A stretch of DNA of 63,632 nt, counting the filler, from Nemertoderma westbladi (taxonomy: Eukaryota > Animalia > Xenacoelomorpha): NCBI GenBank assembly GCA_032718475.1. It is 3 parts of 3 records of this genome, joined end to end, with 100 filler letters (N's around TTAATTAATTAA, not from the genome) between each part and the next. Parts side by side here need not be neighbours in the genome. Positions count along the whole stretch, not along the records: positions 1 to 29,238 come from JAUCBJ010003616.1; 2 more parts are not named here. One strand, written 5' to 3'. The notes under the pieces are model-generated. The model searched no databases and was not told where the DNA came from. It saw only the letters and a list, made by a program, of their open reading frames with translations. Each line of letters starts with the position of its first letter. Positions within the stretch are counted from its first letter, which is position 1. The position numbers and the translations under genes are program-made. Positions 1 through 63,632 of this stretch are shown here, one piece after another.

Positions 1-100
1 CTAAACACAACAGAACAGGTACAGTTTTATTTTTTGGAATAATCAGCTGTTATTTGCGTCGAATTTCCCCTGGATGGGGATTAATTTTATTGCGTCCGGA

Positions 101-147
<47 letters not shown>

Positions 148-914
148 ACCCCCCCCCTAAGTATAACCTTACACATTATACTATTAGTGGATAATAATAT
201 ATAATAATTACAAAACTTTTTCGTATCACATCGCATTTTCTTATAATCACATTGTATCCTTTATTTATTTATACCTTCAAATATCACCATATTATATATG
301 CAAAATAAACGTTCAGCCATCATTACAGCAGTTAGTTACACATTACACATGAAAAATTGATTCGTATTGTATCGTATTTTCTGTCAACAAAAACAAAAGA
401 ATTATAATCTATCAATTCAAGAAAACAATTTACCAAAAATAAGCGCCATACTTTTAAAAAAAAATCGTCAAAAAGTGAGCGTCTAAATTCATTAATACCA
501 GCTATATTTTTTGCTACCGCAAAGCCATACCGTTACCGCTACGGCAAAATATAACTACCGTACGATCCCTGCCTATAAAATTGTCCCCCGCACAATTACT
601 CCCGAGGACAATTGCCACGGACAATTTAAAAAAAATATAAAATCTAATAGCAATGGACTATAAAATTATTGTTTAATGTTGAAAACAAGATAGGCGCTTG
701 AATAACTTCTAGTTAGGAACGACCTTATTTATTTTGCAATTTTCCTTGGGGGCAATTTATTGTTGGTGGTTAAGTGTCTTTCTGGGCAATTGTCCGGGTG
801 TCCGGGAGGTAATTATTGTCCTCGGGGGGTAATTGTCCTGTCACAGTGAATATCGGTATTTTGAATTAGTAATAATAATTTAATTTTAATTTATAAATAT
901 TATATTGATTATTG

Positions 915-1133
915 AGACAGGGGGGGTGGAAACTCGACGCAAAACCCGCCTTGGCGAATTAATATCAATAGAGGGAAAGGAGCAGGTTACAGTGGCACGT
1001 TATTTTAACCAAAACAATAACTAAGTACAATAGAACAGGTTACAGTTTTATTTTTGAGAATAATTAGCTGTTATTTGCGTCGAATTTCCCCTGGAGGTGG
1101 ATTAATTTTTATTGCGTCCAGTTTCCCCCCACC
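915..1133. mobile_element. MITE-like dispersed repeat
   Basis: Similar copies at 1-110 and about 59348-59590; imperfect inverted ends GGAAACTCGACGCAA / TTGCGTCCAGTTTCC bounded by G and C runs. Confidence 0.7.
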
Positions 1134-1172
1134 CTATCTGTGATTATTATATGATAAACCTTTATTTTTTAG

Positions 1173-1334
1173 ACCCGTCTATGTTGTTTACGAATATGCC
1201 AAACGGGAACCTTCAACAGCTGTTGGTTCGTTCTAGAAACTTAGTTTCGATACGGATAATCCAATCACAGCCCTGCAACTACTCTCTTTCGCTCACCAAA
1301 TATCCAAAGGATGGCTTACATAAGTTCTCTACAG
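1173..1334 (+). CDS. Receptor tyrosine kinase exon (subdomains V-VIa), frameshifted as assembled
   Basis: tttttAG acceptor 1171-72, GTGTGT donor 1335. Pieces in different frames read PVYVVYEYA / NGNLQQLLVRSR / ITALQLLSFAHQISKG / MAYISSLQ, joining in phase 0 to IVHRDL at 7253. About four small deletions are needed to restore the frame. Confidence 0.75.
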
Positions 1335-2297
1335 GTGTGTAAACGAACCGAACCGCCGCCACTTTAACATCAACGTAGAGGTACTATATATAAATACAAC
1401 AGACAATATCGCACCATTAATATTATTGAAAGGCGGCGGGGATACCAGTAAAAAGCATCGCCCCTTACGATGTGAAATCATAAGTGAAACTCACTTCACG
1501 GGGGAACCACTGCTGATTAGTCCAATTCACAGTGTTGAGTCAAATCAAAACACAAAAACAGTGGCCAGATGGTTTACTAACTTTTGACCTATTTGACCAT
1601 TTCTCCAACATTTACCCTCAAAATGTAGGTAAATTTTCAGTTCGATAATATTTGATTCACCCATCATCAAATCATGAGACTGTCCAATACTCCAAACATT
1701 GATTCGAAGGCAAAATGGCTGGACATTTTAATTAAACTTCAAAAAAGAGTTCTTATACTCTTCGAGTTTTATAATTAATCACCCAAGTGTCATATCATTG
1801 AAAAGAGCACAAAATTGTACGCCCATATTATGCATTGCTATACTTAATTAAAACTAAAAAAGATGTTACAAATTATAAAAATTTTCATAAAAGACAATTT
1901 TTTTAACTTTTTATGTCCCCCCTGTAATGATAGGTTTTTGCAAGCTGCAACCTATTGGATAATAATGCCTAAACCAATTGAGACAGCAAGAAATTTGACA
2001 CCGGTGCCAATGTTACTACGTCTAGCAAGGTCCATTATAAAAGTCCCCACCTGTAATGATGTTAAATGTTTATAAAATAACCCTTATGTAATCGGATGTC
2101 CAATGGCCAATCATATGGCCATTATGTTCTAAATCATGTGGAATTTTCGAAAAACTGCCTGAACAACATAATAATAATATATATACTGCACACCATCGGA
2201 TCAAATGCTGAATTCCACTCATAGTGTGCCCCCCCCCCCCCATGTAATGGGCACCATTGTAATGGGCATACATTACATGTAGCATAAGTAAGTACCA

Positions 2298-2545
2298 GTA
2301 AAATGTCACCGCCTGTAATGGTAAAATGTCACCGCCTGTAATGGTAAAATGTCACCGCCTGTAATGGTAAAATGTCACCGCCTGTAATGGTAAAATGTCA
2401 CCGCCTGTAATGGTAAAATGTCACCGCCTGTAATGGTAAAATGTCACCGCCTGTAATGGTAAAATGTCACCGCCTGTAATGGTAAAATGTCACCGCCTGT
2501 AATGGTAAAATGTCACCGCCTGTAATGGTAAAATGTCCCCCCTGT
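2298..2545. repeat. 23-bp minisatellite (GTAAAATGTCACCGCCTGTAATG, about 10.5 copies)
   Basis: Near-perfect tandem units; the CCTGTAATG core also recurs near 1920 and 2050. Confidence 0.95.
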
Positions 2546-3134
2546 GTCTTTCAGTTTTAAAGACTGTACCGGTACATAGGTGGGTAGGCTATTGTCATAT
2601 TTCATTAGGTATCCAATTACACCTAATCTAATTAATTATACCTAACCTATATATACCTATACCTACCTATAATATATATACATATATTAATCTAATTTAA
2701 TTACACCTAATCTAATCCTGGCAGCCACATGAAACTGGTTATACAGTTTTTAGGATTTTTACTTGTGGGTAATATTTTAGCATCTTAATGCATATCTTAA
2801 TGTAAATAAATTATTATTTTTATCCAAAAATAAAGGGGAAATTCGGCTTTGTGGATTATTAAATAAAGTACATGTAATGATTGTAGATGTGCAATATCCG
2901 GGCCTATTGATAATTATTGATTACAGACAGGAAAGTCTCCAAATACAATTCGCGTCACAGGCGGGGACAATCGATTACAGCTGCGGGGGACACATACACA
3001 TAAAATTACATTTCAGTCCCCCCGTAATGCAATCTGTTATCAACCCTCTCCTATCGGATGTACTATACTAACTGTTTAAAGTAATTGCCTGATGTCAGAG
3101 ATTTTATCTTCCAAAGTTGATCTTCTATTATATA

Positions 3135-6100
3135 CACCATGACCCGTGATATAGTGTCATTTTCTGATGACACGGACCCCCCCCCCCCCCCCCCCCATAT
3201 TTTTCTACAAATCTTTATCATATTGCTTGAAATTTGAAACACAACTAGTTCAACTCACCGTGGGTGTTACCATGAAGCCGGAATTTTCAATTTCGCCTTT
3301 AAATTTTATTTATAAGCGTTTTAAAAAAGTGTCTTTTGCCAAATCGCACCCTCTGTACATTGCCATTCTTCACTTTAGTCGTATTTTTTTTCATATCAAT
3401 AGAAAGCTTGCGTTGCAAGGATTCCAAATATGTAACAATATCTGAATTTCATTGAGAAACATCTGATATATAGGCATTCAAATATTGCAAGAATTATTGT
3501 TCGCTGCAGGCCATTTATTATATTTAATAAATACGTAATATTCTGGAACAATTTGTTTATGTATGATTAGCTACGCAGTATTGTATAGGGATACCACTGT
3601 TGCCTACCAACTCATAAAATAAATAACACGTTGTAGAATTTTGTGTATTTATTAAATAGAATAAATGGCCTGTAGCGAACAATAATTCTTGCAATCTTTG
3701 AACGCCTATTTCTCAGCTGTATCTCAATGAAATTCAGACATTGTTACATATTTGGAATCCTTTCAACGCAAGCTTTCTATTGATGTGAAAAAAAATACGA
3801 CTAAAGTGAAGAATGGCAACGATACAGAGGCTGCGATTTCGCTAAAGACACTTTTTTAAAACGCTTGAGGGTCAATAAGCTTAAAAGTGGCCAATGGTTT
3901 GTCCGGAAGTTACGATATAATTTTAAATGCTTTAATTTATTCGTATATAATAAAGTTATATATTATTTTGTAGCTAATTTATTTGCGCAGCTTACGCACT
4001 AAAAATTATCAAAATCTGTAAAGGCAGTCAAAAGATATGCCCCATCAAAGACTGAAATATCGTGAAAATCAGTTGTCCCTTACATGACACGACCACAAAC
4101 AACTGTAAATTTTATCACCCCAAGTGGCAAATATATAGGAAACCTATATATTGTTGGGAAGCTTAGATGTTTTGCTTTCTTTTCCGATATATTTCAGGCC
4201 ATAATATTCATGTTGAACCATTTGAGATCGATACATAAAATGGGCATGGATTTTTCAATTTTTGTGTCACATCTGTAACATTTACGTCTAGAATCTGAAG
4301 TAGTAACTGTAGGTTTACAGTTTTGATATATTTAGAATCTACAGGGTTTCTAACATATATAGGCCAAATATCACATACAAAGGGTAAGGTCATCTCATTT
4401 GGGAAGCATTTATGTTTAACAAAGTCAATATAGAAAGCATAAACGTCCATATCTGTAACGCTACAAATGTGGCCATAGATTTTGATAATATTAATCTCAT
4501 ACAAGTATAATGGTACGTGTGGAAAGGCAATTTTAATTTATGCCGCATTAACCCCAAGAGTTAATGTGATAAATAAACACCTAGGATGTATGGCGGTGGT
4601 AAGCGTTTTTGTCAACCATCTGTAACGCGTCACCGTTACAGTGCAGTGCGTTACAGATAGGGCATGTCTCATCTGTAACGCATTATATAACCAGTTATCG
4701 ATGCGTTACAGACTGTAGGTTTTCAGTCATATCTATATGACAGTCCTATCTGTAACGGCGTGTCATCCTGATATACATTAAGGCATCACTGACAATATTT
4801 GAATGCCTACGCGTTTGATACGTTCTTCGTCTTCCTACTGACATCCTAACTGCTCATGGTAATGTGGTAGTGTAAGATGGGTAAGTGTAAAACGCGGAAC
4901 TGGATGCAGGATCCGGATCGGTACCCGGATTTTGAGGTTAAAACGCGGATCCGGGATTTCATGAAATCCGGAAATGAGTGCAAAATGCGAATTCAATCTA
5001 ATTTGAATTGTTGCTGGAGTGTTACTGGATCCTCCCGTAAGGGGAGTAAAACACGGATTCATGTTTATCTCTATCCGGGAAGAGGTGATTGCGGATTCTA
5101 GGGAGTAAAGCGCAGATTCACTTCACATATGAAATTGTATGAATCCAGAGCTTCTGGGTCCGTGGTAAATAATTTAGGAATTAATTGCAAATATATACAA
5201 TCTCCATCTTATAAATTTTAAAAGTAGGCCTATAAATAAAATGTGCTTTTTACATAATTTCGCTTTATTTCGTTTAGAATTGTAGAAGATACATTTCCTA
5301 CAAACAGTGTTTTTTTTAACATACAATATATTGTACAGACGGTGTTTCGTTTTGCGTTTTTCGTTATTAGGCTTCCCTGCATAGGCGCGTAATTTATTAC
5401 AACAATGCTGATAGCAATGATCCTCATAGCATATAAAAGGCCTATGCCCTATATTTTACTATCAATTTCTAAATCATTGGCTTAACATCACTCACTGACT
5501 TACATGAAGGACTTGTGCACTACTTATATTATTGTGATAAGTTTAGTCAGATCCGTTTATTGGATGAGGTAATAGACGTGTCTGAATCAGTTGCAGGGAA
5601 ACGCCAGGGAGCGGTTAAATAAGTACAGAGGAAAAATGGACCGCGGTTGTTATACAGAGTATTTTAAACAAGCATATAAAAAGCGGCGCGATAGAGAAAA
5701 TTTAAACACGGGATAAAAAAAATCGTGTAAAACAAGATTATCGGTTACACAGAAAAATGTTAATGAAAAACTTTTTCTATTTATTGGAAATCTTGTGTAT
5801 TAAGTACATATAATTTAGTGGATGCGATGGTTATGGGCAGATATCACTGTTTGTTACAGATGTTTGTCCAATAAATTACCTTATTGTCGAAGCAATAAGT
5901 TATAAATACTGCAAAATCCATATAACATAATTACCGTTACAGATGGCCGTTACAGACGTTTGTCCCATAAATGTCATCACTGTAATGCGTTACAGTGGTA
6001 GACAAAAACGTTACAGATATGACATTAGTTTTTGCCATATATCTCCCTTTGAGCAGCGCGTCATGCTCTCCCTCTACCATCACAAGATTCGCCATGAAAT

Positions 6101-6382
6101 TATCTTTCGAATGGTGTATGGTATGGCACTAATTTCCGACAAAATTTTTTTGGTCAATTTGTACCCCTTTTTGGCCACTTTTAAGCTTATTGACCCTTAT
6201 AAATAAAATTAAAGGCAAAATCGAAAATTCAGGCTTCATGGTAACACCCACGGTGAGTTGAACTAGTGGTTTTTCAAATTTCAAACAATATGATAAAGAT
6301 CTGTAGAAAAATTTTACGGGGGGGGGGGGGGGGGGGGGGGTCCGTGTCATTAGAAAATGACACTATATTACGGGTCATGGTG
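3135..6382. mobile_element. Non-autonomous DNA transposon with long TIRs and TA flanks
   Basis: TA-CACCATGACCCGTGATATAGTGTCATTTTCT at 3135 mirrors AGAAAATGACACTATATTACGGGTCATGGTG-TA ending 6382; TIR about 200 bp; internal TGTAAC/GTTACA motifs; no transposase ORF. Confidence 0.85.
3313..3866. mobile_element. Palindromic MITE nested in the left TIR of the 3135-6382 element
   Basis: AAGCGTTTTAAAAAAGTGTCTTT...AAAGACACTTTTTTAAAACGCTT with arms of about 220 bp; host TIR resumes (GGGTCAATAAGCTT) after it. Confidence 0.85.
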
Positions 6383-7252
6383 TATAATAGACATTCGACA
6401 GGAAATCGAATTTTATCTTATCAGTAAAGGTAATGGCACACAGGTGTCTAATCTGTTACTGAGGTTCTTAGCGCGACGTTATACAATAGATAGACCAGAG
6501 GGGAAGGAGCCATTGGGTGCTGCATCATTGTACAGCAACCATTAGGTTTCTCCATTAGATAGAACCACCAAATATTTCGATAAGTTCCCTTAAGGGGACA
6601 TTGATTACCCCCATAGGAAGTGCAATTTTCGAAAATTTACTTTTTTTTAATTTTATAGAAGGGCTTTCATGTGGTGACACTGGTTTTCATCATTGAATGT
6701 TTTTTTGACCACAAAACAGTACTTTTCAACAACAATGGCCGTTTTTCATGACTCTCTGTATAAAACTTCATTATTTAAACTAATTTTGAATAAAACCGAC
6801 CTGCACAAAACGTGTATATAATTACAAAATATTTTTCGAACAAACAGATTTGCGAAGCTACCCATACCCAGTTTAATGTAATAAAAGATCACATATTATT
6901 ATGTTAAAGTTTCTAAATAGTAGCTTTATAAAAAAATATATTTGTGGTAGTAGTCCACTTTATTTATAAATATCATTGAGGCGGAATATTAACTATCCGA
7001 GAAAGAGTTTGCGTCATATTACTCCTCCATAATTCTCTCCATAACTTTCTCTATAATAATACATTGGAATTGTCAATGCTTCGAATCTCCGGCTCCGACC
7101 GGAGCTCATATTGTAACCCGGAGAAACCTCTGGGCTCCGGCTCCGGGTGAAATTTTGTTGCATCCCTATAGTGTGTAGTGTAGTAAGGGGGGCTGCCAGT
7201 TATCCCTCAGACACCTTTTTGGACCAACCATTAACCATTCCTCCCCCCGCAG

Positions 7253-7499
7253 ATTGTCCATCGAGATTTGGCAGCTCGCAACGTTCTCATTGCGGCTGAC
7301 AACCAGTCCTGCTGTATCAGCGACTTCGGTATGGCCAAGCATGTGTCTGCAGCGGGTGGCTCGGTTCGCTACGAGAAGCGACGTAAGGGTCGCAGACCGG
7401 TCCGCTGGTTGGCTGTAGAGAGTCTATTCGACGGTGTTTGTTCAATAAAGTCAGACGTCTGGAGTTACGCAGTGCTGCTCTGGGAGATTGTTACTCTGG
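7253..7499 (+). CDS. Receptor tyrosine kinase exon (subdomains VIb-IX), RET/FGFR-like
   Basis: ccccccgcAG acceptor; IVHRDLAARNVL, SDFGMA, RPVRWLAVESLFD, SDVWSYAVLLWEIVTLG; phase-1 GTTAGT donor at 7500. Confidence 0.95.
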
Positions 7500-7760
7500 G
7501 TTAGTAATTAGTTTGTTTCTCTTAAATTTTTCATATTATTTATTTTTAGACCAACTTGTCGAATTTTTTATAACTTTGTTAATGGAATAATGGAATGAGA
7601 CTTAGCAACTAACCAATATTAGGTAAAAATACTTACCTGTCCGTATAGGCTATAAGTAATAGCGCTATCATCTTAAATGCGATAGAGGTCCTCTATCTTT
7701 GTGTTCAGCCATTTCACAAAGCTGTTGCGCGGTGTATGGACACGTCATTCTCCATATGAT

Positions 7761-10700
7761 TTCACCCAGGTTCCCTCCCCTATATCTCCCAGGTTCCCTC
7801 CCCTATATCTCCCAGGTTCCCTCCCGTATATCTCCCAGGTTCCCTCCCCTATATATCCCAGGTTCCCTCCCCTATATCTCCCAGGTTCCCTCCCCTATAT
7901 CTCCCAGGTTCCCTCCCCTATATCTCCCAGGTTCCCTCCCCTATATCTCCCAGGTTCCCTCCCCTATATCTCCCAGGTTCCCTCCCCTATATCTCCCAGG
8001 TTCCCTCCCCTATATCTCCCAGGTTCCCTCCCCTATATCTCACAGGTTCCCTCCCCTATATCTCCCAGGTTCCCTCCCCTATATCTCCCAGGTTCCCTCC
8101 CCTATATCTCCCAGGTTCCCTCCCCTATATCTCCCAGGTTCCCTCCCCTATATCTCCCAGGTTCCCTCCCCTATATCACCCAGGTTCCCTCCCCTATATC
8201 TCCCAGGTTCCCTCCACTATATCTCCCAGGTTCCCTCCCTTATATCCCCCAGGTTCCCTCCACTATATCTCCCAGGTTCCCTCCCCTATATCACCCAGGT
8301 TCCCTCCCCTATATCCCCCAGGTTCCCTCCCCTATATCCCCCAGGTTCCCTCCACTATATCTCACAGGATCCCTCCCCTATTTCTCCCAGGTTCCCTCCC
8401 CTATATCACCCAGGTTCCCTCCCCTATATCCCCCAGGTTCCCTCCCCTATATCTCCCAGGTTCCCTCAGCTATATCTCCCAGGTTCCCTCCCCTATATCT
8501 CCCAGGTTCCCTCCCCTATATCTCCCAGGTTCCCTCCCCTATATCTCCCAGGTTCCCTCCCCTATATCTCCCAGGTTCCCTCCTCTATATCACCCAGGTT
8601 CCCTCCCCTATATCCCCCAGGTTCCCTCCCCTATATCTCCCAGGTTCCCTCCCCTATATCTCCCAGGTTCCCTCCCCTATATCTCCCAGGTTCCCTCCCC
8701 TATATCTCCCAGGTTCCCTCCCCTATATTCCCAGGTTCCCTCCCCTATATCTCCCAGGTTCCCTCCTCTATATCACCCAGGTTCCCTCCCCTATATCCCC
8801 CAGGTTCCCTGCCCTATATCTCCCAGGTTCCCTCCCCTATATCTCCCAGGTTCCCTCCCCTATATCTCCCCTATATCTCCCAGGTTCCCTCCCCTATATC
8901 TCCCCTATATCTCCCAGGTTCCCTCCCCTATATCTCCCAGGTTCCCTCCCCTATATCTCCCCTATATCTCCCAGGTTCCCTCCCCTATATCTCCCAGGTT
9001 CCCTCCCCTATATCTCCCAGGTTCCCTCCCCTATAACTCCCAGGTTCCCTCCCCTATATCTCCCAGGTTCCCTCCCCTATATCTCCCAGGTTCCCTCCCC
9101 TATATCTCCCAGGTTCCCTCCACTATATCTCACAGGTTCCCTCCCTTATATCTCCCAGGTTCCCTCCCCTATATCTCCCAGGTTCCCTCCCCTATATCTC
9201 CCAGGTTCCCTCCCCTATATCTCCCAGGTTCCCTCCCCTATATCTCCCAGGTTCCCTCCCCTATATCTCCCAGGTTCCCTCCCCTATATCTCCCAGGTTC
9301 CCTCCCCTATATCTCCCAGGTTCCCTCCCCTATATCTCCCAGGTTCCCTCCCCTATATCTCCCAGGTTCCCTCCCCTATATCTCCCAGGTTCCCTCCCCT
9401 ATATCTCCCAGGTTCCCTCCCCTATATCTCCCAGGTTCCCTCCCCTATATCTCCCAGGTTCCCTCCCCTATATCTCCCAGGTTCCCTCCCCTATATCTCC
9501 CAGGTTCCCTCCCTTATATCTCCCAGGTTCCCTCCCCTATATCTCCCAGGTTCCCTCCCGTATATCTCCCAGGTTCCCTCCCCTATATCTCCCAGGTTCC
9601 CTCCCCTATATCTCCCAGGTTCCCTCCCCTATATCTCCCAGGTTCCCTCCCCTATATCTCCCAGGTTCCCTCCCCTATATCTCCCAGGTTCCCTCCCCTA
9701 TATCTCCCAGGTTCCCTCCCCTATATCTCCCAGGTTCCCTCCCCTATATCTCCCAGGTTCCCTCCCCTATATCTCCCAGGTTCCCTCCCCTATATCTCCC
9801 AGGTTCCCTCCCCTATATCCCCCAGGTTCCCTCCAATATATCACCCAGGTTCCCTCATATCCCCCAGGTTCCCTCCACTATATCTCACAGGTTCCCTCCC
9901 CTATATCTCACAGGTTCCCTCCCCTATATCCCCCAGGTTCCCTCCACTATATCTCACAGGTTCCATCCCCTATATCCCCCAGGTTCCCTCCACTATATCT
10001 CACAGGTTCCCTCCCCTATATCTCCCAGGTTTCCTCCCCTATATCACCCAGGTTCCCTCCCCTATATCCCCCAGGTTCCCTCCCCTATATCCCCCAGGTT
10101 CCCTCCACTATATCTCACAGGTTCCCTCCCCTATATCCCCCAGGTTCCCTCCACTATATCTCACAGGTTCCCTCCCCTATATCTCCCAGGTTCCCTCCCT
10201 TATATCCCCCAGGTTCCCTCCCCTATATCCCCCAGGTTCCCTCCACTATATCTCACAGGTTCCCTCCCCTATATCCCCCAGGTTCCCTCCCCTATATCTC
10301 ACAGGTTCCCTCCCCTATATCCCCCAGGTTCCCTCCACTATATCTCACAGGTTCCCTCCCCTATATCCCCCAGGTTCCCTCCCCTATATCTCACAGGTTC
10401 CCTCCCCTATATCCCCCAGGTTCCCTCCACTATATCTCACAGGTTCCCTCCCCTATATCTCCCAGGTTTCCTCCCCTATATCACCCAGGTTCCCTCCCCT
10501 ATATCCCCCAGGTTCCCTCCCCTATATCCCCCAGGTTCCCTCCACTATATCTCACAGGTTCCCTCCCCTATATCCCCCAGGTTCCCTCCACTATATCTCA
10601 CAGGTTCCCTCCCCTATATCTCCCAGGTTCCCTCCCCTATATCCCCCAGGTTCCCTCCCCTATATCCCCCAGGTTCCCTCCACTATATCTCACAGGTTCC

Positions 10701-13700
10701 CTCCCCTATATCCCCCAGGTTCCCTCCCCTATATCTCACAGGTTCCCTCCCCTATATCCCCCAGGTTCCCTCCACTATATCTCACAGGTTCCCTCCCCTA
10801 TATCTCCCAGGTTCCCTCCCTTATATCCCCCAGGTTCCCTCCCCTATATCCCCCAGGTTCCCTCCACTATATCTCACAGGTTCCCTCCCCTATATCCCCC
10901 AGGTTCCCTCCCCTATATCTCACAGGTTCCCTCCCCTATATCCCCCAGGTTCCCTCCACTATATCTCACAGGTTCCCTCCCCTATATCTCCCAGGTTCCC
11001 TCCCCTATATCACCCAGGTTCCCTCCCCTATATCCCCCAGGTTCCCTCTTCTATATCTCCCAGGTTCCCTCCCCTATATCTCCCAGGTTCCCTCCCCTAT
11101 ATCTCCCAGGTTCCCTCCCCTATATCTCCCAGGTTCCCTCCCCTATATCCCCCAGGTTCCCTCCCCTATATCTCCCAGGTTCCCTCCCCTATATCCCCCA
11201 GGTTCCCTCCACTATATCTCACAGGTTCCCTCCCCTATATCTCCCAGGTTCCCTCCCTTATATCACCCAGGTTCCCTCCCCTATATCCCCCAGGTTCCCT
11301 CCCCTATATCTCCCAGGTTCCCTCCCCTATATCTCCCAGGTTCCCTCCCCTATATCTCCCAGGTTCCCTCCCCTATATCTCCCAGGTTCCCTCCCCTATA
11401 TCTCCCAGGTTCCCTCCCCTATATCTCCCAGGTTCCCTCCCCTATATTTCCCAGGTTCCCTCCCCTATATCTCCCAGGTTCCCTCCCCTATATCTCCCAG
11501 GTTCCCTCCCCTATATCTCCCAGGTTCCCTCCCCTATATCCCCCAGGTTCCCTCCACTATATCTCACAGGTTCCCTCCCCTATATCTCCCAGGTTCCCTC
11601 CCCTATATCACCCAGGTTCCCTCCCCTATATCCCCCAGGTTCCCTCCCCTATATCTCCCAGGTTCCCTCCCCTATATCTCCCAGGTTCCCTCCCCTATAT
11701 CTCCCAGGTTCCCTCCCCTATATCTCCCAGGTTCCCTCCCCTATATCTCCCAGGTTCCCTCCCCTATATCTCCCAGGTTCCCTCCCCTATATCTCCCAGG
11801 TTCCCTCCCCTATATCTCCCAGGTTCCCTCCCGTATATCTCCCAGGTTCCCTCCCCTATATCTCCCAGGTTCCCTCCCCTATATCTCCCAGGTTCCCTCC
11901 CCTATATCCCCCAGGTTCCCTCCCCTATATCTCCCAGGTTCCCTCCCCTATATCTCCCAGGTTCCCTCCCCTATATCTCCCAGGTTCCCTCCCCTATATC
12001 TCCCAGGTTCCCTCCCCTATATCTCCCAGGTTCCCTCCCCTATATCCCCCAGGTTCCCTCACCTATATCCCCCAGGTTCCCTCCCCTATATCTCCCAGGT
12101 TCCCTCTCTTATATCTCCCAGGTTCCCTCCCCTATATCTCCCAGGTTCCCTCCCCTATATCTCCCAGGTTCCCTCCCCTGTATCTCCCCTATATCTCCCA
12201 GGTTCCCTCCCCTATATCTCCCAGGTTCCCTCCCCTATATTTCCCAGGTTCCCTCCCCTATATCTCCCAGGTTCCCTCCCCTATATCTCACAGGTTCCCT
12301 CCCCTAAATCTCCCATGTTCCCTCCCCTATATCTCCCAGGTTCCCTCCCCTGTATCTCACAGGTTCCCTCCCCTATATCTCCCAGGTTCCCTCCCCTATA
12401 TCTCCCCTATATCTCACAGGTTCCACCCTCTATATCTCCCAGGTTCCCTCCCCTATATCTCCCAGGTTCCCTCCCCTATATCTCCCAGGTTCCCTCCCCT
12501 ATATCTCACAGGTTCCCTCCCCTAAATCTCCCAGGTTCCTTCCCCTATATCTCCCAGGTTCCCTCCCCTATATCACCCAGGTTCCCTCCCGTATATCTCC
12601 CAGGTTCCCTCCCCTATATCCCCCAGGTTCCCTCCCGTATATCTCCCAGGTTCCCTCAGCTATATCTCCCAGGTTCCCTCCCCTATATCCCCCAGGTTCC
12701 CTGCCCTATATCTCCCAGGTTCCCTCCCCTATATCTCCCAGGTTCCCTCCCCTATATCTCCCAGGTTCCCTCCCCTATATCTCCCAGGTTCCCTCCCCTA
12801 TATCCCCCAGGTTCCCTCCCGTATATCTCCCAGGTTCCCTCAGCTATATCTCCCAGGTTCCCTCCCCTATATCTCCCAGGTTCCCTCCCCTATATCTCCC
12901 AGGTTCCCTCCCCTATATCTCCCAGGTTCCCTCCCCTATATCTCCCAGGTTCCCTCCCCTATATCTCCCAGGTTCCCTCCCCTATATCTCCCAGGTTCCC
13001 TCAGCTATATCTCCCAGGTTCCCTCCCCTATATCTCCCAGGTTCCCTCCCCTATATCTCCCAGGATCCCTCCCCTATATCTCCCAGGTTCCCTCCCCTAT
13101 ATCTCCCAGGTTCCCTCCCCTATATCTCCCAGGTTCCCTCCCCTATATCCCCCAGGTTCCCTCCCGTATATCTCCCAGGTTCCCTCCCCTATATCTCCCC
13201 TATATCTCCCAGGTTCCCTCCCCTATATCTCCCAGGTTCCCTCCCCTATATCTCCCAGGTTCCCTCCCCTATATCCCCCAGGTTCCCTCCCGTATATCTC
13301 CCAGGTTCCCTCAGCTATATCTCCCAGGTTCCCTCCCCTATATCTCCCAGGTTCCCTCCCCTATATCTCCCAGGTTCCCTCCCCTATATCTCCCAGGTTC
13401 CCTCCCCTATATCTCCCAGGTTCCCTCCCCTATATCTCCCAGGTTCCCTCCCCTATATCTCCCAGGTTCCCTCAGCTATATCTCCCAGGTTCCCTCCCCT
13501 ATATCTCCCAGGTTCCCTCCCCTACATCTCCCAGGTTCCCTCCCCTATATCTCCCAGGTTCCCTCCCTTATATCCCCCAGGTTCCCTCCCCTATATCCCC
13601 CAGGTTCCCTCCACTATATCTCACAGGTTCCCTCCCCTATATCCCCCAGGTTCCCTCCCCTATATCTCACAGGTTCCCTCCCCTATATCACCCAGGTTCC

Positions 13701-16388
13701 CTCCCCTATATCCCCCAGGTTCCCTCCCTTATATCCCCCAGGTTCCCTCCAATATATCACCCAGGTTCCCTCATATCCCCCAGATTCCCTCCACTATATC
13801 TCACAGGTTCCCTCCCCTATATCCCCCAGGTTCCCTCCCCTATATCCCCCAGGTTCTCTCCACTATATCTCACAGGTTCCCTCCCCTATATCTCCCAGGT
13901 TCCCTCCCCTATATCACCCAGGTTCCCTCCCCTATATCCCCCAGGTTCCCTCCCCCATATCCCCCAGGTTCCCTCCACTATATCTCCCAGGTTCCCTCCC
14001 CTATATCCACCAGGTTCCCTCACCTATATCCCCCAGGTTCCCTCCCCTATATCTCCCAGGTTCCCTCTCTTATATCTCCCAGGTTCCCTCCCCTATATCA
14101 CCCAGGTTCCCTCCCCTATATCCCCCAGGTTCCCTCCCCTATATCTCCCAGGTTCCCTCCCCTATATCTCCCAGGTTCCCTCCCCTATATCTCCCAGGTT
14201 CCCTCCCCTATATCTCCCAGGTTCCCTCCCCTATATCCCCCAGGTTCCCTCCCCTATATCCCCCAGGTTCACTCCCCTATATCTCCCAGGTTCCCTCCCC
14301 TATATCCCCCAGGTTCCCTCCCCTATATCTCACAGGTTCCCTCCCCTATATCCCCCAGGTTCCCTCCACTATATCTCACAGGTTCCCTCCCCTATATCTC
14401 CCAGGTTCCCTCCCCTATATCTCCCAGGTTCCCTCCCCTATATCTCCCAGGTTCCCTCCCCTATATCTCCCAGGTTCCCTCCCCTATATCTCCCAGGTTC
14501 CCTCCCCTATATCTCCCAGGTTCCCTCCCCTATATCTCCCAGGTTCCCTCCCCTATATCTCCCAGGTTCCCTCCCCTATATCTCCCAGGTTCCCTCCCCT
14601 ATATCTCCCAGGTTCCCTCCCCTATATCTCCCAGGTTCCCTCCCCTATATCACCCAGGTTCCCTCCCCTATATCCCCCAGGTTCCCTCCCCTATATCTCC
14701 CAGGTTCCCTCCCCTATATCTCCCAGGTTCCCTCCCCTATATCTCCCAGGTTCCCTCCCCTATATCTCCCAGGTTCCCTCCCCTATATCTCCCAGGTTCC
14801 CTCCCCTATATCTCCCAGGTTCCCTCCCCTATATCTCCCAGGTTCCCTCCCCTATATCTCCCAGGTTCCCTCCCCTATATCTCCCAGGTTCCCTCCCCTA
14901 TATCTCCCAGGTTCCCTCCCCTATATCCCCCAGGTTCCCTCCACTATATCTCACAGGTTCCCTCCCCTATATCTCCCAGGTTCCCTCCCCTATATCTCCC
15001 AGGTTCCCTCCCCTATATCTCCCAGGTTCCCTCCCCTATATCTCCCAGGTTCCCTCCCCTATATCTCCCAGGTTCCCTCCCCTATATCTCCCAGGTTCCC
15101 TCCCGTATATCTCCCAGGTTCCCTCCCCTATATCTCCCAGGTTCCCTCCCCTATATCTCCCAGGTTCCCTCTCTTATATCTCCCAGGTTCCCTCCCCTAT
15201 ATCTCCCAGGTTCCCTCCCATATATCTCCCAGGTTCCCTCCCCTGTATCTCCCCTATATCTCCCAGGTTCCCTCCCCTATATCTCCCAGGTTCCCTCCCC
15301 TATATTTCCCAGGTTCCCTCCCCTATATCTCCCACGTTCCCTCCCCTATATCTCACAGGTTCCCTCCCCTAAATCTCCCATGTTCCCTCCCCTATATCTC
15401 CCAGGTTCCCTCCCCTGTATCTCACAGGTTCCCTCCCCTATATCTCCCAGGTTCCCTCCCCTATATCTCCCCTATATCTCACAGGTTCCACCCTCTATAT
15501 CTCCCAGGTTCCCTCCCCTATATCTCCCAGGTTCCCTCCCCTATATCTCCCAGGTTCCCTCCCCTATATCTCCCAGGTTCCCTCCCCTATATCTCACAGG
15601 TTCCCTCCCCTAAATCTCCCAGGTTCCCTCCCCTATATCTCCCAGGTTCCCTCCCCTATATCACCCAGGTTCCCTCCCGTATATCTCCCAGGTTCCCTCC
15701 CCTATATCCCCCAGGTTCCCTCCCGTATATCTCCCAGGTTCCCTCAGCTATATCTCCCAGGTTCCCTCCCCTATATCCCCCAGGTTCCCTGCCCTATATC
15801 TCCCAGGTTCCCTCCCCTATATCTCCCAGGTTCCCTCCCCTATATCACCCAGGTTCCCTCCCGTATATCTCCCAGGTTCCCTCCCCTATATCCCCCAGGT
15901 TCCCTCCCGTATATCTCCCAGGTTCCCTCCCCTATATCTCCCAGGTTCCCTCCCCTATATCTCCCCTATATCTCCCAGGTTCCCTCCCCTATATCTCCCA
16001 GGTTCCCTCCCCTATATCTCCCAGGTTCCCTCCCCTATATCCCCCAGGTTCCCTCCCGTATATCTCCCAGGTTCCCTCAGCTATATCTCCCAGGTTCCCT
16101 CCCCTATATCTCCCAGGTTCCCTCCCCTATATCTCCCAGGTTCCCTCCCCTATATCTCCCAGGTTCCCTCCCCTATATCTCCCAGGTTCCCTCCCCTATA
16201 TCTCCCAGGTTCCCTCCCCTATATCTCCCAGGTTCCCTCCCCTATATCTCCCAGGTTCCCTCAGCTATATCTCCCAGGTTCCCTCCCCTATATCTCCCAG
16301 GTTCCCTCCCCTATATCTCCCAGGTTCCCTCCCCTATATCTCCCAGGTTCCCTCCCCTATATCTCCCAGGTTCCCTCCCCTATATCTC
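7761..16388 (+). repeat. 23-bp satellite ATCTCCCAGGTTCCCTCCCCTAT, left part (about 375 units)
   Basis: Continuous tandem array with point variants; unit equals the kinase intron acceptor plus first 14 exon bases. Confidence 0.98.
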
Positions 16389-19300
16389 TATAAAAGCTAT
16401 GATATCCGAATAAAATCAGTTTCTTAGTTCAATAGAATTAAACCGAAAGCCTGACTCTAACATAATAATTAGGGTACCGGTATGTTCCTATAACAGTATA
16501 TTTATATCTGTCACAATAATTAGGGTACCGGTATGTTCCTATAACAGTATGTTTATATATGTCCCTTAGGGTACCGGTATGTTCCTATAACAGTATGTTT
16601 ATATCTGTCACAATAGCCTTCTCCTAGTCTATGTCCCCTTCCTTCTTCCGTGCTGTGGACCAGCTTTACTCGGGTCGAACCAGTTTGGTTTCTTTCTGGT
16701 CCTCTCCTGTCGGCCAAACACCATCTCCTGGGGCTCCGCTCGAACTGGTGCCTCTGACTCCCCGTGACCCCCTGATCCTGTCCCCGGTTCTGGACTTGGC
16801 TGATCTGCTATCTTTAAATCTAGGTAATCCTCCTCATCCGAACTGACTCCACCCTCCTGTTCATGCCGATTTGGGAATCGATTCAGGTGCGCTGGTCTGC
16901 TGCGTAATAGTTTACACTTAGCCTTGTTTCTCACCCGAGTCTTCCCCCCTCTCTGAGCTGTCACCTGGGTACCTTTAACCCCTGTTACTGTGTAGGGTTC
17001 TGGGTCGAATGGTGGTTTTATCGTGGTTTTTCCCTGTTTGATCAGTATCTTATCTCCGGGGGTGATTGTCACATCCTTGGCCCGTTTCTTTTTGTCTCGT
17101 AGCTCCTTCCTCACTGCTCTAGTTTCTTGGTCCCTCGATCTTGCTTCCTGATGTGCTTTTCCCTGAGGTGGGTTGATTAGTGTTGGTATCCGTGTCCTTA
17201 TTGTGCGGCCCATTATCAACTCACTCGGTGTCTTCCCAGTGCTGGGGTGGGGGGTGTTTCGGTAATTTAACATCCTCCTCCTCACTTCGACCTTTGGATT
17301 CTTCCCTTCCGCGATGGCTGCGTGCACTGTTTTAACGAGAACTCCCATAAATCTTTCAGCTATCCCATTAGCTTCGGGATGTTCGGGTGTGCAGGGTTTA
17401 GATTTAAATCCCATTTCTTGTGCGTATTCTTTCCAAGCAGTGGATTGGTATGGACTACCATTGTCGTGAGTTATAGATTCAGGTACGCCCATCAAACTGA
17501 AACTCCTGTCCAGTGCGGGCCTAAGCTTGTCGAAACTTGTGCTGGATACGATCTCCACTTCTGGCCACCGAGAGTATGTGTCTATTAGAACGTGGAAGTA
17601 ATATTTACCCGCTATTGGTCCTTTAAAATCCGCCGCGCAGTCGACCCACGGGCCAGATGGGGTTGGCCTTTCTATCATTGGCGGGGGACTGTTCCTTCCC
17701 ACAGAGGCTGCGCAGGCTGAGCAACTCTCCACATATGCCTTGACATCCTCTGTGAGGCCTGGCCACCACACCGATTCTCTAAGTTGCCGTAACATTGAGT
17801 CTCTACCTGGGTGCCCCTCATGAGCTGCCCCTAGAACGTCTGGCCTGAGCTTCCTGGGAATGAGGAGCCTTTCGCCCCGCAACAGTATTCCTCCCTTCGA
17901 ACTGAGCTCTAGGAAGCATTCCTTATATCCCACCGTACGTAGTTCATCCCGCAGTTTTCCCCTTTGGATGTCTACCATTAGTTGCTGTAACTCCTCGTCC
18001 TTCTGTGTAAACTGTTGTAGAATTGGAAGTGTTACCGCATCAGTCACCGCTTCTATTCGATTGACTATAATTTCCGCTTCATCTTCATCCTCCTCAATGC
18101 CAAGCTGCGCTCTGTCCTCCACACGGTAGTGCTTCATGGGTGGGGGATTCCTAGATCCGTAATCAGCTGGGGTTGTGGTGCCTGGTTCGTACACCACGTC
18201 GAAGTCGAACCCGCTTAATTTCGCTTTATGCTTGGCTATCCTGATTGGTAATGATTTTGAGTGTGAACGGTATATAGAGACTAGTGGCTCATGATCCACT
18301 ACGACCGTAAATTTGGTGCCATATAGATACATCCGATTTGCTAATACCCCACTCAGTATTCCCAAAGACTCGCCATCTACTTTGCCATAGTTCATCTCGG
18401 CGCTTGTCTTGGCTCTGCTGTTATGTGTCACCGGCCTCCAGACATTATGATCCATACCCGGGAGCATATACTTCTGAGCAACTGTTGCTGCCACTCCAGC
18501 CGGCCCCTCATCTACATAGAGCCTAGTTTCCCGGTTTGGATCAAAGTTAGCCAACACCTGGTCTGACGTGAGAAGTCCCTTCAGCTCCTGGAAACTCTCC
18601 TCGCACTCGACAGTCCAATGAAATTTAACCTTCTTGGCTGTAAGACACCGGAGCGGTTTAGTGACATCTGAGTATGTTCTCCCGACTCCTCGATCCTTGT
18701 CTTGCTGTGGGCGCATAAAAACCTGACAAAACTGTACTGTTTGTAGGAATGACTTCACCCCTGCTTTGTCTTTAGGTCGCGGCCATGCTCTTATATCCTC
18801 TACCTTGGCTGGATCTGCCGACATGCCCTGCTTGGAGTAGATATTTCCAAACCATTTAACCTGTGGCATTCCGAACTGACATTTTTCCTTCCTCAACGTC
18901 AGCCCATATTCTCCTAATCTCCGAAGTAACGCCTCCAAGCGTTCATCGTGAATCTCCCCTACACCGTGTACCACAATGTCATCCTTGATCTGCTGTATTC
19001 CTTCCAGGCCTTCCACTATTAGCCGGATCCTCTCGTGGCACTCGCTACTGGCGCTGGAGACGCCCATAACTAGTGTATTATATCTATACAGGCCCCAAGG
19101 TGTGTAGAATACAAACAGGTCTTTGGACTCATTGTCCATTTCGAACTGGTGAAACGCATGATTGAGGTCCACTATGGAAAATCTATCCGAACCAAGAAAG
19201 TTGTGCCGCAGCTCTTTTGGGGTTGGAATGGGGAAATGGGAAGTCTTTACAGCCGCTGCCATGGGACGGGTATCTAAATTAACCCGAATCTTCTTATCGC

Positions 19301-21268
19301 TCCAGCTCTTGTGGGTAATCACCATGTTACTAATCCAGCCTCTGGCTGAGCTGGAGGGCAGTGGCCCTGAAATTACTCCTTCCCTCTTCAATTCTTCCAG
19401 ATGTTCCCGAAAGAGTTCCTTGTATTGGAGCGCGATGGGCCTCTGCTTCTGTTGGACTGGGCGGATGCTCTTGTCCACCTCTATATGGACCGGTTCCACA
19501 TTGGCTCGGCCCAGCCCTTGGAACAACTCCTCGTGGCCCTTTAGAATCTCCCGGATTTTGCGGTCTATCTCAGCCTGGGTCCGTCCCCCAGACACCATTT
19601 CTTCTGTTGTAACAGGCTGTTTCAATTCCGTGTTCAGCTGCCCTACACCTTCCACTTTGGCGTTACCATCCGGGTTGATAGAGATAATACCCAGCAACTC
19701 GCTGTCTTTCAGCCCCAGCAGAGACTGCGTCTCCCCGGCAACCACGTACACTATAGTATGTATCTGGGCTCCACACGCTGCTGTCAACTGGCACTTGGTT
19801 CGTCCTATAATAGGAAGTTTCAACTTCGTACCGAACGGCGATAATTTTGTGTAGTTCTTCTTCAGTTTAATCCTGGATTCGCCTGTTTTGGTTTTTACCT
19901 TCGCCCAATCTGCCTCGCTAAGCAGAGTTTTATTGACCCCGCTGTCTATGAGGAGTTCCACTGTTGCCCGCTCCGAGGCTCTACCATGGTCCAACGCTAC
20001 CAGCCCGACCACCGCCCGTTGGCTGCCGCCTCCCTTTACCGCCCGGACACTCTCAGCCGGCTGCTCGGCGACCAACCCAACCGATTCGCTGTCGGTATCG
20101 CTCCCACACTCCTCGTCCAGCGCCAGAGTTCGCTCCCTCCGCGGTTTAACCTTCCGCTCCCCGGTGCAGGCTGTGGAATTCTTAAAATGACCCCACTTCC
20201 CACAAGCGAAACATTCAACCCTCTTCCCGGGACAACGTCCTTCCTCGTGTGTGGGGCGGGTGCAGGTGCGACAGGTGTACTCCTTGGATCTCCCACCGCT
20301 CGGTTTACCGGACCTTCCGGGATCCGCACGCAGCTGCCGGACCTGGTCCTCCAGCGCCGCTACTCGGGTATCTTCCCTCCTCGAGGCGTTCCCCCGGATC
20401 TCATCCACCTTCCGGGCTCCCTGTTCGAGCGCTAAACCGAACTTAATCGTGTCGTCGAAACTCAAGTCCTCCGCGATCACCTTCCGCTGGAGCTTCTTGT
20501 CGCCAGTTTGGTACAATATCGCGTCTCGCGCCGCCGCCCTCGCCCCGTATCCGGCCCAAACACACCGATCAGCTTGCTCCTTTACTTTGGGGAACCATTG
20601 CGCGAAATGCTGTCCTCCCTGGGGCATCTGCTGAAAGAGCTTAAACCGCGCGGTCGCCTGGTTCGTCTGCCGCTTTATACCCTCCTCCACCTTGGCTACC
20701 GCCGCCTCGAATGTGTCCTCCTGGTCGACGCCGCCCACGTGGTCGAGAAGATTCTTCATCTCGTCACCGCCGACCAACCGAAGCGTCGCCTTGGCCTTCT
20801 TACAGCCCGGGCAATCGGCTCCATGTCCCTCATCGTGGACTCCGTCAGCCTCCGTCGCGGTGAGAAACTACTGGAAATTCGAGATGTACTTTGTGTAGTC
20901 CTGGAACAATTGCTCCGGGTCGCCTGGGTTCTTTATCACAAAAGGGGCGGGTTTGAGCATCAACATCATCTCCGCCATCGTATCCAAGTCAGGCTTTATC
21001 AGAATATCAATATTATATTGGGTTCTATTCACGACTCGTCGCCATATAAAAGCTATGATATCCGAATAAAATCAGTTTCTTAGTTCAATAGAATTAAACC
21101 GAAAGCCTGACTCTAACATAATAATTAGGGTACCGGTATGTTCCTATAACAGTATATTTATATCTGTCACAATAATTAGGGTACCGGTATGTTCCTATAA
21201 CAGTATGTTTATATATGTCCCTTAGGGTACCGGTATGTTCCTATAACAGTATGTTTATATCTGTCACA
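16389..21268 (-). mobile_element. Full-length Ty3/Gypsy LTR retrotransposon (Mag-like)
   Basis: 224-bp LTRs 16389-16612 and 21045-21268, identical by eye; ATCTC target duplication; PBS TGGCGACGAG at 21044-21035; purine tract AGGAGAAGG beside the 3' LTR. Confidence 0.97.
16629..20978 (-). CDS. Gypsy Gag-Pol polyprotein (one in-frame TAG near the N-terminus)
   Basis: ATG 20978 in frame with ORF 16629-20777, TAG at 20868-70. Double zinc knuckle (CRTC..H..C, CFACGKWGH), protease LIDSGV, RT (VDLNHAFHQF, QIKDDIVV), RNase H (VDHEPL, ADYGSR), integrase (HEGHPG..CSAC, DFKG, DNG, ERF). Confidence 0.93.
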
Positions 21269-23037
21269 ATCTCCCAGGTTCCCTCCCCTATATCCCCCAG
21301 GTTCCCTCCCGTATATCTCCCAGGTTCCCTCCCCTATATCTCCCCTATATCTCCCAGGTTCCCTCCCCTATATCTCCCAGGTTCCCTCCCCTATATCTCC
21401 CAGGTTCCCTCCCCTATATCCCCCAGGTTCCCTCCCGTATATCTCCCAGGTTCCCTCAGCTATATCTCCCAGGTTCCCTCCCCTATATCTCCCAGGTTCC
21501 CTCCCCTATATCTCCCAGGTTCCCTCCCCTATATCTCCCAGGTTCCCTCCCCTATATCTCCCAGGTTCCCTCCCCTATATCCCCCAGGTTCCCTCCCGTA
21601 TATCTCCCAGGTTCCCTCCCCTATATCTCCCAGGTTCCCTCCCCTATATCTCCCCTATATCTCCCAGGTTCCCTCCCCTATATCTCCCAGGTTCCCTCCC
21701 CTATATCTCCCAGGTTCCCTCCCCTATATCCCCCAGGTTCCCTCCCGTATATCTCCCAGGTTCCCTCAGCTATATCTCCCAGGTTCCCTCCCCTATATCT
21801 CCCAGGTTCCCTCCCCTATATCTCCCAGGTTCCCTCCCCTATATCTCCCAGGTTCCCTCCCCTATATCTCCCAGGTTCCCTCCCCTATATCTCCCAGGTT
21901 CCCTCCCCTATATCTCCCAGGTTCCCTCCCCTATATCTCCCAGGTTCCCTCCCCTATATCTCCCAGGTTCCCTCCCCTATATCTCCCAGGTTCCCTCCCC
22001 TATATCACCCAGGTTCCCTCCCGTATATCTCCCAGGTTCCCTCCCCTATATCTCCCAGGTTCCCTCCCCTATATCTCCCAGGTTCCCTCCCCTATATCAC
22101 CCAGGTTCCCTCCCCTATATCTCCCAGGTTCCCTCCCCTATATCACCCAGGTTCCCTCCCGTATATCTCCCAGGTTCCCTCCCCTATATCTCCCCTATAT
22201 CTCCCAGGTTCCCTCCCCTATATCTCCCCTATATCTCCCAGGTTCCCTCCCCTATATCTCCCAGGTTCCCTCCCCTATATCTCCCAGGTTCCCTCCCCTA
22301 TATCTCCCAGGTTCCCTCCCCTATATCTCCCAGGTTCCCTCCCCTATATCTCCCAGGTTCCCTCCCCTATATCTCCCAGGTTCCCTCCCCTATATCACCC
22401 AGGTTCCCTCCCGTATATCTCCCAGGTTCCCTCCCCTATATCTCCCAGGTTCCCTCCCCTATATCTCCCAGGTTCCCTCCCCTATATCACCCAGGTTCCC
22501 TCCCCTATATCTCCCAGGTTCCCTCCCCTATATCACCCAGGTTCCCTCCCGTATATCTCCCAGGTTCCCTCCCCTATATCTCCCCTATATCTCCCAGGTT
22601 CCCTCCCCTATATCTCCCCTATATCTCCCAGGTTCCCTCCCCTATATCTCCCAGGTCCCCTCCCCTATATCTCCCCTATATCTCCCAGGTTCCCTCCCCT
22701 ATATTTCCCAGGTTCCCTCCCCTATATCTCCCAGGTTCCCTCCCCTATATCTCTCAGGTTCCCTCCCCTATATCTCCCAGGTTACCTCCCCTATATCTCA
22801 CAGGTTTCCTCCCCTATATCTCCCAGGTTCCCTCCCCGTATATCTCCCAGGTTCCCTCCCCTATATCTCCCAGGTTCCCTCCCCTATATCTCCCAGGTTC
22901 CCTCCCCTATATCCCCCAGGTTCCCTCCCCGTATATCTCCCAGGTTCCCTCCCCTAAATCTCCCAGGTTCCCTCCCCTATATCTCCCAGGTTCCCTCCCC
23001 TATATCTCCCCTATATCTCACAGGTTCCCTCCCCTAT
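21269..23037 (+). repeat. 23-bp satellite, right part (about 77 units), last unit runs into the kinase exon
   Basis: Same unit resumes after the Gypsy element; final copy is cacAG|GTTCCCTCCCCTAT-CCAAAG. Confidence 0.98.
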
Positions 23038-23220
23038 CCAAAGCTCTCTGCCGAGGAGGTTATGCTTCGTCTGAACGAGGGATACCGAATGGAACGTCCG
23101 TCCCACGTTTACAGTGAGTTTTACGATCTATTGCGATGGTGTTGGCACGAGGACCCTCAAGTTAGACCCAACTTCGATACAATCAGCTCTCGTATGGAAA
23201 ACCTTATATGTAAACCCGAG
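23024..23220 (+). CDS. Receptor tyrosine kinase exon (subdomains X-XI)
   Basis: Phase-1 join G|GT gives TLG-SLPYPKLSAEEVMLRLNEGYRMERPSH...CWHEDPQVRPNF; acceptor ctcacAG 23022-23, GTAATC donor 23221. Confidence 0.93.
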
Positions 23221-23317
23221 GTAATCATTTCTTCATTAATTAACATCGATTTTTATTATATTTTTACCATCTTTAAGTTATAGTTTAGGGAAATATAAAA
23301 GTGTTATATTTTCTCAG

Positions 23318-23407
23318 GCAAGTTTGTTGTTGGAAGTCGATCTCTTTCAATATTGTTATTTTACCGTTGCTGAGGCCAATTCATTATTTTTTGATAAAAA
23401 GTGCTAA
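23318..23407 (+). CDS. Putative terminal coding exon of the kinase gene
   Basis: ttttctcAG acceptor after a 97-bp intron; phase 0 gives ASLLLEVDLFQYCYFTVAEANSLFFDKKC-stop. No diagnostic motif. Confidence 0.45.
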   Translation, partial: ASLLLEVDLFQYCYFTVAEANSLFFDKKC

Positions 23408-23789
23408 CAATTTTTATTGTTTTTATGTATTAAATGTGTCTGAATTCACATGTCAGTAATATGTTACGGGATTATCCCTGCACTTCGGATAACCAAAAAC
23501 CAATATATATCCTTAATAATAGTTGATAGTTGTATAACGGCATTAATTATCACCCTACAAAGGTCAGGTTAACAAAAATTAAGGCCCAGCGGCCAAACCA
23601 AATTGAAGTCACCTGGTAGCACAATTTACCATACCATACAGTAAAATGTATTGTGCTTATATTGCTTGACCACATGACCAGTGTATGTATAGGATGTATC
23701 GGGGAGACCCTTTGTCATCCCCAGTTATTGTGTCGTTAGCTACATAACTCAAACTCCAACTCAAACAAAGAGGTGGTTCTTATCGCGCA

Positions 23790-24380
23790 CAAATGATATC
23801 TTGAGGAGCAACACGCACTAGGTATCACCTGGAATCGGCTCACAGACAATCTAGAATACGAATTCCTACACTCAGACGCAGACATCCACACGAAACGAGC
23901 GTACGTGTCGTACATAACAAGAATATACGACCCATTCGGACTTGTGGCACCTATAACTATTGAGAACAACTATTGGAAAACATGGAAAACAACTCTTGAG
24001 AGAACTATACAAGTTCTGAAGTGGATGGGATAAACCGATTACAGACGACACTAACACTATGCAGCATAGGAAAGATCACAATGCTGCGGGTTTATTTTCA
24101 GGAAGGTGATACTGTATGTCAAACATAGAACTATGTATTTTCAGACGTCTCACTCCAGGTGCATGAAGCCCCACTGTATTTAGTTAATCCTACAGACTTA
24201 ATATACCACAGCTCTTCTTGGTATAAGATAAGAAAGCTGGTAGCCTACTTCCAAGCATTCAGATTATTCTTAAAAGGAAAGAAAGATAATAATACTTTCT
24301 TTTATTTCCATAACTCAAATGCAAAGCATATACTCAAAGCAAAGATAGCTTTCTTTGAATGCTTTAAGTCAAATGGTTAT
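23790..24380 (+). mobile_element. Decayed BEL/Pao pol fragment
   Basis: Translates ALGITWNRLTD...TKRAYVSYITRIYDPFGLVAP and SSSWYKIRKLVAY, BEL RT-RNaseH region motifs, with stops and frameshifts. Confidence 0.8.
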
Positions 24381-24559
24381 GCATAAACGTCACACGTGTG
24401 TAATGGTCACACAATCAGCTATATCTTAAAATTAAATGGTTTATATTAGCTGAAGTTATGATTTTTTAGAAAAGCCATGGCAAAGGCTTGCTAAATAATC
24501 CCATTAATAAGAGTTATACGACGTACCTTTACATCTTCCACCCTTTAAAGTATGTATGT

Positions 24560-25875
24560 CATGTGTGTGGGGCGAGCCACGAAGTTGGCGGAGCCTTAGC
24601 GAATTGACACTGTTAGGGGGTGGGTCAATTTATGCAAATAGTTGTCGTCGTCGTCGTCGTCGTTGTCGTCATCGTCGTCGTCGTCGTTGTCGTCGTCGTC
24701 GTTACGATTTTGACATGCTAATAACTTTGTCGGATTTAAAGCTGCCAAGTTGAAAATTTGTAGGTATCAATATGAGCAAAAGTTGAGATTTTTGAGAGAC
24801 TTTCAGACACCATCAGTGCAATGGTCTCCCGCTAGAGGGCCACATGTCTAAACATTAAATGCCCTCCCATTTCTTTGCTTTTAATCCGTTTAAGCTGAAA
24901 CTTGGCAGATATGTATTAGACCATTAGCTGTGACTTTCAAAGGAGGCGAATCCATCTGCAGTTCTCCAGTCTGCCGCTAGAGGGCCAAAGGTCTGAAAGT
25001 GAAATCGTTGTCGTCGTTACGATTTTGACATGCTAATAACTTTGACGGATTTAAAGCTGCCAAGTTGAAAATTTCTAGGTATCAATATGAGCTAAAGTTG
25101 AGATTTTTGAGAGACTTTCAGACACCATCAGTGCAATGGTCTCCCGCTAGAGGGCCACATGTCTAAACATTAAATGCCCTCCCATTTCTTTGCTTTTAAT
25201 CCGTTTAAGCTGAAACTTGGCAGATATGTATTAGACCATTAGCTGTGACTTTCAAAGGAGGCGAATCCATCTGCAGTTCTCCAGTCTGCCGCTAGAGGGC
25301 CAAATGTCTGAAAGTGAAATCGTTGTCGTCGTTATGATATTGACATGCTTATAACTTTGTCGAATTTAAAGCTGCCAAGTTGAAAATTTGTTTTGTTGAA
25401 AATCAGTTCAACAGTCACCCGCTATAGGACTACTTTATGCCTGAAAGTGAATAGATTCTCCCGTCTCATTGATTTTAATCAGTTTAAGCTGAATCTTGCC
25501 ATATATTCTGGACCACATGCTGCGTCTTTGTGGGGGGGGGGGGGGGGGGGGGGAGATTTAATCGGTCTGCCGCTATACGACAAAATTTCTGAAAGTGAGA
25601 TCCGTCTCTCATTTCGTTATCCGTTATTCAAGATGAAACTTGGCCGATGTACGTATGTACTATTCATCCATAGGCTGTGTCTTTGTGGGGCTGGAGACCC
25701 TAATCCATCTTCAGTTCTCATTATACCGCTAGAGTCAGAAATGTCTGAATAGAAATGAAAGAGGTAAAAAGTGATTAGGCGAAATCTGCTTAAAATTTGC
25801 TAATACAGTAATACTTTCGAATTAGTACTTAAATTAAATTTAAGTCACGTGCTGCGCGAAGGCCCCACTTCGTGT
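24560..25875. mobile_element. Helentron/DINE-1-like non-autonomous element with (TCG)n tract and 315-bp internal tandem repeats
   Basis: CACGAAGT near 24578 inverted to ACTTCGTG near 25870; TCG microsatellite 24645-24702; repeat starts at 24701, 25016, 25331. Confidence 0.6.
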
Positions 25876-27274
25876 AATTAATATCATGTGTGTAATTTTT
25901 CGAATATTTGCGTTATGGTACGGTAGGAAAGCTACAGTACGTTCAGTCTACAGTGTATTAGGCCCAAACTCACAAAAAGTGGCCAAAAACGTTTCCCACA
26001 CGATTCGACTTAATTTTAGAATGAATTTTTTTTTGGAACCAAGTAAAGTTATATATATTTTTGAAGATAATTTTATGGTCCAACAGATGCACAAAAAATC
26101 ATACTGCCACTCCGACTTTGAAAGATTTTACAGACCTTTTAGTACTAAAAAATGCAGGTTTTTCAATTGTCCAAAAAAGTTCATTGCATTGTGGGGGATG
26201 TATTTTGACATCTACTGGGTGTATTTCAACAAGTTATAGCTCATTTTAAAGCTAAATAATAGAGGAATGCAATGGAATAACTCCCAAATTGTTTTATTGA
26301 TATCATATTTAAATAAAACAATAGATAATATACCCCTATTTTTGACAATTACTTGTCCCAAACGGTAACACCTGAATTCACCAAAAGGATTTTATTGGGA
26401 TTCTATAAACTAAATTCTTATTTGAAAGGAAAATCTTCAAGAAGTGGAATGTTCCAGATTTTACGAAAAAATACTAAACACAACCAGAGATATGGCTGGT
26501 TTTATACGTGCGAGTCGATTATGTCAATTAGGATTGTCCCATGTGTAACACCAAGTGCACTGCTTTACCATGCTCTAGAATCAGTTCTAACAAACTTGAC
26601 ATGAAGATTCAAATATCAGAAGATAGCCAAGTTCTTGGTCTTTTGCGTGAGTAATCATTTGTGGCAACAATTGACTATGGAATAGACTTTAGTTGCTTTT
26701 ACATTTATCAGCATGAGCTTTGTCCCACCTGTAACAAAAGCCTGTAACACAAAAAATCGTTACAGGGCGGGACGTCCCACATGTAACATGTAAATCGAAT
26801 AATTTTGGGCTACAGAGTAAGACATGTCTCACCTGTAACACTTTAGTAGTGCAGACTTCATAATATTGATAAGACTGTAGGTCATGCACACATAACAGCA
26901 GTATTAACTGTGAATTGGTACTTACCTACCTACAGTAGTACCGGTAACAGTATCTGTGCTGCCTCTTTATTGCGTTTGATTCGAAGTTATTGGATCTACA
27001 GATCTGCGCAGTGCATAGAGTTTACTATTGACCACTAAACAAACTAATCCTAACCAGAACCAGTTATAAGACACTGATACAGACACTATGTGACTACGGT
27101 ATAGAATAGAGACCACATTTCATTACTTATTAGACATCAGCTTGCTGCCGTTCCGGTCTCAAGATACTGATAGTAAATAAAAATAGGACTAATAATAGTG
27201 ATCTGTCTTATATGGAATGCGGTCCATCTTAGATCTATCTTCTGCGATTGGGAGAGGGTGATTGGGAGCTCCGT

Positions 27275-27553
27275 GAGGGGAGCAGTTAGAGGTGGGAGGG
27301 AAAAAAATAGAGGTGCAAGGGGAGCAGTTAGAGGTGTGAGGGGAAAAGGTAGAGGTGCAAGGGGAGCAGTTGGAGGTGCGAGGGAAAAAGGTAGATGTGC
27401 AAGGGGAGCAGTTGGAGGTGCGAGGGGAAAAGGTAGAGGTGCAAGTGGAGCAGTTGGAGGTGCGAGGGGAAAAGGTAGATGTGGAAGGGGAGCAGTTGGA
27501 GGAGCGAGAGGAGTAGTTAGTGCGAGAGCAGTGGGTAGAGGTGCGAGAGGAGA
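27275..27553. repeat. 42-bp purine-rich minisatellite (GGGGAGCAGTTGGAGGTGCGAGGGGAAAAGGTAGAGGTGCAA)
   Basis: About 6 degenerate tandem units. Confidence 0.85.
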
Positions 27554-28840
27554 ATGGGAGGATCTGTGGAGGGTGTGGGAGTCAGGGTGAAAAGTACAGG
27601 AGGATCTGTGGAGGGTGTGGGAGACAGGGTGAAAAGTACAGGAGGATCTGTGGAGGGTGTGGGAGACAGGGTGAAAAGTACAGGAGGATCTGTGGAGGGT
27701 GTGGGAGACAGGGTGAGAAGTACAGGAGGATATGTGGAGGGTGTGGGAGACAGGGTGAAAGGTACAGGAGGATCTGTGGAGGGTGTGGGAGACGGAGTGG
27801 GAAGTACAGGAGGATCTGTGGCGGGTGTGGGAGACGGAGTGGGAAGTACAGGATGATCTGTGGAGGGTGTGGGAGACGGAGTGGGAGCTATGGGAGGATC
27901 TGTGGAGGGTGTGGGAGACAAGGTGAGAAGTACAGGAGGATCTGTGGAGGGTGTGGGAGACAGGGTGAAAAGTATAGGAGGATCTGTGGAGGGTGTGGGA
28001 GACAGGGAGAAAGGTACAGGAGGATCTGTGGAGGGTGTGGGAGACGGAGTGGGAAGTACAGGAGGATCTGTGGCGGGTGTGGGAGACGGAGTGGGAAGTA
28101 CAGGATGATCTGTGGAGGGTGTGGGAGACGGAGTGGGAGCTATGGGAGGATCTGTGGAGGGTGTGGGAGACAAGGTGAGAAGTACAGGAGGATCTGTGGA
28201 GGGTGTGGGAGACAGGGTGAGAAGTACAGGAGGATCTGTGGAGGGTGTGGGAGACAGGGTGAGAAGTACAGGAGGATCTGTGGAGGGTGTGGGGGGGGGG
28301 GGCAGGGTGAGAAGTACAGGAGGATCTGTGGAGGGTGTGGGAGACAGGGTGAGAAGTACAGGAGGATCTGTGGAGCGTGTGGGAGACAGGGTGAGAAGTA
28401 CAGGAGGATCTGTGGAGGGTGTGGGAGACGGAGTGGGAAGTACAGGAGGATCTGTGGAGGGTGTGGGAGACAGGGTGAGAAGTACAGGAGGATCTGTGGA
28501 GGGTGTGGGAGACAGGGTGAGAAGTACAGGAGGATCTGTGGAGGGTGTGGGAGACAGGGTGAGAAGTACAGGAGGATCTGTGGAGGGTGTGGGAGACAGG
28601 GTGAGAAGTACAGGAGGATCTGTGGAGGGTGTGGGAACGGGTGAAGTACAGGAGGATCTGTGGAGGGTGTGGGAGACAGGGTGAGAAGTACAGGAGATCT
28701 GTGGAGGGTGTGGGAGACAGGGTGAGAAGTACAGGAAGATCTGTGGAGGGTGTGGGAGACAGGGTGGAAGTACAGGAGGATCTGATGGAGGGTGGGGAAG
28801 ATGGAGTGGGAAGGTACAGGTGGATCTGTGGAGGGTGGGG
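27554..28840. repeat. 42-bp minisatellite (AGGAGGATCTGTGGAGGGTGTGGGAGACAGGGTGAGAAGTAC, about 30 units)
   Basis: Tandem units seen directly; explains the repetitive ORFs on both strands. Confidence 0.95.
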
Positions 28841-29238
28841 ATGAAAGTGATGATGAACAATTTATAGGTTTTGACTAACTGCTCAGCCATAGTGATATAC
28901 AGTTATAAACTCGGTAATAAACTCGTCATACTTTGTGAATTTTCATATAAATCGTCACTAAAGTACCTAAAGTGGTTTTTAAACTGTTTTAATAAACTCT
29001 TTATGTTTATTTGATAAACTATAATATTTTATAATTTTTCCAGAAATGGGGACCATAAAGATTTCTTATGATTGATTATATTTTCAAATAAGCTTTATTG
29101 GGAGGTGTTACTGGGATCAGGAATGGCTGCATAGCTCCCACTCAGAGACGAAATCTGGGTTAATTTAACATTTCAGTGTAATTACAACTGGTGTTACATG
29201 GTGGGACAAATTGGTACAGGCATCGGAAATCACCATTC

Positions 29239-29338
29239 NNNNNNNNNNNNNNNNNNNNNNNNNNNNNNNNNNNNNNNNNNNNTTAATTAATTAANNNNNN
29301 NNNNNNNNNNNNNNNNNNNNNNNNNNNNNNNNNNNNNN
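29239..29338. other. Artificial contig linker
   Basis: N44-TTAATTAATTAA-N44, stop codons in six frames. Confidence 0.97.
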
Positions 29339-29481
29339 AATCGTTCAAAAAAAAACATTCCCAACAACAACTTTGTCTAAACCCGTCTACTCTAATTATC
29401 TAATTATTTAGTTAATGGAAGGGTCGCAGCCGTCAGCTGGCATCCAAAGATGTGGAGGAGAGACGTGACGTGTGTGGCACT

Positions 29482-30390
29482 TGTAAAAGCTTTTGCGGAC
29501 ATAACAAGTCATTTTTACGCAATGCGCTGAATACTCTAAAAAGGCCTAAAAGTGTTCAACTACGCGTCGGTCAGAAATTAGAACCAAGATGACTAAATCT
29601 GTCAGCTGATTCTTTGTGTACGTGGAGGTTTCTTTGTTTGGGCCTATTCAGCCAATCAGAGCAATCTTCCCAGCTATGCCAATAGAGACCTACCTGTGGA
29701 AATTGGCGCATGCGCAGTTATTGTTTTTCTGAGAATCCGATTCCTTTCAGGATTCTGTACTAAGTACAGACGTTTCAGACTTTGGCCCACGAACATCTGA
29801 GGGCTGGAGTTATAAGAACGTAAATCTATTAACTTAACACACATCTTAACATTGCATACGAACTTAACTTATTTCATACTTATCATACCGAACTTCATGA
29901 ACACATGCTGACTGTTCACCGCACGGTCTTAATGCTGTTTTATATTGTTGTTAATTGCTGTTTATATTAATGGATGTTATATTTGGAGAATACCGATAAA
30001 TAATCGTAAACCCCTCAACTTTCTTAATTACTGAGGTAAGCAGAAGGGTCTACCGGTAGCAACTGCGACTCAAATTATAGTGGTTTTGTGTGAATTAAAT
30101 GCTATTTCATAATCCCTACGTGTGTCAGTTGCAATCCTCCTTATATATGATCAAATTCAGTGACGGTCGGCAATTTAGTATGAATCAGTGTGAAGTCGTG
30201 TGAAGGTTAATAAAGCATCTCCTAAAGAATGCGCTATTTACGAGATTCCATAGCCACCTAGTTGTGATTAGTGTAAGTCATAACTCTGTTTTATACTTAA
30301 AGCGCCACGTCCCAAAGGAACTGTTAATATTTCCCCGAAAGTAAATATAGTTGTCGGAGATTATATAGTAGTGATCAATCTAATAATACA
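29482..30390 (+). mobile_element. Diverged solo or truncated LTR related to the 32733-44971 element
   Basis: Starts TGTAAAAGCTT; colinear shared blocks GCCAATCAGAGC, GACGGTCGGCAA, CCTAAAGAATGCGC, AGCGCCACGTCC-AAAGGAACTGTTAATATTTCCC, GATCAATC-AATAATACA. Confidence 0.8.
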
Positions 30391-30405
30391 ATACAGTCTA
30401 GAACA

Positions 30406-32732
30406 ATGAAAGCTCCTATTGAGCTCTCCAACTCTTATGGCGAACTGGACTACGAAACGAAATTAACTGCACAGCTGACACAGCAAAATGAGTTACTTCA
30501 ACGATTGCTGAAGGAAACAAAGAAGTCCACACAACATACAAAACAAGGACGATCATGAAGAGGTTGATATCAAAATAGTGCAGGTCTCGGGGCTACCTCC
30601 CAACTCCAGCAGTGTTTCTCTCTCCCAATATTGTTACAAACAGACTGGAATCAGACCGATTAATGTTTGGATAAAAGGCACTAGAGGACAAATAAAGCAA
30701 GCAAAAATAACTATCCCTGCCAACGCCCTCCATATCTATACAAACAGAACTATGTGGCCTGGCCCAAATGTGAAAGCAAGAGAATTTAAATCAGACTATC
30801 GAACGGGGCCGACTAACTTCTATAAAAAACCTGAACATAACACCTATACATTCACTCCCTTGACTCCTACATCAACGGCTCAACAAAACTATCGTGATAG
30901 ACCTAGAGAATACAGGCCTACTGGTAGAACAATCAATAGCAATAACCATTACAACCAAAATCAAGCCAACCGATGGGAGACACGCCAAAACCATTGGGAC
31001 AGAAATCAAGATAATACTAATCTGGAAAGACATCAAGGCTATTCCCATAGAGGGGCTTCCCCAAACCAATGGCATCACCCACGCTCTTACGCGTCAAACT
31101 ATTTTTAAGAATATAAAATACAAACAACTATACACAGGTCCTCAACAATCACCAATATTGAAACAACAAGAACTGATTAAGGGGAGAAGTAACACAATAC
31201 CTTCCAAAGAACAACAACTGGATGTAATATCACTAAACTGTAGGGGGTATCTACATAATAAACTCTATAAACAAGATTATTGATGAAAACTCCCCTCACG
31301 TACTTATTCTTCAAGAGTCCTGGTTAGGCCCCAGAGAAGCCGAATTCTATCTAAAGGATTCCAAACCTCACACTAACTATGATTGCATATATTCAACATC
31401 TCATATGCTAATAAATGGCAATAAGAGGCGAGGAGAAGGTGGAATGATAATATTTATCCATAAGGATTTACTTCCTTACTGCAACGAAATTGAGACAAAG
31501 TCAGATAGGATCATGGCGCTTCACATAAAGAATCACCCCTATATTGGGGATATGGGCATAGTGGGGCTGTACATGCCAGCAAACTGCAACAGATACGATG
31601 ACTCTTCAAAGTACTCCTATACCTGTGGAAAATTATTGGTACTAATACAGGAACTCATTGCCTCGGGATCAAAGGTATTAGTTGCGGGCGATATCAATGG
31701 TAGCCTAGGATCCAAAAACAAAAGTTGGCAAACCAAACTGACTCACTTTGGCAAAATTTTTAATGAAAATATTACGGACCAACTCAAAATGCATATATCA
31801 GACCTAGATGAATCTGCAACTGGACCACTCAAGACGTATCGTATGAAAAATAGAATCAGGGAAGAAATTAATTCATCTTACATTGATCACTGCCTAGTAA
31901 CTCAGGACCTTATTGATCAGACAAGCTCTTGCATGGTATTTGAAGAAGAACCGTGTAATCTGTCAGACCATGTCCCCGTTTCAATAGGATTTCACTTTAA
32001 TAGGTTACACTGTAGCTTACCTCCTATTCCAACAAAAAGGAGCAAGTTACCGATCTTCCACTTTGACAAAGCCACCTCAGAGCAACGAAACAAATACCGT
32101 AGCGAGATTGACAAAGTCCTCAGCGAATCCAATATATCAAATGGAAAATGTTCAACTGATCCCAAGGAAGCTACTGGTATCCTTGAAATCACCTCAAAGT
32201 GTATCCTCCAGGCGGCGAAAAGGCATATCCCAATTACATACAACAATAAATGCTCTAAAAAACCAAGAAATCCTTCCCAAACCCTGAAAAAAGATACTAC
32301 CACTACACCATCTACTACAGGATACCTAAAAGATGTCTATGATAAGGCAAGAGTAGCATGGATATCCAATGGCGAAATACACAATCCCAGCAATAAGCAT
32401 TTCATGGAATATAAACTGGCGAGCCATGCATATCATGATGCACTATCCAAAATAGACAGAAGCAAATACCTCCAACATATTTCAAATTTAGCGGACCAAT
32501 GTCGAGGTAATGACAAGCGTTTTTGGAGATCGGTGAAACAAAGAGGTAACCAATCTGAGGTAACTAACGCCACGGCAACAAGTTTGGTTGATCATTACAG
32601 CCAGCATTTCAAGTCAACATCTACAAACTCACCAGGAAATACTAAGGATCAATAATATGATGAAGAGTACGAACCAATCTTGACAATAGATGTAAACGCA
32701 CCCCTACTAGATTCCTGTAGCATCGAAGATGC
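30406..32732 (+). mobile_element. RTE-X-like LINE, 5' part (ORF1 remnant and APE endonuclease), degenerate
   Basis: ORF1-type WPGPNVKAREF; APE motifs SLNCRG, LILQESWL, GEGGMIIF, AGDING, IDHCLV, NLSDHVPV; frameshifts and a TAA at 32653. Confidence 0.88.
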
Positions 32733-34024
32733 TGTAAAAGCTTCTGTGGGATATAACTGGCCCTTTTGCTTCGCAATCCAGTTTCCCCCCAGGCGCTGGA
32801 ATACTCTAAAAGGCTCTCTAACTATATATATATTCCCCTCGCCCGCAAGGTACCGTTATAGGTGTTTTAACGGACATAAAAGTCATTCTTCTATATACGT
32901 GCTTTGGTGGACATGGTAAGGCAAAAAACCCGCAATGCACCAAATACCTTTACACAGCTTAGCCTTGATGATTCAGATTACGACATCTAACAGCTGGTTG
33001 CTGACATGGAAACGGCCATTGGACACATGGTTCTTTGTTTAGCTTAAGCCAATCAGAGCGATTTTTTCTGTCGATGTGGAGATATTCGGCCGATCATACT
33101 AGGAGTCTTACTGTTTTTGTGATACTGTTGTGTTCCTTCTATCTAGGCCAGGAACACCGGCTCTAGAGTCAATTCGTTTCAGACTTTAGAAGAAACATTA
33201 GTAGGCTTAAGATTATAGAGCGTATAACTGTTATCGGTCCAGTCAAACAGTGTTACCATCTTAACCTACCGTCTTAATGCTATTTACTGTTGTGTTTTGG
33301 TTGAATATTATTATTTGGAGAACATCTATAAAGAACCCAAATTTCCCAATTTTCTTGATACACTACAGGTTAGAGAGACAGGCTACATATAGCGATTGCG
33401 ACTTATATTATCGTGGTTTGTAGTGAGTTTAAGGCTATTTGATAAGCACTACATGAGTCCGTTGCTGTTCTCTTTATATATGATAAAATTCATTGACGGT
33501 CGGCAAATTAGTGAGAGCAGTATTGTGTGTTACCGGTAGTGTGCCTGATTGTGACTGATAACTAAGCATTTCCTAAAGAATGCGCCTCATACGTGAATCA
33601 TAAGCCTTACCGACTTACCGTTGTGATTAGTATAAGTCATATCTCTGTTTACCTAGATAGAGCGCCACGTCCTAAAGGAACTGTTAATATTTCCCGAAAG
33701 TGAATAATATTAGTCAGAAATTATTTATTAACGATCAATCGAATAATACAGTAAGCTTACACTGCAATAATAATCTAAGCCCTCAGAATCCAGTCTCCCG
33801 GGTATATCCAGCGGGTGAATGGACGCGCACTAGGCTGGCTTCTGCTAATGTTGTGTTTATTGGTATTAAATATTTGTCAACTTCTAAAGTCTATTTGTAA
33901 ACCAAAAGACATATAAATTTTGGCAGGTTAAACTGCTAAAGGTCTTCAAAAGCGCGTACAATAACAGTTATTGTCTTTATTGCAGTAAGCAATAAAGTTG
34001 AAAGTACCGGTCGACCGGTAAACC

Positions 34025-34155
34025 TGAACCGGTACTTCTGTAGGTCAGTAGGCCCAACTGCCAGAACCGGTACTGCTGTAGGTCCGTAGGTCCAACTGTC
34101 AGAACCGGTACTTCTGTAGGTCCGTAGGCCCAACTGTCCTAACCGGTACTTCCAG
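34025..34155 (+). repeat. About 38-bp tandem repeats in the BEL leader
   Basis: AACCGGTACTTCTGTAGGTCCGTAGGCCCAACTGTC about 3.5 times. Confidence 0.8.
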
Positions 34156-35926
34156 TATAAGTACATTAGTATTATTCGATTTTAATTATTGTATACCGGT
34201 AGGTCTTAGTATTTAATCAGGGACTGCAGCCCTGGTTTTTTATTGAGATTTTACTTATTTCTGTCGGTTTTATTTACATGTAAGTTAATATTGAGCTGAA
34301 GACGTGTAAGTCTGCTCAGATTGTTCAGATAATTGTAGGCCGGACTGTTGTTAGATTATTGTTGGGTTTGGAGAGATTACGGCGTGTGTAGAGTTTGTCC
34401 GATAGAGTGCCAGTTAGTAAGTTGGGGCAGCCATAGCTGTAAGGTCAATCCCCTCTTAAAGAATAAGTCGTACTACCGTGTTAGAACGCATACTAACTAA
34501 CCATTTCGGAAACTACACGTACTGTAGTTTATTTAGGCTTGATGGTAGTCTGCCAGCATTTGGTTTGTAATTTGTTTGAGTAGTTTGTACGGGTAGCGTA
34601 ATATTTATTATTCAGAGTTTATGCGATTATTCGCAACATTCATGTCCCCAAGTTTATTCCTACAGTAATTGTGTTTGTTACACATACCGTTATAGTTAAA
34701 TTAACCCCGGTACTACACGGGCTGCTTGGCGTAGGAAAAGACTGGTGACTTTGTGCTTCGGTCACTCCAGCAGATGCCGTGGTTCTTTTAACTGTTCAAG
34801 TATATTTAACTACTGATTATTTGTTGTACCAGTACTTGTACCTAATTTAGGGTTTAGTGTACAGTGCTTTCCGAGGTAATTAGTGTGTAGGCAGTATATT
34901 TGTGTTGTAAAGTGGTTAATAGGCACGCTGGATCTGGTAGTCCGCGGTAATTAACTTCTAGGTAGGAACACTCCGTGATACATAACGTAGTACCTATAGC
35001 GATACGGTTATAGGTCGTCAGGCGGTGGTATCTTCCTATCTGGACAACGCAGTGTATTTACTACTACTTATTATTTTCAAATACCGTAGTACCCTGTCCG
35101 TTGTAATAACCAGAATTCTAACCCTTTGTTAGGCTGGTTTGTAGACTTCCTGTAAAATTACCCTAAAATTTCGTACGTAATATTTTTTGTTGTGTTTAAT
35201 TAGAGAATTAATCTCACCCGTATCGTAAGTAATTTGTAGTATTAAGTAACTTAGGTAAATTAGAATAATCTGTTTTAGTGTCCCATAAGTAGCACTCCAC
35301 TGAGAGCGCACAGCTTCCGTGTAGTGACTCTCCCCAGAAATAATAACATTTATTTCAAATATTGACAAAACCCCTTTTTAAACGGGTATATATCTATTAT
35401 AAATCAACTCAAACGATTTATAAATAGTAGGCCTGCCATACAACAACTAGGTCTCAATATCAGTTGGACTACTGCTTAAATAACGGTAATAAAGTAAGTT
35501 AAGGTAACTAAGTAACCCTAAAATATTCAAAAATTCAATTATTCTAAAATAATTGACATACCGGTATTTACCATAGGCTTATTATATTTATTTCTATAAA
35601 TTTGAGCTGAAATCATACCGGTATTCTGTAATTAAGTATCCTAGTTCATTATTCTAGTTCATAATTATACTTATATATACTATAAGTGTAAGCTGCATAC
35701 CGGTATTCACGATAGGCCTATTATATATTTATATATATTTGTGCTAAAATTATATACCGGTACTCTGTGACAAACCTAGTTTACAATACTTATATATACT
35801 ATAAGTGTATACCGGTATTCTAATATACTGTAATAAATTACCGGTACTAGGCCAACGGTCATACTGAATTACTAGACTTGCTTTAACTGTAACTATAGCA
35901 GTAAGCATTCAACTGTATAGCTAAAC

Positions 35927-38900
35927 ATGTCTGACACCCAGCAAAACCTGTCAGACAGTCTAATCGATACAACCATCTGTGACACAGATAGGAGTGTGGA
36001 GCGATTAAGAAAGGAGTTCAGCTCACCTCCTACTGAAAGAAAGGTCATCCCTCCAGTAGTAGTATCAGACCCTAAGCTAATCCAACACCGTAGGTCTATC
36101 ATCGGCACTCGGGCCCAAGTCAAACGGAACCAGGAAGCAGCTGTCCCACAGCAGCAACAGCCTAGTCAAGAAACTTGTTCCCAGCGATCCGATAGCTCCA
36201 GTAGTTCGGATACTGTCGAGCTGACCCCCGAACGCGGATTGCAGATGGCGGCTACAGCCTACTCGGACCCCCTTCTCACCCTTCCTGCCGCAGTGCTAAC
36301 TACTATATTGATTGCGGTGGAGGAACATCAAGCCCATTGGGCGAGAAGTAAGCGAGCGACCCAAGATAATTATGCGGGATACGCCAGGGAAGAATTGATG
36401 TCTATTGTCGAGTCACAATGGATCTTTCCCGGACCCGGACTCCCGCTAGATTTGTCCGAAGCTACTTGGGAAGATATACACAGGATGGGAGTGACTAAAG
36501 ATACAATGGATCCAGCTGTTTGGAAGAGGTCGGCAGCAGGATATGTGCAGGGATTCTTCGGCTCCTTGGAGCGATTAGAAGAACAACTGTTTCGACAACC
36601 TCAAGGACCTCAAGAGCAGGAAGAGCTGCTATATCAAGTACGCGAAAGAACCCTACGCATTAGATTAATCCTATCAGCCTTTGAGGAAACTTCCAAAAGA
36701 AGACAGGACACGTCGCTGCAGGTTGCTGTCAAAACTTGGTTCCAGCGGGTAGGTCTCAAAGTACAAGAAACGGACCAGTGGAAATCCCAGCTGTCTGAGA
36801 GACTAACCTATGAAGAACCAACCGATGCCACCCTTTCTCAAGTGGAAGGCGAAGAGACCGCAGAGAGACCACGAATGAGAGACGCCATCGACATATATCT
36901 GTCCGACTATCAGCGATTCCTAGGAGACGAAGAGTTGAGGAGACGGCTGTCTGGACTTTCCCCTAATAGTGAAGGAACCCAGCGTGTGTTAGACTCAATC
37001 GATGCTGAAATGTTAGCTGCTAACCAAGCTGAGTTTGATGAAAAACTCCGCCTCACTAGAGTCCAAGAAGAACTAGTAAAGAAAAAAAGGATAGAGGACC
37101 GAAAGGCAGCTGCAGTAACAGCGGCAATGGCTGAAGTGGAAGCAGAAAGAAAGGCAGCGGCGGCAGAAGTAGAAGCAGAAAGAAAGGCAGCGGCGGCAGA
37201 AGCAGAAGCAGAAAGAAAGGCAGCGGCGGCAGAAGCCGAAGCAGAAAGAAAAGCGACTGTGGCAGCAGCAAAGGCAGTGGCAGAAGCAGAACAGAGGGCG
37301 TCTGAAGAGACCACACAACTGGAGTTGGAAAATCTTCAAGAGACGCAAGATTGCATAAATAAACAGTTAACTGCTAGTCAAATGCAGATGAGGAGTCGAT
37401 CTACTCCCAAACGCCAGGGATACACATCATCGGAGGAAAGCGAAACCACCGATCCTGAAGGCGGAGGAAATAGATCTCGTCTAAGCAGGCGTAGAAAAAC
37501 ATCTCACCGTCACAAATTGCCTGATTTGCCCCCAGCTGTTAGAAGACAACTAGCTAGCACAGACTTAAGTAGTATAGAACCTACAGACCAAATTATTAAG
37601 GTCAAAAAACTCCCTACTATAGTTGATGAGCCTGAAATAATTAGGCCTGTCGTTCCCAAAGTCACTCCGGTGCTAGAGACCCCTGTACTTCCAGAGCTTA
37701 ACTCTAAGTTCCCTTTACACAGTACTACACTGCCTGTACCCGGTAGAACAGTCCATGAGAATATCCCTGTCCTGGAAGCTGAGAGAGAAATCAAAGATTT
37801 GTCTCCCGTCGTCCCGCGTCAGCCCGCTACAATGTTGGCGACTCCCGCTTCGGCGGTCGAGTGGGTAGAGGAGGGAGGGCGGGGGATGAATCTCCTGCTC
37901 GGACAGATGCAGGAGACTGTCCACCAACTTAAGGGAACAGTAAGGGAAGGTAGGGCAGAATTGCAAGAAGTGCAGCAAAGTATCGCGCTAGAACGCGACA
38001 AATTAGTCAATATACAAAATGGTATATCAATACCCCCTGTAAAATTGTGTCAACCTGTTAGGTCTGAAGTATTACATGCGCAAGGTGTGGAGCCTACACG
38101 CATCTATACTGCTAGTGAAGTAGAAACTCCTATAGCAAACCCTATTAAGGGTGATTATAGACCTGTTATTAATGATATTCCCTATAGACCTGATAATGAT
38201 CCGAGAAATTTATATACCGATAATTCGATATTAAATAACACGATGGCCCAAGAAAGCTTTACGCGTCAGATGGCTAGAACAGAAGCCCGCCAAGCGGTCA
38301 AAGTGGGAGAGATCGTCAAATTCAATGGAGATGAGATGAAATGGTTACCTTTCAATGAATATTACAAAGATAGCATACAAAACTCTGTACTATCTAACGG
38401 AGAGAAACTTAGGTTCCTCATCAAGTGCTTGGAAGGACCTCCCAGGTTAATGGCGTTAAAGTTTATTGGACATCCAGAAGGATTAAGACAAGTTTGGGAT
38501 ACATTAAACATCAGGTATGGTAACAAGGATAACATAGCTAAGTATTTGTATGCAAAATTAGTAGCCCCCCGAGACTTCCTTAGCAGCGGGATTATAGAGT
38601 TTTCCGATGAGATTCAGGAGATCTGTAGACAATTGGACTGGTTAGGTAAGTCTCATGAATATCAGAGTTCCATGGTTATTGGAGCAGTAGTCTCTACTTT
38701 ACCAAAGGGTGGAGTATGTACGCGTTGGGACAAGAAAGTGTTGTACATGAATGAACAACAACGACGAAGCCCTACCATGGCTGATCTCATGTCCTTCTTA
38801 GATGGTGAGGTAAAACTACAACTCATCAAGCAGTCCAGAGAGAAAACATCGGAAAATAAGGTAAGTGAGAAACCCGCTTCTAGGAGAAGAGTAACACCGG

Positions 38901-40585
38901 TGTGTTATACTGACGACGGCGAAAGCCAAGCTTCTCAAGAAGAGGACAGCGGGAAAGACACAGCAAAATATTACTATGACAACAAGACCTATAAAGACGT
39001 AAGTAAATATAAGTCTCGAACCAACGATAGGAGAGAACAGGTAACAACAACTCCTCCTACGTCTCCTAAGAGAATTCACGGAAGAAAGCCCGAAGAAAGA
39101 ACGAGAGTGCATAACGTTACCCAAGGTAAAGTGAGTAACATCAAACCAAAATGTGCGCTGTGCGACGGGCCCCACCGTTTGAGTGCGTGTGCTGAATTTC
39201 TAAAGAAATCCCTTGTAGACAGACGTACAGTCCTGTGGAATAAGCGGTTATGCTATAATTGCCTCAGATCAGGACACCAACGGCGAACCTGTTACTCCGA
39301 CGTAAAGTGTGCAAAGTTTGGCGCGAAACATCACATCTTGTTACACAGTGAGTTCGAACGAGACAACCCGAGTCAGGTAAGTGAGCCCGAACTACATGTC
39401 CAATTCAGTGATGTAAATGACACTGATCAAGAGTCTGAGATGGAAGGATTCTATACTGACGAATTCTCCGACGCCAACGAATCCTGTTACCTAATAAATA
39501 CCTCAGTGTATCGAGCACTTACTTATGAAAAGGACACCGACAATGAGTTCCCCCCAACTACTTTTGCCAGACAACCATCTTGGAAAGCTCCAACTTCCAA
39601 CGTAGGAATCAGAGAATTTCCTGTAGTGCAGGTAAGAGTTCACGGTCCTAACAAAAGTTACATAGTGAACGCCCTCCTTGACTCCGGCAGCACAGGAACA
39701 TTCATCGATCAAGAACTAGCCGAAGATATCTTTGCTGGACAACCCAAATTCCGGACTAAATTGAATATGTCAGGAATTATGCAGGTTTGGAAATCTACCC
39801 TAACGGCAGATTACTATGTAGGTGTGTTGTCCACCCCCCAGGATAAATTAGGAGCACAAGGTATAAGGTCGGTAAAAATGGTGGCTATAAAGAACTTCGC
39901 TACTACCCAAGCAGACCTTTATAATTGGGACGAGGATGAGAGCATCCAACATCTTAAGATACCTCGATTCCAGACAGATTATCCTGGAGTGCAAATACTC
40001 ATCGGCCAAAACGCGCATGAGGCGCTCGAGACATTGGAGAAACGGCCTGCTCAACCGCAGCCACTACAAACCTATGCGGTAAGAACTAGAGTAGGTTGGT
40101 ACTTCACTGGCCCTTCCCGTAGAACTCTCAAAGAGAGATTACCTCAACAACAGGTATACCAAGTAAAGGAATGGGAAGTGGAGAGCAGTGATGTGGACGA
40201 TCCAACTGAGGGAACACCATACTCCTCAGATAATGACGATATTAACTCCAATGTAGATCAATGGAGACATTGCCTTGGGACGATTAGTTCAGCCGACAGC
40301 GCTTCCAGAGGAGCAACTCCTCAAGAACTGATAGATACTCCAGGCTGGTTAGGTGGATCCGACTCCTTAAGTAAAGAAGAAGAAGAATGGCCTCCTCATC
40401 TTACCACGGCGGAGCGTAGACAGGCCAAGGGAGCGGAGAAAGTAACACAACAACTCAATCGCCCAGCTAGTCGTTTATGTTTACTGGAAAGAGACCGAAA
40501 ACTGTCCGGAAACTATGGAAGGCAAGATACTCTTCCTACGACCACTTCCCTAATCCGACAAATATCTAGGGACTCCATAACGTAA
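35927..40585 (+). CDS. BEL/Pao Gag-protease polyprotein with RT/RNaseH/integrase deleted
   Basis: DUF1759-like KFNGDEMKWLPF..EKLRFLIKCLEG; triple knuckle CALCDGPH/CYNCLRSGH/CAKF..HHILLH; protease LLDSGS, ILIGQN, RTRVGW; then only QWRH..ADSASRG..WP and RPASRLCLLE remnants. Confidence 0.92.
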   Translation: MSDTQQNLSDSLIDTTICDTDRSVERLRKEFSSPPTERKVIPPVVVSDPKLIQHRRSIIGTRAQVKRNQEAAVPQQQQPSQETCSQRSDSSSSSDTVELTPERGLQMAATAYSDPLLTLPAAVLTTILIAVEEHQAHWARSKRATQDNYAGYAREELMSIVESQWIFPGPGLPLDLSEATWEDIHRMGVTKDTMDPAVWKRSAAGYVQGFFGSLERLEEQLFRQPQGPQEQEELLYQVRERTLRIRLILSAFEETSKRRQDTSLQVAVKTWFQRVGLKVQETDQWKSQLSERLTYEEPTDATLSQVEGEETAERPRMRDAIDIYLSDYQRFLGDEELRRRLSGLSPNSEGTQRVLDSIDAEMLAANQAEFDEKLRLTRVQEELVKKKRIEDRKAAAVTAAMAEVEAERKAAAAEVEAERKAAAAEAEAERKAAAAEAEAERKATVAAAKAVAEAEQRASEETTQLELENLQETQDCINKQLTASQMQMRSRSTPKRQGYTSSEESETTDPEGGGNRSRLSRRRKTSHRHKLPDLPPAVRRQLASTDLSSIEPTDQIIKVKKLPTIVDEPEIIRPVVPKVTPVLETPVLPELNSKFPLHSTTLPVPGRTVHENIPVLEAEREIKDLSPVVPRQPATMLATPASAVEWVEEGGRGMNLLLGQMQETVHQLKGTVREGRAELQEVQQSIALERDKLVNIQNGISIPPVKLCQPVRSEVLHAQGVEPTRIYTASEVETPIANPIKGDYRPVINDIPYRPDNDPRNLYTDNSILNNTMAQESFTRQMARTEARQAVKVGEIVKFNGDEMKWLPFNEYYKDSIQNSVLSNGEKLRFLIKCLEGPPRLMALKFIGHPEGLRQVWDTLNIRYGNKDNIAKYLYAKLVAPRDFLSSGIIEFSDEIQEICRQLDWLGKSHEYQSSMVIGAVVSTLPKGGVCTRWDKKVLYMNEQQRRSPTMADLMSFLDGEVKLQLIKQSREKTSENKVSEKPASRRRVTPVCYTDDGESQASQEEDSGKDTAKYYYDNKTYKDVSKYKSRTNDRREQVTTTPPTSPKRIHGRKPEERTRVHNVTQGKVSNIKPKCALCDGPHRLSACAEFLKKSLVDRRTVLWNKRLCYNCLRSGHQRRTCYSDVKCAKFGAKHHILLHSEFERDNPSQVSEPELHVQFSDVNDTDQESEMEGFYTDEFSDANESCYLINTSVYRALTYEKDTDNEFPPTTFARQPSWKAPTSNVGIREFPVVQVRVHGPNKSYIVNALLDSGSTGTFIDQELAEDIFAGQPKFRTKLNMSGIMQVWKSTLTADYYVGVLSTPQDKLGAQGIRSVKMVAIKNFATTQADLYNWDEDESIQHLKIPRFQTDYPGVQILIGQNAHEALETLEKRPAQPQPLQTYAVRTRVGWYFTGPSRRTLKERLPQQQVYQVKEWEVESSDVDDPTEGTPYSSDNDDINSNVDQWRHCLGTISSADSASRGATPQELIDTPGWLGGSDSLSKEEEEWPPHLTTAERRQAKGAEKVTQQLNRPASRLCLLERDRKLSGNYGRQDTLPTTTSLIRQISRDSIT

Positions 40586-42212
40586 TAACATATGGAGTGG
40601 GCATGTGACTATATCATTTTATATTTGTTTTTATTTTATATTTATGTATGTATTATTATGTAATTTTATTATAATCGTTTCCTTTAATTTTATTTAGTAG
40701 AATGTTATTTTAGTGATTATTTAGTAGATTAGTGCAATATATTAGTGTTTATTACGTACGTAATTACTTATAATATATTTAGTGTGACGGCGAGAAATAA
40801 TTATTTTTTCTCTTTCCTTACTGTCCGTATCATATTATAAATACGTGACTACAGTAAGATGAAATGTCCGTACTTATTAAAGTACAATAAAGCTCCTACT
40901 ATACTTAAGTATTATTGGTAGGCAGAGTATTAGGAATGCAAAGTTCAGATCCTCGTGTCTCGGCTAAACCAAGCTCTGGGTAGACCTTGGAAACGACTTG
41001 CCTCTTCACACTGACATTGCTTCGTGCGATATTGCTCTTCTACCTTATATTAAATAATACATATAGTAGCGTGATGTCCCTATAACAGTAGCGTAAAACG
41101 CAAATAAATCTGTTAAACCTTTTGACCATCTGTAATTCTAGTCGATCAAGATATCGCGGCACCCACCGATATACTTGAAAGACAAATTCTAGAATCAGTG
41201 GTTAACGTCCCCAGAAAAGTTCTGGAATAAATCGGTGCCCATCTTAAATATTAATTTAATATTTAGTAAAATCTGTAAAATTCAGATCCTTTAAATTTCT
41301 AGTCAATTAAGATATCACAGCACTTACCGATACTCTTAAAGGACAATTGTCATAGAATTAAGGATCCTATGCCCCCAGACCTGCTCTGGAATCAAATTGT
41401 GTCAATTTTAACATCAAATAATAAAATTCACGGGAATAAATTTAAATTCATATTTAAATGAATTTCATAAATTGTCATTTTGTGTAATTTATAACATTCC
41501 CAAAATTCCATTAATTAATAGATCACGGGAGCGGAGATTCATCCTATTGAGTGTATTAGAGTGCGAGAATCTCCAACATATAGTCAATAGCCGATAAAAT
41601 TAATAAAATCATGTATAAAGAGGATATTGACAATTAAAGAATTACTATTAAATAGCATTCCAGATCTGTATGCATGAGAATTACCCTAATTCTACCGCTA
41701 GCTTTCCATAATGTCACCATAGCAACACCCACGCTAGAATTAGAAGCAAGTTAAAAGAACAATAGAAAGCTTGTCACATTGCATAGCATAGAGAATACAT
41801 AGCACACTGTTAGTATCCAAAGATACACAGTAATAACGTGACATTCTGGAAGGCACTGACTAACGGACAAATGGCCTGTATGTGTACAATTGGTGACAGT
41901 TGTGTGGAATTTGTGCGTTTATAGGTGAATGTTACTGCTAAAGTATGTTTACAGTAGCTAGTCGCAATTGTGAAAGTAGCCCAACTCTCCTATAGAAAGA
42001 ACCTAAAGTGGATTCAAGCCTTTGGGACGGACAGTGGAGTGACTTGTGCCGGTTATCGTTGTCGTGCTGTTGCTACATGTTGGCGTAAACACCGCGACGA
42101 CGGTACATCGGCGCTGAGAATCCCACTGTCCGGGGGCGAAGAGAGGTAGGCAGCGACGCCCGCTCGCCTAAACATAAACTCATTACAATATTAATAAACT
42201 CAGATAGCAGAT

Positions 42213-43660
42213 ATGACGGAGTTGATAGAAGATGATCTTGGTATCAGGGAGCGATATACTCTACCTTTACAAGCATTTGTGGATAGCTTGATACGCGGTG
42301 AAACCGATCCAACCATTACGGAGGACGATGGTCGTTATATCGAACCGCCGATGTCCCAAGAGCAACTTACGCGTGAATTCGACTATCGAAATTCACCGCT
42401 CGCTATACGCATCGTAATAGTGCGTATATGGACTTCCTAACTACCGGCCATCCTATCGATTTACATGATACGGACGATGTAGACACCGAAAGGGAAATGG
42501 TTCTATTTAAATATCATACCCAGCGGAGTCGTAACAATAAACCGAGAATAGATCACGAAAATTCTATTCGTAACAGACTGGGAAGACGAACCAATATGCC
42601 TAGAATCTGAGGAGATTCAGCCTATCGCGCCCGGAACAGCGACAACGATTACATCCTAGAATGGTATCAAGGTCCACAGTGTCTCACTGCGTACAATTAT
42701 CGCCATGCCAACTATGTTTCTCGGCAACGTTGTCGGTTATGCGCATCGAGAGACCATGTTACGCCCATGGACACAAACGTCCGCTGTTCCTATTTCCACG
42801 AACAACCGGCGATGGAAATTTATTGCGCGTATTGCAGACTCAATAACTTGCACATTTTTGCGGTTTGCCCTCAATTTATGACTCAATGTCACCATTGTCA
42901 ACTAAAGGGACACGCCAGTTTCGATTGCCCTTTTAATCGCGATTTGGAAAGCGTAGATGAAATGATCACACTACGTTGCATCAGAGCTTGGGAAGTGAAC
43001 GCTGATTTACATTGTGATTCGCGCCATCGCTATTATCCTGGACGCGCTTACGAAGGAATTTATGCGTTCCATCCTTATCTATTCGCTTCTGTCGAACAGA
43101 AATCACGCATATCGAGTTACGAACTACTGAAGCGCGTCGGAGAATGTATTTCAACCAAATTCGTACGCAAATTTCTCAGGAGTGTTAATCCTAGCGACCT
43201 TCATTCCTATAACTTAATCAATTATATCCGTCAGGATCCGGACTATGGAGACTTATTTGTTAACTCACACCCCGAGTTACAGGAAGTATATCGACGGCCT
43301 TACGAATACCGAGCCCGCGAACGCGAGTTGGAAAGAACCATTAAACCCCGGAGGTTTCTAACTGCCTATGGTCCACCCACGGCTCTCGTTCAGACCACTC
43401 GTAAAGGACCCGTAAGAGCGGCTGTCTTAAAACGAGCTCTCAAAGCCGTTAGACCCCTCTCCCCCGACGTTGATGTCAATCAACCCGGTACTTCGACTGG
43501 CGGATACACCGACCATAATCCTACACCCTCTGATGCAATCATATTGCACCCTTCACCCAGGAGTTATAGCCCTCCTTGTAAAGTGGCTCGCCCCAAAGAG
43601 AAAAGGACTCTGGCTAGCTTTAAAAAACTGCGTAAATGCCGTCCGCGCAAGAAAGACTAA
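42213..43660 (+). CDS. Accessory zinc-knuckle ORF of the BEL element (one frameshift, one in-frame TGA)
   Basis: 42428-43660 is one frame broken by TGA 42608-10; CRLCASRDH, CAYCRLNNLHIFAVC, CHHCQLKGHASFDC; basic C-terminus; ends 78 bp before the 3' LTR. Confidence 0.65.
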
Positions 43661-44976
43661 CTGTTTAGAGTATTTACGTATATTAGAAACTGTGATTTTG
43701 TATATTTTATAGACTCAAATCCCATTTTCTGGGAGCGGTGTAAAAGCTTCTGTGGGATATAACTGGCCCTTTTGCTTCGCAATCCAGTTTCCCCCCAGGC
43801 GCTGGAATACTCTAAAAGGCTCTCTAACTATATATATATTCCCCTCGCCCGCAAGGTACCGTTATAGGTGTTTTAACGGACATAAAAGTCATTCTTCTAT
43901 ATACGTGCTTTGGTGGACATGGTAAGGCAAAAAACCCGCAATGCACCAAATACCTTTACACAGCTTAGCCTTGATGATTCAGATTACGACATCTAACAGC
44001 TGGTTGCTGACATGGAAACGGCCATTGGACACATGGTTCTTTGTTTAGCTTAAGCCAATCAGAGCGATTTTTTCTGTCGATGTGGAGATATTCGGCCGAT
44101 CATACTAGGAGTGTTCAGTCTTACTGTTTTTGTGATACTGTTGTGTTCCTTCTATCTAGGCCAGGAACACCGGCTCTAGAGTCAATTCGTTTCAGACTTT
44201 AGAAGAAACATTAGTAGGCTTAAGATTATAGAGCGTATAACTGTTATCGGTCCAGTCAAACAGTGTTACCATCTTAACCTACCGTCTTAATGCTATTTAC
44301 TGTTGTGTTTTGGTTGAATATTATTATTTGGAGAACATCTATAAAGAACCCAAATTTCCCAATTTTCTTGATACACTACAGGTTAGAGAGACAGGCTACA
44401 TATAGCGATTGCGACTTATATTATCGTGGTTTGTAGTGAGTTTAAGGCTATTTGATAAGCACTACATGAGTCCGTTGCTGTTCTCTTTATATATGATAAA
44501 ATTCATTGACGGTCGGCAAATTAGTGAGCAGTATTGTGTGTTACCGGTAGTGTGCCTGATTGTGACTGATAACTAAGCATTTCCTAAAGAATGCGCCTCA
44601 TACGTGAATCATAAGCCTTACCGACTTACCGTTGTGATTAGTATAAGTCATATCTCTGTTTACCTAGATAGAGCGCCACGTCCTAAAGGAACTGTTAATA
44701 TTTCCCGAAAGTGAATAATATTAGTCAGAAATTATTTATTAACGATCAATCGAATAATACAGTAAGCTTACACTGCAATAATAATCTAAGCCCTCAGAAT
44801 CCAGTCTCCCGGGTATATCCAGCGGGTGAATGGACGCGCACTAGGCTGGCTTCGGCTAATGTTGTGTTTATTGGTATTAAATATTTGTCAACTTCTAAAG
44901 TCTATTTGTAAACCAAAAGACATATAAATTTTGGCAGGTTAAACTGCTAAAGGTCTTCAAAAGCGCGTACAGATGC

Positions 44977-46750
44977 CATAAAGTCTCTACACAGACAGAA
45001 GGCTCCGGATCTAAAGAACATGAAGGCGGAACACTTGTATTATGGACTGTGCGAACCTTTACTTCAGGCTATAGCCTTCATCTTCAACACCATGAGAGTT
45101 ACTGGAATCTGCCCAGACGACCTAGGGCTGGCGTTACTTATTCCAATACACAAAGGGAAAACGCTGGACAAATCAGTCGCTAAAAACTACAGGGGTGTAA
45201 CTATAATTTCCATTATAGCAAAACTGTGGGAACTGGTGGGAGAAAGAACTCTTGAACTAAAAGAACTCTTGCCTAAATTAAAGACAGATGACCTCCAAAT
45301 GGGGTTCAAAGAAAAATTAAGCACAGAAATAACTTACTTAGCAGTCATAAACATAATGCAATATTTCAACAAAAACCATTCGACAATGCATATCCTATCA
45401 CTAGACCTGAGTAATGCATTTGATACTGTGGATCACAATAAGTTATCAAAAATATTAAAGGATGCGAATGTGGAACCAAACCTAATTAATCTACTTATGT
45501 CTTATTATGGCAGCTGCAAAGCTTTCCTCCGTATTGGGGGGATTCATTACAACGGTGCTATCGATATACAGCAAGGCGTCCGCCAAGGAGGTATTATATC
45601 ACCTTTTCTATTCAATGTATATCTCACTCAACTATTTTCAGACATAATTGGCTCAAAATGTGGTGCTCATATTGGCAAACACTCCTTTAGCATAATCAGC
45701 TATGGGGACGATATAATTTTAATGGCAAACCTTAAATCGGACCTCGTGAAGATGGCGGCAATGTGCTATAATTTTTTCAAGGATCATAACCTAGTCCTCA
45801 ATATAAAGAAAACGCATTACTTGGTAATTAATGAAAATGGCACCTCCGAGGAGGACAATAGTATATATATTGCCGAACAAGATATGACCTTCATTTCTAA
45901 TACAAAGTGTACCTACCTTGTACTTCCTCTACCACCAACGAACGCTAACTTGACGGTACACTTCCAGAAGAAAACTATAATAAATTCCATAAGAATGGAA
46001 GCTGCATTGATAATGTACCGCTCCACGTCGTATCAAAAGTTTGGAATAGTATCTGTACTCCTTCCATACTATAAGGGTGTGAGTCACTGACGCGACTGTC
46101 ATCACAGTTTGTCTCTCTGCAAATCCGGAAGGCTATACTCAGAATCATCCGGGTTTCGAACTATGTACCTGATCCTGTCTTAGTGAAACTGGTTAATTCT
46201 CTTGATCCCGATACAATGATACATTTACAAATGGCTACAACTTTATATACTGCAACAATAAGAAATTACTATACTTATTTAACTTTCTATTGGGCAATCA
46301 CGTATCTGGGCAATGTAACATTACTATTTTCGAACAATATTCCGTAGCGGCCTGGCTGCACAACCTGCCAAACTTAGTCAACCTATCCGTATCTAGGTAC
46401 AAAATGAAAATTTTTAAAAAGAAGGTACATGAAGTGTCGACTAATGAAATGTCAGTAAAAAAACTCGTATAGATTATTTTTCTCACAAAGCGTACTAAAC
46501 GCAATGGTAGGTACCCACCAGGCACGCCACGCGGTGTTGCTGAATTTCTTTGGAATTGATGCCGCTGCCTAGTGGCTGTTCAGTGTTCATACTGGTTCAT
46601 TGACCTATATCGCTGATGTGCTGATTTTTCTTCATCTTTTGGCTGAATCTGAGTTTATTGTGCACTGTAGCCATAGTTAATCATGTTCTATATAACTATT
46701 TTTATAGATAAACCTATTTTAGTATTAACTATTTACTTACTTTAATAAAA
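44977..46750 (+). mobile_element. RTE-X-like LINE, 3' part (reverse transcriptase)
   Basis: AEHLYYG, NYRGVTI, QMGF, LDLSNAFDTVDH, GVRQGGIISPFLF, YGDDIIL; rejoins the 5' part in frame (IEDA|IKSL). 3' end approximate. Confidence 0.9.
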
Positions 46751-47705
46751 ATAACGAGGCGCCTGTCTCTTTGGTGCTAGATCGCTTATTTTAATTATGC
46801 CTTTTCTTGGCAATTTTAATGATATTGAACGATGATGCGGTATCATAGGTTGCAAGCTGAGCCTGCTCTGACTAAAATACTATTGTTTATGAATTTTACG
46901 TGGACCATACCATGGACCAATTGCAGGAGACATCTACCTTCTCACCTGTGACACCTTCACATGTGCAATGTGGACAGGACAGTGCTGAAAGGCTATGCAA
47001 CCAATACAGAACCAAACTGTTTGTATGTTTGTATGATGGATTGACTAAATTTCTAGCATCAATAAGCTAAACTTGGAACCACCAATATATACTATCAGCT
47101 GGCTATGATGCCGCTGCTGCTCAAATTTTGGCGCCCAAAAAAATATACAAAAAAAACATTAAAAAAAATTATTATACTTTGAAAAAATTTCCCGATTTTT
47201 TCCCGAATTCCCAAAGTTCCAGAATTTTACAAAAATATCAGAGTGTTTTATAATGGAGACCGCCGGGTAGTAACTAAATTTTGAAAAAAAAATAGAAGTT
47301 TTTTCCCAGAGAGGTCTGTTTTCGAGCAAAAGTCGGTACCCACTGGTACGGATTTGCCACATTACCTTTCGCTAGGGAGGGGGCAAGCCCCCCCCCCCCA
47401 AGATACCTGGGAAGGGGCAAATGCCCCCTTGCCCCCCCCCCCCCCCCCCTAGAACCGCCACTGTAGGCCTACTGCATTACCTACCGGTAGGCGGGGTATA
47501 GCTATTAATAACCAGTAGGGCCTAGCTATATTATTATAACATGGCTCCAAACGCCACCATAAATATAAGCTAACTTATTTATAACATATTTTATTTCATT
47601 TTTACATTTATTTATACAGCAACTAATTTAATTTGTGCAGTTTCTATCACTTATAATATTTATGCAATCATTTCGTAATGTTAAAATTTTGGAATAAAAC
47701 TACAT

Positions 47706-47845
47706 ACATACTTGTTGCAAAGTACTTTACAGTGTTCTGATCCTCGTGGCTTTATTTTCACTCACTCACTAACGTTCGTTCGTGTACCAAAGCCACTCGG
47801 ATCATCACACTGTAAAGTGCTACTTTACACACAAGTATGTAAATA
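47706..47845. mobile_element. Small palindromic MITE
   Basis: TACATACTTG..CTTTACAGTG inverted to CACTGTAAAG..CAAGTATGTA; related palindrome at about 61233-61382. Confidence 0.6.
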
Positions 47846-50120
47846 GTTATTACTGTACATGTGCATGTGTACATTCCTCAGCATGTGAAAGTTAAATTAT
47901 TTGCAGTTTAGAAAGGTGTTGTATTTATGGGTTAAAGTAACGCATTTAGGCTTGCTTATTTTAATAAATTTACACTTTACGCACAAATTTCGTCATATCT
48001 GGAATTCTGAGTCATTATATCGATATCATAAATTTTTATGGTTTTTCCGGTACTTTATTGCCAATTGCCATAAATAATGAACTAAGGGAGTTGACTGAGG
48101 AATAGCAGCTACACCTCAGTGATTATTAGGAAGGAGTTTTGTCAGATCCAGCAATGCAAAGCATCTTCATATAGTGTAAGCGTAGGCCTACCATATAGTC
48201 CAGTTTGTACTGTATGTGTATGGGTTGGGTTATACAATAAGTATAATGGAGTGTAGTAGTTCAGGTACCCTCCTTAACGCCCCCTCCTACTAATTTATTT
48301 TCAACACTATAATGTTTTTCAATATTTGTTGCAAATCGGGGTGCGGGTGGCTGTCGGCTGCCTTACCAGTTGAAACACGCAGCAACTTTCGATATATAGC
48401 CTGTCTACAGTATAAGTTGGTATTTGTACGTTATTTTGCGTGCGCCAATTCTCGGAATGCTTACTACAGTATCACACTTCAAAATTTTGGGATCGGTAGT
48501 TCAACGCCCCACCTGTTAGACACCCTTCTTTACTAAGCTCGTTTGAACAAACCTATTAAAATATAGCACCTCGCACCCCCTCTTCTTTTCTGAGGTTACT
48601 GTATATCAACTTTTCATATATCAAAGTTTTATGGACTTGACAGAGGAAGCTATAAACAGTAACATAAACACACAATAAGCAACATAAACTTTTGCGACCA
48701 AATAACTGTTTTCCCCGTTACAATTAACTGTAGATACTAACCCGTGACGGGTGATCGGATTGTTGTGTTTGTTGGGGTCTACCACCTCCAGCTCTCGGAC
48801 CACCTCTACCAGTCGGCCCACCTCTCCTTCCCCCTATATCTGCCCCACCTCCACGCTTCATTGCCACCAAATGCTTCTTGGATTAATTCAACAGTTTCTT
48901 AATCACAAATCTATTCACCAAACTTGTTGGGTTACTGCAACACCGCAAATACCTCTAAATTTAGTAACGAGAATAAAACATTTAGTAACGAGAATAAAAA
49001 AATGTGGTAACGAGAATCAAAAAGAATACTGAATTATTTTAAGGAACGGTAAATAAAACTCCCAAAAGTTATAAAGTAAATTAATTCCTTGTTTCGCGTT
49101 CATGCGTCACCGTCACGTCTCTCCTAACTTGATTAACACCCGCTCTTGGGTTTCCATTAAAATGATTATAATAATTAATATAAATATTAAATAAAAATTT
49201 ATTACCAAACAAACAGAGTTGGGTAATTTATAATAATTAATGACCTTCCATAATATAGTGTCATGAAAAAATAATATTAGTTTATTATAAATTATCGACC
49301 GCGATGGCTGCATGCGGTAATGGAACCTCGACACGCACACACGTACAGTAGTACCAAGAATAACTGTAAAATCTACCGTAACAATTGTCGCAATAAGTGA
49401 GGCGATATAATTTCTACATGTTTTGGAGCAGCATTTAATTAGCTCCGATTTCAGTGAAACATTAACCAATGGATCGTGGGATGAAGAATGCAACAGAACA
49501 GAGGAAGATCTCCAACCAATCCATATGTGTTAGTTAACCAGAGTCACCTTGCTAGGGGTTCCTTATAAATATATGGGATTTAGGTTGCAGTTCGCCTACT
49601 CCAGTGCTACCCCAAAATCTCCTATTGATCCTCACAACCTGGATATGGGGAACCGTTCGGGTTTGTTATGAAGGTTGCCATGGCTACTCGCAATTAAGAG
49701 CAACCTTGACAGCATAACCCACTCGGCCCCCGGGTAAGTCCAAGGTACAAGAAAGTTTATCTGAATCGGAATTAAAAAGCTTTCTGAAGGCTGCCTACCC
49801 CTACATGCAATTACTGCAAATCATACTGTAGTTTTTTTTAACAATGGAGAACATACATAATAATCACACATTCTTGATGGATAATTGAATTGCTATGCTC
49901 CTCTTATTCCACCATTATTGATGTGACTGCAGATTGTATTATACAGAGCGTACACGTTCGGGGGCTTTCACGCAACACGAGGCTCAGTTATGCGACACAA
50001 ATTCAAATTGAGCAATTCTATTACAAAATCGGCATTTATAAGAAATTTAACAAAACCACCAATCAATCAAATAAAGTTCTTCCCCTTAAACCCCCCTTTT
50101 AAACCCTTCCAATGGTTCCC

Positions 50121-50284
50121 ATTTATCGACCAGTTATTTGTGAAAAACTGTGTAGAGCTAGTCTGTAGCATTTAAAACCCCGTGCCCAAACAGTACTGCG
50201 TCGTCCAGGGATCGAACCTGGGTCCTCCTGAATGAAAGCCCAGAGTGTTACCACTTGACCTGAGAGGCTGCTTAGTCTATGAAT
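50121..50284 (-). mobile_element. tRNA-derived SINE (Glu-like head)
   Basis: Minus strand GGTCAAGTGGT (A box), CTTTCAT loop, GGTTCGATCCC (B box), unpaired acceptor stem; second copy at 54331-54520. Confidence 0.75.
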
Positions 50285-50644
50285 TGAACATGAATATTTC
50301 TAATTATAGGCCTCCTCTAAAAGAATCTATTTGAGTATAAATATAACAAAAAAATTTTAACTAAAATGCATGACTTAGAGGAAGTATGGGAAGTTGGGGG
50401 AAAGTATCCTGTATATAATGAAAGGGGCGATAAAGACCCGGGGGCGATAAGTTCCTAAAAACTGAGAACAGGGCGGCGAGGAGTTCCCAACAAAATGCAA
50501 TTTATAGGGGCGATAAAGTTCCAGGGGGGATAAGGTCCTGCTTCGCAGTATTGTCACGGACGGATTATGGATTTTCGGGCCCACTCAGTCCCAATTTAAG
50601 GGCCTTATCCTTATAAATGAAAACCATGGTAACTTGGAAAACGG

Positions 50645-50890
50645 AGCGGAAGGGTTTATTATGGAAGATCACCCATGATGGTGGTGAATATAGGCATTCC
50701 TTTAGGATACAGAGTGGAGGGGTTTACTGTGGAAGATCACCCATGGTGGTGAACAGCAGGCATTCCTTTGGGTAACAGAGTTGAGGGGTTTACTGTGGAA
50801 GATCACTGGCGGTGAATAGGCATTCCTTTAGGATACAGAGTGGAGGGGTTTACTGTGGAAGATCACACTTGACGGCGTACAGGCATTCAC
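50645..50890. repeat. About 60-bp tandem repeat, 4 copies
   Basis: GGGTTTACTGTGGAAGATCAC..AGGCATTCCTTTAGGATACAGAGT repeated; its start is inverted-homologous to 54275-54335. Confidence 0.8.
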
Positions 50891-51310
50891 TAGCTTACTG
50901 AGCCTAAATGTTACTATTTTAATCAAAACGATTTATTTTAACGTATTTTTTGCACTACACCTTTGTACATATTATTCAAATTTTACCTATGCCAGTATAT
51001 ATATGTAGTTTAATTATTAATGACTTTAAAAAAATACTCTATTTTTCCCACTAAAACTGTGTACATAGTACAGTATGTGGCGTTAAAATATTAAATAGTA
51101 ATTTATACAGTTCTTATTTCAAATAACATATTGTTTACATTTGTACTTAAGGCAATTCAATGTATGTCATGTGTCTCGTAATTTAACTGCAAAACTCTTA
51201 GGACACTAATAAACAATATTTGAAGTAGTTCCTCGCCCTGAGCACCGTCGTATGCATAATAAAGGAAGGATGAAATGATCTTTAGGTGCCGCTGTAATTA
51301 TATTATAAAT

Positions 51311-51376
51311 GCCAAATATTTCAACCCAAAATTGTAAATGTGGACAATTACAATTAAACAGGCCTTCTTCAGTGGC
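51311..51376 (-). ncRNA. Minimal hammerhead ribozyme motif in pLTR
   Basis: GCCA-CUGAAGA-A-GGCC...GGUU-GAAA-UAUU-UGGC on the element's sense strand. Confidence 0.7.
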
Positions 51377-51684
51377 TCTGGTACCTAATGTACCTAACTA
51401 CAGAAACTCTACAACACGACCGGACCGAGCAACAGCAGAACAAATAGTACCGGTATCGTATGAAGTACTGCACATACAGTATATGTTATGTCAGAACCAA
51501 TTACTAATTACAAAGCTAGTGGACGTGTTATTAAATGCTAACTACTGTATAAATATCAAAGATCAACCGGGGTTGCTAGCTAGAATGTTGTGTACGTGTG
51601 TATTGGAAAATAAAAGAAATGCTAACTACTGTATAAATATATGAAGGAATTGCTAACTACTGTATAAATTGCACCAAGTTTAGT

Positions 51685-53476
51685 TTACCATCCTTTGTCG
51701 TGGGGCCTACTGTACTGGCGATTAAGTGTAGGTTTTTCCCGTCTGATTAGATATTTTTCCCTGATTTTCCGGTCCGCCCAGTCCCTGCATCTATATCTTA
51801 AAACAATTCTGAAAGGTCCCTGGTAGTTCTTGCACCCTGGATGTTTATCTAGGAAGTGTTCCCCTATCGCCTCCTTCCGGTTGCCATTCCGTACTGAGTT
51901 GCGGTGTTTCATCATGCGGTCCCTAATCCGCCCCATGCTCTCCCCTATGTAATTTTCCTTAATTCCTCTACTCTCACATATCGTACATATTATTTCGTAC
52001 ACTACATTGCGTACTGTACAATTCTTGATGCCGTACCGGCAACAGTAACACTCCACGCTCGGGGGGGAAGGGCACTTGTCGTAAGTGAGGCTAGCCCTAA
52101 CTAGAATTTCTTTCAGTTTAGGGCCGGGGGTGGTCACTAATCTAATGTGGGGGCGTAGTGGGGAGGTGCGAATAATACCCTGGATATGCCGTCGTAGTTG
52201 TTCACCAACGAATGGTATGATTAATGGGACCGGGGAATGGTTAGAGCCTGTGTGTATGGATCTGGGCACTGGGGTGCCGGATTCTATGTTGTGGATAAGT
52301 TTATTAATAGTATGCGCCGGGTAGTCGTTTTGTAGTAGTATGTTACGTACTTTGTGTAGGCTGCGCGTGCGTCCCCCCATAGTTGAACTATTCCTAAAAG
52401 CCCTTTGTATAAATGCCCTAGCAGTGCTGATAATGCAAGACCGTGAGTGGCTACTGTGGAAATTGAGCATAATGCCAACATTACTGGGTTTTATATAAAG
52501 TTCGAAGTCTATGCGTCCAGATGAATTAACCGTAGTTAAGACATCTAAGAATGGGATACATGAATATGATTGTTCCATAGTGTACTTAAGTGAGTCATGG
52601 CATGTATTTAAATATGTGAGGAATTTCTCGAGTTCTTCCTCCCCATGTTGCCATACTGACCACCCATCGTCTAAATATCTAAACCAGCAGAAGACCGACA
52701 GTGGATAGTTATCTAAGTAACTACTTTCCTTCACATGTATATAAATAATGGCGAAAGGCGCCGCTGATCTATCCCCCATACCCAGCCCATCGTTCTGTTT
52801 ATAAAATTGCCCATTGAATCGGAAAAATGAAAATTCCATATATGTCTGTAGAAGTCCATAAAAGTCTGTGATATCCAGCCCATACATATTAATGTCCGCC
52901 TTATGTTCGTTCACAAACCCTGTTACCACCTCTATTCCCTCCCTCACTGGTATATTAGTGTACATCGATTTAATGTCTAAACTAAAAAGAATATCCCCCG
53001 GTTCTAGTGGTTGTATATTATTCACACGTTCCATAAAGTCTGTCGTGTTTTTAAGGCGTTCTGGAACGAACTGTGCAGCTTGTGACAGGATCCTGCTGGT
53101 TAACCATGCCGGTTTCTCCCCCGCTGATCCCGATCTAGACGATATAGGTCTCATTGGAGCTCCAGTCTTATGGGTTTTCGGTGTACCATATAGTTCCGGA
53201 GTCCTGGGGTGAACGCTCCTAAGCGTCGACCCTATTGTGTGAAGTTCTTTCCGACTAAAAATACTCTTAATACCCCCATTAATGTGCGACGTTACTTTAT
53301 GGTTGGGGTTATTCGGAAGTTCCGTATAGGCGTGGGTGTCCGTAATGATGTCATTCGTCATCTTCTCAATGTAGCCGGCCCTGTCCATCACTGCAAATCC
53401 CCCGCTTTTATCAGTCTTTTTAATAATAATGTCTTTGGATTTAGATAGTTCCTTAAGTGCTTTACGTTCTAGTGTA
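51685..53476 (-). CDS. Penelope-type reverse transcriptase plus GIY-YIG endonuclease (N-terminally truncated)
   Basis: KKTDKSG, LYGTPKTHK, SLDIKSMYTNIP, GLGMG, FRYLDDG, PFLDV, NVVYEIIC..YIGES..R..H, REKYLI..LN; the ORF track's first 12 residues come from the inverted pLTR. Confidence 0.93.
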
Positions 53477-53988
53477 GGAATGGCAACCGGAAGGAGGCGA
53501 TAGGGGAACACTTCCTAGATAAACATCCAGGGTGCAAGAACTACCAGGGACCTTTCAGAATTGTTTTAAGATATAGATGCAGGGACTGGGCGGACCGGAA
53601 AATCAGGGAAAAATATCTAATCAGACGGGAAAAACCTACACTTAATCGCCAGTACAGTAGGCCCCACGACAAAGGATGGTAAACTAAACTTGGTGCAATT
53701 TATACAGTAGTTAGCAATTCCTTCATATATTTATACAGTAGTTAGCATTTCTTATTTTCCAATACACACGTACACAAAATTCTAGCTAGCAACCCCGGTT
53801 GATCTTTGATATTTATACAGTAGTTAGCATTTAATAACACGTCCACTAGCTTTGTAATTAGTAATTGGTTCTGACATAACATATACTGTATGTGCAGTAC
53901 TTCATACGATACCGGTACTATTTGTTCTGCTGTTGCTCGGTCCGGTCGTGTTGTAGGGTTTCTGTAGTTAGGTACATTAGGTACCAGA

Positions 53989-54054
53989 GCCACTGAAGAA
54001 GGCCTGTTTAATTGTAATTGTCCACATTTACAATTTTGGGTTGAAATATTTGGC
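53989..54054 (+). ncRNA. Minimal hammerhead ribozyme motif in inverted pLTR
   Basis: Mirror copy: CTGAAGA 53993-99, GAAA 54043-46, stem I GCCA/TGGC, palindromic AAATATTT stem III. Confidence 0.7.
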
Positions 54055-54330
54055 ATTTAGAATATAATTACAGCGGCACCTAAAGATCATTTCATCCTTC
54101 CTTTACTAATAAACAATACAAATACCATTGCCAACGTTTCTCCCATTCAAAATTCATATTTGTCACAGTGCCGATAAGTTACCAGGGGCGATAAAGACCC
54201 GGGAGTGATAAGTTCCCAAGGGACGATAAGGACCAGGGGCGATAAAGGCGCAAGGAGCGATAAGGCTCTACAATCGGTGATTTTCCACATTAAACCCTCC
54301 CACTCTGTTTTCCAAGTTATCATAGTTCTC

Positions 54331-54520
54331 ATTTATCGACCAGTAAAGGGTGAAAACCTGTGTAGAACTAGTCTGTAACATTTAAAGCCCCCTGGCCAAA
54401 CAGTACTGCGTCGCCCAGGGATCGAATCGAACCTGGAGTCTCCTGAATGAAAGCCCAGTTTGTTAACACTATAATAATCAATCAATCAAAATAAATCAAG
54501 CGGCTGCTTAGTCTATGAAT
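54331..54520 (-). mobile_element. Second copy of the tRNA-derived SINE
   Basis: Colinear with 50121-50284, with a short insertion near 54470-54500. Confidence 0.7.
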
Positions 54521-56440
54521 AATAATAATAATGATAATAAATGGATTTACAGCTCCACGGTCGAGCCGGGCGCTGAAGGGTGTGAACCATAGAGTGAGAG
54601 ACAGACAGTGGGTAAGTGCACGAAAAATATAGTAATACAATTAAGGATGATCCTTGACAGTTCAGTAGTAGCTATATGTGTTAATACAGAGGCTGCAGGA
54701 ACATGCCAGGTGCCATGTGCACAGGTTATCATCAATATACCTGTGCACAAAATTCTCCCAGTGCTGTAGATCGCTGCGAGCCGCTGCTTTACACCTGCTG
54801 GACTTAATAGATCTGCGGAAGGTGAAAGTCTGTTGGCCAGCCACTGCGAGCGGAACCAGAAGTTCCGGCGCGAGCTAGCCTTGGTTAGCCACGGGAGGTC
54901 GAAAAGTCTGTTAGATCTGGTTGGGCGGTTAGCAGGTGGCGTATGAAAGTTGACGATTGGACGCCAATCCAAATCGAACCGATCATTGATGATGGCAGCA
55001 AGCAAGAGGAGATCGTGCAGTTCCAGGTAAAGGTTGAGGGGAAGAAGTTTAAGTTGGAGGAGTCTGTCTTTATAGGGGCGGTCCGACGACGTCACCCAGC
55101 GCGTGGCCCGGTGTTGTAGCTGCTCGATGAGTTTCATATCGCCGCGGATGGCGAACCAGCACTGGGATGCGTAGGCGACGTGCAGCGCTTCAGCTGGAAC
55201 AAGGCCCGCGTCGCCTTGGCAACCCGCTCGGAGATGTGCGCCGACCAGGAGAGGTCAGTCGACACAATCCGTCCGCGGTCCTTCTCGGAGGTGGCTCGGG
55301 CGATTGTGAACCTGGAGACAGTTTGGTCGGGCGGGCTGTCGCGGAAGACGAGATGGCGGCACTTGTCCTTGGAGAAGGACATGGCGTTGTTAACAGCCCA
55401 GTCGGATAGACGGTCGAGGTCCGCTTGGAGAGGAGTTTGGTCGGAAACCATTGAAAGGGCCTTCATATCGTCAGCGAAGAGAAAAGGGATTGAGTGTACA
55501 AAGCATGTTGGAGTGTCATTGTGGTTGAGGAAGATGATGACGGCCAGCAGGGCACCCTGGGGAACGCCGCTGCCGACCGGAAGCGGACAGGAGGTGGAGT
55601 TTCCGAACCTCGTCATCTGTTGGCGATTCGAAAGGTAGGACTTAATAAATAGAAGCATATTTCCTCTAACACCAATGTCCGACAGTTTTTGAAGTGTGAT
55701 GTTGTGGTCCACTTTATCGAAAGCCTTAGAAAAATCTAAATAGATTGTCTCAATGGTTAATGATTTCTAAGTTGTTTTCTGTACCTTTGTAGACTGCATC
55801 TAAGAATTGAAGCAGTTGTACAGTAGTAGATTTTCGTTGGAGAAAACCGTACTGGGAGCAGTGCAGGCGAGGGGCTAGATGCTGGTAAAGTGGACGAAAC
55901 ACGAGGGATTCGAAGACCTTGGAGATAATGCAGAGGAGGGACACTGGTCTGTGGTTGTCTGTGTACATTTTACTTAGTTTTTTATGGAGGGGAGACAGTA
56001 GAGCGCACTTCCAAAAGTCCGGGAATGTGTTTGTGGCTTTTAGGATGCTGAAAAGAACGTTCAAAGATGGGGCAATGTCTGTTCCGAGAGACTTGAGGAA
56101 AGCTGGTGGAATATAGTCGAGTCCTCGAGATTTGTTGGTCTTTAATTTCGCGAGAACCTCAGAGATCGACTCACAGGAGACATTGTAATCGTCTACGCAA
56201 CCGGGGAAGCTAGAGTGGTCGAGGTGACTGGGTTCGCTTGGTGGGTTGAAGACGGACTGGAAGTACCTGTTAACAGGTCCGCCTTTTCGGGTTTGGTGGA
56301 AGCAGTTTCGTTGCCCCATTTTTGGCGGGATGTTGTTGGTTTTTCTTATTGATTTCAAATACTTGAAAATCATATCGAAATGGGAGTTTTCAAAGGTTAA
56401 TTTTTCATATTCAGACTGCTCCTGGTGTAGTTGGAGGTTG
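54521..56440 (-). mobile_element. CR1-like LINE reverse transcriptase, degenerate and 5'-interrupted
   Basis: KSRGLDYIP, NHRPVSLLCIISKVFE, QYGF, DFSKAFDKVDH, SGVPQG, LFADDMK over three frames; (ATT)n tail 54521-40. Confidence 0.9.
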
Positions 56441-57958
56441 TGTCACGGCTGTAGCATGCCCATCAAACCCCGATTCCAATCTGCAATCATTTATTATAGG
56501 CCTACATTGCTTTCACCAAGAGGAAACATTCAAAGCATTGCTTAAGCCCAATCAGTCGAGGGAATCCCAGATAATAAACTAGCCAATAGCTGATTGGCCT
56601 TGCAATGCACTGAATTCACCTCTATTATCACTCACGTAGATTAGGTTGACAATGTATATATATTAGGTGGAGGGTCCATTTTAGCTTTAGGCCACATAAT
56701 TATTAGTTGTGAAGATTAGTTATTGCTCACTGTTTTATACGCTGCCAAGAATCAATTTGTATTGTTATAGATATACTGTGAATAAACATGAAAGCTTCTT
56801 TTATACTTTATGTTTTCTATTATCAAAGTTGAAGCTATCTGCGGTGTCCCTGTTTCAGGCCTGCAGATAGCTTGGTAACAATACGCGATGACGCTGCGTC
56901 ATATTACAGTTACCAAAAAAACCCACGACTTGGCCTCAGTCGTCACAGTATAAAACATTGTGTCAGACAAAATAATTTTTGAATACAAAATTATCATTTA
57001 ATTATTAATAAATTTTAAATTGAGCAGCTAATCTAGTTTAAACGATTGGTTTCTCCAACAACATTTAACTCTTATCTTCAATTTAATTAATCAAATTTAT
57101 GTAAATTTAAATTGCGTTTAAATTTTAATTTACAACCTAGCGTATAGAACTGTGCCATTATTGTACAGTAGTTTAGATCTATACCATTTATTTACTGAAG
57201 AAGTATGGATGATCGTGATCCCTTATACAGTTTCAGTGAGGGGGAAACAGCTGAAGAAGAAGTCTCAGAGTTCCTCGAGGATTCTAACTTAAATGAAACG
57301 GTAAGTGGCTCTGTAGATTTATCTTTGATTAGTCCCAATAGCCGTCGGAGGGCCCCTGACTCTATTGGTACTAACCAAAGGGACGCAGTACCGCAAATCG
57401 CGCTGTCTTCCAGCAGTACCAGCTTCAAACGAATATTAGGAGGACATAAATCAGCATTTACAAAAAATTATAATATTTTTCTAGCTGGTAGATCGAAATT
57501 TAGTAAAGAAGAGCTAAATAAGTTATATTGTGAGTGTACACAACAAAAATTAGAGATACAGGAAATTTATTCCACAGTCCTCCAATATTTGAGGCAGCAA
57601 CACGCACGCGAGGAAGCTGATAAGGTATTTAACGAATCAGTTTCGCTCATAGCTTCTATGGAAAACAAGATAGCCTCAATGCGTGACGCCATAGGTAGTT
57701 ATGATACGCCAGTGACTTCACGTGTTGACCAAAGGCATCCAAATGTAATTAATCAACCAGCGCAATTAACTGGTGTTGGTTCTGGGGATGAATTTTTAAC
57801 TCCTCCCCCTGTCACTAGAGGTACAGTTACATTTCGAGCGGAAAATTTACCGATTGTACCCCTTTCTGGTAACTCAAACGGAGGATCTTCTTTGTCCTCT
57901 AAGGATACCAGAATCTCTAGAACCTCTCAATTATCAGCTGCTAAACGCCGAACTTTAC
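56441..57958 (+). mobile_element. 5' end of a second, probably BEL/Pao, LTR element cut by the contig end
   Basis: Putative LTR 56441-56947 (TGTCACG..CGTCACA, TATA 56655, AATAAA 56781) starts where the CR1 ORF breaks; ORF from 57205 with KRILGGHKSAFTK and Ser-rich tract resembles BEL Gag N-termini. Confidence 0.65.
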
Positions 57959-58058
57959 NNNNNNNNNNNNNNNNNNNNNNNNNNNNNNNNNNNNNNNNNN
58001 NNTTAATTAATTAANNNNNNNNNNNNNNNNNNNNNNNNNNNNNNNNNNNNNNNNNNNN
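57959..58058. other. Artificial contig linker
   Basis: N44-TTAATTAATTAA-N44. Confidence 0.97.
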
Positions 58059-60112
58059 GGGCTTTTATTGTCAAGTAACTTATAAAGAACTGAATCTGTT
58101 AATAAAATTAAAATAATCTTCCTAACTGGTAGGTAAACTTGTGTTGCAGTACGATTTATTCAACTTATCCCCCCAACGCCACCCATTATATCGGGTTTCT
58201 GTAGACTCATTGTGGAAGGGAGAACGATTCTTCTCGAATATGTAAAACTTGGTTCCCGTTAAATGAAATTATTGATTCGGACGGAATAACTTTTCATTCT
58301 AAAAGTTCCTATTGATTTTTTTCAAAATCCCTTTAAAAGTAAACCTTATAATTACAATCCGTGTCAGCATACCAAATTTCATCGAAATCTGATACAACAA
58401 TTTTTACAGATCAGATCAGCCTGAAGCTGAAAGGGCTACAAAGCTGAGTAAACCAGTTACATTGCAGATCAGTGGCGTCGCCAGGGCGGCTAAGGCGGCC
58501 ATGCCCCCCCCCCCCCCCCTCCCATTATTGTGACAATTTTTTTTAATTCCATATGCCAGGCCGGGCGGGTCAGCTGTCAGCAGCTCAGCACTTAATATAA
58601 ATTAATAATAATCTCATTATTAAAATAATCTATTAGGTTTTAATTGCCGAAGGATATTTTTCGTTTATTTATAAAAATATATATACGGTAAATAAATATA
58701 CAATAATATACAGATAGAAAACCCATAAATTAAGTTTTTACTTTTATTGATTTCTGAATTTTTGACGGACAAACACGCAGACAGACCAAGAGACAGACAG
58801 TTTAGATTTCATCAAATCAGAAAAGTTATATTTTAAATATAATCACAGCCCAGGAAAATCCAATTAATACATATTCAAAATAGTTTGTGCATTTTCTCAA
58901 ATTTTAATGGACAGACAGACATAAGACATACTGTAATAACAGACGACTGACTAACAGCGACAGGCAGATAAAAGTTTAGATTTGGCAAATAGTGAAAACC
59001 GGCATCGTATTTGAAATCATCGGCAAGTGAAACCCCCTTACCAAAAAAAATGGGTGGTGTGGTTTATTTATTTATTTTTATATTTCTATACAGGCAGACA
59101 GACAGACACAGTGACCTCCAGTAATAATACAAATAAAACATGTTCGCTAATGATCCATACACTGACTTGTATCTGAATTCTGACATGTAGGCCTACCGAC
59201 TACCTAATTTTTTACATGTCTGCTTTGAAAAATATGGTAAAATTTTATATTTGAAAAATCCCCCCAAATACAGAAAATTGGCGGGAACGTTTGAAACTCT
59301 CATAACTTCAAAGTTGATTTTCTCAAAACTTTGTTAATATTTGGTGCGACAGGGGGGGAACCTCGACGCAAAACCTGCCTTGGCGAATTAATATCCCGCC
59401 TCAATGTTAAATGATCAATTTAGGGAAAGGAGCAGGTTACAGTGGCACGTTATTTTAACAAAAACAATAAACTAAACACAATAGAACAGGTTACAGTTTT
59501 ATTTTTGAGAGTAATCAGCTGTTATTTGCGTTGACTTTCCCCTGGAGAGGGATGAATTTTTATTGCATCCAGTCCCCCCCCCCCCCCCCCTGTATTTGGT
59601 CATAAGACTGCTAATTTTTAAAACTCATATTGACAACATATTATTGGTTTTGAAATCTGAGTTCACTGTTCGATTCAGCATAAAAATGTTTTTTTGAATC
59701 ATTAAAAAAACAAATTTATTTTTTGTAACCGTAGGTCGGTTTCATGATCAAACCTCGCATATGTTAACATTGTTTAATTTCATTCATTTTGATTAGATGT
59801 GTTAATTTTGAGTCAGCCCCCCCCCCCCCCCACCCCCCCCCCCCTTTTTTTTTGGCACTGGCCCCTCCCCTGGTGAAATCCTGGCAAAGCTACTATTGCA
59901 GATATAAACATAACAATAGATTAAGAAGCTACCTAAAATTGGATAAACATTGCTGTTTAAAGGGAGCTAACTCTTGTGAAAGTTACACTTGGCGGGAAAT
60001 TTGAAATTATATAGCCATTATTATTGCTCTTAAACTTCCATTTATGCCTCATCAAGACGGGTAGAGGCAAAAAATACTGGGCCAATACAAAAACTTAATT
60101 TACCCAAACATT

Positions 60113-61111
60113 ATGTGTGAAACCCAAGATGAACGGCAGCTTCCCCCAGATAATATTAATGCAATGAAAACATTCCTAACACTATTAGTGGATATCCTGT
60201 ATACCACCTGCCACATTATCTTGGTCATTGCCAAACAAGCGTTAAACTCTGTACGCCCGCCGCCAGAGAAACCGTGCGCTGGGCAGGTGGTCCTGGTTAC
60301 GGGTGCCGGGAGCGGGATCGGTCGCGAAATTGGATTAGAGTTCGCCAAACGCGGCGCTCGTCTGGTACTCTGGGATGTCAATCAAAAAGGTAACGACGAA
60401 ACCGTACGGTACATCCTAGAACAATGCCTGCATCAGCGACCTGCTATTTACTCCTATACATGCGATGTTTCTGATCGCGAATCTGTTATGGCCGTTGGTG
60501 AGAAAGTTGTAAAAGATGTCGGGAATGTCGATATCTTGGTGAACAACGCTGGAATCGTTGCAGGTGATTCGCTATTCAAAGCTTCGGCCGAGGCGATAAC
60601 CAACACGTTTACCGTGAATATTATATCTCATTTTTGGACTATTCGCATGTTCGGTCCAGCGATGTTGGCTAATAACCACGGTCATATAATAGAGCTGACA
60701 AGCATCATGGGTTATGCGACCGCACCGCGATTGGTCGACTATTGTAGCTCAAAGTTCGCCGTGGTCGGACTTTGCGAGGCTTTACGGGATGAGTTCCATT
60801 ACCTGGGAAGCGACGGTGTCAAGGTGACATCTGTCTGTCCGGGTCAGGTCTCCACCGGGATGTTTGCCGGCGTGGCTACGCGATTCCCTAGAATGCTGCC
60901 CAATACGTCCCCGTCGGATGTGGCTCGTCTAGCTGTGGAAGGAGCTCTGCGAGACCAGTCTGTGGTATTCGTACCGCGCTTTTTCGCCGTGGTACCGGTA
61001 GTGAGGAGCCTTCTTCCAAGCGAAGTCTGGCCTATATTTGGGGATTTCGCGGAAGTTACCAGGTCTATGGACGGTTTTATTGGAAGGAAATATCACGATC
61101 ATAACCATTGA
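60113..61111 (+). CDS. Short-chain dehydrogenase/reductase, SDR16C type (retinol dehydrogenase / 17-beta-HSD11-like), single exon
   Basis: Hydrophobic N-terminus, VTGAGSGIG, LVLWD, CDVS, LVNNAG, SHFWT, YCSSK, CPGQVSTGMF; intact 332-aa ORF. Confidence 0.95.
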   Translation: MCETQDERQLPPDNINAMKTFLTLLVDILYTTCHIILVIAKQALNSVRPPPEKPCAGQVVLVTGAGSGIGREIGLEFAKRGARLVLWDVNQKGNDETVRYILEQCLHQRPAIYSYTCDVSDRESVMAVGEKVVKDVGNVDILVNNAGIVAGDSLFKASAEAITNTFTVNIISHFWTIRMFGPAMLANNHGHIIELTSIMGYATAPRLVDYCSSKFAVVGLCEALRDEFHYLGSDGVKVTSVCPGQVSTGMFAGVATRFPRMLPNTSPSDVARLAVEGALRDQSVVFVPRFFAVVPVVRSLLPSEVWPIFGDFAEVTRSMDGFIGRKYHDHNH

Positions 61112-62559
61112 TTTATTTCTTATAATGTATTTAGTATTTTTTACAATGATACGGTCACGTGTTGTGCGTAGTATTCTGCGTTTCCTTTAATAACTATGAC
61201 TTACATGCTTGTGTGTAAAATATGTAATAACTATTTACATTATTGTGTGCAAAGTAGCACTTTGCAGCGTTATGACCCGAGTTTATTTATGTACCGAGGG
61301 AACGCTGCGAGGGAGGTTTACATAAATAAATAAGGGTGTTTAACGCTGAAAAGTGACCTTTGCAAGCAACGATGTATGTAATTTTGTTACATTATGTCAA
61401 CTTATCAGCGTTCGGTATGTGAAGAAAATATTTTATGGATGCTTATTTAAACATTTTAATCTTGTACTATATCGAATATAAGTGAAAATTATTAACAGGT
61501 ACACAGTATTATATTAATTATACATTTAAATATAATTAAAGTTTATTGGAAGTTATCTCCTATATGGATGTAATAAATCATTAATCCATCTTGACTATTA
61601 TAGTCGACAGAAGCAAACTTCACTGTCTGTGTCCGTTCAGTTTTACTGAACACTGTCGCCATTTTCCTTGGTCATTTTCTCTAGAGTGTCTTCTATTGGA
61701 TGTCTCGCCATAATGGATTACAGTACACGTTAAACAATCATTTACATACAGTAGTTAGTCCCGTCGCTGCAAACTGGATAATAAAGCAGCACGCATTAAC
61801 ATAAATGGAAATAATACATTCTGGAATACGGTAATTGAAGTTGTTTCCATGTCATTGATTACTTTACAGCGTTCCGTCCTATAGGCCATTTTTGGGGGTT
61901 GACTAATTAACCAAAAATTTTCGTTCCCTTATTTAGGAGACTTCGTTATACCCAAAATTATTGACATTTGTTACACATGTAATATAGAATAGGTGGATAA
62001 AAAAATTTGATAAAAATTTTTTTTTAAATTTTTTATTTTTAACCTAATTAACATAATTTATGCAATTATTTTTTAAAATGCAAAGCCTTTTAAAGGGATG
62101 GTCATCAAGTGCCCAAAATTTCATCATTTCGCACATTGATAATATGGTGAATCGATCCTACTGTAATACCAGAATTTTGATAAATTTAAAGCTTCTTTTC
62201 ATTTATTAAAAAAAACTATTTTATGCTGTATTTTTGAAAGATTTCGCCATTTTTGGCCAAAAATGGACACATTTCGTTAAATATTTCAACTATAACAAAG
62301 AAAATTAAAAAGTGGTAATAGGGGGTGTTAAGAATCACCCAATCATCATTCATGCCAAATTTCACAAGAATTCGTCAATTTTTAGAAAAGCCTTTGCATT
62401 TTGAAATTTTAAATTTGCATTCTTCAGAAAACGCATTTAAAGTTTATGCTTAGGGTAATTCTGTCCAATGAAATGTTATACTGCACAAAACCCCGCTGAA
62501 AATTTTGTTGCAAGGGTTTTCCGGGTCGGTGATTTAATTTCTAAAGTCAGTTTAATACT

Positions 62560-63260
62560 CATTTGACAGAGTCATTTCTGTCTGTCATTGCTGTCTGTCT
62601 GTCCGTCAAAATATAACCGACAGCAGACAAACAAACAATGTGGCTGACATCAAACACGAAAACTCACATCTGAAATGAAATCACCTACCATGGAAACCCC
62701 CGTAACAAATTTTTAGCTAATTGCTATGCATTCCTATTACTTTGACAGACAGAAAAACCGACAGACGACATACAGACATAGTAGGTTTTGTTAAAAGTGA
62801 AATCTGACGTCGGAAATGAAATCATCAACCAGATAACCCCATAACAAAACACTTTTATCTAGTTGGGATGCTTTCCTTATATTTTGATACAGACAGACAG
62901 ACGGACATACAGACAGACCGACAAACAGACATAATAGACTTCACTAAAAATTAAAACTGACTTCGGAAATGAAGTCAGCGACCAAAAAATCCACAACAAA
63001 GAAGTTTTAGCTAGGTGGTATGATGTCCTTATATTTTGACAGACAGATCGTCGGACAGACAGACAGACAGAAAGGCATAGAGACATAATAGTTTTCGATA
63101 AATGTGAAAACTGACGTTTGGAGTGAAATCAGCGACCAGAAATAACCCCATAACATAACTTTTACCTAGAAAGAATGCTTTTGTTAAATTTTGACAGACA
63201 AATCGTCAGAAACACAATCCCAGACAGACAGATTTCACAGACTTTTACACATTTCCTTTT
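62560..63260. repeat. Degenerate 120-140-bp repeats with (GACA)n tracts
   Basis: Recurring GGAAATGAAATCAGCGACC..AACCCC and TTTTGACAGACAGA; related sequence at 58760-59110 and 63555-63632. Confidence 0.65.
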
Positions 63261-63632
63261 TTAAGTCAAAGTTTCTATTTAAAGTCTTACAATCTTCTAC
63301 AGTACTTTATAAGATTAGATAGCGAGTGGTTAGAAACGAGAACTATAATCATATAAATTGCTAGATTACGACTTTAAGTATGTGATTTATGGCCAGAGAA
63401 ACCCCCCCCCCCCCCCCCCCCCTTAAGTCAATATATCAAATGTTTGTTTAATCTATAACAGAATTTAATGAGGTGTTCAAATCTGAATACCCGCTTAGCG
63501 AGACCTCTTTTAGTTCTCCTGTTTTTCCGTATGATGGTCTGTCAGTCAAATTGTATGACAGACAGACAACAGACAGACTGACTAGATTCCACCAAACCTT
63601 AATACTGACATCGGAAATGAAATCAGCAACCC

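Follow-up and report, generated by a model that had tools for sequence, protein, structure and literature searches.

The window (the whole stretch of Nemertoderma westbladi DNA analysed, 63.6 kb) carries a receptor-tyrosine-kinase gene, three exons of which are listed in Table 1. Exons B and C abut on the Pfam profile PF07714 (positions 123–199 and 204–257), and exon B is 55–60% identical to Cad96Ca, Ret, and FGFR-like kinases, the best named matches among the best 120 of 2,800. The intron between them (7500–23023) is 15,524 bp long, of which 270 bp (7500–7769) are unique. It also contains a minisatellite and, inside that, a Ty3/Gypsy retrotransposon.

Table 1. Features of the kinase locus, with positions along the window (a slash marks a splice boundary)
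Feature	Position	Strand	Remarks
Exon A, upstream kinase exon, subdomains IV–VIa	1173–1334	+	Three small indels and a stop as assembled
Exon B, HRDLAARN ... DFG ... WEIVTL-G	7253–7499	+	PF07714, E = 2.4e-27; phase-1 donor TGG/GTTAGT
Unique 5′ part of the intron, 270 bp	7500–7769	+	Original acceptor AG at 7768–7769, from sequence and lengths
Minisatellite, left arm, 8,619 bp	7770–16388	+	365 CAG/GT sites
Internal higher-order duplication within the left arm	12122–15806	+	
Ty3/Gypsy LTR retrotransposon, 4,880 bp	16389–21268	−	Young, intact; inside one minisatellite unit
Minisatellite, right arm, 1,755 bp	21269–23023	+	73 CAG/GT sites, counting the last
Terminal unit, 34-bp variant	22990–23023	+	Functional acceptor thereby has A residues at −22 and −20; next AG only at −36
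Exon C, G-SLPYP ... CW ... RP, 197 bp	23024–23220	+	PF07714, E = 5.2e-12; donor GAG/GTAATC

The repeat unit (consensus GTTCCCTCCCCTATATCTCCCAG) consists of the last 9 intron bases and the first 14 exon bases of the kinase gene, arranged head-to-tail, and each unit holds a pyrimidine tract and AG/GT inside the long intron. There are 445 units (418 of 23 bp, 17 of 34 bp, and 10 others), with 438 intact CAG/GT sites when the first and last are included (365 in the left arm and 73 in the right). The first acceptor adjoins the unique intron (...gatttcacccag/G at 7770), and the last is the start of exon C at 23024. A sequence-only reading had described a satellite built from the host gene's own 3′ splice junction, with 9 intron bases and 14 exon bases coding G-S-L-P-Y in each unit, a first copy that leaves unique intron, and a last copy that enters the exon; the sequence agrees on every one of these points. 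In the 63.6-kb window there are 336 copies of the 14 exon bases, all of them inside the array and on the + strand, a distribution that is not due to chance. A 2,913-codon open frame across the left arm is not taken for a gene, since stop triplets are absent from the + strand of the consensus unit and are added by only a few unit variants.

The Gypsy element has identical 224-bp LTRs (16389–16612 and 21045–21268), a primer-binding site (PBS), a polypurine tract (PPT), and an open frame of 1,412 codons with reverse transcriptase, RNase H, and integrase domains, in that order. It is bounded by a 5-bp target duplication, ATCTC. When the array flanks are rejoined they restore a perfect unit, and an identical variant run lies on either side; the element entered an already existing array. 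The size of about 10 kb given earlier for the array is correct (10,369 bp without the insert), but the array is not continuous: it is split by the Gypsy element, which had gone unmentioned. Similarly, growth of the intron from 270 bp to 15.5 kb by amplification of its acceptor stands as far as amplification in place is concerned, but a third of that growth was supplied by the Gypsy element.

The unit originated from the kinase gene's own acceptor and was amplified in place, with internal block duplications. A 597-bp block at 12122 matches 620 bp at 15187 with 3 mismatches and one extra unit, and the two share 7 rare unit variants. This 0.6-kb block duplicated 3 kb apart, the 48 unit types, the amplified variants, and the variants common to both sides of the Gypsy element are all signs of turnover within the array. 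Slippage or unequal exchange would account for the amplification. There is no special conservation of AG/GT: 4 of 12 possible substitution types occur there, against 27 of 57 elsewhere in the unit (Fisher p = 0.53, for one array and with low power). Counted by copies, variants of AG/GT are rarer (6 in 4 positions versus 260 in 19 elsewhere), although five amplified positions hold most of the 260.

Only the last AG leads to a normal kinase, as had been claimed, because the G-S-L-P-Y encoded by the 14 exon bases falls at a conserved kinase motif. This motif, W-E-x3-x-G-x-x-P-(Y/F/W), has one fixed spacing in 107 of the best 120 homologues (of 2,800), and all 107 motif-bearing sequences in that set lack an insertion at the array point. 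The spacing from PY to CW in exon C is 34 residues, likewise in 102 of 104 homologues. Protein searches with exon B (best 120 of 2,800 matches) or exon C did not find a near-identical protein showing the spliced junction; the exon C search returned one candidate, and none at E ≤ 1e-8.

The kinase gene appears to be expressed in the species. A contig of run X3 (2,741 nt) covers, within a 1,251-bp stretch, exon A only (1174–1334); the run is catalogued as 'DNA?', and its RNA nature is deduced from this exon-only cover. The run holds 0.41 of the 31-mer words of 7200–7760, the share expected of exon B alone (217 of 531 possible 31-mers), and we infer that exon B lies within the contig. The contig runs 1,668 nt 3′ past exon A, a reach that suggests that no long 23-bp tandem was crossed, since a contig from a 31-mer graph could not do so.

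As assembled here, exon A has a stop codon and a frameshift (three-frame translation). Relative to the window, contigs of runs X2, X3, and X4 differ by +2, −2, and +1 bases at 1193, 1241, and 1308; none shows a substitution in exon A, and the exon A frame is open in all three runs. Run X1, which may be the source, has no cover at 1168–1377, and this gap was given no weight. The frameshift is either a local assembly error or the mark of a dead allele. The exons that flank the array are intact, as had been noted, but with exon A frameshifted they do not by themselves prove a working allele.

We favor the view that this is a junction-spanning ("mirage") minisatellite that reached about 445 copies by tandem duplication, was later split by the Gypsy element, and is probably removed with the whole intron in a single splicing step to the last AG. 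The last acceptor would win as the sole one that defines an exon of normal size (197 nt) followed by a good donor. The 34-bp terminal unit may help, as it offers A residues at branch distance and a longer AG-free tract; this variant makes up 17 of the 445 units overall and 8 of 72 in the right arm, and its terminal position is a single observation. Most of the upstream AG/GT copies would stay silent as passengers, and a nearby copy, when occasionally used, would yield frameshifted or kinase-disrupting products. Simple scanning could favor the 5′-most acceptor, which still has the native intron upstream of it. The canonical branch motif is yUnAy. It was rejected as the feature that selects an acceptor, as it lies at −18 to −40 of 56 of 441 acceptor-like sites, which include neither the first nor the last.

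One-step removal has to be weighed against readings in which the locus is dead, misassembled, or affected by the array. Given the exon A frameshift, the array-bearing allele may be dead. In that case the array haplotype is a pseudogene, in which array and Gypsy element grew unchecked and no splicing solution was needed. This is unlikely, although the three indels and the stop in exon A are joined by a very young retrotransposon in this intron, and the assembly otherwise looks accurate (among 445 units with 1,257 homopolymer runs, only one is 22 bp and two are 24 bp long, the 4.2-kb Gypsy frame is open, and its LTRs are identical), so the exon A indels exceed the general error rate. Yet contigs of three other runs, from two samples, depart from the window only by indels, all within 115 bp; of the three indels, one shortens a dinucleotide run and another a homopolymer run, the pattern of a long-read error patch. 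Furthermore, the neighboring 1455–2093 is identical to another sample, the window was joined from short contigs, with linkers at 29239 and 57959, and exons B and C are free of lesions. The fragmented assembly and the probable error patch at exon A would also fit a real but far shorter array inflated by mis-assembly. Such an artefact is extremely improbable: variants among the units follow structured patterns without being identical, 3 substitutions and one unit separate the copies of the duplicated block, and the Gypsy target duplication is clean, with flanks that rejoin to a perfect unit. Alternatively, the array could be a length-dependent splicing modifier, mostly skipped but lowering or diverting output in proportion to its length, through skipping of exon C, use of acceptors 34–80 nt upstream, and decay of frameshifted products. 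ABCA7 is the precedent: its 25-bp donor-including unit reaches 10,678 bp, longer arrays are reported to give more exon skipping, and single-unit retention occurs (PMC5954066). This report that long junction VNTRs can disturb splicing counts against silent one-step removal. In the kinase array, 26 of the 73 acceptors in the right arm share the frame of the last, and three upstream in-frame acceptors, when translated, add 19–50 residues without a stop. Such an insertion is present in none of the 107 motif-bearing homologues, however, and we regard a modifier role as quite improbable.

Recursive (ratchet) removal had also been proposed, in which splicing from the donor at 7499 to a unit would regenerate a donor at AG/GT and then step through the array. 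Every unit does contain a pyrimidine tract and AG/GT, and the unit's own CAG/GTTCCC could define the cryptic exon that this pathway is reported to require (PMC8605326). Donor strength was assessed by a proxy score (U1 duplex energy and consensus match) with the canonical U1 and donor-consensus motifs. After a ratchet step the donor would read TGG/GTTCCCTC, the same letters as the mature mRNA junction. Its U1 pairing is −3.8 kcal/mol. The CAG/GTTCCCTC that belongs to each unit itself reaches −5.6, and the three real donors of the gene range from −6.7 to −9.3, in line with the earlier caution that GTTCCC is a weak donor; the consensus matches are 3 of 11 and 5 of 11 for regenerated and own donor, respectively. 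Among 338 ordinary intronic GTs, 25% match or beat the regenerated donor in U1 pairing. It is always weaker than the intact donor of the next unit, so that, by the donor competition described in Drosophila (PMC8605326), cassette inclusion is predicted rather than a zero-length ratchet. Up to +14 the regenerated donor is the same as the mature junction, so an efficient ratchet would act on the finished mRNA as well and splice it again. At 23 nt, a step of one unit is shorter than the minimal intron of about 60 nt (PMC3265369), the exon junction complex (EJC) represses regenerated sites, AG/GT is without selective retention, and mirage arrays are reported as silent without recursive splicing. 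Recursive removal is therefore very unlikely. The same holds for its fullest form, in which the 438 AG/GT sites would make a ratchet ladder of at least 3 units per step that permits cost-free growth, with the 34-bp terminal unit and the downstream donor as a selected stop; we consider this very doubtful. A literature search for a repeat hidden by its own recursive splicing gave only a title on teleost intron size.

The kinase array belongs to the mirage class, which has already been described, and is not a new class. Mirage minisatellites of amphioxus are reported in the globins BflGb6 (acceptor type) and BflGb9, Adh3, troponin C, and PGBD5 (PMC3087553, PMC3902484). In these, as here, exon-intron boundaries are copied in tandem with AG/GT signals kept, and turnover within an array is concerted (PMC3087553, PMC3902484). 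The BflGb6 unit joins the 3′ end of an intron to the 5′ part of an exon, a geometry identical to that of the kinase array. BflGb6 is described with 3–6 units of 150–160 bp and PGBD5 with 2–7 units, whereas the kinase array has about 445 of 23 bp and a nested Gypsy element. Silence of the copies is documented by RT-PCR for mirages and is deduced for the kinase array. The kinase host is not close to lancelet, as judged by the 55–60% identity of the best named exon B matches (best 120 of 2,800).

Other junction repeats resemble the kinase array in part. The human ABCA7 intron-18 VNTR likewise has a short unit (25 bp) with the gene's own splice site, and its largest reported allele (10,678 bp, about 427 units) is of the same scale (PMC5954066). 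It lies on the donor side, in contrast to the acceptor-side kinase array, and length polymorphism with a length effect on exon skipping is described for ABCA7. In human CBS 844ins68 an intron end and exon start (52 and 16 bases) are duplicated in the same manner; the more distal of the two sites is reported to be strongly favored, with normal mRNA (PMC2630376, PMC7490669). That duplication has two copies only, compared to about 445 here. The 37-bp VNTR of human F7 intron 7 also spans a junction, and its pseudo-sites are described as functional but normally silent (PMC1557585). It is a donor-side repeat in which the first site wins by oriented scanning (PMC1557585), whereas the kinase array needs the last acceptor. 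Recursive ratchet points share the juxtaposed pyrimidine tract and AG/GT (PMC8605326, PMC8184009). In the fly alleles reported, skipping required a regenerated donor stronger than that of the cryptic exon (PMC8605326); unlike ratchet points, the kinase array has a regenerated donor that is weak, equals the mature junction, and is repeated hundreds of times. Duplication of an AG/GT-containing segment in tandem is likewise the basis of the Rogers model of intron gain (PMC3265369), in which the duplicated AG/GT supplies both donor and acceptor of a new intron, whereas the kinase array lengthened an existing one at its 3′ end. This AGGT route, which the sequence-only reading had invoked, does not apply because the donor TGG/GTTAGT at 7500 is unique and outside the array, and no new intron was made.

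If recursive removal were nevertheless true, the repeat would be concealed from selection through its own splicing. As a member of the mirage class, the kinase array is an extreme acceptor-side case, with more than 10 times the copies of the published acceptor arrays compared (up to 7). It offers a natural test of how one 3′ splice site is chosen among 438 that are nearly identical, where scanning predicts the first and exon definition the last, and of whether a small change in the terminal unit (34 versus 23 bp) bears on that choice.

The array proved to be as the sequence-only reading described it in coordinates and unit, and its 445 tokens (418 of 23 bp, 17 of 34 bp and 10 others) carry 438 intact CAG/GT sites (the slash marks the splice junction). 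That account omitted a Gypsy element within the array and a frameshifted exon A upstream. The unit joins 9 bases that look like the intron end to the opening 14 bases of exon C. In the 63.6-kb window the exon C 14-mer has 336 copies, every one of them within the array and on the + strand. The intron is 15,524 bp long, of which only the first 270 bp are unique.

Features of the window, positions counted along the whole stretch
Feature	Position	Strand	Description
Exon A	1173-1334		as assembled, three small indels and a stop
Second 23-bp minisatellite	2298-2545		intron between exons A and B; 10 identical units; sequence unrelated to junction array; no visible splice-site link
Junction array	7770-16388 and 21269-23023	+	10,369 bp without insert and one target copy
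Ty3/Gypsy element	inside array	minus	4,880 bp; identical 224-bp LTRs
Gypsy LTRs	16389-16612, 21045-21268		contain a 51-bp unit, ~3 copies
Tandem duplication	24690-25389		315 bp, 2.2 copies; beside GTC microsatellite, downstream of exon C
Purine-rich arrays	27275-28841		21/42-bp and 42-bp; units irregular toward contig end; donor-like GG/GTGAG in many 42-bp units, no adjoining exon identified
Spacers	29239-29338, 57959-58058		identical, 100 bp; each 44 N, 12-base AT palindrome, 44 N
Likely BEL/Pao-type LTR element	32656-44908		1,554-codon frame with DUF1759 at 35921-40582; flanks near 32.7-33.9 kb and 43.7-44.9 kb with identical translations
LINE (labels by eye)	31237-32652, 44951-46087		endonuclease-like and RT-like parts; BEL/Pao-type element apparently nested within
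Element with RT-like frame	51309-54056		Penelope-like look, judged by eye; RT-like frame of 609 codons at 51688-53514, minus strand; ~330-bp flanking repeats in opposite orientation
Short-chain dehydrogenase frame	60065-61108		unbroken, 348 codons, PF00106 E=8e-47; apparently no introns

The spacers mark joins between separate contigs, so linkage to the kinase gene is not implied for sequence beyond 29338.

Profile searches place exon B, at 7253-7499, and exon C, at 23024-23220, as adjacent pieces of one tyrosine-kinase domain. Exon B shares 55-60% identity with Cad96Ca, Ret and FGFR-like kinases, and a protein search gave no close relative among the 120 matches listed. The exon B/C junction sits in a conserved motif, L-G/x-x-P-Y, which is found in 107 of these 120 homologues, always with one spacing; the distance from PY to CW is 34 residues in 102 of 104 of the listed homologues, the same as in exon C. 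Because both features are conserved, derivation of the unit from the exon, and not the reverse, is supported, as is the proposal that the array arose from the gene's own 3' splice junction. The same spacings bear out the claim that only the last AG yields a normal kinase domain. In the right arm, 26 of 73 acceptors (counting the last) are in frame with exon C, and three in-frame upstream acceptors that were translated would add 19-50 proline-rich residues.

The array has a history of ordinary minisatellite turnover, as seen in its 48 distinct unit types and in several variants that have been amplified; in addition, a 597-bp block recurs 3 kb farther downstream, where it differs by 3 mismatches and is one unit longer. 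Such a variant pattern would be hard to get from mis-assembly. The Gypsy element, whose 1,412-codon frame encodes RT, RNase H and integrase, is very young. It entered an existing array, because an identical variant run lies on its two sides; its target duplication is 5 bp, and the rejoined flanks give a perfect array unit. On their own strand its LTRs read TG...TA; LTR termini are usually TG...CA. Protection of AG/GT was not detected in 418 units (4 of 12 possible substitution types versus 27 of 57 elsewhere, p=0.53), which were chosen by pattern match, so that changes at AG/GT are, if anything, under-counted. Counted by copies, variants are fewer at the four AG/GT positions (6, versus 260 elsewhere), five amplified positions making up most of the 260; per-position counts at AG/GT (0-3) are near the median of 3 for other positions.

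The intron is probably removed in one step to the last acceptor, which would define the 197-nt exon C with its good donor. This acceptor ends a 34-bp variant unit (17/445 in the array; 8/72 in the right arm) that has A residues at -22 and -20 and its next AG upstream only at -36; standard units, by comparison, place an AG at -25 and are A-free from -12 to -24. This single observation hints that the terminal unit may have been selected.

The sequence-only reading suggested stepwise recursive splicing, with each unit acting as acceptor and regenerated donor. Any such step would regenerate TGG/GTTCCCTC, which is the mature junction sequence itself. Its U1 duplex is -3.8 kcal/mol, a strength that at least equals it in one of every four among 338 ordinary intronic GTs; the unit's own donor, CAG/GTTCCCTC, reaches -5.6, and the gene's three true donors reach -6.7 to -9.3. 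These energies are a proxy for donor strength, not the output of a trained splice model, and were scored with the U1 and donor-consensus motifs. Single-unit steps also count against recursion, since they fall short of a minimal intron of roughly 60 nt, the figure reported in PMC3265369. In Drosophila, weakening a ratchet donor replaces skipping by inclusion, although strength is not the cause in every case that PMC8605326 describes. The EJC represses regenerated sites, and weak-looking sites sometimes function, by the account in PMC8184009; for the latter reason we grade recursive removal as very unlikely and go no further.

None of the runs that a search listed as sharing words with the locus is recorded as RNA. 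One of them, X3, nevertheless looks RNA-derived: a 2,741-nt contig from it matches exon A alone in the window stretch compared, and the run's share of words for 7200-7760 (0.41) is that expected from exon B alone (217/531). The contig runs 1,668 nt 3' of exon A and probably includes exon B, in which case it extends ~1,400 nt beyond the exon B donor. A contig from a graph with a word size of 31 should be unable to pass a long 23-bp tandem. The species thus appears to make an array-free transcript. X3 may or may not come from a carrier of the array, and one or two extra variant units would also be compatible with the contig. In exon A, contigs from X3 and two further runs, X2 and X4 (two samples in all), differ from the window by +2, -2 and +1 bases, with no substitutions listed, and through these differences their frame is open. 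That the differences are indels only, clustered in 115 bp, that two of the three are run contractions, and that the window is made of short joined contigs suggest a local consensus error. The alternative, that the lesions are real and the array-bearing allele is dead, is set against by the same points; we consider it improbable but give it appreciable weight, because such errors are nearly absent from the array and the Gypsy element.

Intron gain by AGGT duplication (the Rogers model), which the earlier reading had mentioned, does not apply here: the donor is unique sequence, and no new intron arose. Closer parallels are the amphioxus mirages, tandem copies of exon-intron boundaries; as reported, BflGb6 has exactly the same acceptor geometry, with 3-6 units and regular splicing (PMC3087553, PMC3902484). 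Human CBS 844ins68 is described as a duplication of 52 intron and 16 exon bases in which splicing goes to the distal site (PMC7490669, PMC2630376), F7 as a donor-side case, in contrast to the acceptor-side kinase array (PMC1557585), and variable repeats at exon-intron boundaries have been surveyed in human duplicated genes (PMC2812944). The size precedent is the ABCA7 VNTR, which spans the exon 18 donor, reaches 10,678 bp (~427 units) and, by that report, shows length-dependent exon skipping (PMC5954066). The kinase array is a very large acceptor-side case, new to this known class of boundary repeats, and its main value is as a natural test of how a 3' splice site gets chosen.

Follow-up and report, generated by a model that had tools for sequence, protein, structure and literature searches.

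A non-autonomous BEL/Pao retrotransposon of Nemertoderma westbladi that is probably primed by its own LTR

The window analysed here is a stretch of 63,632 nucleotides from Nemertoderma westbladi (assembly GCA_032718475.1) that consists of parts of three records joined end to end. At 32733–44971 it contains a recently inserted, non-autonomous derivative of a BEL/Pao retrotransposon, 12.2 kb in size. Self-comparison of the window gave two direct repeats on the + strand, a 5′ LTR of 1228 bp (32733–33960) and a 3′ LTR of 1233 bp (43739–44971), which are 99.2% identical and differ by one substitution and two indels. Both LTRs begin with TG and end with CA, and their limits were set from the 3′ copy and from the 5-bp target site duplication GATGC that flanks the element (left copy at 32728–32732, +; right copy at 44972–44976). 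A polypurine-tract-like GGGAGCGG (43731–43738, +) adjoins the 3′ LTR. The insertion splits a LINE, the endonuclease frame of which lies at 31237–32655 and the RT frame at 44951–46090. Contigs of public runs reach a depth on the LTR that is at least about 1000 times that of the flank, a ratio that is not a copy number, and this pile-up indicates that the family is very abundant. At 29482–30395 (+) there is a truncated LTR that belongs to a related subfamily and is 74% identical over the best stretch; its primer-binding site (PBS) lies outside the window.

The main open reading frame, ORF1 (35927–40585, +; 1552 aa), encodes a BEL/Pao Gag with DUF1759, Cys-His knuckles, a protease with the motif DSGS and, downstream of the protease, a 48-codon remnant resembling the end of a BEL/Pao RNase H (40247–40390). 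The match to DUF1759 (PF03564) has an E-value of 2.9e-12, and PF03564 is carried by 37 of the 38 database matches of ORF1, with about 26% identity over long matches. RT, integrase and a whole RNase H were looked for in the pol of the element and are absent, the RNase H-end remnant excepted; the first-pass annotation had been silent on these losses. The near-identity of the LTRs, the DUF1759 Gag-protease and the absence of RT and integrase together identify a young non-autonomous BEL/Pao derivative. The ICTV profile of the Belpaoviridae describes elements of 4.2–10 kb with an 18-base PBS for tRNA-Arg or tRNA-Gly (PMC8742986). The window element shares with that family the TG…CA LTRs, the 5-bp target duplication, the DUF1759 Gag, the Cys-His knuckles, the protease and the polypurine tract, all of which bear out its initial assignment to BEL/Pao, and differs in its length, in having no tRNA PBS, in the deletion of RT and integrase and in an extra 3′ frame that has no homologues. 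This 349-codon frame (42611–43660, +) contains Cys/His knuckle-like motifs, is interrupted on its 5′ side and belongs to no Pfam family; none of 815 candidates proved to be a homologue. The extra coding region as a whole spans 42198–43660, the interruption lying upstream of 42611. In the 1.9-kb leader the motif ACCGGT recurs throughout, and an ACCGGT-rich 38-bp tandem repeat of 3.3 copies is present at 34026–34152, directly after a conserved leader hairpin.

No TGG-type PBS follows the 5′ LTR, as had been claimed in the first-pass annotation and as inspection of the LTR end confirms, and the 18-base complement of a tRNA 3′ end is thus missing. Elsewhere in the window, the LTR of a Gypsy element is directly followed by a TGG site. 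At the PBS position of the BEL/Pao element stands ATAACAGTTAT (33961–33971, +), and this is the exact reverse complement, over 11 of 11 bases, of ATAACTGTTAT within the LTR (33224–33234, +). The match begins at offset 0, on the first base past the terminal CA, so that this earlier observation also stands; it cannot be extended on either side, and the LTR partner is present again in the 3′ LTR at 44237. The complementarity between PBS and LTR that characterises Tf1-type self-priming is therefore present. Of 20,000 shuffled versions of the LTR with dinucleotides exactly preserved, 27 contain the 11-mer, a number that rises to 60 of 20,000 when offsets 0–3 are allowed and to 110 of 20,000 when either strand is allowed as well. 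As a control, 3,938 non-coding positions inside the element were compared with the LTR, and 4 of them match it over at least 11 bases. The caveat raised at the outset, that the 11-mer is nearly self-palindromic, is right: both sites are palindromes of the type 5+1+5, of which there are nine in the 5,188 non-coding bases of the element, and they are identical at 10 of 11 bases in direct orientation, with a central base that is complementary and not identical. Neither site folds on itself. ARAGORN found no tRNA within the element and Rfam only four sub-threshold matches, which argues against a tRNA primer encoded by the element.

Folding gives a mixed picture of the RNA around the two sites. A 9-bp hairpin directly after the PBS (33975–33997, +) lies within a conserved stretch and is stronger than 199 of 200 shuffles (1/200, z −3.8). 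The hairpin named in the first-pass annotation (33784–33844, +) does fold, at −22 kcal/mol, but it is weak, being equalled by 9 of 200 shuffles, and not conserved, as it falls in a segment (about 33760–33900) that contigs of sister subfamilies skip or replace; its placement in U5 was an assumption. Ten bases at 33761–33770 (+) are complementary to the leader at 33977–33986 (74 of 5,000 shuffles) and may form a second duplex, which would compete with the conserved hairpin at 33975–33997, and 33819–33829 pairs imperfectly with the LTR end. The two duplexes that would flank the PBS in a three-duplex "pretzel" are thus only partly suggested. The primer–PBS duplex itself, at −10.1 kcal/mol, is the weakest of 11 compared (others −11.9 to −17.1). 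Its equilibrium probability is 0.00–0.07 in folds of the full RNA of 800–900 bases, long-range folds being unreliable, and the corresponding values in related elements are 0.32–0.99 in nine of ten families and 0.01 in the tenth. Between the primer and the LTR end there are 726 bases, as against 71–203 bases in the relatives after splicing.

Two ways in which splicing could shape the primer of the window element were considered and rejected. Removal of a putative intron at 33369–33926 lifts the duplex probability to about 0.9, yet 94 of 114 GT-AG removals of similar length exceed 0.8; the intron was rejected because arbitrary removals do likewise and because both LTRs would lose it if the template were spliced. 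The best splice-built primer for 33961 has a junction match of 10 bases and a poor donor, GTTATC; it adds nothing to the contiguous match and is equalled at 6 of 40 control positions. There is no credible split primer in the LTR at 32733–33960.

Sister copies of the element were studied in short contigs of five public runs aligned to the LTR. In run X1 the summed contig depth falls from 1.38 million at 33930–33934 to 0.14 million at 33970–33974 and recovers to 0.86 million at 33995–33999, and the profile of run X3 has the same shape, so that in both runs depth collapses over 33960–33974 between two deep, conserved blocks. The list of substitutions over 33890–34024, complete at 1%, comprises seven rows and contains none in 33961–33968; 33969 T>C accounts for 27% of X1 depth. 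Among the 24 of 65 loose ends listed, several read differently over the PBS, with no case of an initial TGG. A tRNA-primed PBS is re-copied from the host tRNA and is therefore expected to be a conserved part of an element. Unlike such a site, the PBS of these sister copies is variable, which fits a primer encoded by the element or a lack of constraint. On the LTR side there is a dip in depth over 33202–33293, an indirect indication. Among the 40 LTR substitutions listed, out of 142, the expected partner of 33969 T>C at 33226 does not occur; as all of those listed reach about 40% or more in some run, a partner change could be hidden. In the truncated LTR at 29482 the primer position aligns with AAATCTATTAA, the complement of which is not among the 24 of 65 loose ends listed. 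In two loose ends from sister subfamilies pairing appears to extend upstream of 33224, a hint only, since it involves about two informative letters that cannot be assigned to a single molecule.

Self-pairing of the PBS with the LTR was also found in BEL/Pao relatives from metagenome contigs. An alignment of five polyproteins, full-length and among the closest, led to 80 metagenome loci in 50 families at 80% identity; the viral collection yielded no BEL/Pao relative. A readable 5′ LTR end at the same locus was available in 13 loci, the other 67 of 80 being left out, and L062, in which the repeat does not represent an LTR end, was excluded. The ten families analysed include one cross-locus LTR/PBS pair. 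TGG follows the LTR in none of the ten, and all ten match their own LTR over 10–15 bases, mostly after a 3-base spacer. The match is contiguous in two families (L027, the LTR of which ends in TATA, and L075); in the other eight it exists only across a predicted splice junction, with a GTAAGT or GTGAG donor and an AG acceptor 76–321 bases apart. When LTRs and PBSs were swapped between families, 3 of 110 pairs reached at least 10 bases, two of which combine families whose PBSs are almost identical, and L018 differs from L002/L003 by one change that is matched on both the PBS and the LTR side. Covariation of primer and PBS is thus seen in the relatives. Six further families with an unknown LTR end gave split matches of 11 and 13 bases in two cases and nothing above 7 in four. 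Less regular cases also occur: the acceptor of L037 is AAG and its sister L033 matches over 9 bases only, and L064 matches over 11 bases vs 13 in L073.

A PBS that matches only the exon–exon junction of a predicted LTR intron of 76–321 bp was observed in L018, L002/L003, L037, L045 and L051, and likewise in L060, L068, L073, L035 and L047. The contiguous L027 and the split L060 are sisters in a tree of Gag sequences, as loss of the intron would give. In this quick tree, from which L003, L037, L069 and L080 were left out for want of a stop-free Gag-protease piece, the self-pairing relatives fall into a clade of 26 rows (SH-aLRT 97), and the Gag-protease of the window element lies outside it on a long branch, with at most 27% identity. 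What these relatives suggest for the window element would accordingly be carried over by analogy, and the window locus taken alone is a weaker example of self-priming than they are.

Overall, the element is probably self-primed through 33224–33234 and 33961–33971, with the enzymes supplied in trans. Self-priming, the reading offered in the first-pass annotation, remains the best explanation of the lack of TGG, the exact match at offset 0, the variable PBS and the pattern in ten of ten relatives; the part of that reading that did not hold is the hairpin, which is not the conserved one. Transcription would start at or upstream of 33224, and the LTR 11-mer would fold back and pair with the PBS, with Gag presumably chaperoning the pairing across the 726-base loop. 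RNase H supplied in trans by an autonomous partner would then cut after 33234 and leave a free 3′-OH, as in Tf1, from which RT would extend the primer and copy 33960 back to 33235. Plus-strand synthesis would re-copy the PBS from the primer; both sites could in that case change in step, in agreement with the variable PBS. In the relatives the primer may be joined by splicing of the predicted LTR intron. Strong-stop DNA would there begin downstream of the acceptor, so that the intron would be inherited from the unspliced 3′ LTR. Splicing in the 3′ LTR would leave a contiguous primer, as may have happened in L027, L075 and perhaps the window element; a contiguous primer like 33224–33234 could thus derive from loss of an LTR intron or could have an independent origin. 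Whether tRNA-free priming is normal in at least two deep branches of BEL/Pao, with the primer built by the spliceosome from two LTR exons in most families and ready-made in intron-less forms, this long-branch family without pol among them, we regard as an evenly balanced question.

The start of the RNA bears directly on the self-primer. Together with T33223 the candidate primer is TATA-like, TATAACTG at 33223 being one mismatch from the TATA consensus, and in the 29482 LTR the aligned letters read TATAAGAA. No TATA is present some 30 bases upstream of 33224. Just one perfect consensus TATA box is common to the two LTR types; it lies at 33475, followed 33 bases on by a TTAGT motif that they also share, at 33508 (33475–33512, +), and offers a rival promoter position. 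If the RNA start were set by the TATA at 33223 or at 33475, the 11-mer would lie upstream of it, which counts against its use as a primer. Run X4, the RNA origin of which is a guess, has no cover over 33110–33247. A CCAAT-box-like motif, putatively functional, is shared with the 29482 LTR (33048–33060, +). The LTR block 33470–33760, which corresponds to 30140–30390, is strongly conserved between the subfamilies, is also reached by contigs from runs that bear the labels of two other organisms, and belongs to no Rfam family. A pattern scan for the conserved LTR block gave no match in viral and metagenome contigs.

An alternative is self-priming from a site further downstream, in which the RNA would start at about 33505–33510, AACTGTTA (33679–33686) would pair with 33962–33969, and the 11-mer at 33224 would be incidental U3 sequence. 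The shared TATA at 33475 and the TTAGT 33 bases on agree with such a start. The 8-base alternative partner lies in the most conserved LTR block (33660–33700, +), and 33662–33707 is the deepest bin in all four runs. Its distance to the LTR end, 274 bases, is nearer the range of the relatives, and the duplex has −8.5 kcal/mol. The pairing comprises only eight bases, however, 121 of 3,938 control positions reach 8 or more, a conserved partner would leave the variable PBS unexplained, and the 11-base match would become a separate coincidence of 1 in 200 to 1 in 700; this alternative is held to be very unlikely. Priming by an internal fragment of a tRNA (a half-molecule), with the LTR match due to chance, is about equally improbable. 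The middle of the primer at 33224–33234 may resemble an Asn anticodon loop. The PBS nevertheless varies among sister copies, an exact LTR match is improbable by chance, and no tRNA-like sequence was found in the element. The case for a fragment is that half-tRNA priming exists in some copia lineages, according to the accessible portions of PMC6317226, and that ICTV gives host tRNA as the primer of BEL/Pao (PMC8742986).

The palindrome and the hairpin that follows it could also be a structural signal, either for initiation of RNA dimers or like the Conserved Hairpin Site of GalEa, in which case the LTR match would be a TATA-like or duplicated palindrome and another primer would be used. Both sites are indeed palindromes, with a self-dimer of about −5 kcal/mol, and the 9-bp hairpin after the PBS is conserved. 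In the fungal GalEa copia elements, as described in the accessible parts of PMC5445492, a palindrome stands directly after the LTR, at the same place, with a hairpin instead of a tRNA PBS; there the palindrome, a conserved one, makes up one of the hairpin arms, and the LTR holds no complement to it. In the window element, by contrast, the palindrome varies and stands next to the hairpin, and it is matched by an exact complement in the LTR. The complementary central base also speaks against a duplicated palindrome, and the PBSs of the relatives are mostly non-palindromic and yet pair with their own LTR. A structural signal is therefore considered unlikely, and self-priming from 33224–33234 is preferred.

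Self-priming as such is a known mechanism. It has been described or predicted for Tf1/sushi, Tcn1 and TAR elements in the accessible portions of PMC6317226 and PMC4600332. In Tf1/Tf2 of Schizosaccharomyces pombe, Tj1, Tosmo and other Tf1/sushi elements, the 11 bases after the 5′ LTR are complementary to the LTR, as far as the accessible text of the sources goes (PMC7175516, PMC4600332, bioRxiv 2022.12.06.519325). The window element resembles them in having no tRNA PBS and 11 LTR-complementary bases directly after the 5′ LTR. They are Ty3/gypsy chromoviruses, whereas the window element is BEL/Pao, is non-autonomous and has a 726-base loop; in place of the gypsy-type pol with chromodomain integrase that marks Tf1/sushi it has a BEL-type Gag-protease and no integrase. 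It differs from Tf1 further in that its primer is not shown to be the 11 bases at the start of its RNA and that the flanking duplexes of its "pretzel" are only partly suggested, and the primers of the BEL/Pao relatives are split by a predicted intron. For the plant Tcn1 chromoviruses and the TAR (Houba, Osr-1) copia elements, which belong to other superfamilies and other hosts, self-priming was predicted from PBS–LTR complementarity alone, according to the portions of PMC6317226 at hand. For BEL/Pao no description was found in print in the accessible parts of the sources searched, a search that lay outside subscription journals, Repbase, Dfam and GyDB; within the same scope this agrees with the first-pass annotation, which knew of none. 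The accessible portions of PMC3601003, PMC6934838 and PMC8220671 describe no BEL/Pao self-priming, and those of PMC554778, PMC3118150 and PMC6238403 gave no mention of a PBS.

The occurrence of self-priming in BEL/Pao, a family defined as tRNA-primed, would, as far as the sources searched show, be new. If true, a mechanism shown only for Tf1 would extend to a third LTR superfamily, BEL/Pao elements of this kind would be independent of the host tRNA supply and of tRNA-fragment defences, and the failure of PBS-based annotation to detect many marine BEL/Pao elements would have an explanation. The pattern in the relatives, if true, would make splicing a required step in making a reverse-transcription primer, a link that was not found in the literature searched. 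Should tRNA-free priming be normal in two or more branches, the textbook label "tRNA-primed" would fit only part of the Belpaoviridae.

Other features of the window include further mobile elements and a dehydrogenase frame. The Gypsy element at 16389–21270 (−) has identical LTRs of 226 bp, part of which is made up of a 51-bp tandem repeat; it further has a PBS of the TGG type and a frame of 1412 codons, and is inserted in a 23-bp satellite array (7765–23010). An intronless frame for a short-chain dehydrogenase occupies 60065–61111. None of the 120 animal matches listed exceeds 48% identity to it, which indicates that the protein collection covers the host's lineage poorly; this animal stands far apart from every well-sampled lineage. 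At 51257–54108, near-perfect inverted arms of about 630 bp enclose a frame of 609 codons that matches RT weakly (E 1e-4), a layout that we guess to be Penelope-like. In addition, a short BEL/Pao RT-like fragment (E 3e-4) is present at 23800–23961.

Follow-up and report, generated by a model that had tools for sequence, protein, structure and literature searches.

The window analyzed here is a 63,632-nt stretch of Nemertoderma westbladi DNA consisting of three contigs joined by N spacers, and it contains two LTR retrotransposons, elements 1 and 2, as well as a third LTR (table 1). The finding reported here concerns element 2 and lies close to the end of the second contig, where this element is inserted into a minus-strand LINE reverse-transcriptase fragment (LINE RT matches at 55137–56442); the copy is truncated by the contig end at 57958, and its 3′ LTR lies beyond that end. 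Elsewhere, the window includes a 23-bp satellite array (7600–23300) broken by a minus-strand pol ORF of Ty3/gypsy order (16629–20867), a 634-bp inverted repeat with 99% identity (51257–54108) flanking an RT-bearing ORF (51685–53514), and an uninterrupted short-chain dehydrogenase ORF (60065–61111).

Table 1. Features of elements 1 and 2, in coordinates of the window
Feature	Position	Strand	Basis
Element 1, BEL/Pao deletion derivative, 5-bp TSD GATGC	32733–44971	+	LTRs, DUF1759, polyprotein alignment
Element 1 LTR-internal complement (11 bp) of its own PBS position, 33961–33971	33224–33234	+	6/5000 LTR shuffles reach 11
Element 2 5′ LTR, TG...CA, 507 bp	56441–56947	+	Loose contig ends at 56441 and 56947/8
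TATA tract	56655–56666	+	Sequence; 34 nt ahead of observed 5′ end
First exon (17 nt) of spliced transcript	56689–56705	+	X4 record 30, one contig
GT-AG intron, 435 nt, containing pairing site, poly(A) signal, U5, and PBS	56706–57140	+	X4 record 30 junction; GT 56706–07, AG 57139–40
Segment predicted to pair with leader 57021–57034, adjoining primer helix	56713–56729	+	Pair probabilities 0.72–0.94 in the 56689–57140 fold
Candidate self-primer segment	56731–56740	+	Exact complement of 56948–56957; +43 to +52 counted from 56689
Rival 10-bp complement of 56943–56952, spanning the LTR/PBS edge	56772–56781	+	Folding, sequence
AATAAA poly(A) signal	56781–56786	+	Sequence; R predicted to end ~20 nt further on
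U5 hairpins named in the earlier note, three	56832–56943	+	Sequence, folding
PBS position, flush with LTR end, without TGG	56948–56957	+	Contig ends, sequence
Second exon, ATG at 57205, phase-0 GTAAGT donor at 57301	57141–57300	+	X4 record 30; contig then leaves the stretch
Gag-position ORF start, 251 codons, ended by contig edge	57205–57957	+	Without detectable homolog

The limits of the element 2 LTR were determined by mapping contigs from four runs (X1–X4) onto positions 56000–57950. Contigs from X2, X3, and X4 join the LTR at 56441 from one common sequence with a purine-rich, PPT-like end. The contigs of element 2 show both a TG...CA LTR and a purine tract immediately ahead of the 3′ LTR, features that are not diagnostic because other LTR superfamilies have both. 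Among the 24 of 46 loose contig ends listed, the point of divergence lies behind 56947 for contigs of X1–X3 and behind 56948 for those of X4, and the letters past this exit differ from run to run. These exits bear out the LTR end at CGTCACA (56947) proposed in an earlier note on this sequence; the case that the note itself had set against its proposal, an LTR end at 56957 followed by a degenerate TGG-type site, has no exit among the same 24 of 46 ends, and neither does position 56731. Several of the contigs stopping at 56947 represent sister subfamilies with 4–10 letter differences, and X4 record 28 has zero differences. Sister families have only the U5 end in common (56820–56947), one high-depth contig family joins the LTR at 56868, and one contig runs on with TGG past the LTR end, representing either flanking sequence or a tRNA-type site.

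The first ten bases past the LTR, GTATAAAACA (56948–56957), are the exact reverse complement of TGTTTTATAC (56731–56740) within the LTR; the 10-bp match opens at the first base after CGTCACA (offset 0), and there is no Watson–Crick extension on either flank. This complementarity, which the earlier note had described, is real and non-random: when the element 2 LTR was dinucleotide-shuffled 5000 times, a complement of at least 10 anchored at the first post-LTR base arose 11 times, 900 other leader start points of the element gave none, and 2 of 500 shuffled PBS sequences equaled the match. No TGG lies within 5 nt of 56947, and therefore no usable tRNA site is found at this LTR end as judged by TGG. 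The pairing site is located 41 nt upstream of AATAAA; placement of the match at the poly(A) cleavage site was considered and rejected because of this upstream location. For the three U5 hairpins that had been described as strong, the arm pairs are present (56832/56863, 56888/56896, and 56925/56938), but the second has a 1-nt loop with at most 6 of 7 pairs possible.

One X4 contig (record 30) maps to 57141–57300, and the 40 letters upstream of this match comprise an adaptor tail followed by 56689–56705. The tail matches the SMARTer template-switch oligo sequence given in the available portion of PMC9245221. Because it combines an adaptor tail with a GT-AG junction, this contig represents cDNA, despite the "DNA?" entry for its run. 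It at least shows that transcription begins at or before 56689, and together with the 56705/57141 splice this means that splicing takes out the pairing site, U5, and the PBS together. Based on this one contig, transcription likely starts at 56689, with the pairing site 42 nt downstream; we consider this start no more than likely because the 5′ end lacks the extra untemplated G of a cap tag and because template-switch start tags lie near the TSS in only 48% of cases (PMC9245221, available portion). The spliced contig runs ~860 nt beyond 57300, outside the stretch, and is in frame after 32 codons; the sequence past 57301 is likely a downstream ORF of element 2. Runs X5–X7 yielded two 164-nt pieces and no splice junction, and X4 coverage is absent at 56990–57121, which in itself is no proof of anything.

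The two LTRs of element 1 (32733–33960 and 43739–44971) are identical at 1225 of 1226 aligned bases, with two indels, and its ORF encodes a DUF1759 Gag, zinc knuckles, and a protease, with RT, RNase H, and integrase missing in alignment with full BEL/Pao polyproteins. A 5-bp target-site duplication is typical of BEL/Pao. Element 1 is a BEL/Pao element and hence outside the Tf1/sushi chromovirus group. Its own PBS position is matched by an 11-bp segment within its LTR, a length that 3 of 900 leader start points also reach, and this pairing has the geometry of that in element 2 with different bases. The description of the two sequences as unrelated holds at the DNA level, with an LTR alignment score of 28 against a shuffle maximum of 40. 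The rule in the available portion of PMC6317226 (an LTR complement of at least 10 bp starting 0–5 bp past the LTR) applies to both window elements. A search of element 2 for a primer assembled by splicing gave none (best 6 nt), and in element 1 such a primer is no better than the contiguous match. The predicted start (~33188) and donor (~33201) of element 1 derive from its non-significant LTR alignment with element 2. A donor-like GT at 33369 is conserved in the third LTR, and an acceptor-like AG is found at 35920, 6 nt before ATG. Judging by sequence features, element 1 too may splice out its priming module.

The third LTR (29484–30395) is 72% like that of element 1 over 29971–30393 and seems to be interrupted near 30395 by a LINE; its counterpart of the element 1 pairing site differs, and the PBS of this LTR lies outside the window. 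The 3-kb 3′ region of element 1 past the main ORF (40600–43738) contains a purine tract and then TG at ~40605, near 41883 a TGG-type site preceded by TGTACA, and an ORF of 349 codons (42611–43660) with a weak zinc-knuckle match (E 0.013), and possibly consists of captured pieces of other LTR elements.

A homolog search with the element 2 ORF, which comprises only 251 N-terminal codons, gave no match (best E 0.12–0.16; unnamed clusters, 0.90–0.91); the pol region of this copy would fall past the end of the contig. We consider element 2 likely to be BEL/Pao because its PBS (GT, then A-rich) resembles the PBS of four of the relatives analyzed below (L034, L049, L063, and L065), because the distance from pairing site to poly(A) signal is similar to that in relatives, and because it neighbors element 1.

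Thirty BEL/Pao polyproteins were aligned and used to fetch 79 metagenome loci, and the full set comprised 80 loci; scans of viral contigs yielded one locus, which is without a 5′ LTR. Paired repeats were found in 20 of the 43 loci checked for them, and 7 of these have an LTR end fixed by both copies (the end of L022 was set by eye, and L003 and L022 end in ATA). Four of the seven firm-end loci match their own LTR by 11–15 nt, one contiguously and three only across a GT-AG intron of 76–186 nt with a pyrimidine tract, and each of the four beats 500 of 500 shuffled PBS sequences; the remaining three carry TGG-type sites and do not match their LTR. TGG-type sites without an LTR match were identified in L025, L032, L051, and probably L056. 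Non-cognate pairs drawn from 13 LTR/PBS sets never reached 10 bp (0/152), and the PBS letters vary widely among families, each matching its own LTR only. Of eight loci whose ends were scanned, four show an 11–12-nt spliced match (L034, L049, L063, and L068, the last belonging to the L065 family), matches that are subject to selection bias, with 53–90 ends tried for each of L049, L014, L034, and L012; no match was found at any end scanned in L012 and L014, and L005 and L030 pass only with loose splice signals. These match counts leave out L007, L023, L046, and L062.

In the spliced relatives the first exon contributes only 4–9 nt of pairing, in all self-type cases pairing begins 0–3 nt from the LTR end, and in six relatives the pairing site is located 13–55 nt upstream of the poly(A) hexamer. 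A quick RT–RNase H tree, which includes 50 of the 80 loci and neither window element, places four tRNA-type loci in one clade (support 99) and spreads eight self-type loci over other branches; most of its rows are unlabelled, and origins are not countable from it. In the LTR of L063 (~336–344), the donor responsible for the primer match is preceded at 8 nt by a pyrimidine tract and AG, and this sequence arrangement suggests a micro-exon or a trans-splice acceptor.

In folding of the element 2 leader, which the earlier note had called for, region 56700–56975 is more stable than 197 of 200 shuffles (z −2.81), but its minimum-energy fold uses 56772–56781/56943–56952 and not the proposed helix. 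As duplexes, the primer helix has an energy of −8.3 kcal/mol versus −11.7 kcal/mol for this rival, one pair of which is disrupted by a G>A at 56780 in the main X1 contig. For RNA starting at 56689, the probability of the primer helix is 0.47–0.57 at four of the seven 3′ ends tried (57040–57140) and 0.00–0.02 for RNA ending at 56970, 56990, or 57210. For starts at 56729/56731, it is ~0.8 with an end at 56990 and at most 0.10 for six other ends (0.00–0.09 when folded to 57040–57140). The predicted helix 56713–56729/57021–57034, chosen after the fold was seen, is the best among 96 LTR windows, and 0 of 500 leader shuffles were as stable; a corresponding upstream/leader helix was sought in element 1 and six relatives, and none was found (best 29/500). 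Tf1-like flanking "pretzel" duplexes, counted as perfect matches only, are 4–6 bp in element 2 (reached by 120–200 of 200 shuffles) and 6–8 bp in element 1 (36–196 of 200). These predicted folds favor an internal primer only slightly.

The earlier note had interpreted the arrangement as a self-priming mechanism shared by both elements, an interpretation that our results partly support: pairing is cognate-specific in the two window elements and in the fetched BEL/Pao loci, but the pairing site is not at the sole transcript start seen (56689). We infer that element 2 self-primes reverse transcription with a probability of roughly 0.75, summed over three variants. The variant we favor, at somewhat short of even odds, is priming from the internal R segment 56731–56740 of an RNA starting at 56689. 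RNA escaping the 56705/57141 splice would retain the pairing site (+43 to +52), U5, and the PBS, and bases just upstream of the pairing site would pair with the leader, closing a domain in which 56731–56740 anneals to 56948–56957. As in Tf1, cleavage by the element's own reverse transcriptase/RNase H would fall after 56740, the new 3′ end at 56740 would be extended through U5 and R, and strand transfer would take place via the ~65 nt of R that reach from the cut to the poly(A) site. RNA that has been spliced is stripped of the entire priming module and would serve as mRNA only.

We favor internal self-priming because the LTR end is firm and the PBS flush with a match of low chance frequency (11/5000), because element 1 has the same geometry in other letters (6/5000), because four of seven firm-end BEL/Pao loci self-pair and none of the 152 non-cognate combinations attains 10, and because the 41-nt distance from site to poly(A) signal resembles the 13–55 nt of the six relatives. 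That the primer would be internal is argued by the position of the 56689 start 34 nt after the TATA tract, by the higher helix probability from 56689 than from 56729/31 in RNA extending to 57040–57140, and by the upstream/leader helix (0/500 shuffles). Against it, the start comes from one contig, marks spliced RNA, and is without the extra G; folding is fragile across 3′ ends, and in duplex form the rival helix exceeds the primer helix in stability; and neither element 1 nor six relatives yielded the upstream/leader helix, with pretzel duplexes at chance level.

An alternative that we regard as unlikely is Tf1-like priming from the 5′ tip, in which genomic RNA starts at a second site at ~56729–56731 and the 56689 start yields spliced mRNA. 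Such RNA would begin past the 56706 donor and so escape that splice, and 56726–56731 reads CTCACT, an initiator-like motif; this motif is present nine times in the element 2 LTR, however, and the contigs of runs X1–X7 include no transcript end at 56729–56731 (24 of 46 loose ends listed for X1–X4). Likewise, the primer helix belongs to the minimum-energy fold of 56729–56990 with a probability of 0.8, yet falls to at most 0.09 once RNA from 56729/31 extends to 57040. The 4–9 nt of first-exon pairing in spliced relatives would suit very short first exons, and Tf2 separates priming-competent from incompetent RNA by alternative starts (PMC5341516, available portion).

Less probable still is that the pairing is structural, acting as a splicing, packaging, or translation switch that hides the LTR edge, while priming there falls to a host RNA, for instance an internal fragment of a tRNA. 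The second 10-bp helix does compete for 56943–56952, half-tRNA primers are known in Ty1/copia lineages (PMC6317226, in part), and the tRNA site at the LTR end was judged by TGG; however, the PBS letters that vary widely by family match only their own LTR, and in all self-type cases pairing starts 0–3 nt from the LTR end, the required place of a primer 3′ end. There is a slim chance that element 2 self-primes not with the 5′ copy of the segment but with its counterpart in the 3′ R region or on a second packaged RNA. With the site 41 nt before AATAAA, the segment is predicted to occur twice per genomic RNA, and at 42 nt from the cap it is without special 5′-end geometry, but the predicted local fold places the 5′ copy beside the PBS. 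In the established mechanism of retroviruses, primer position sets the LTR end. A misplaced LTR end (56957, or a 227-bp repeat with the 10-bp inverted repeat at its limits) with a degenerate TGG-type tRNA site, or a chance match, is very improbable: 56958–56967 does agree in 9 of 10 letters with the site motif given in the earlier note, of tRNA-Leu type, and both 10-mers begin with TG or end with CA, but contigs enter at 56441 and exit at 56947/8, with none at 56957 or 56731 (24 of 46 ends listed), a site 11 nt away and without TGG cannot account for an end at 56947 because of where the primer must lie, and 11 of 5000 shuffles argue against chance.

According to the available portions of the papers cited here, Tf1 is a demonstrated case of self-priming, and Tf1 relatives and one copia lineage are predicted ones. 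In Tf1, the primer consists of the RNA's first 11 bases, with the RNase H cut between bases 11 and 12 (PMC7175516), and "pretzel" duplexes flank the pairing (PMC10085805). Element 2 resembles Tf1, Tf2, and Tj1 of the Tf1/sushi group (Ty3/gypsy chromoviruses) in having no tRNA site and in pairing a 10–11-nt segment of its own LTR with the bases right past the 5′ LTR (PMC7175516, PMC4600332, PMC10085805, each in part). Unlike in Tf1, its pairing segment lies 42 nt downstream of the sole start observed, which belongs to spliced RNA, its flanking duplexes are at chance level, and its priming module lies within an intron; unlike in the Tf1/sushi group, the neighboring element with equal geometry is BEL/Pao and no chromovirus. 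Plant TAR (Ty1/copia) and Tcn1 (Ty3/gypsy) are alike in that self-priming was predicted by the same rule from sequence only (PMC6317226, in part), whereas here the host is an animal, the context is BEL/Pao, and the fetched relatives often need an LTR intron removed for a match. Element 1 shares TG...CA LTRs, a purine tract before the 3′ LTR, the 5-bp TSD, and the Gag-protease layout with tRNA-primed BEL/Pao, unlike which neither window element has the TGG-type site without an LTR match seen in L025, L032, L051, and probably L056.

No description of BEL/Pao self-priming was found in the literature searched, whose scope left most subscription journals outside and which included the available portions of PMC6317226, PMC3601003, PMC4600332, PMC5341516, PMC6934838, PMC5445492, PMC7175516, PMC6088434, and PMC10085805; the available portions of PMC554778 and PMC3118150 make no mention of the primer, PBS, or tRNA terms searched. 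Supplementary PBS tables or Repbase or GyDB entries may already record such sites.

More broadly, many BEL/Pao lineages might prime with an internal R piece under splicing control, such that a choice between folding and splicing would sort element 2 RNA into genome or mRNA and in relatives the primer would take shape only on removal of an LTR intron; we put this forward tentatively, as a doubtful generalization. The transcript 5′ end in the window suggests that an RNA's opening bases are not the only place from which a primer can come. If self-priming is true of these elements, a third LTR superfamily would replicate without host tRNA, PBS-based annotation would overlook self-primed elements, and control of priming by tRNA fragments would be inapplicable to them.
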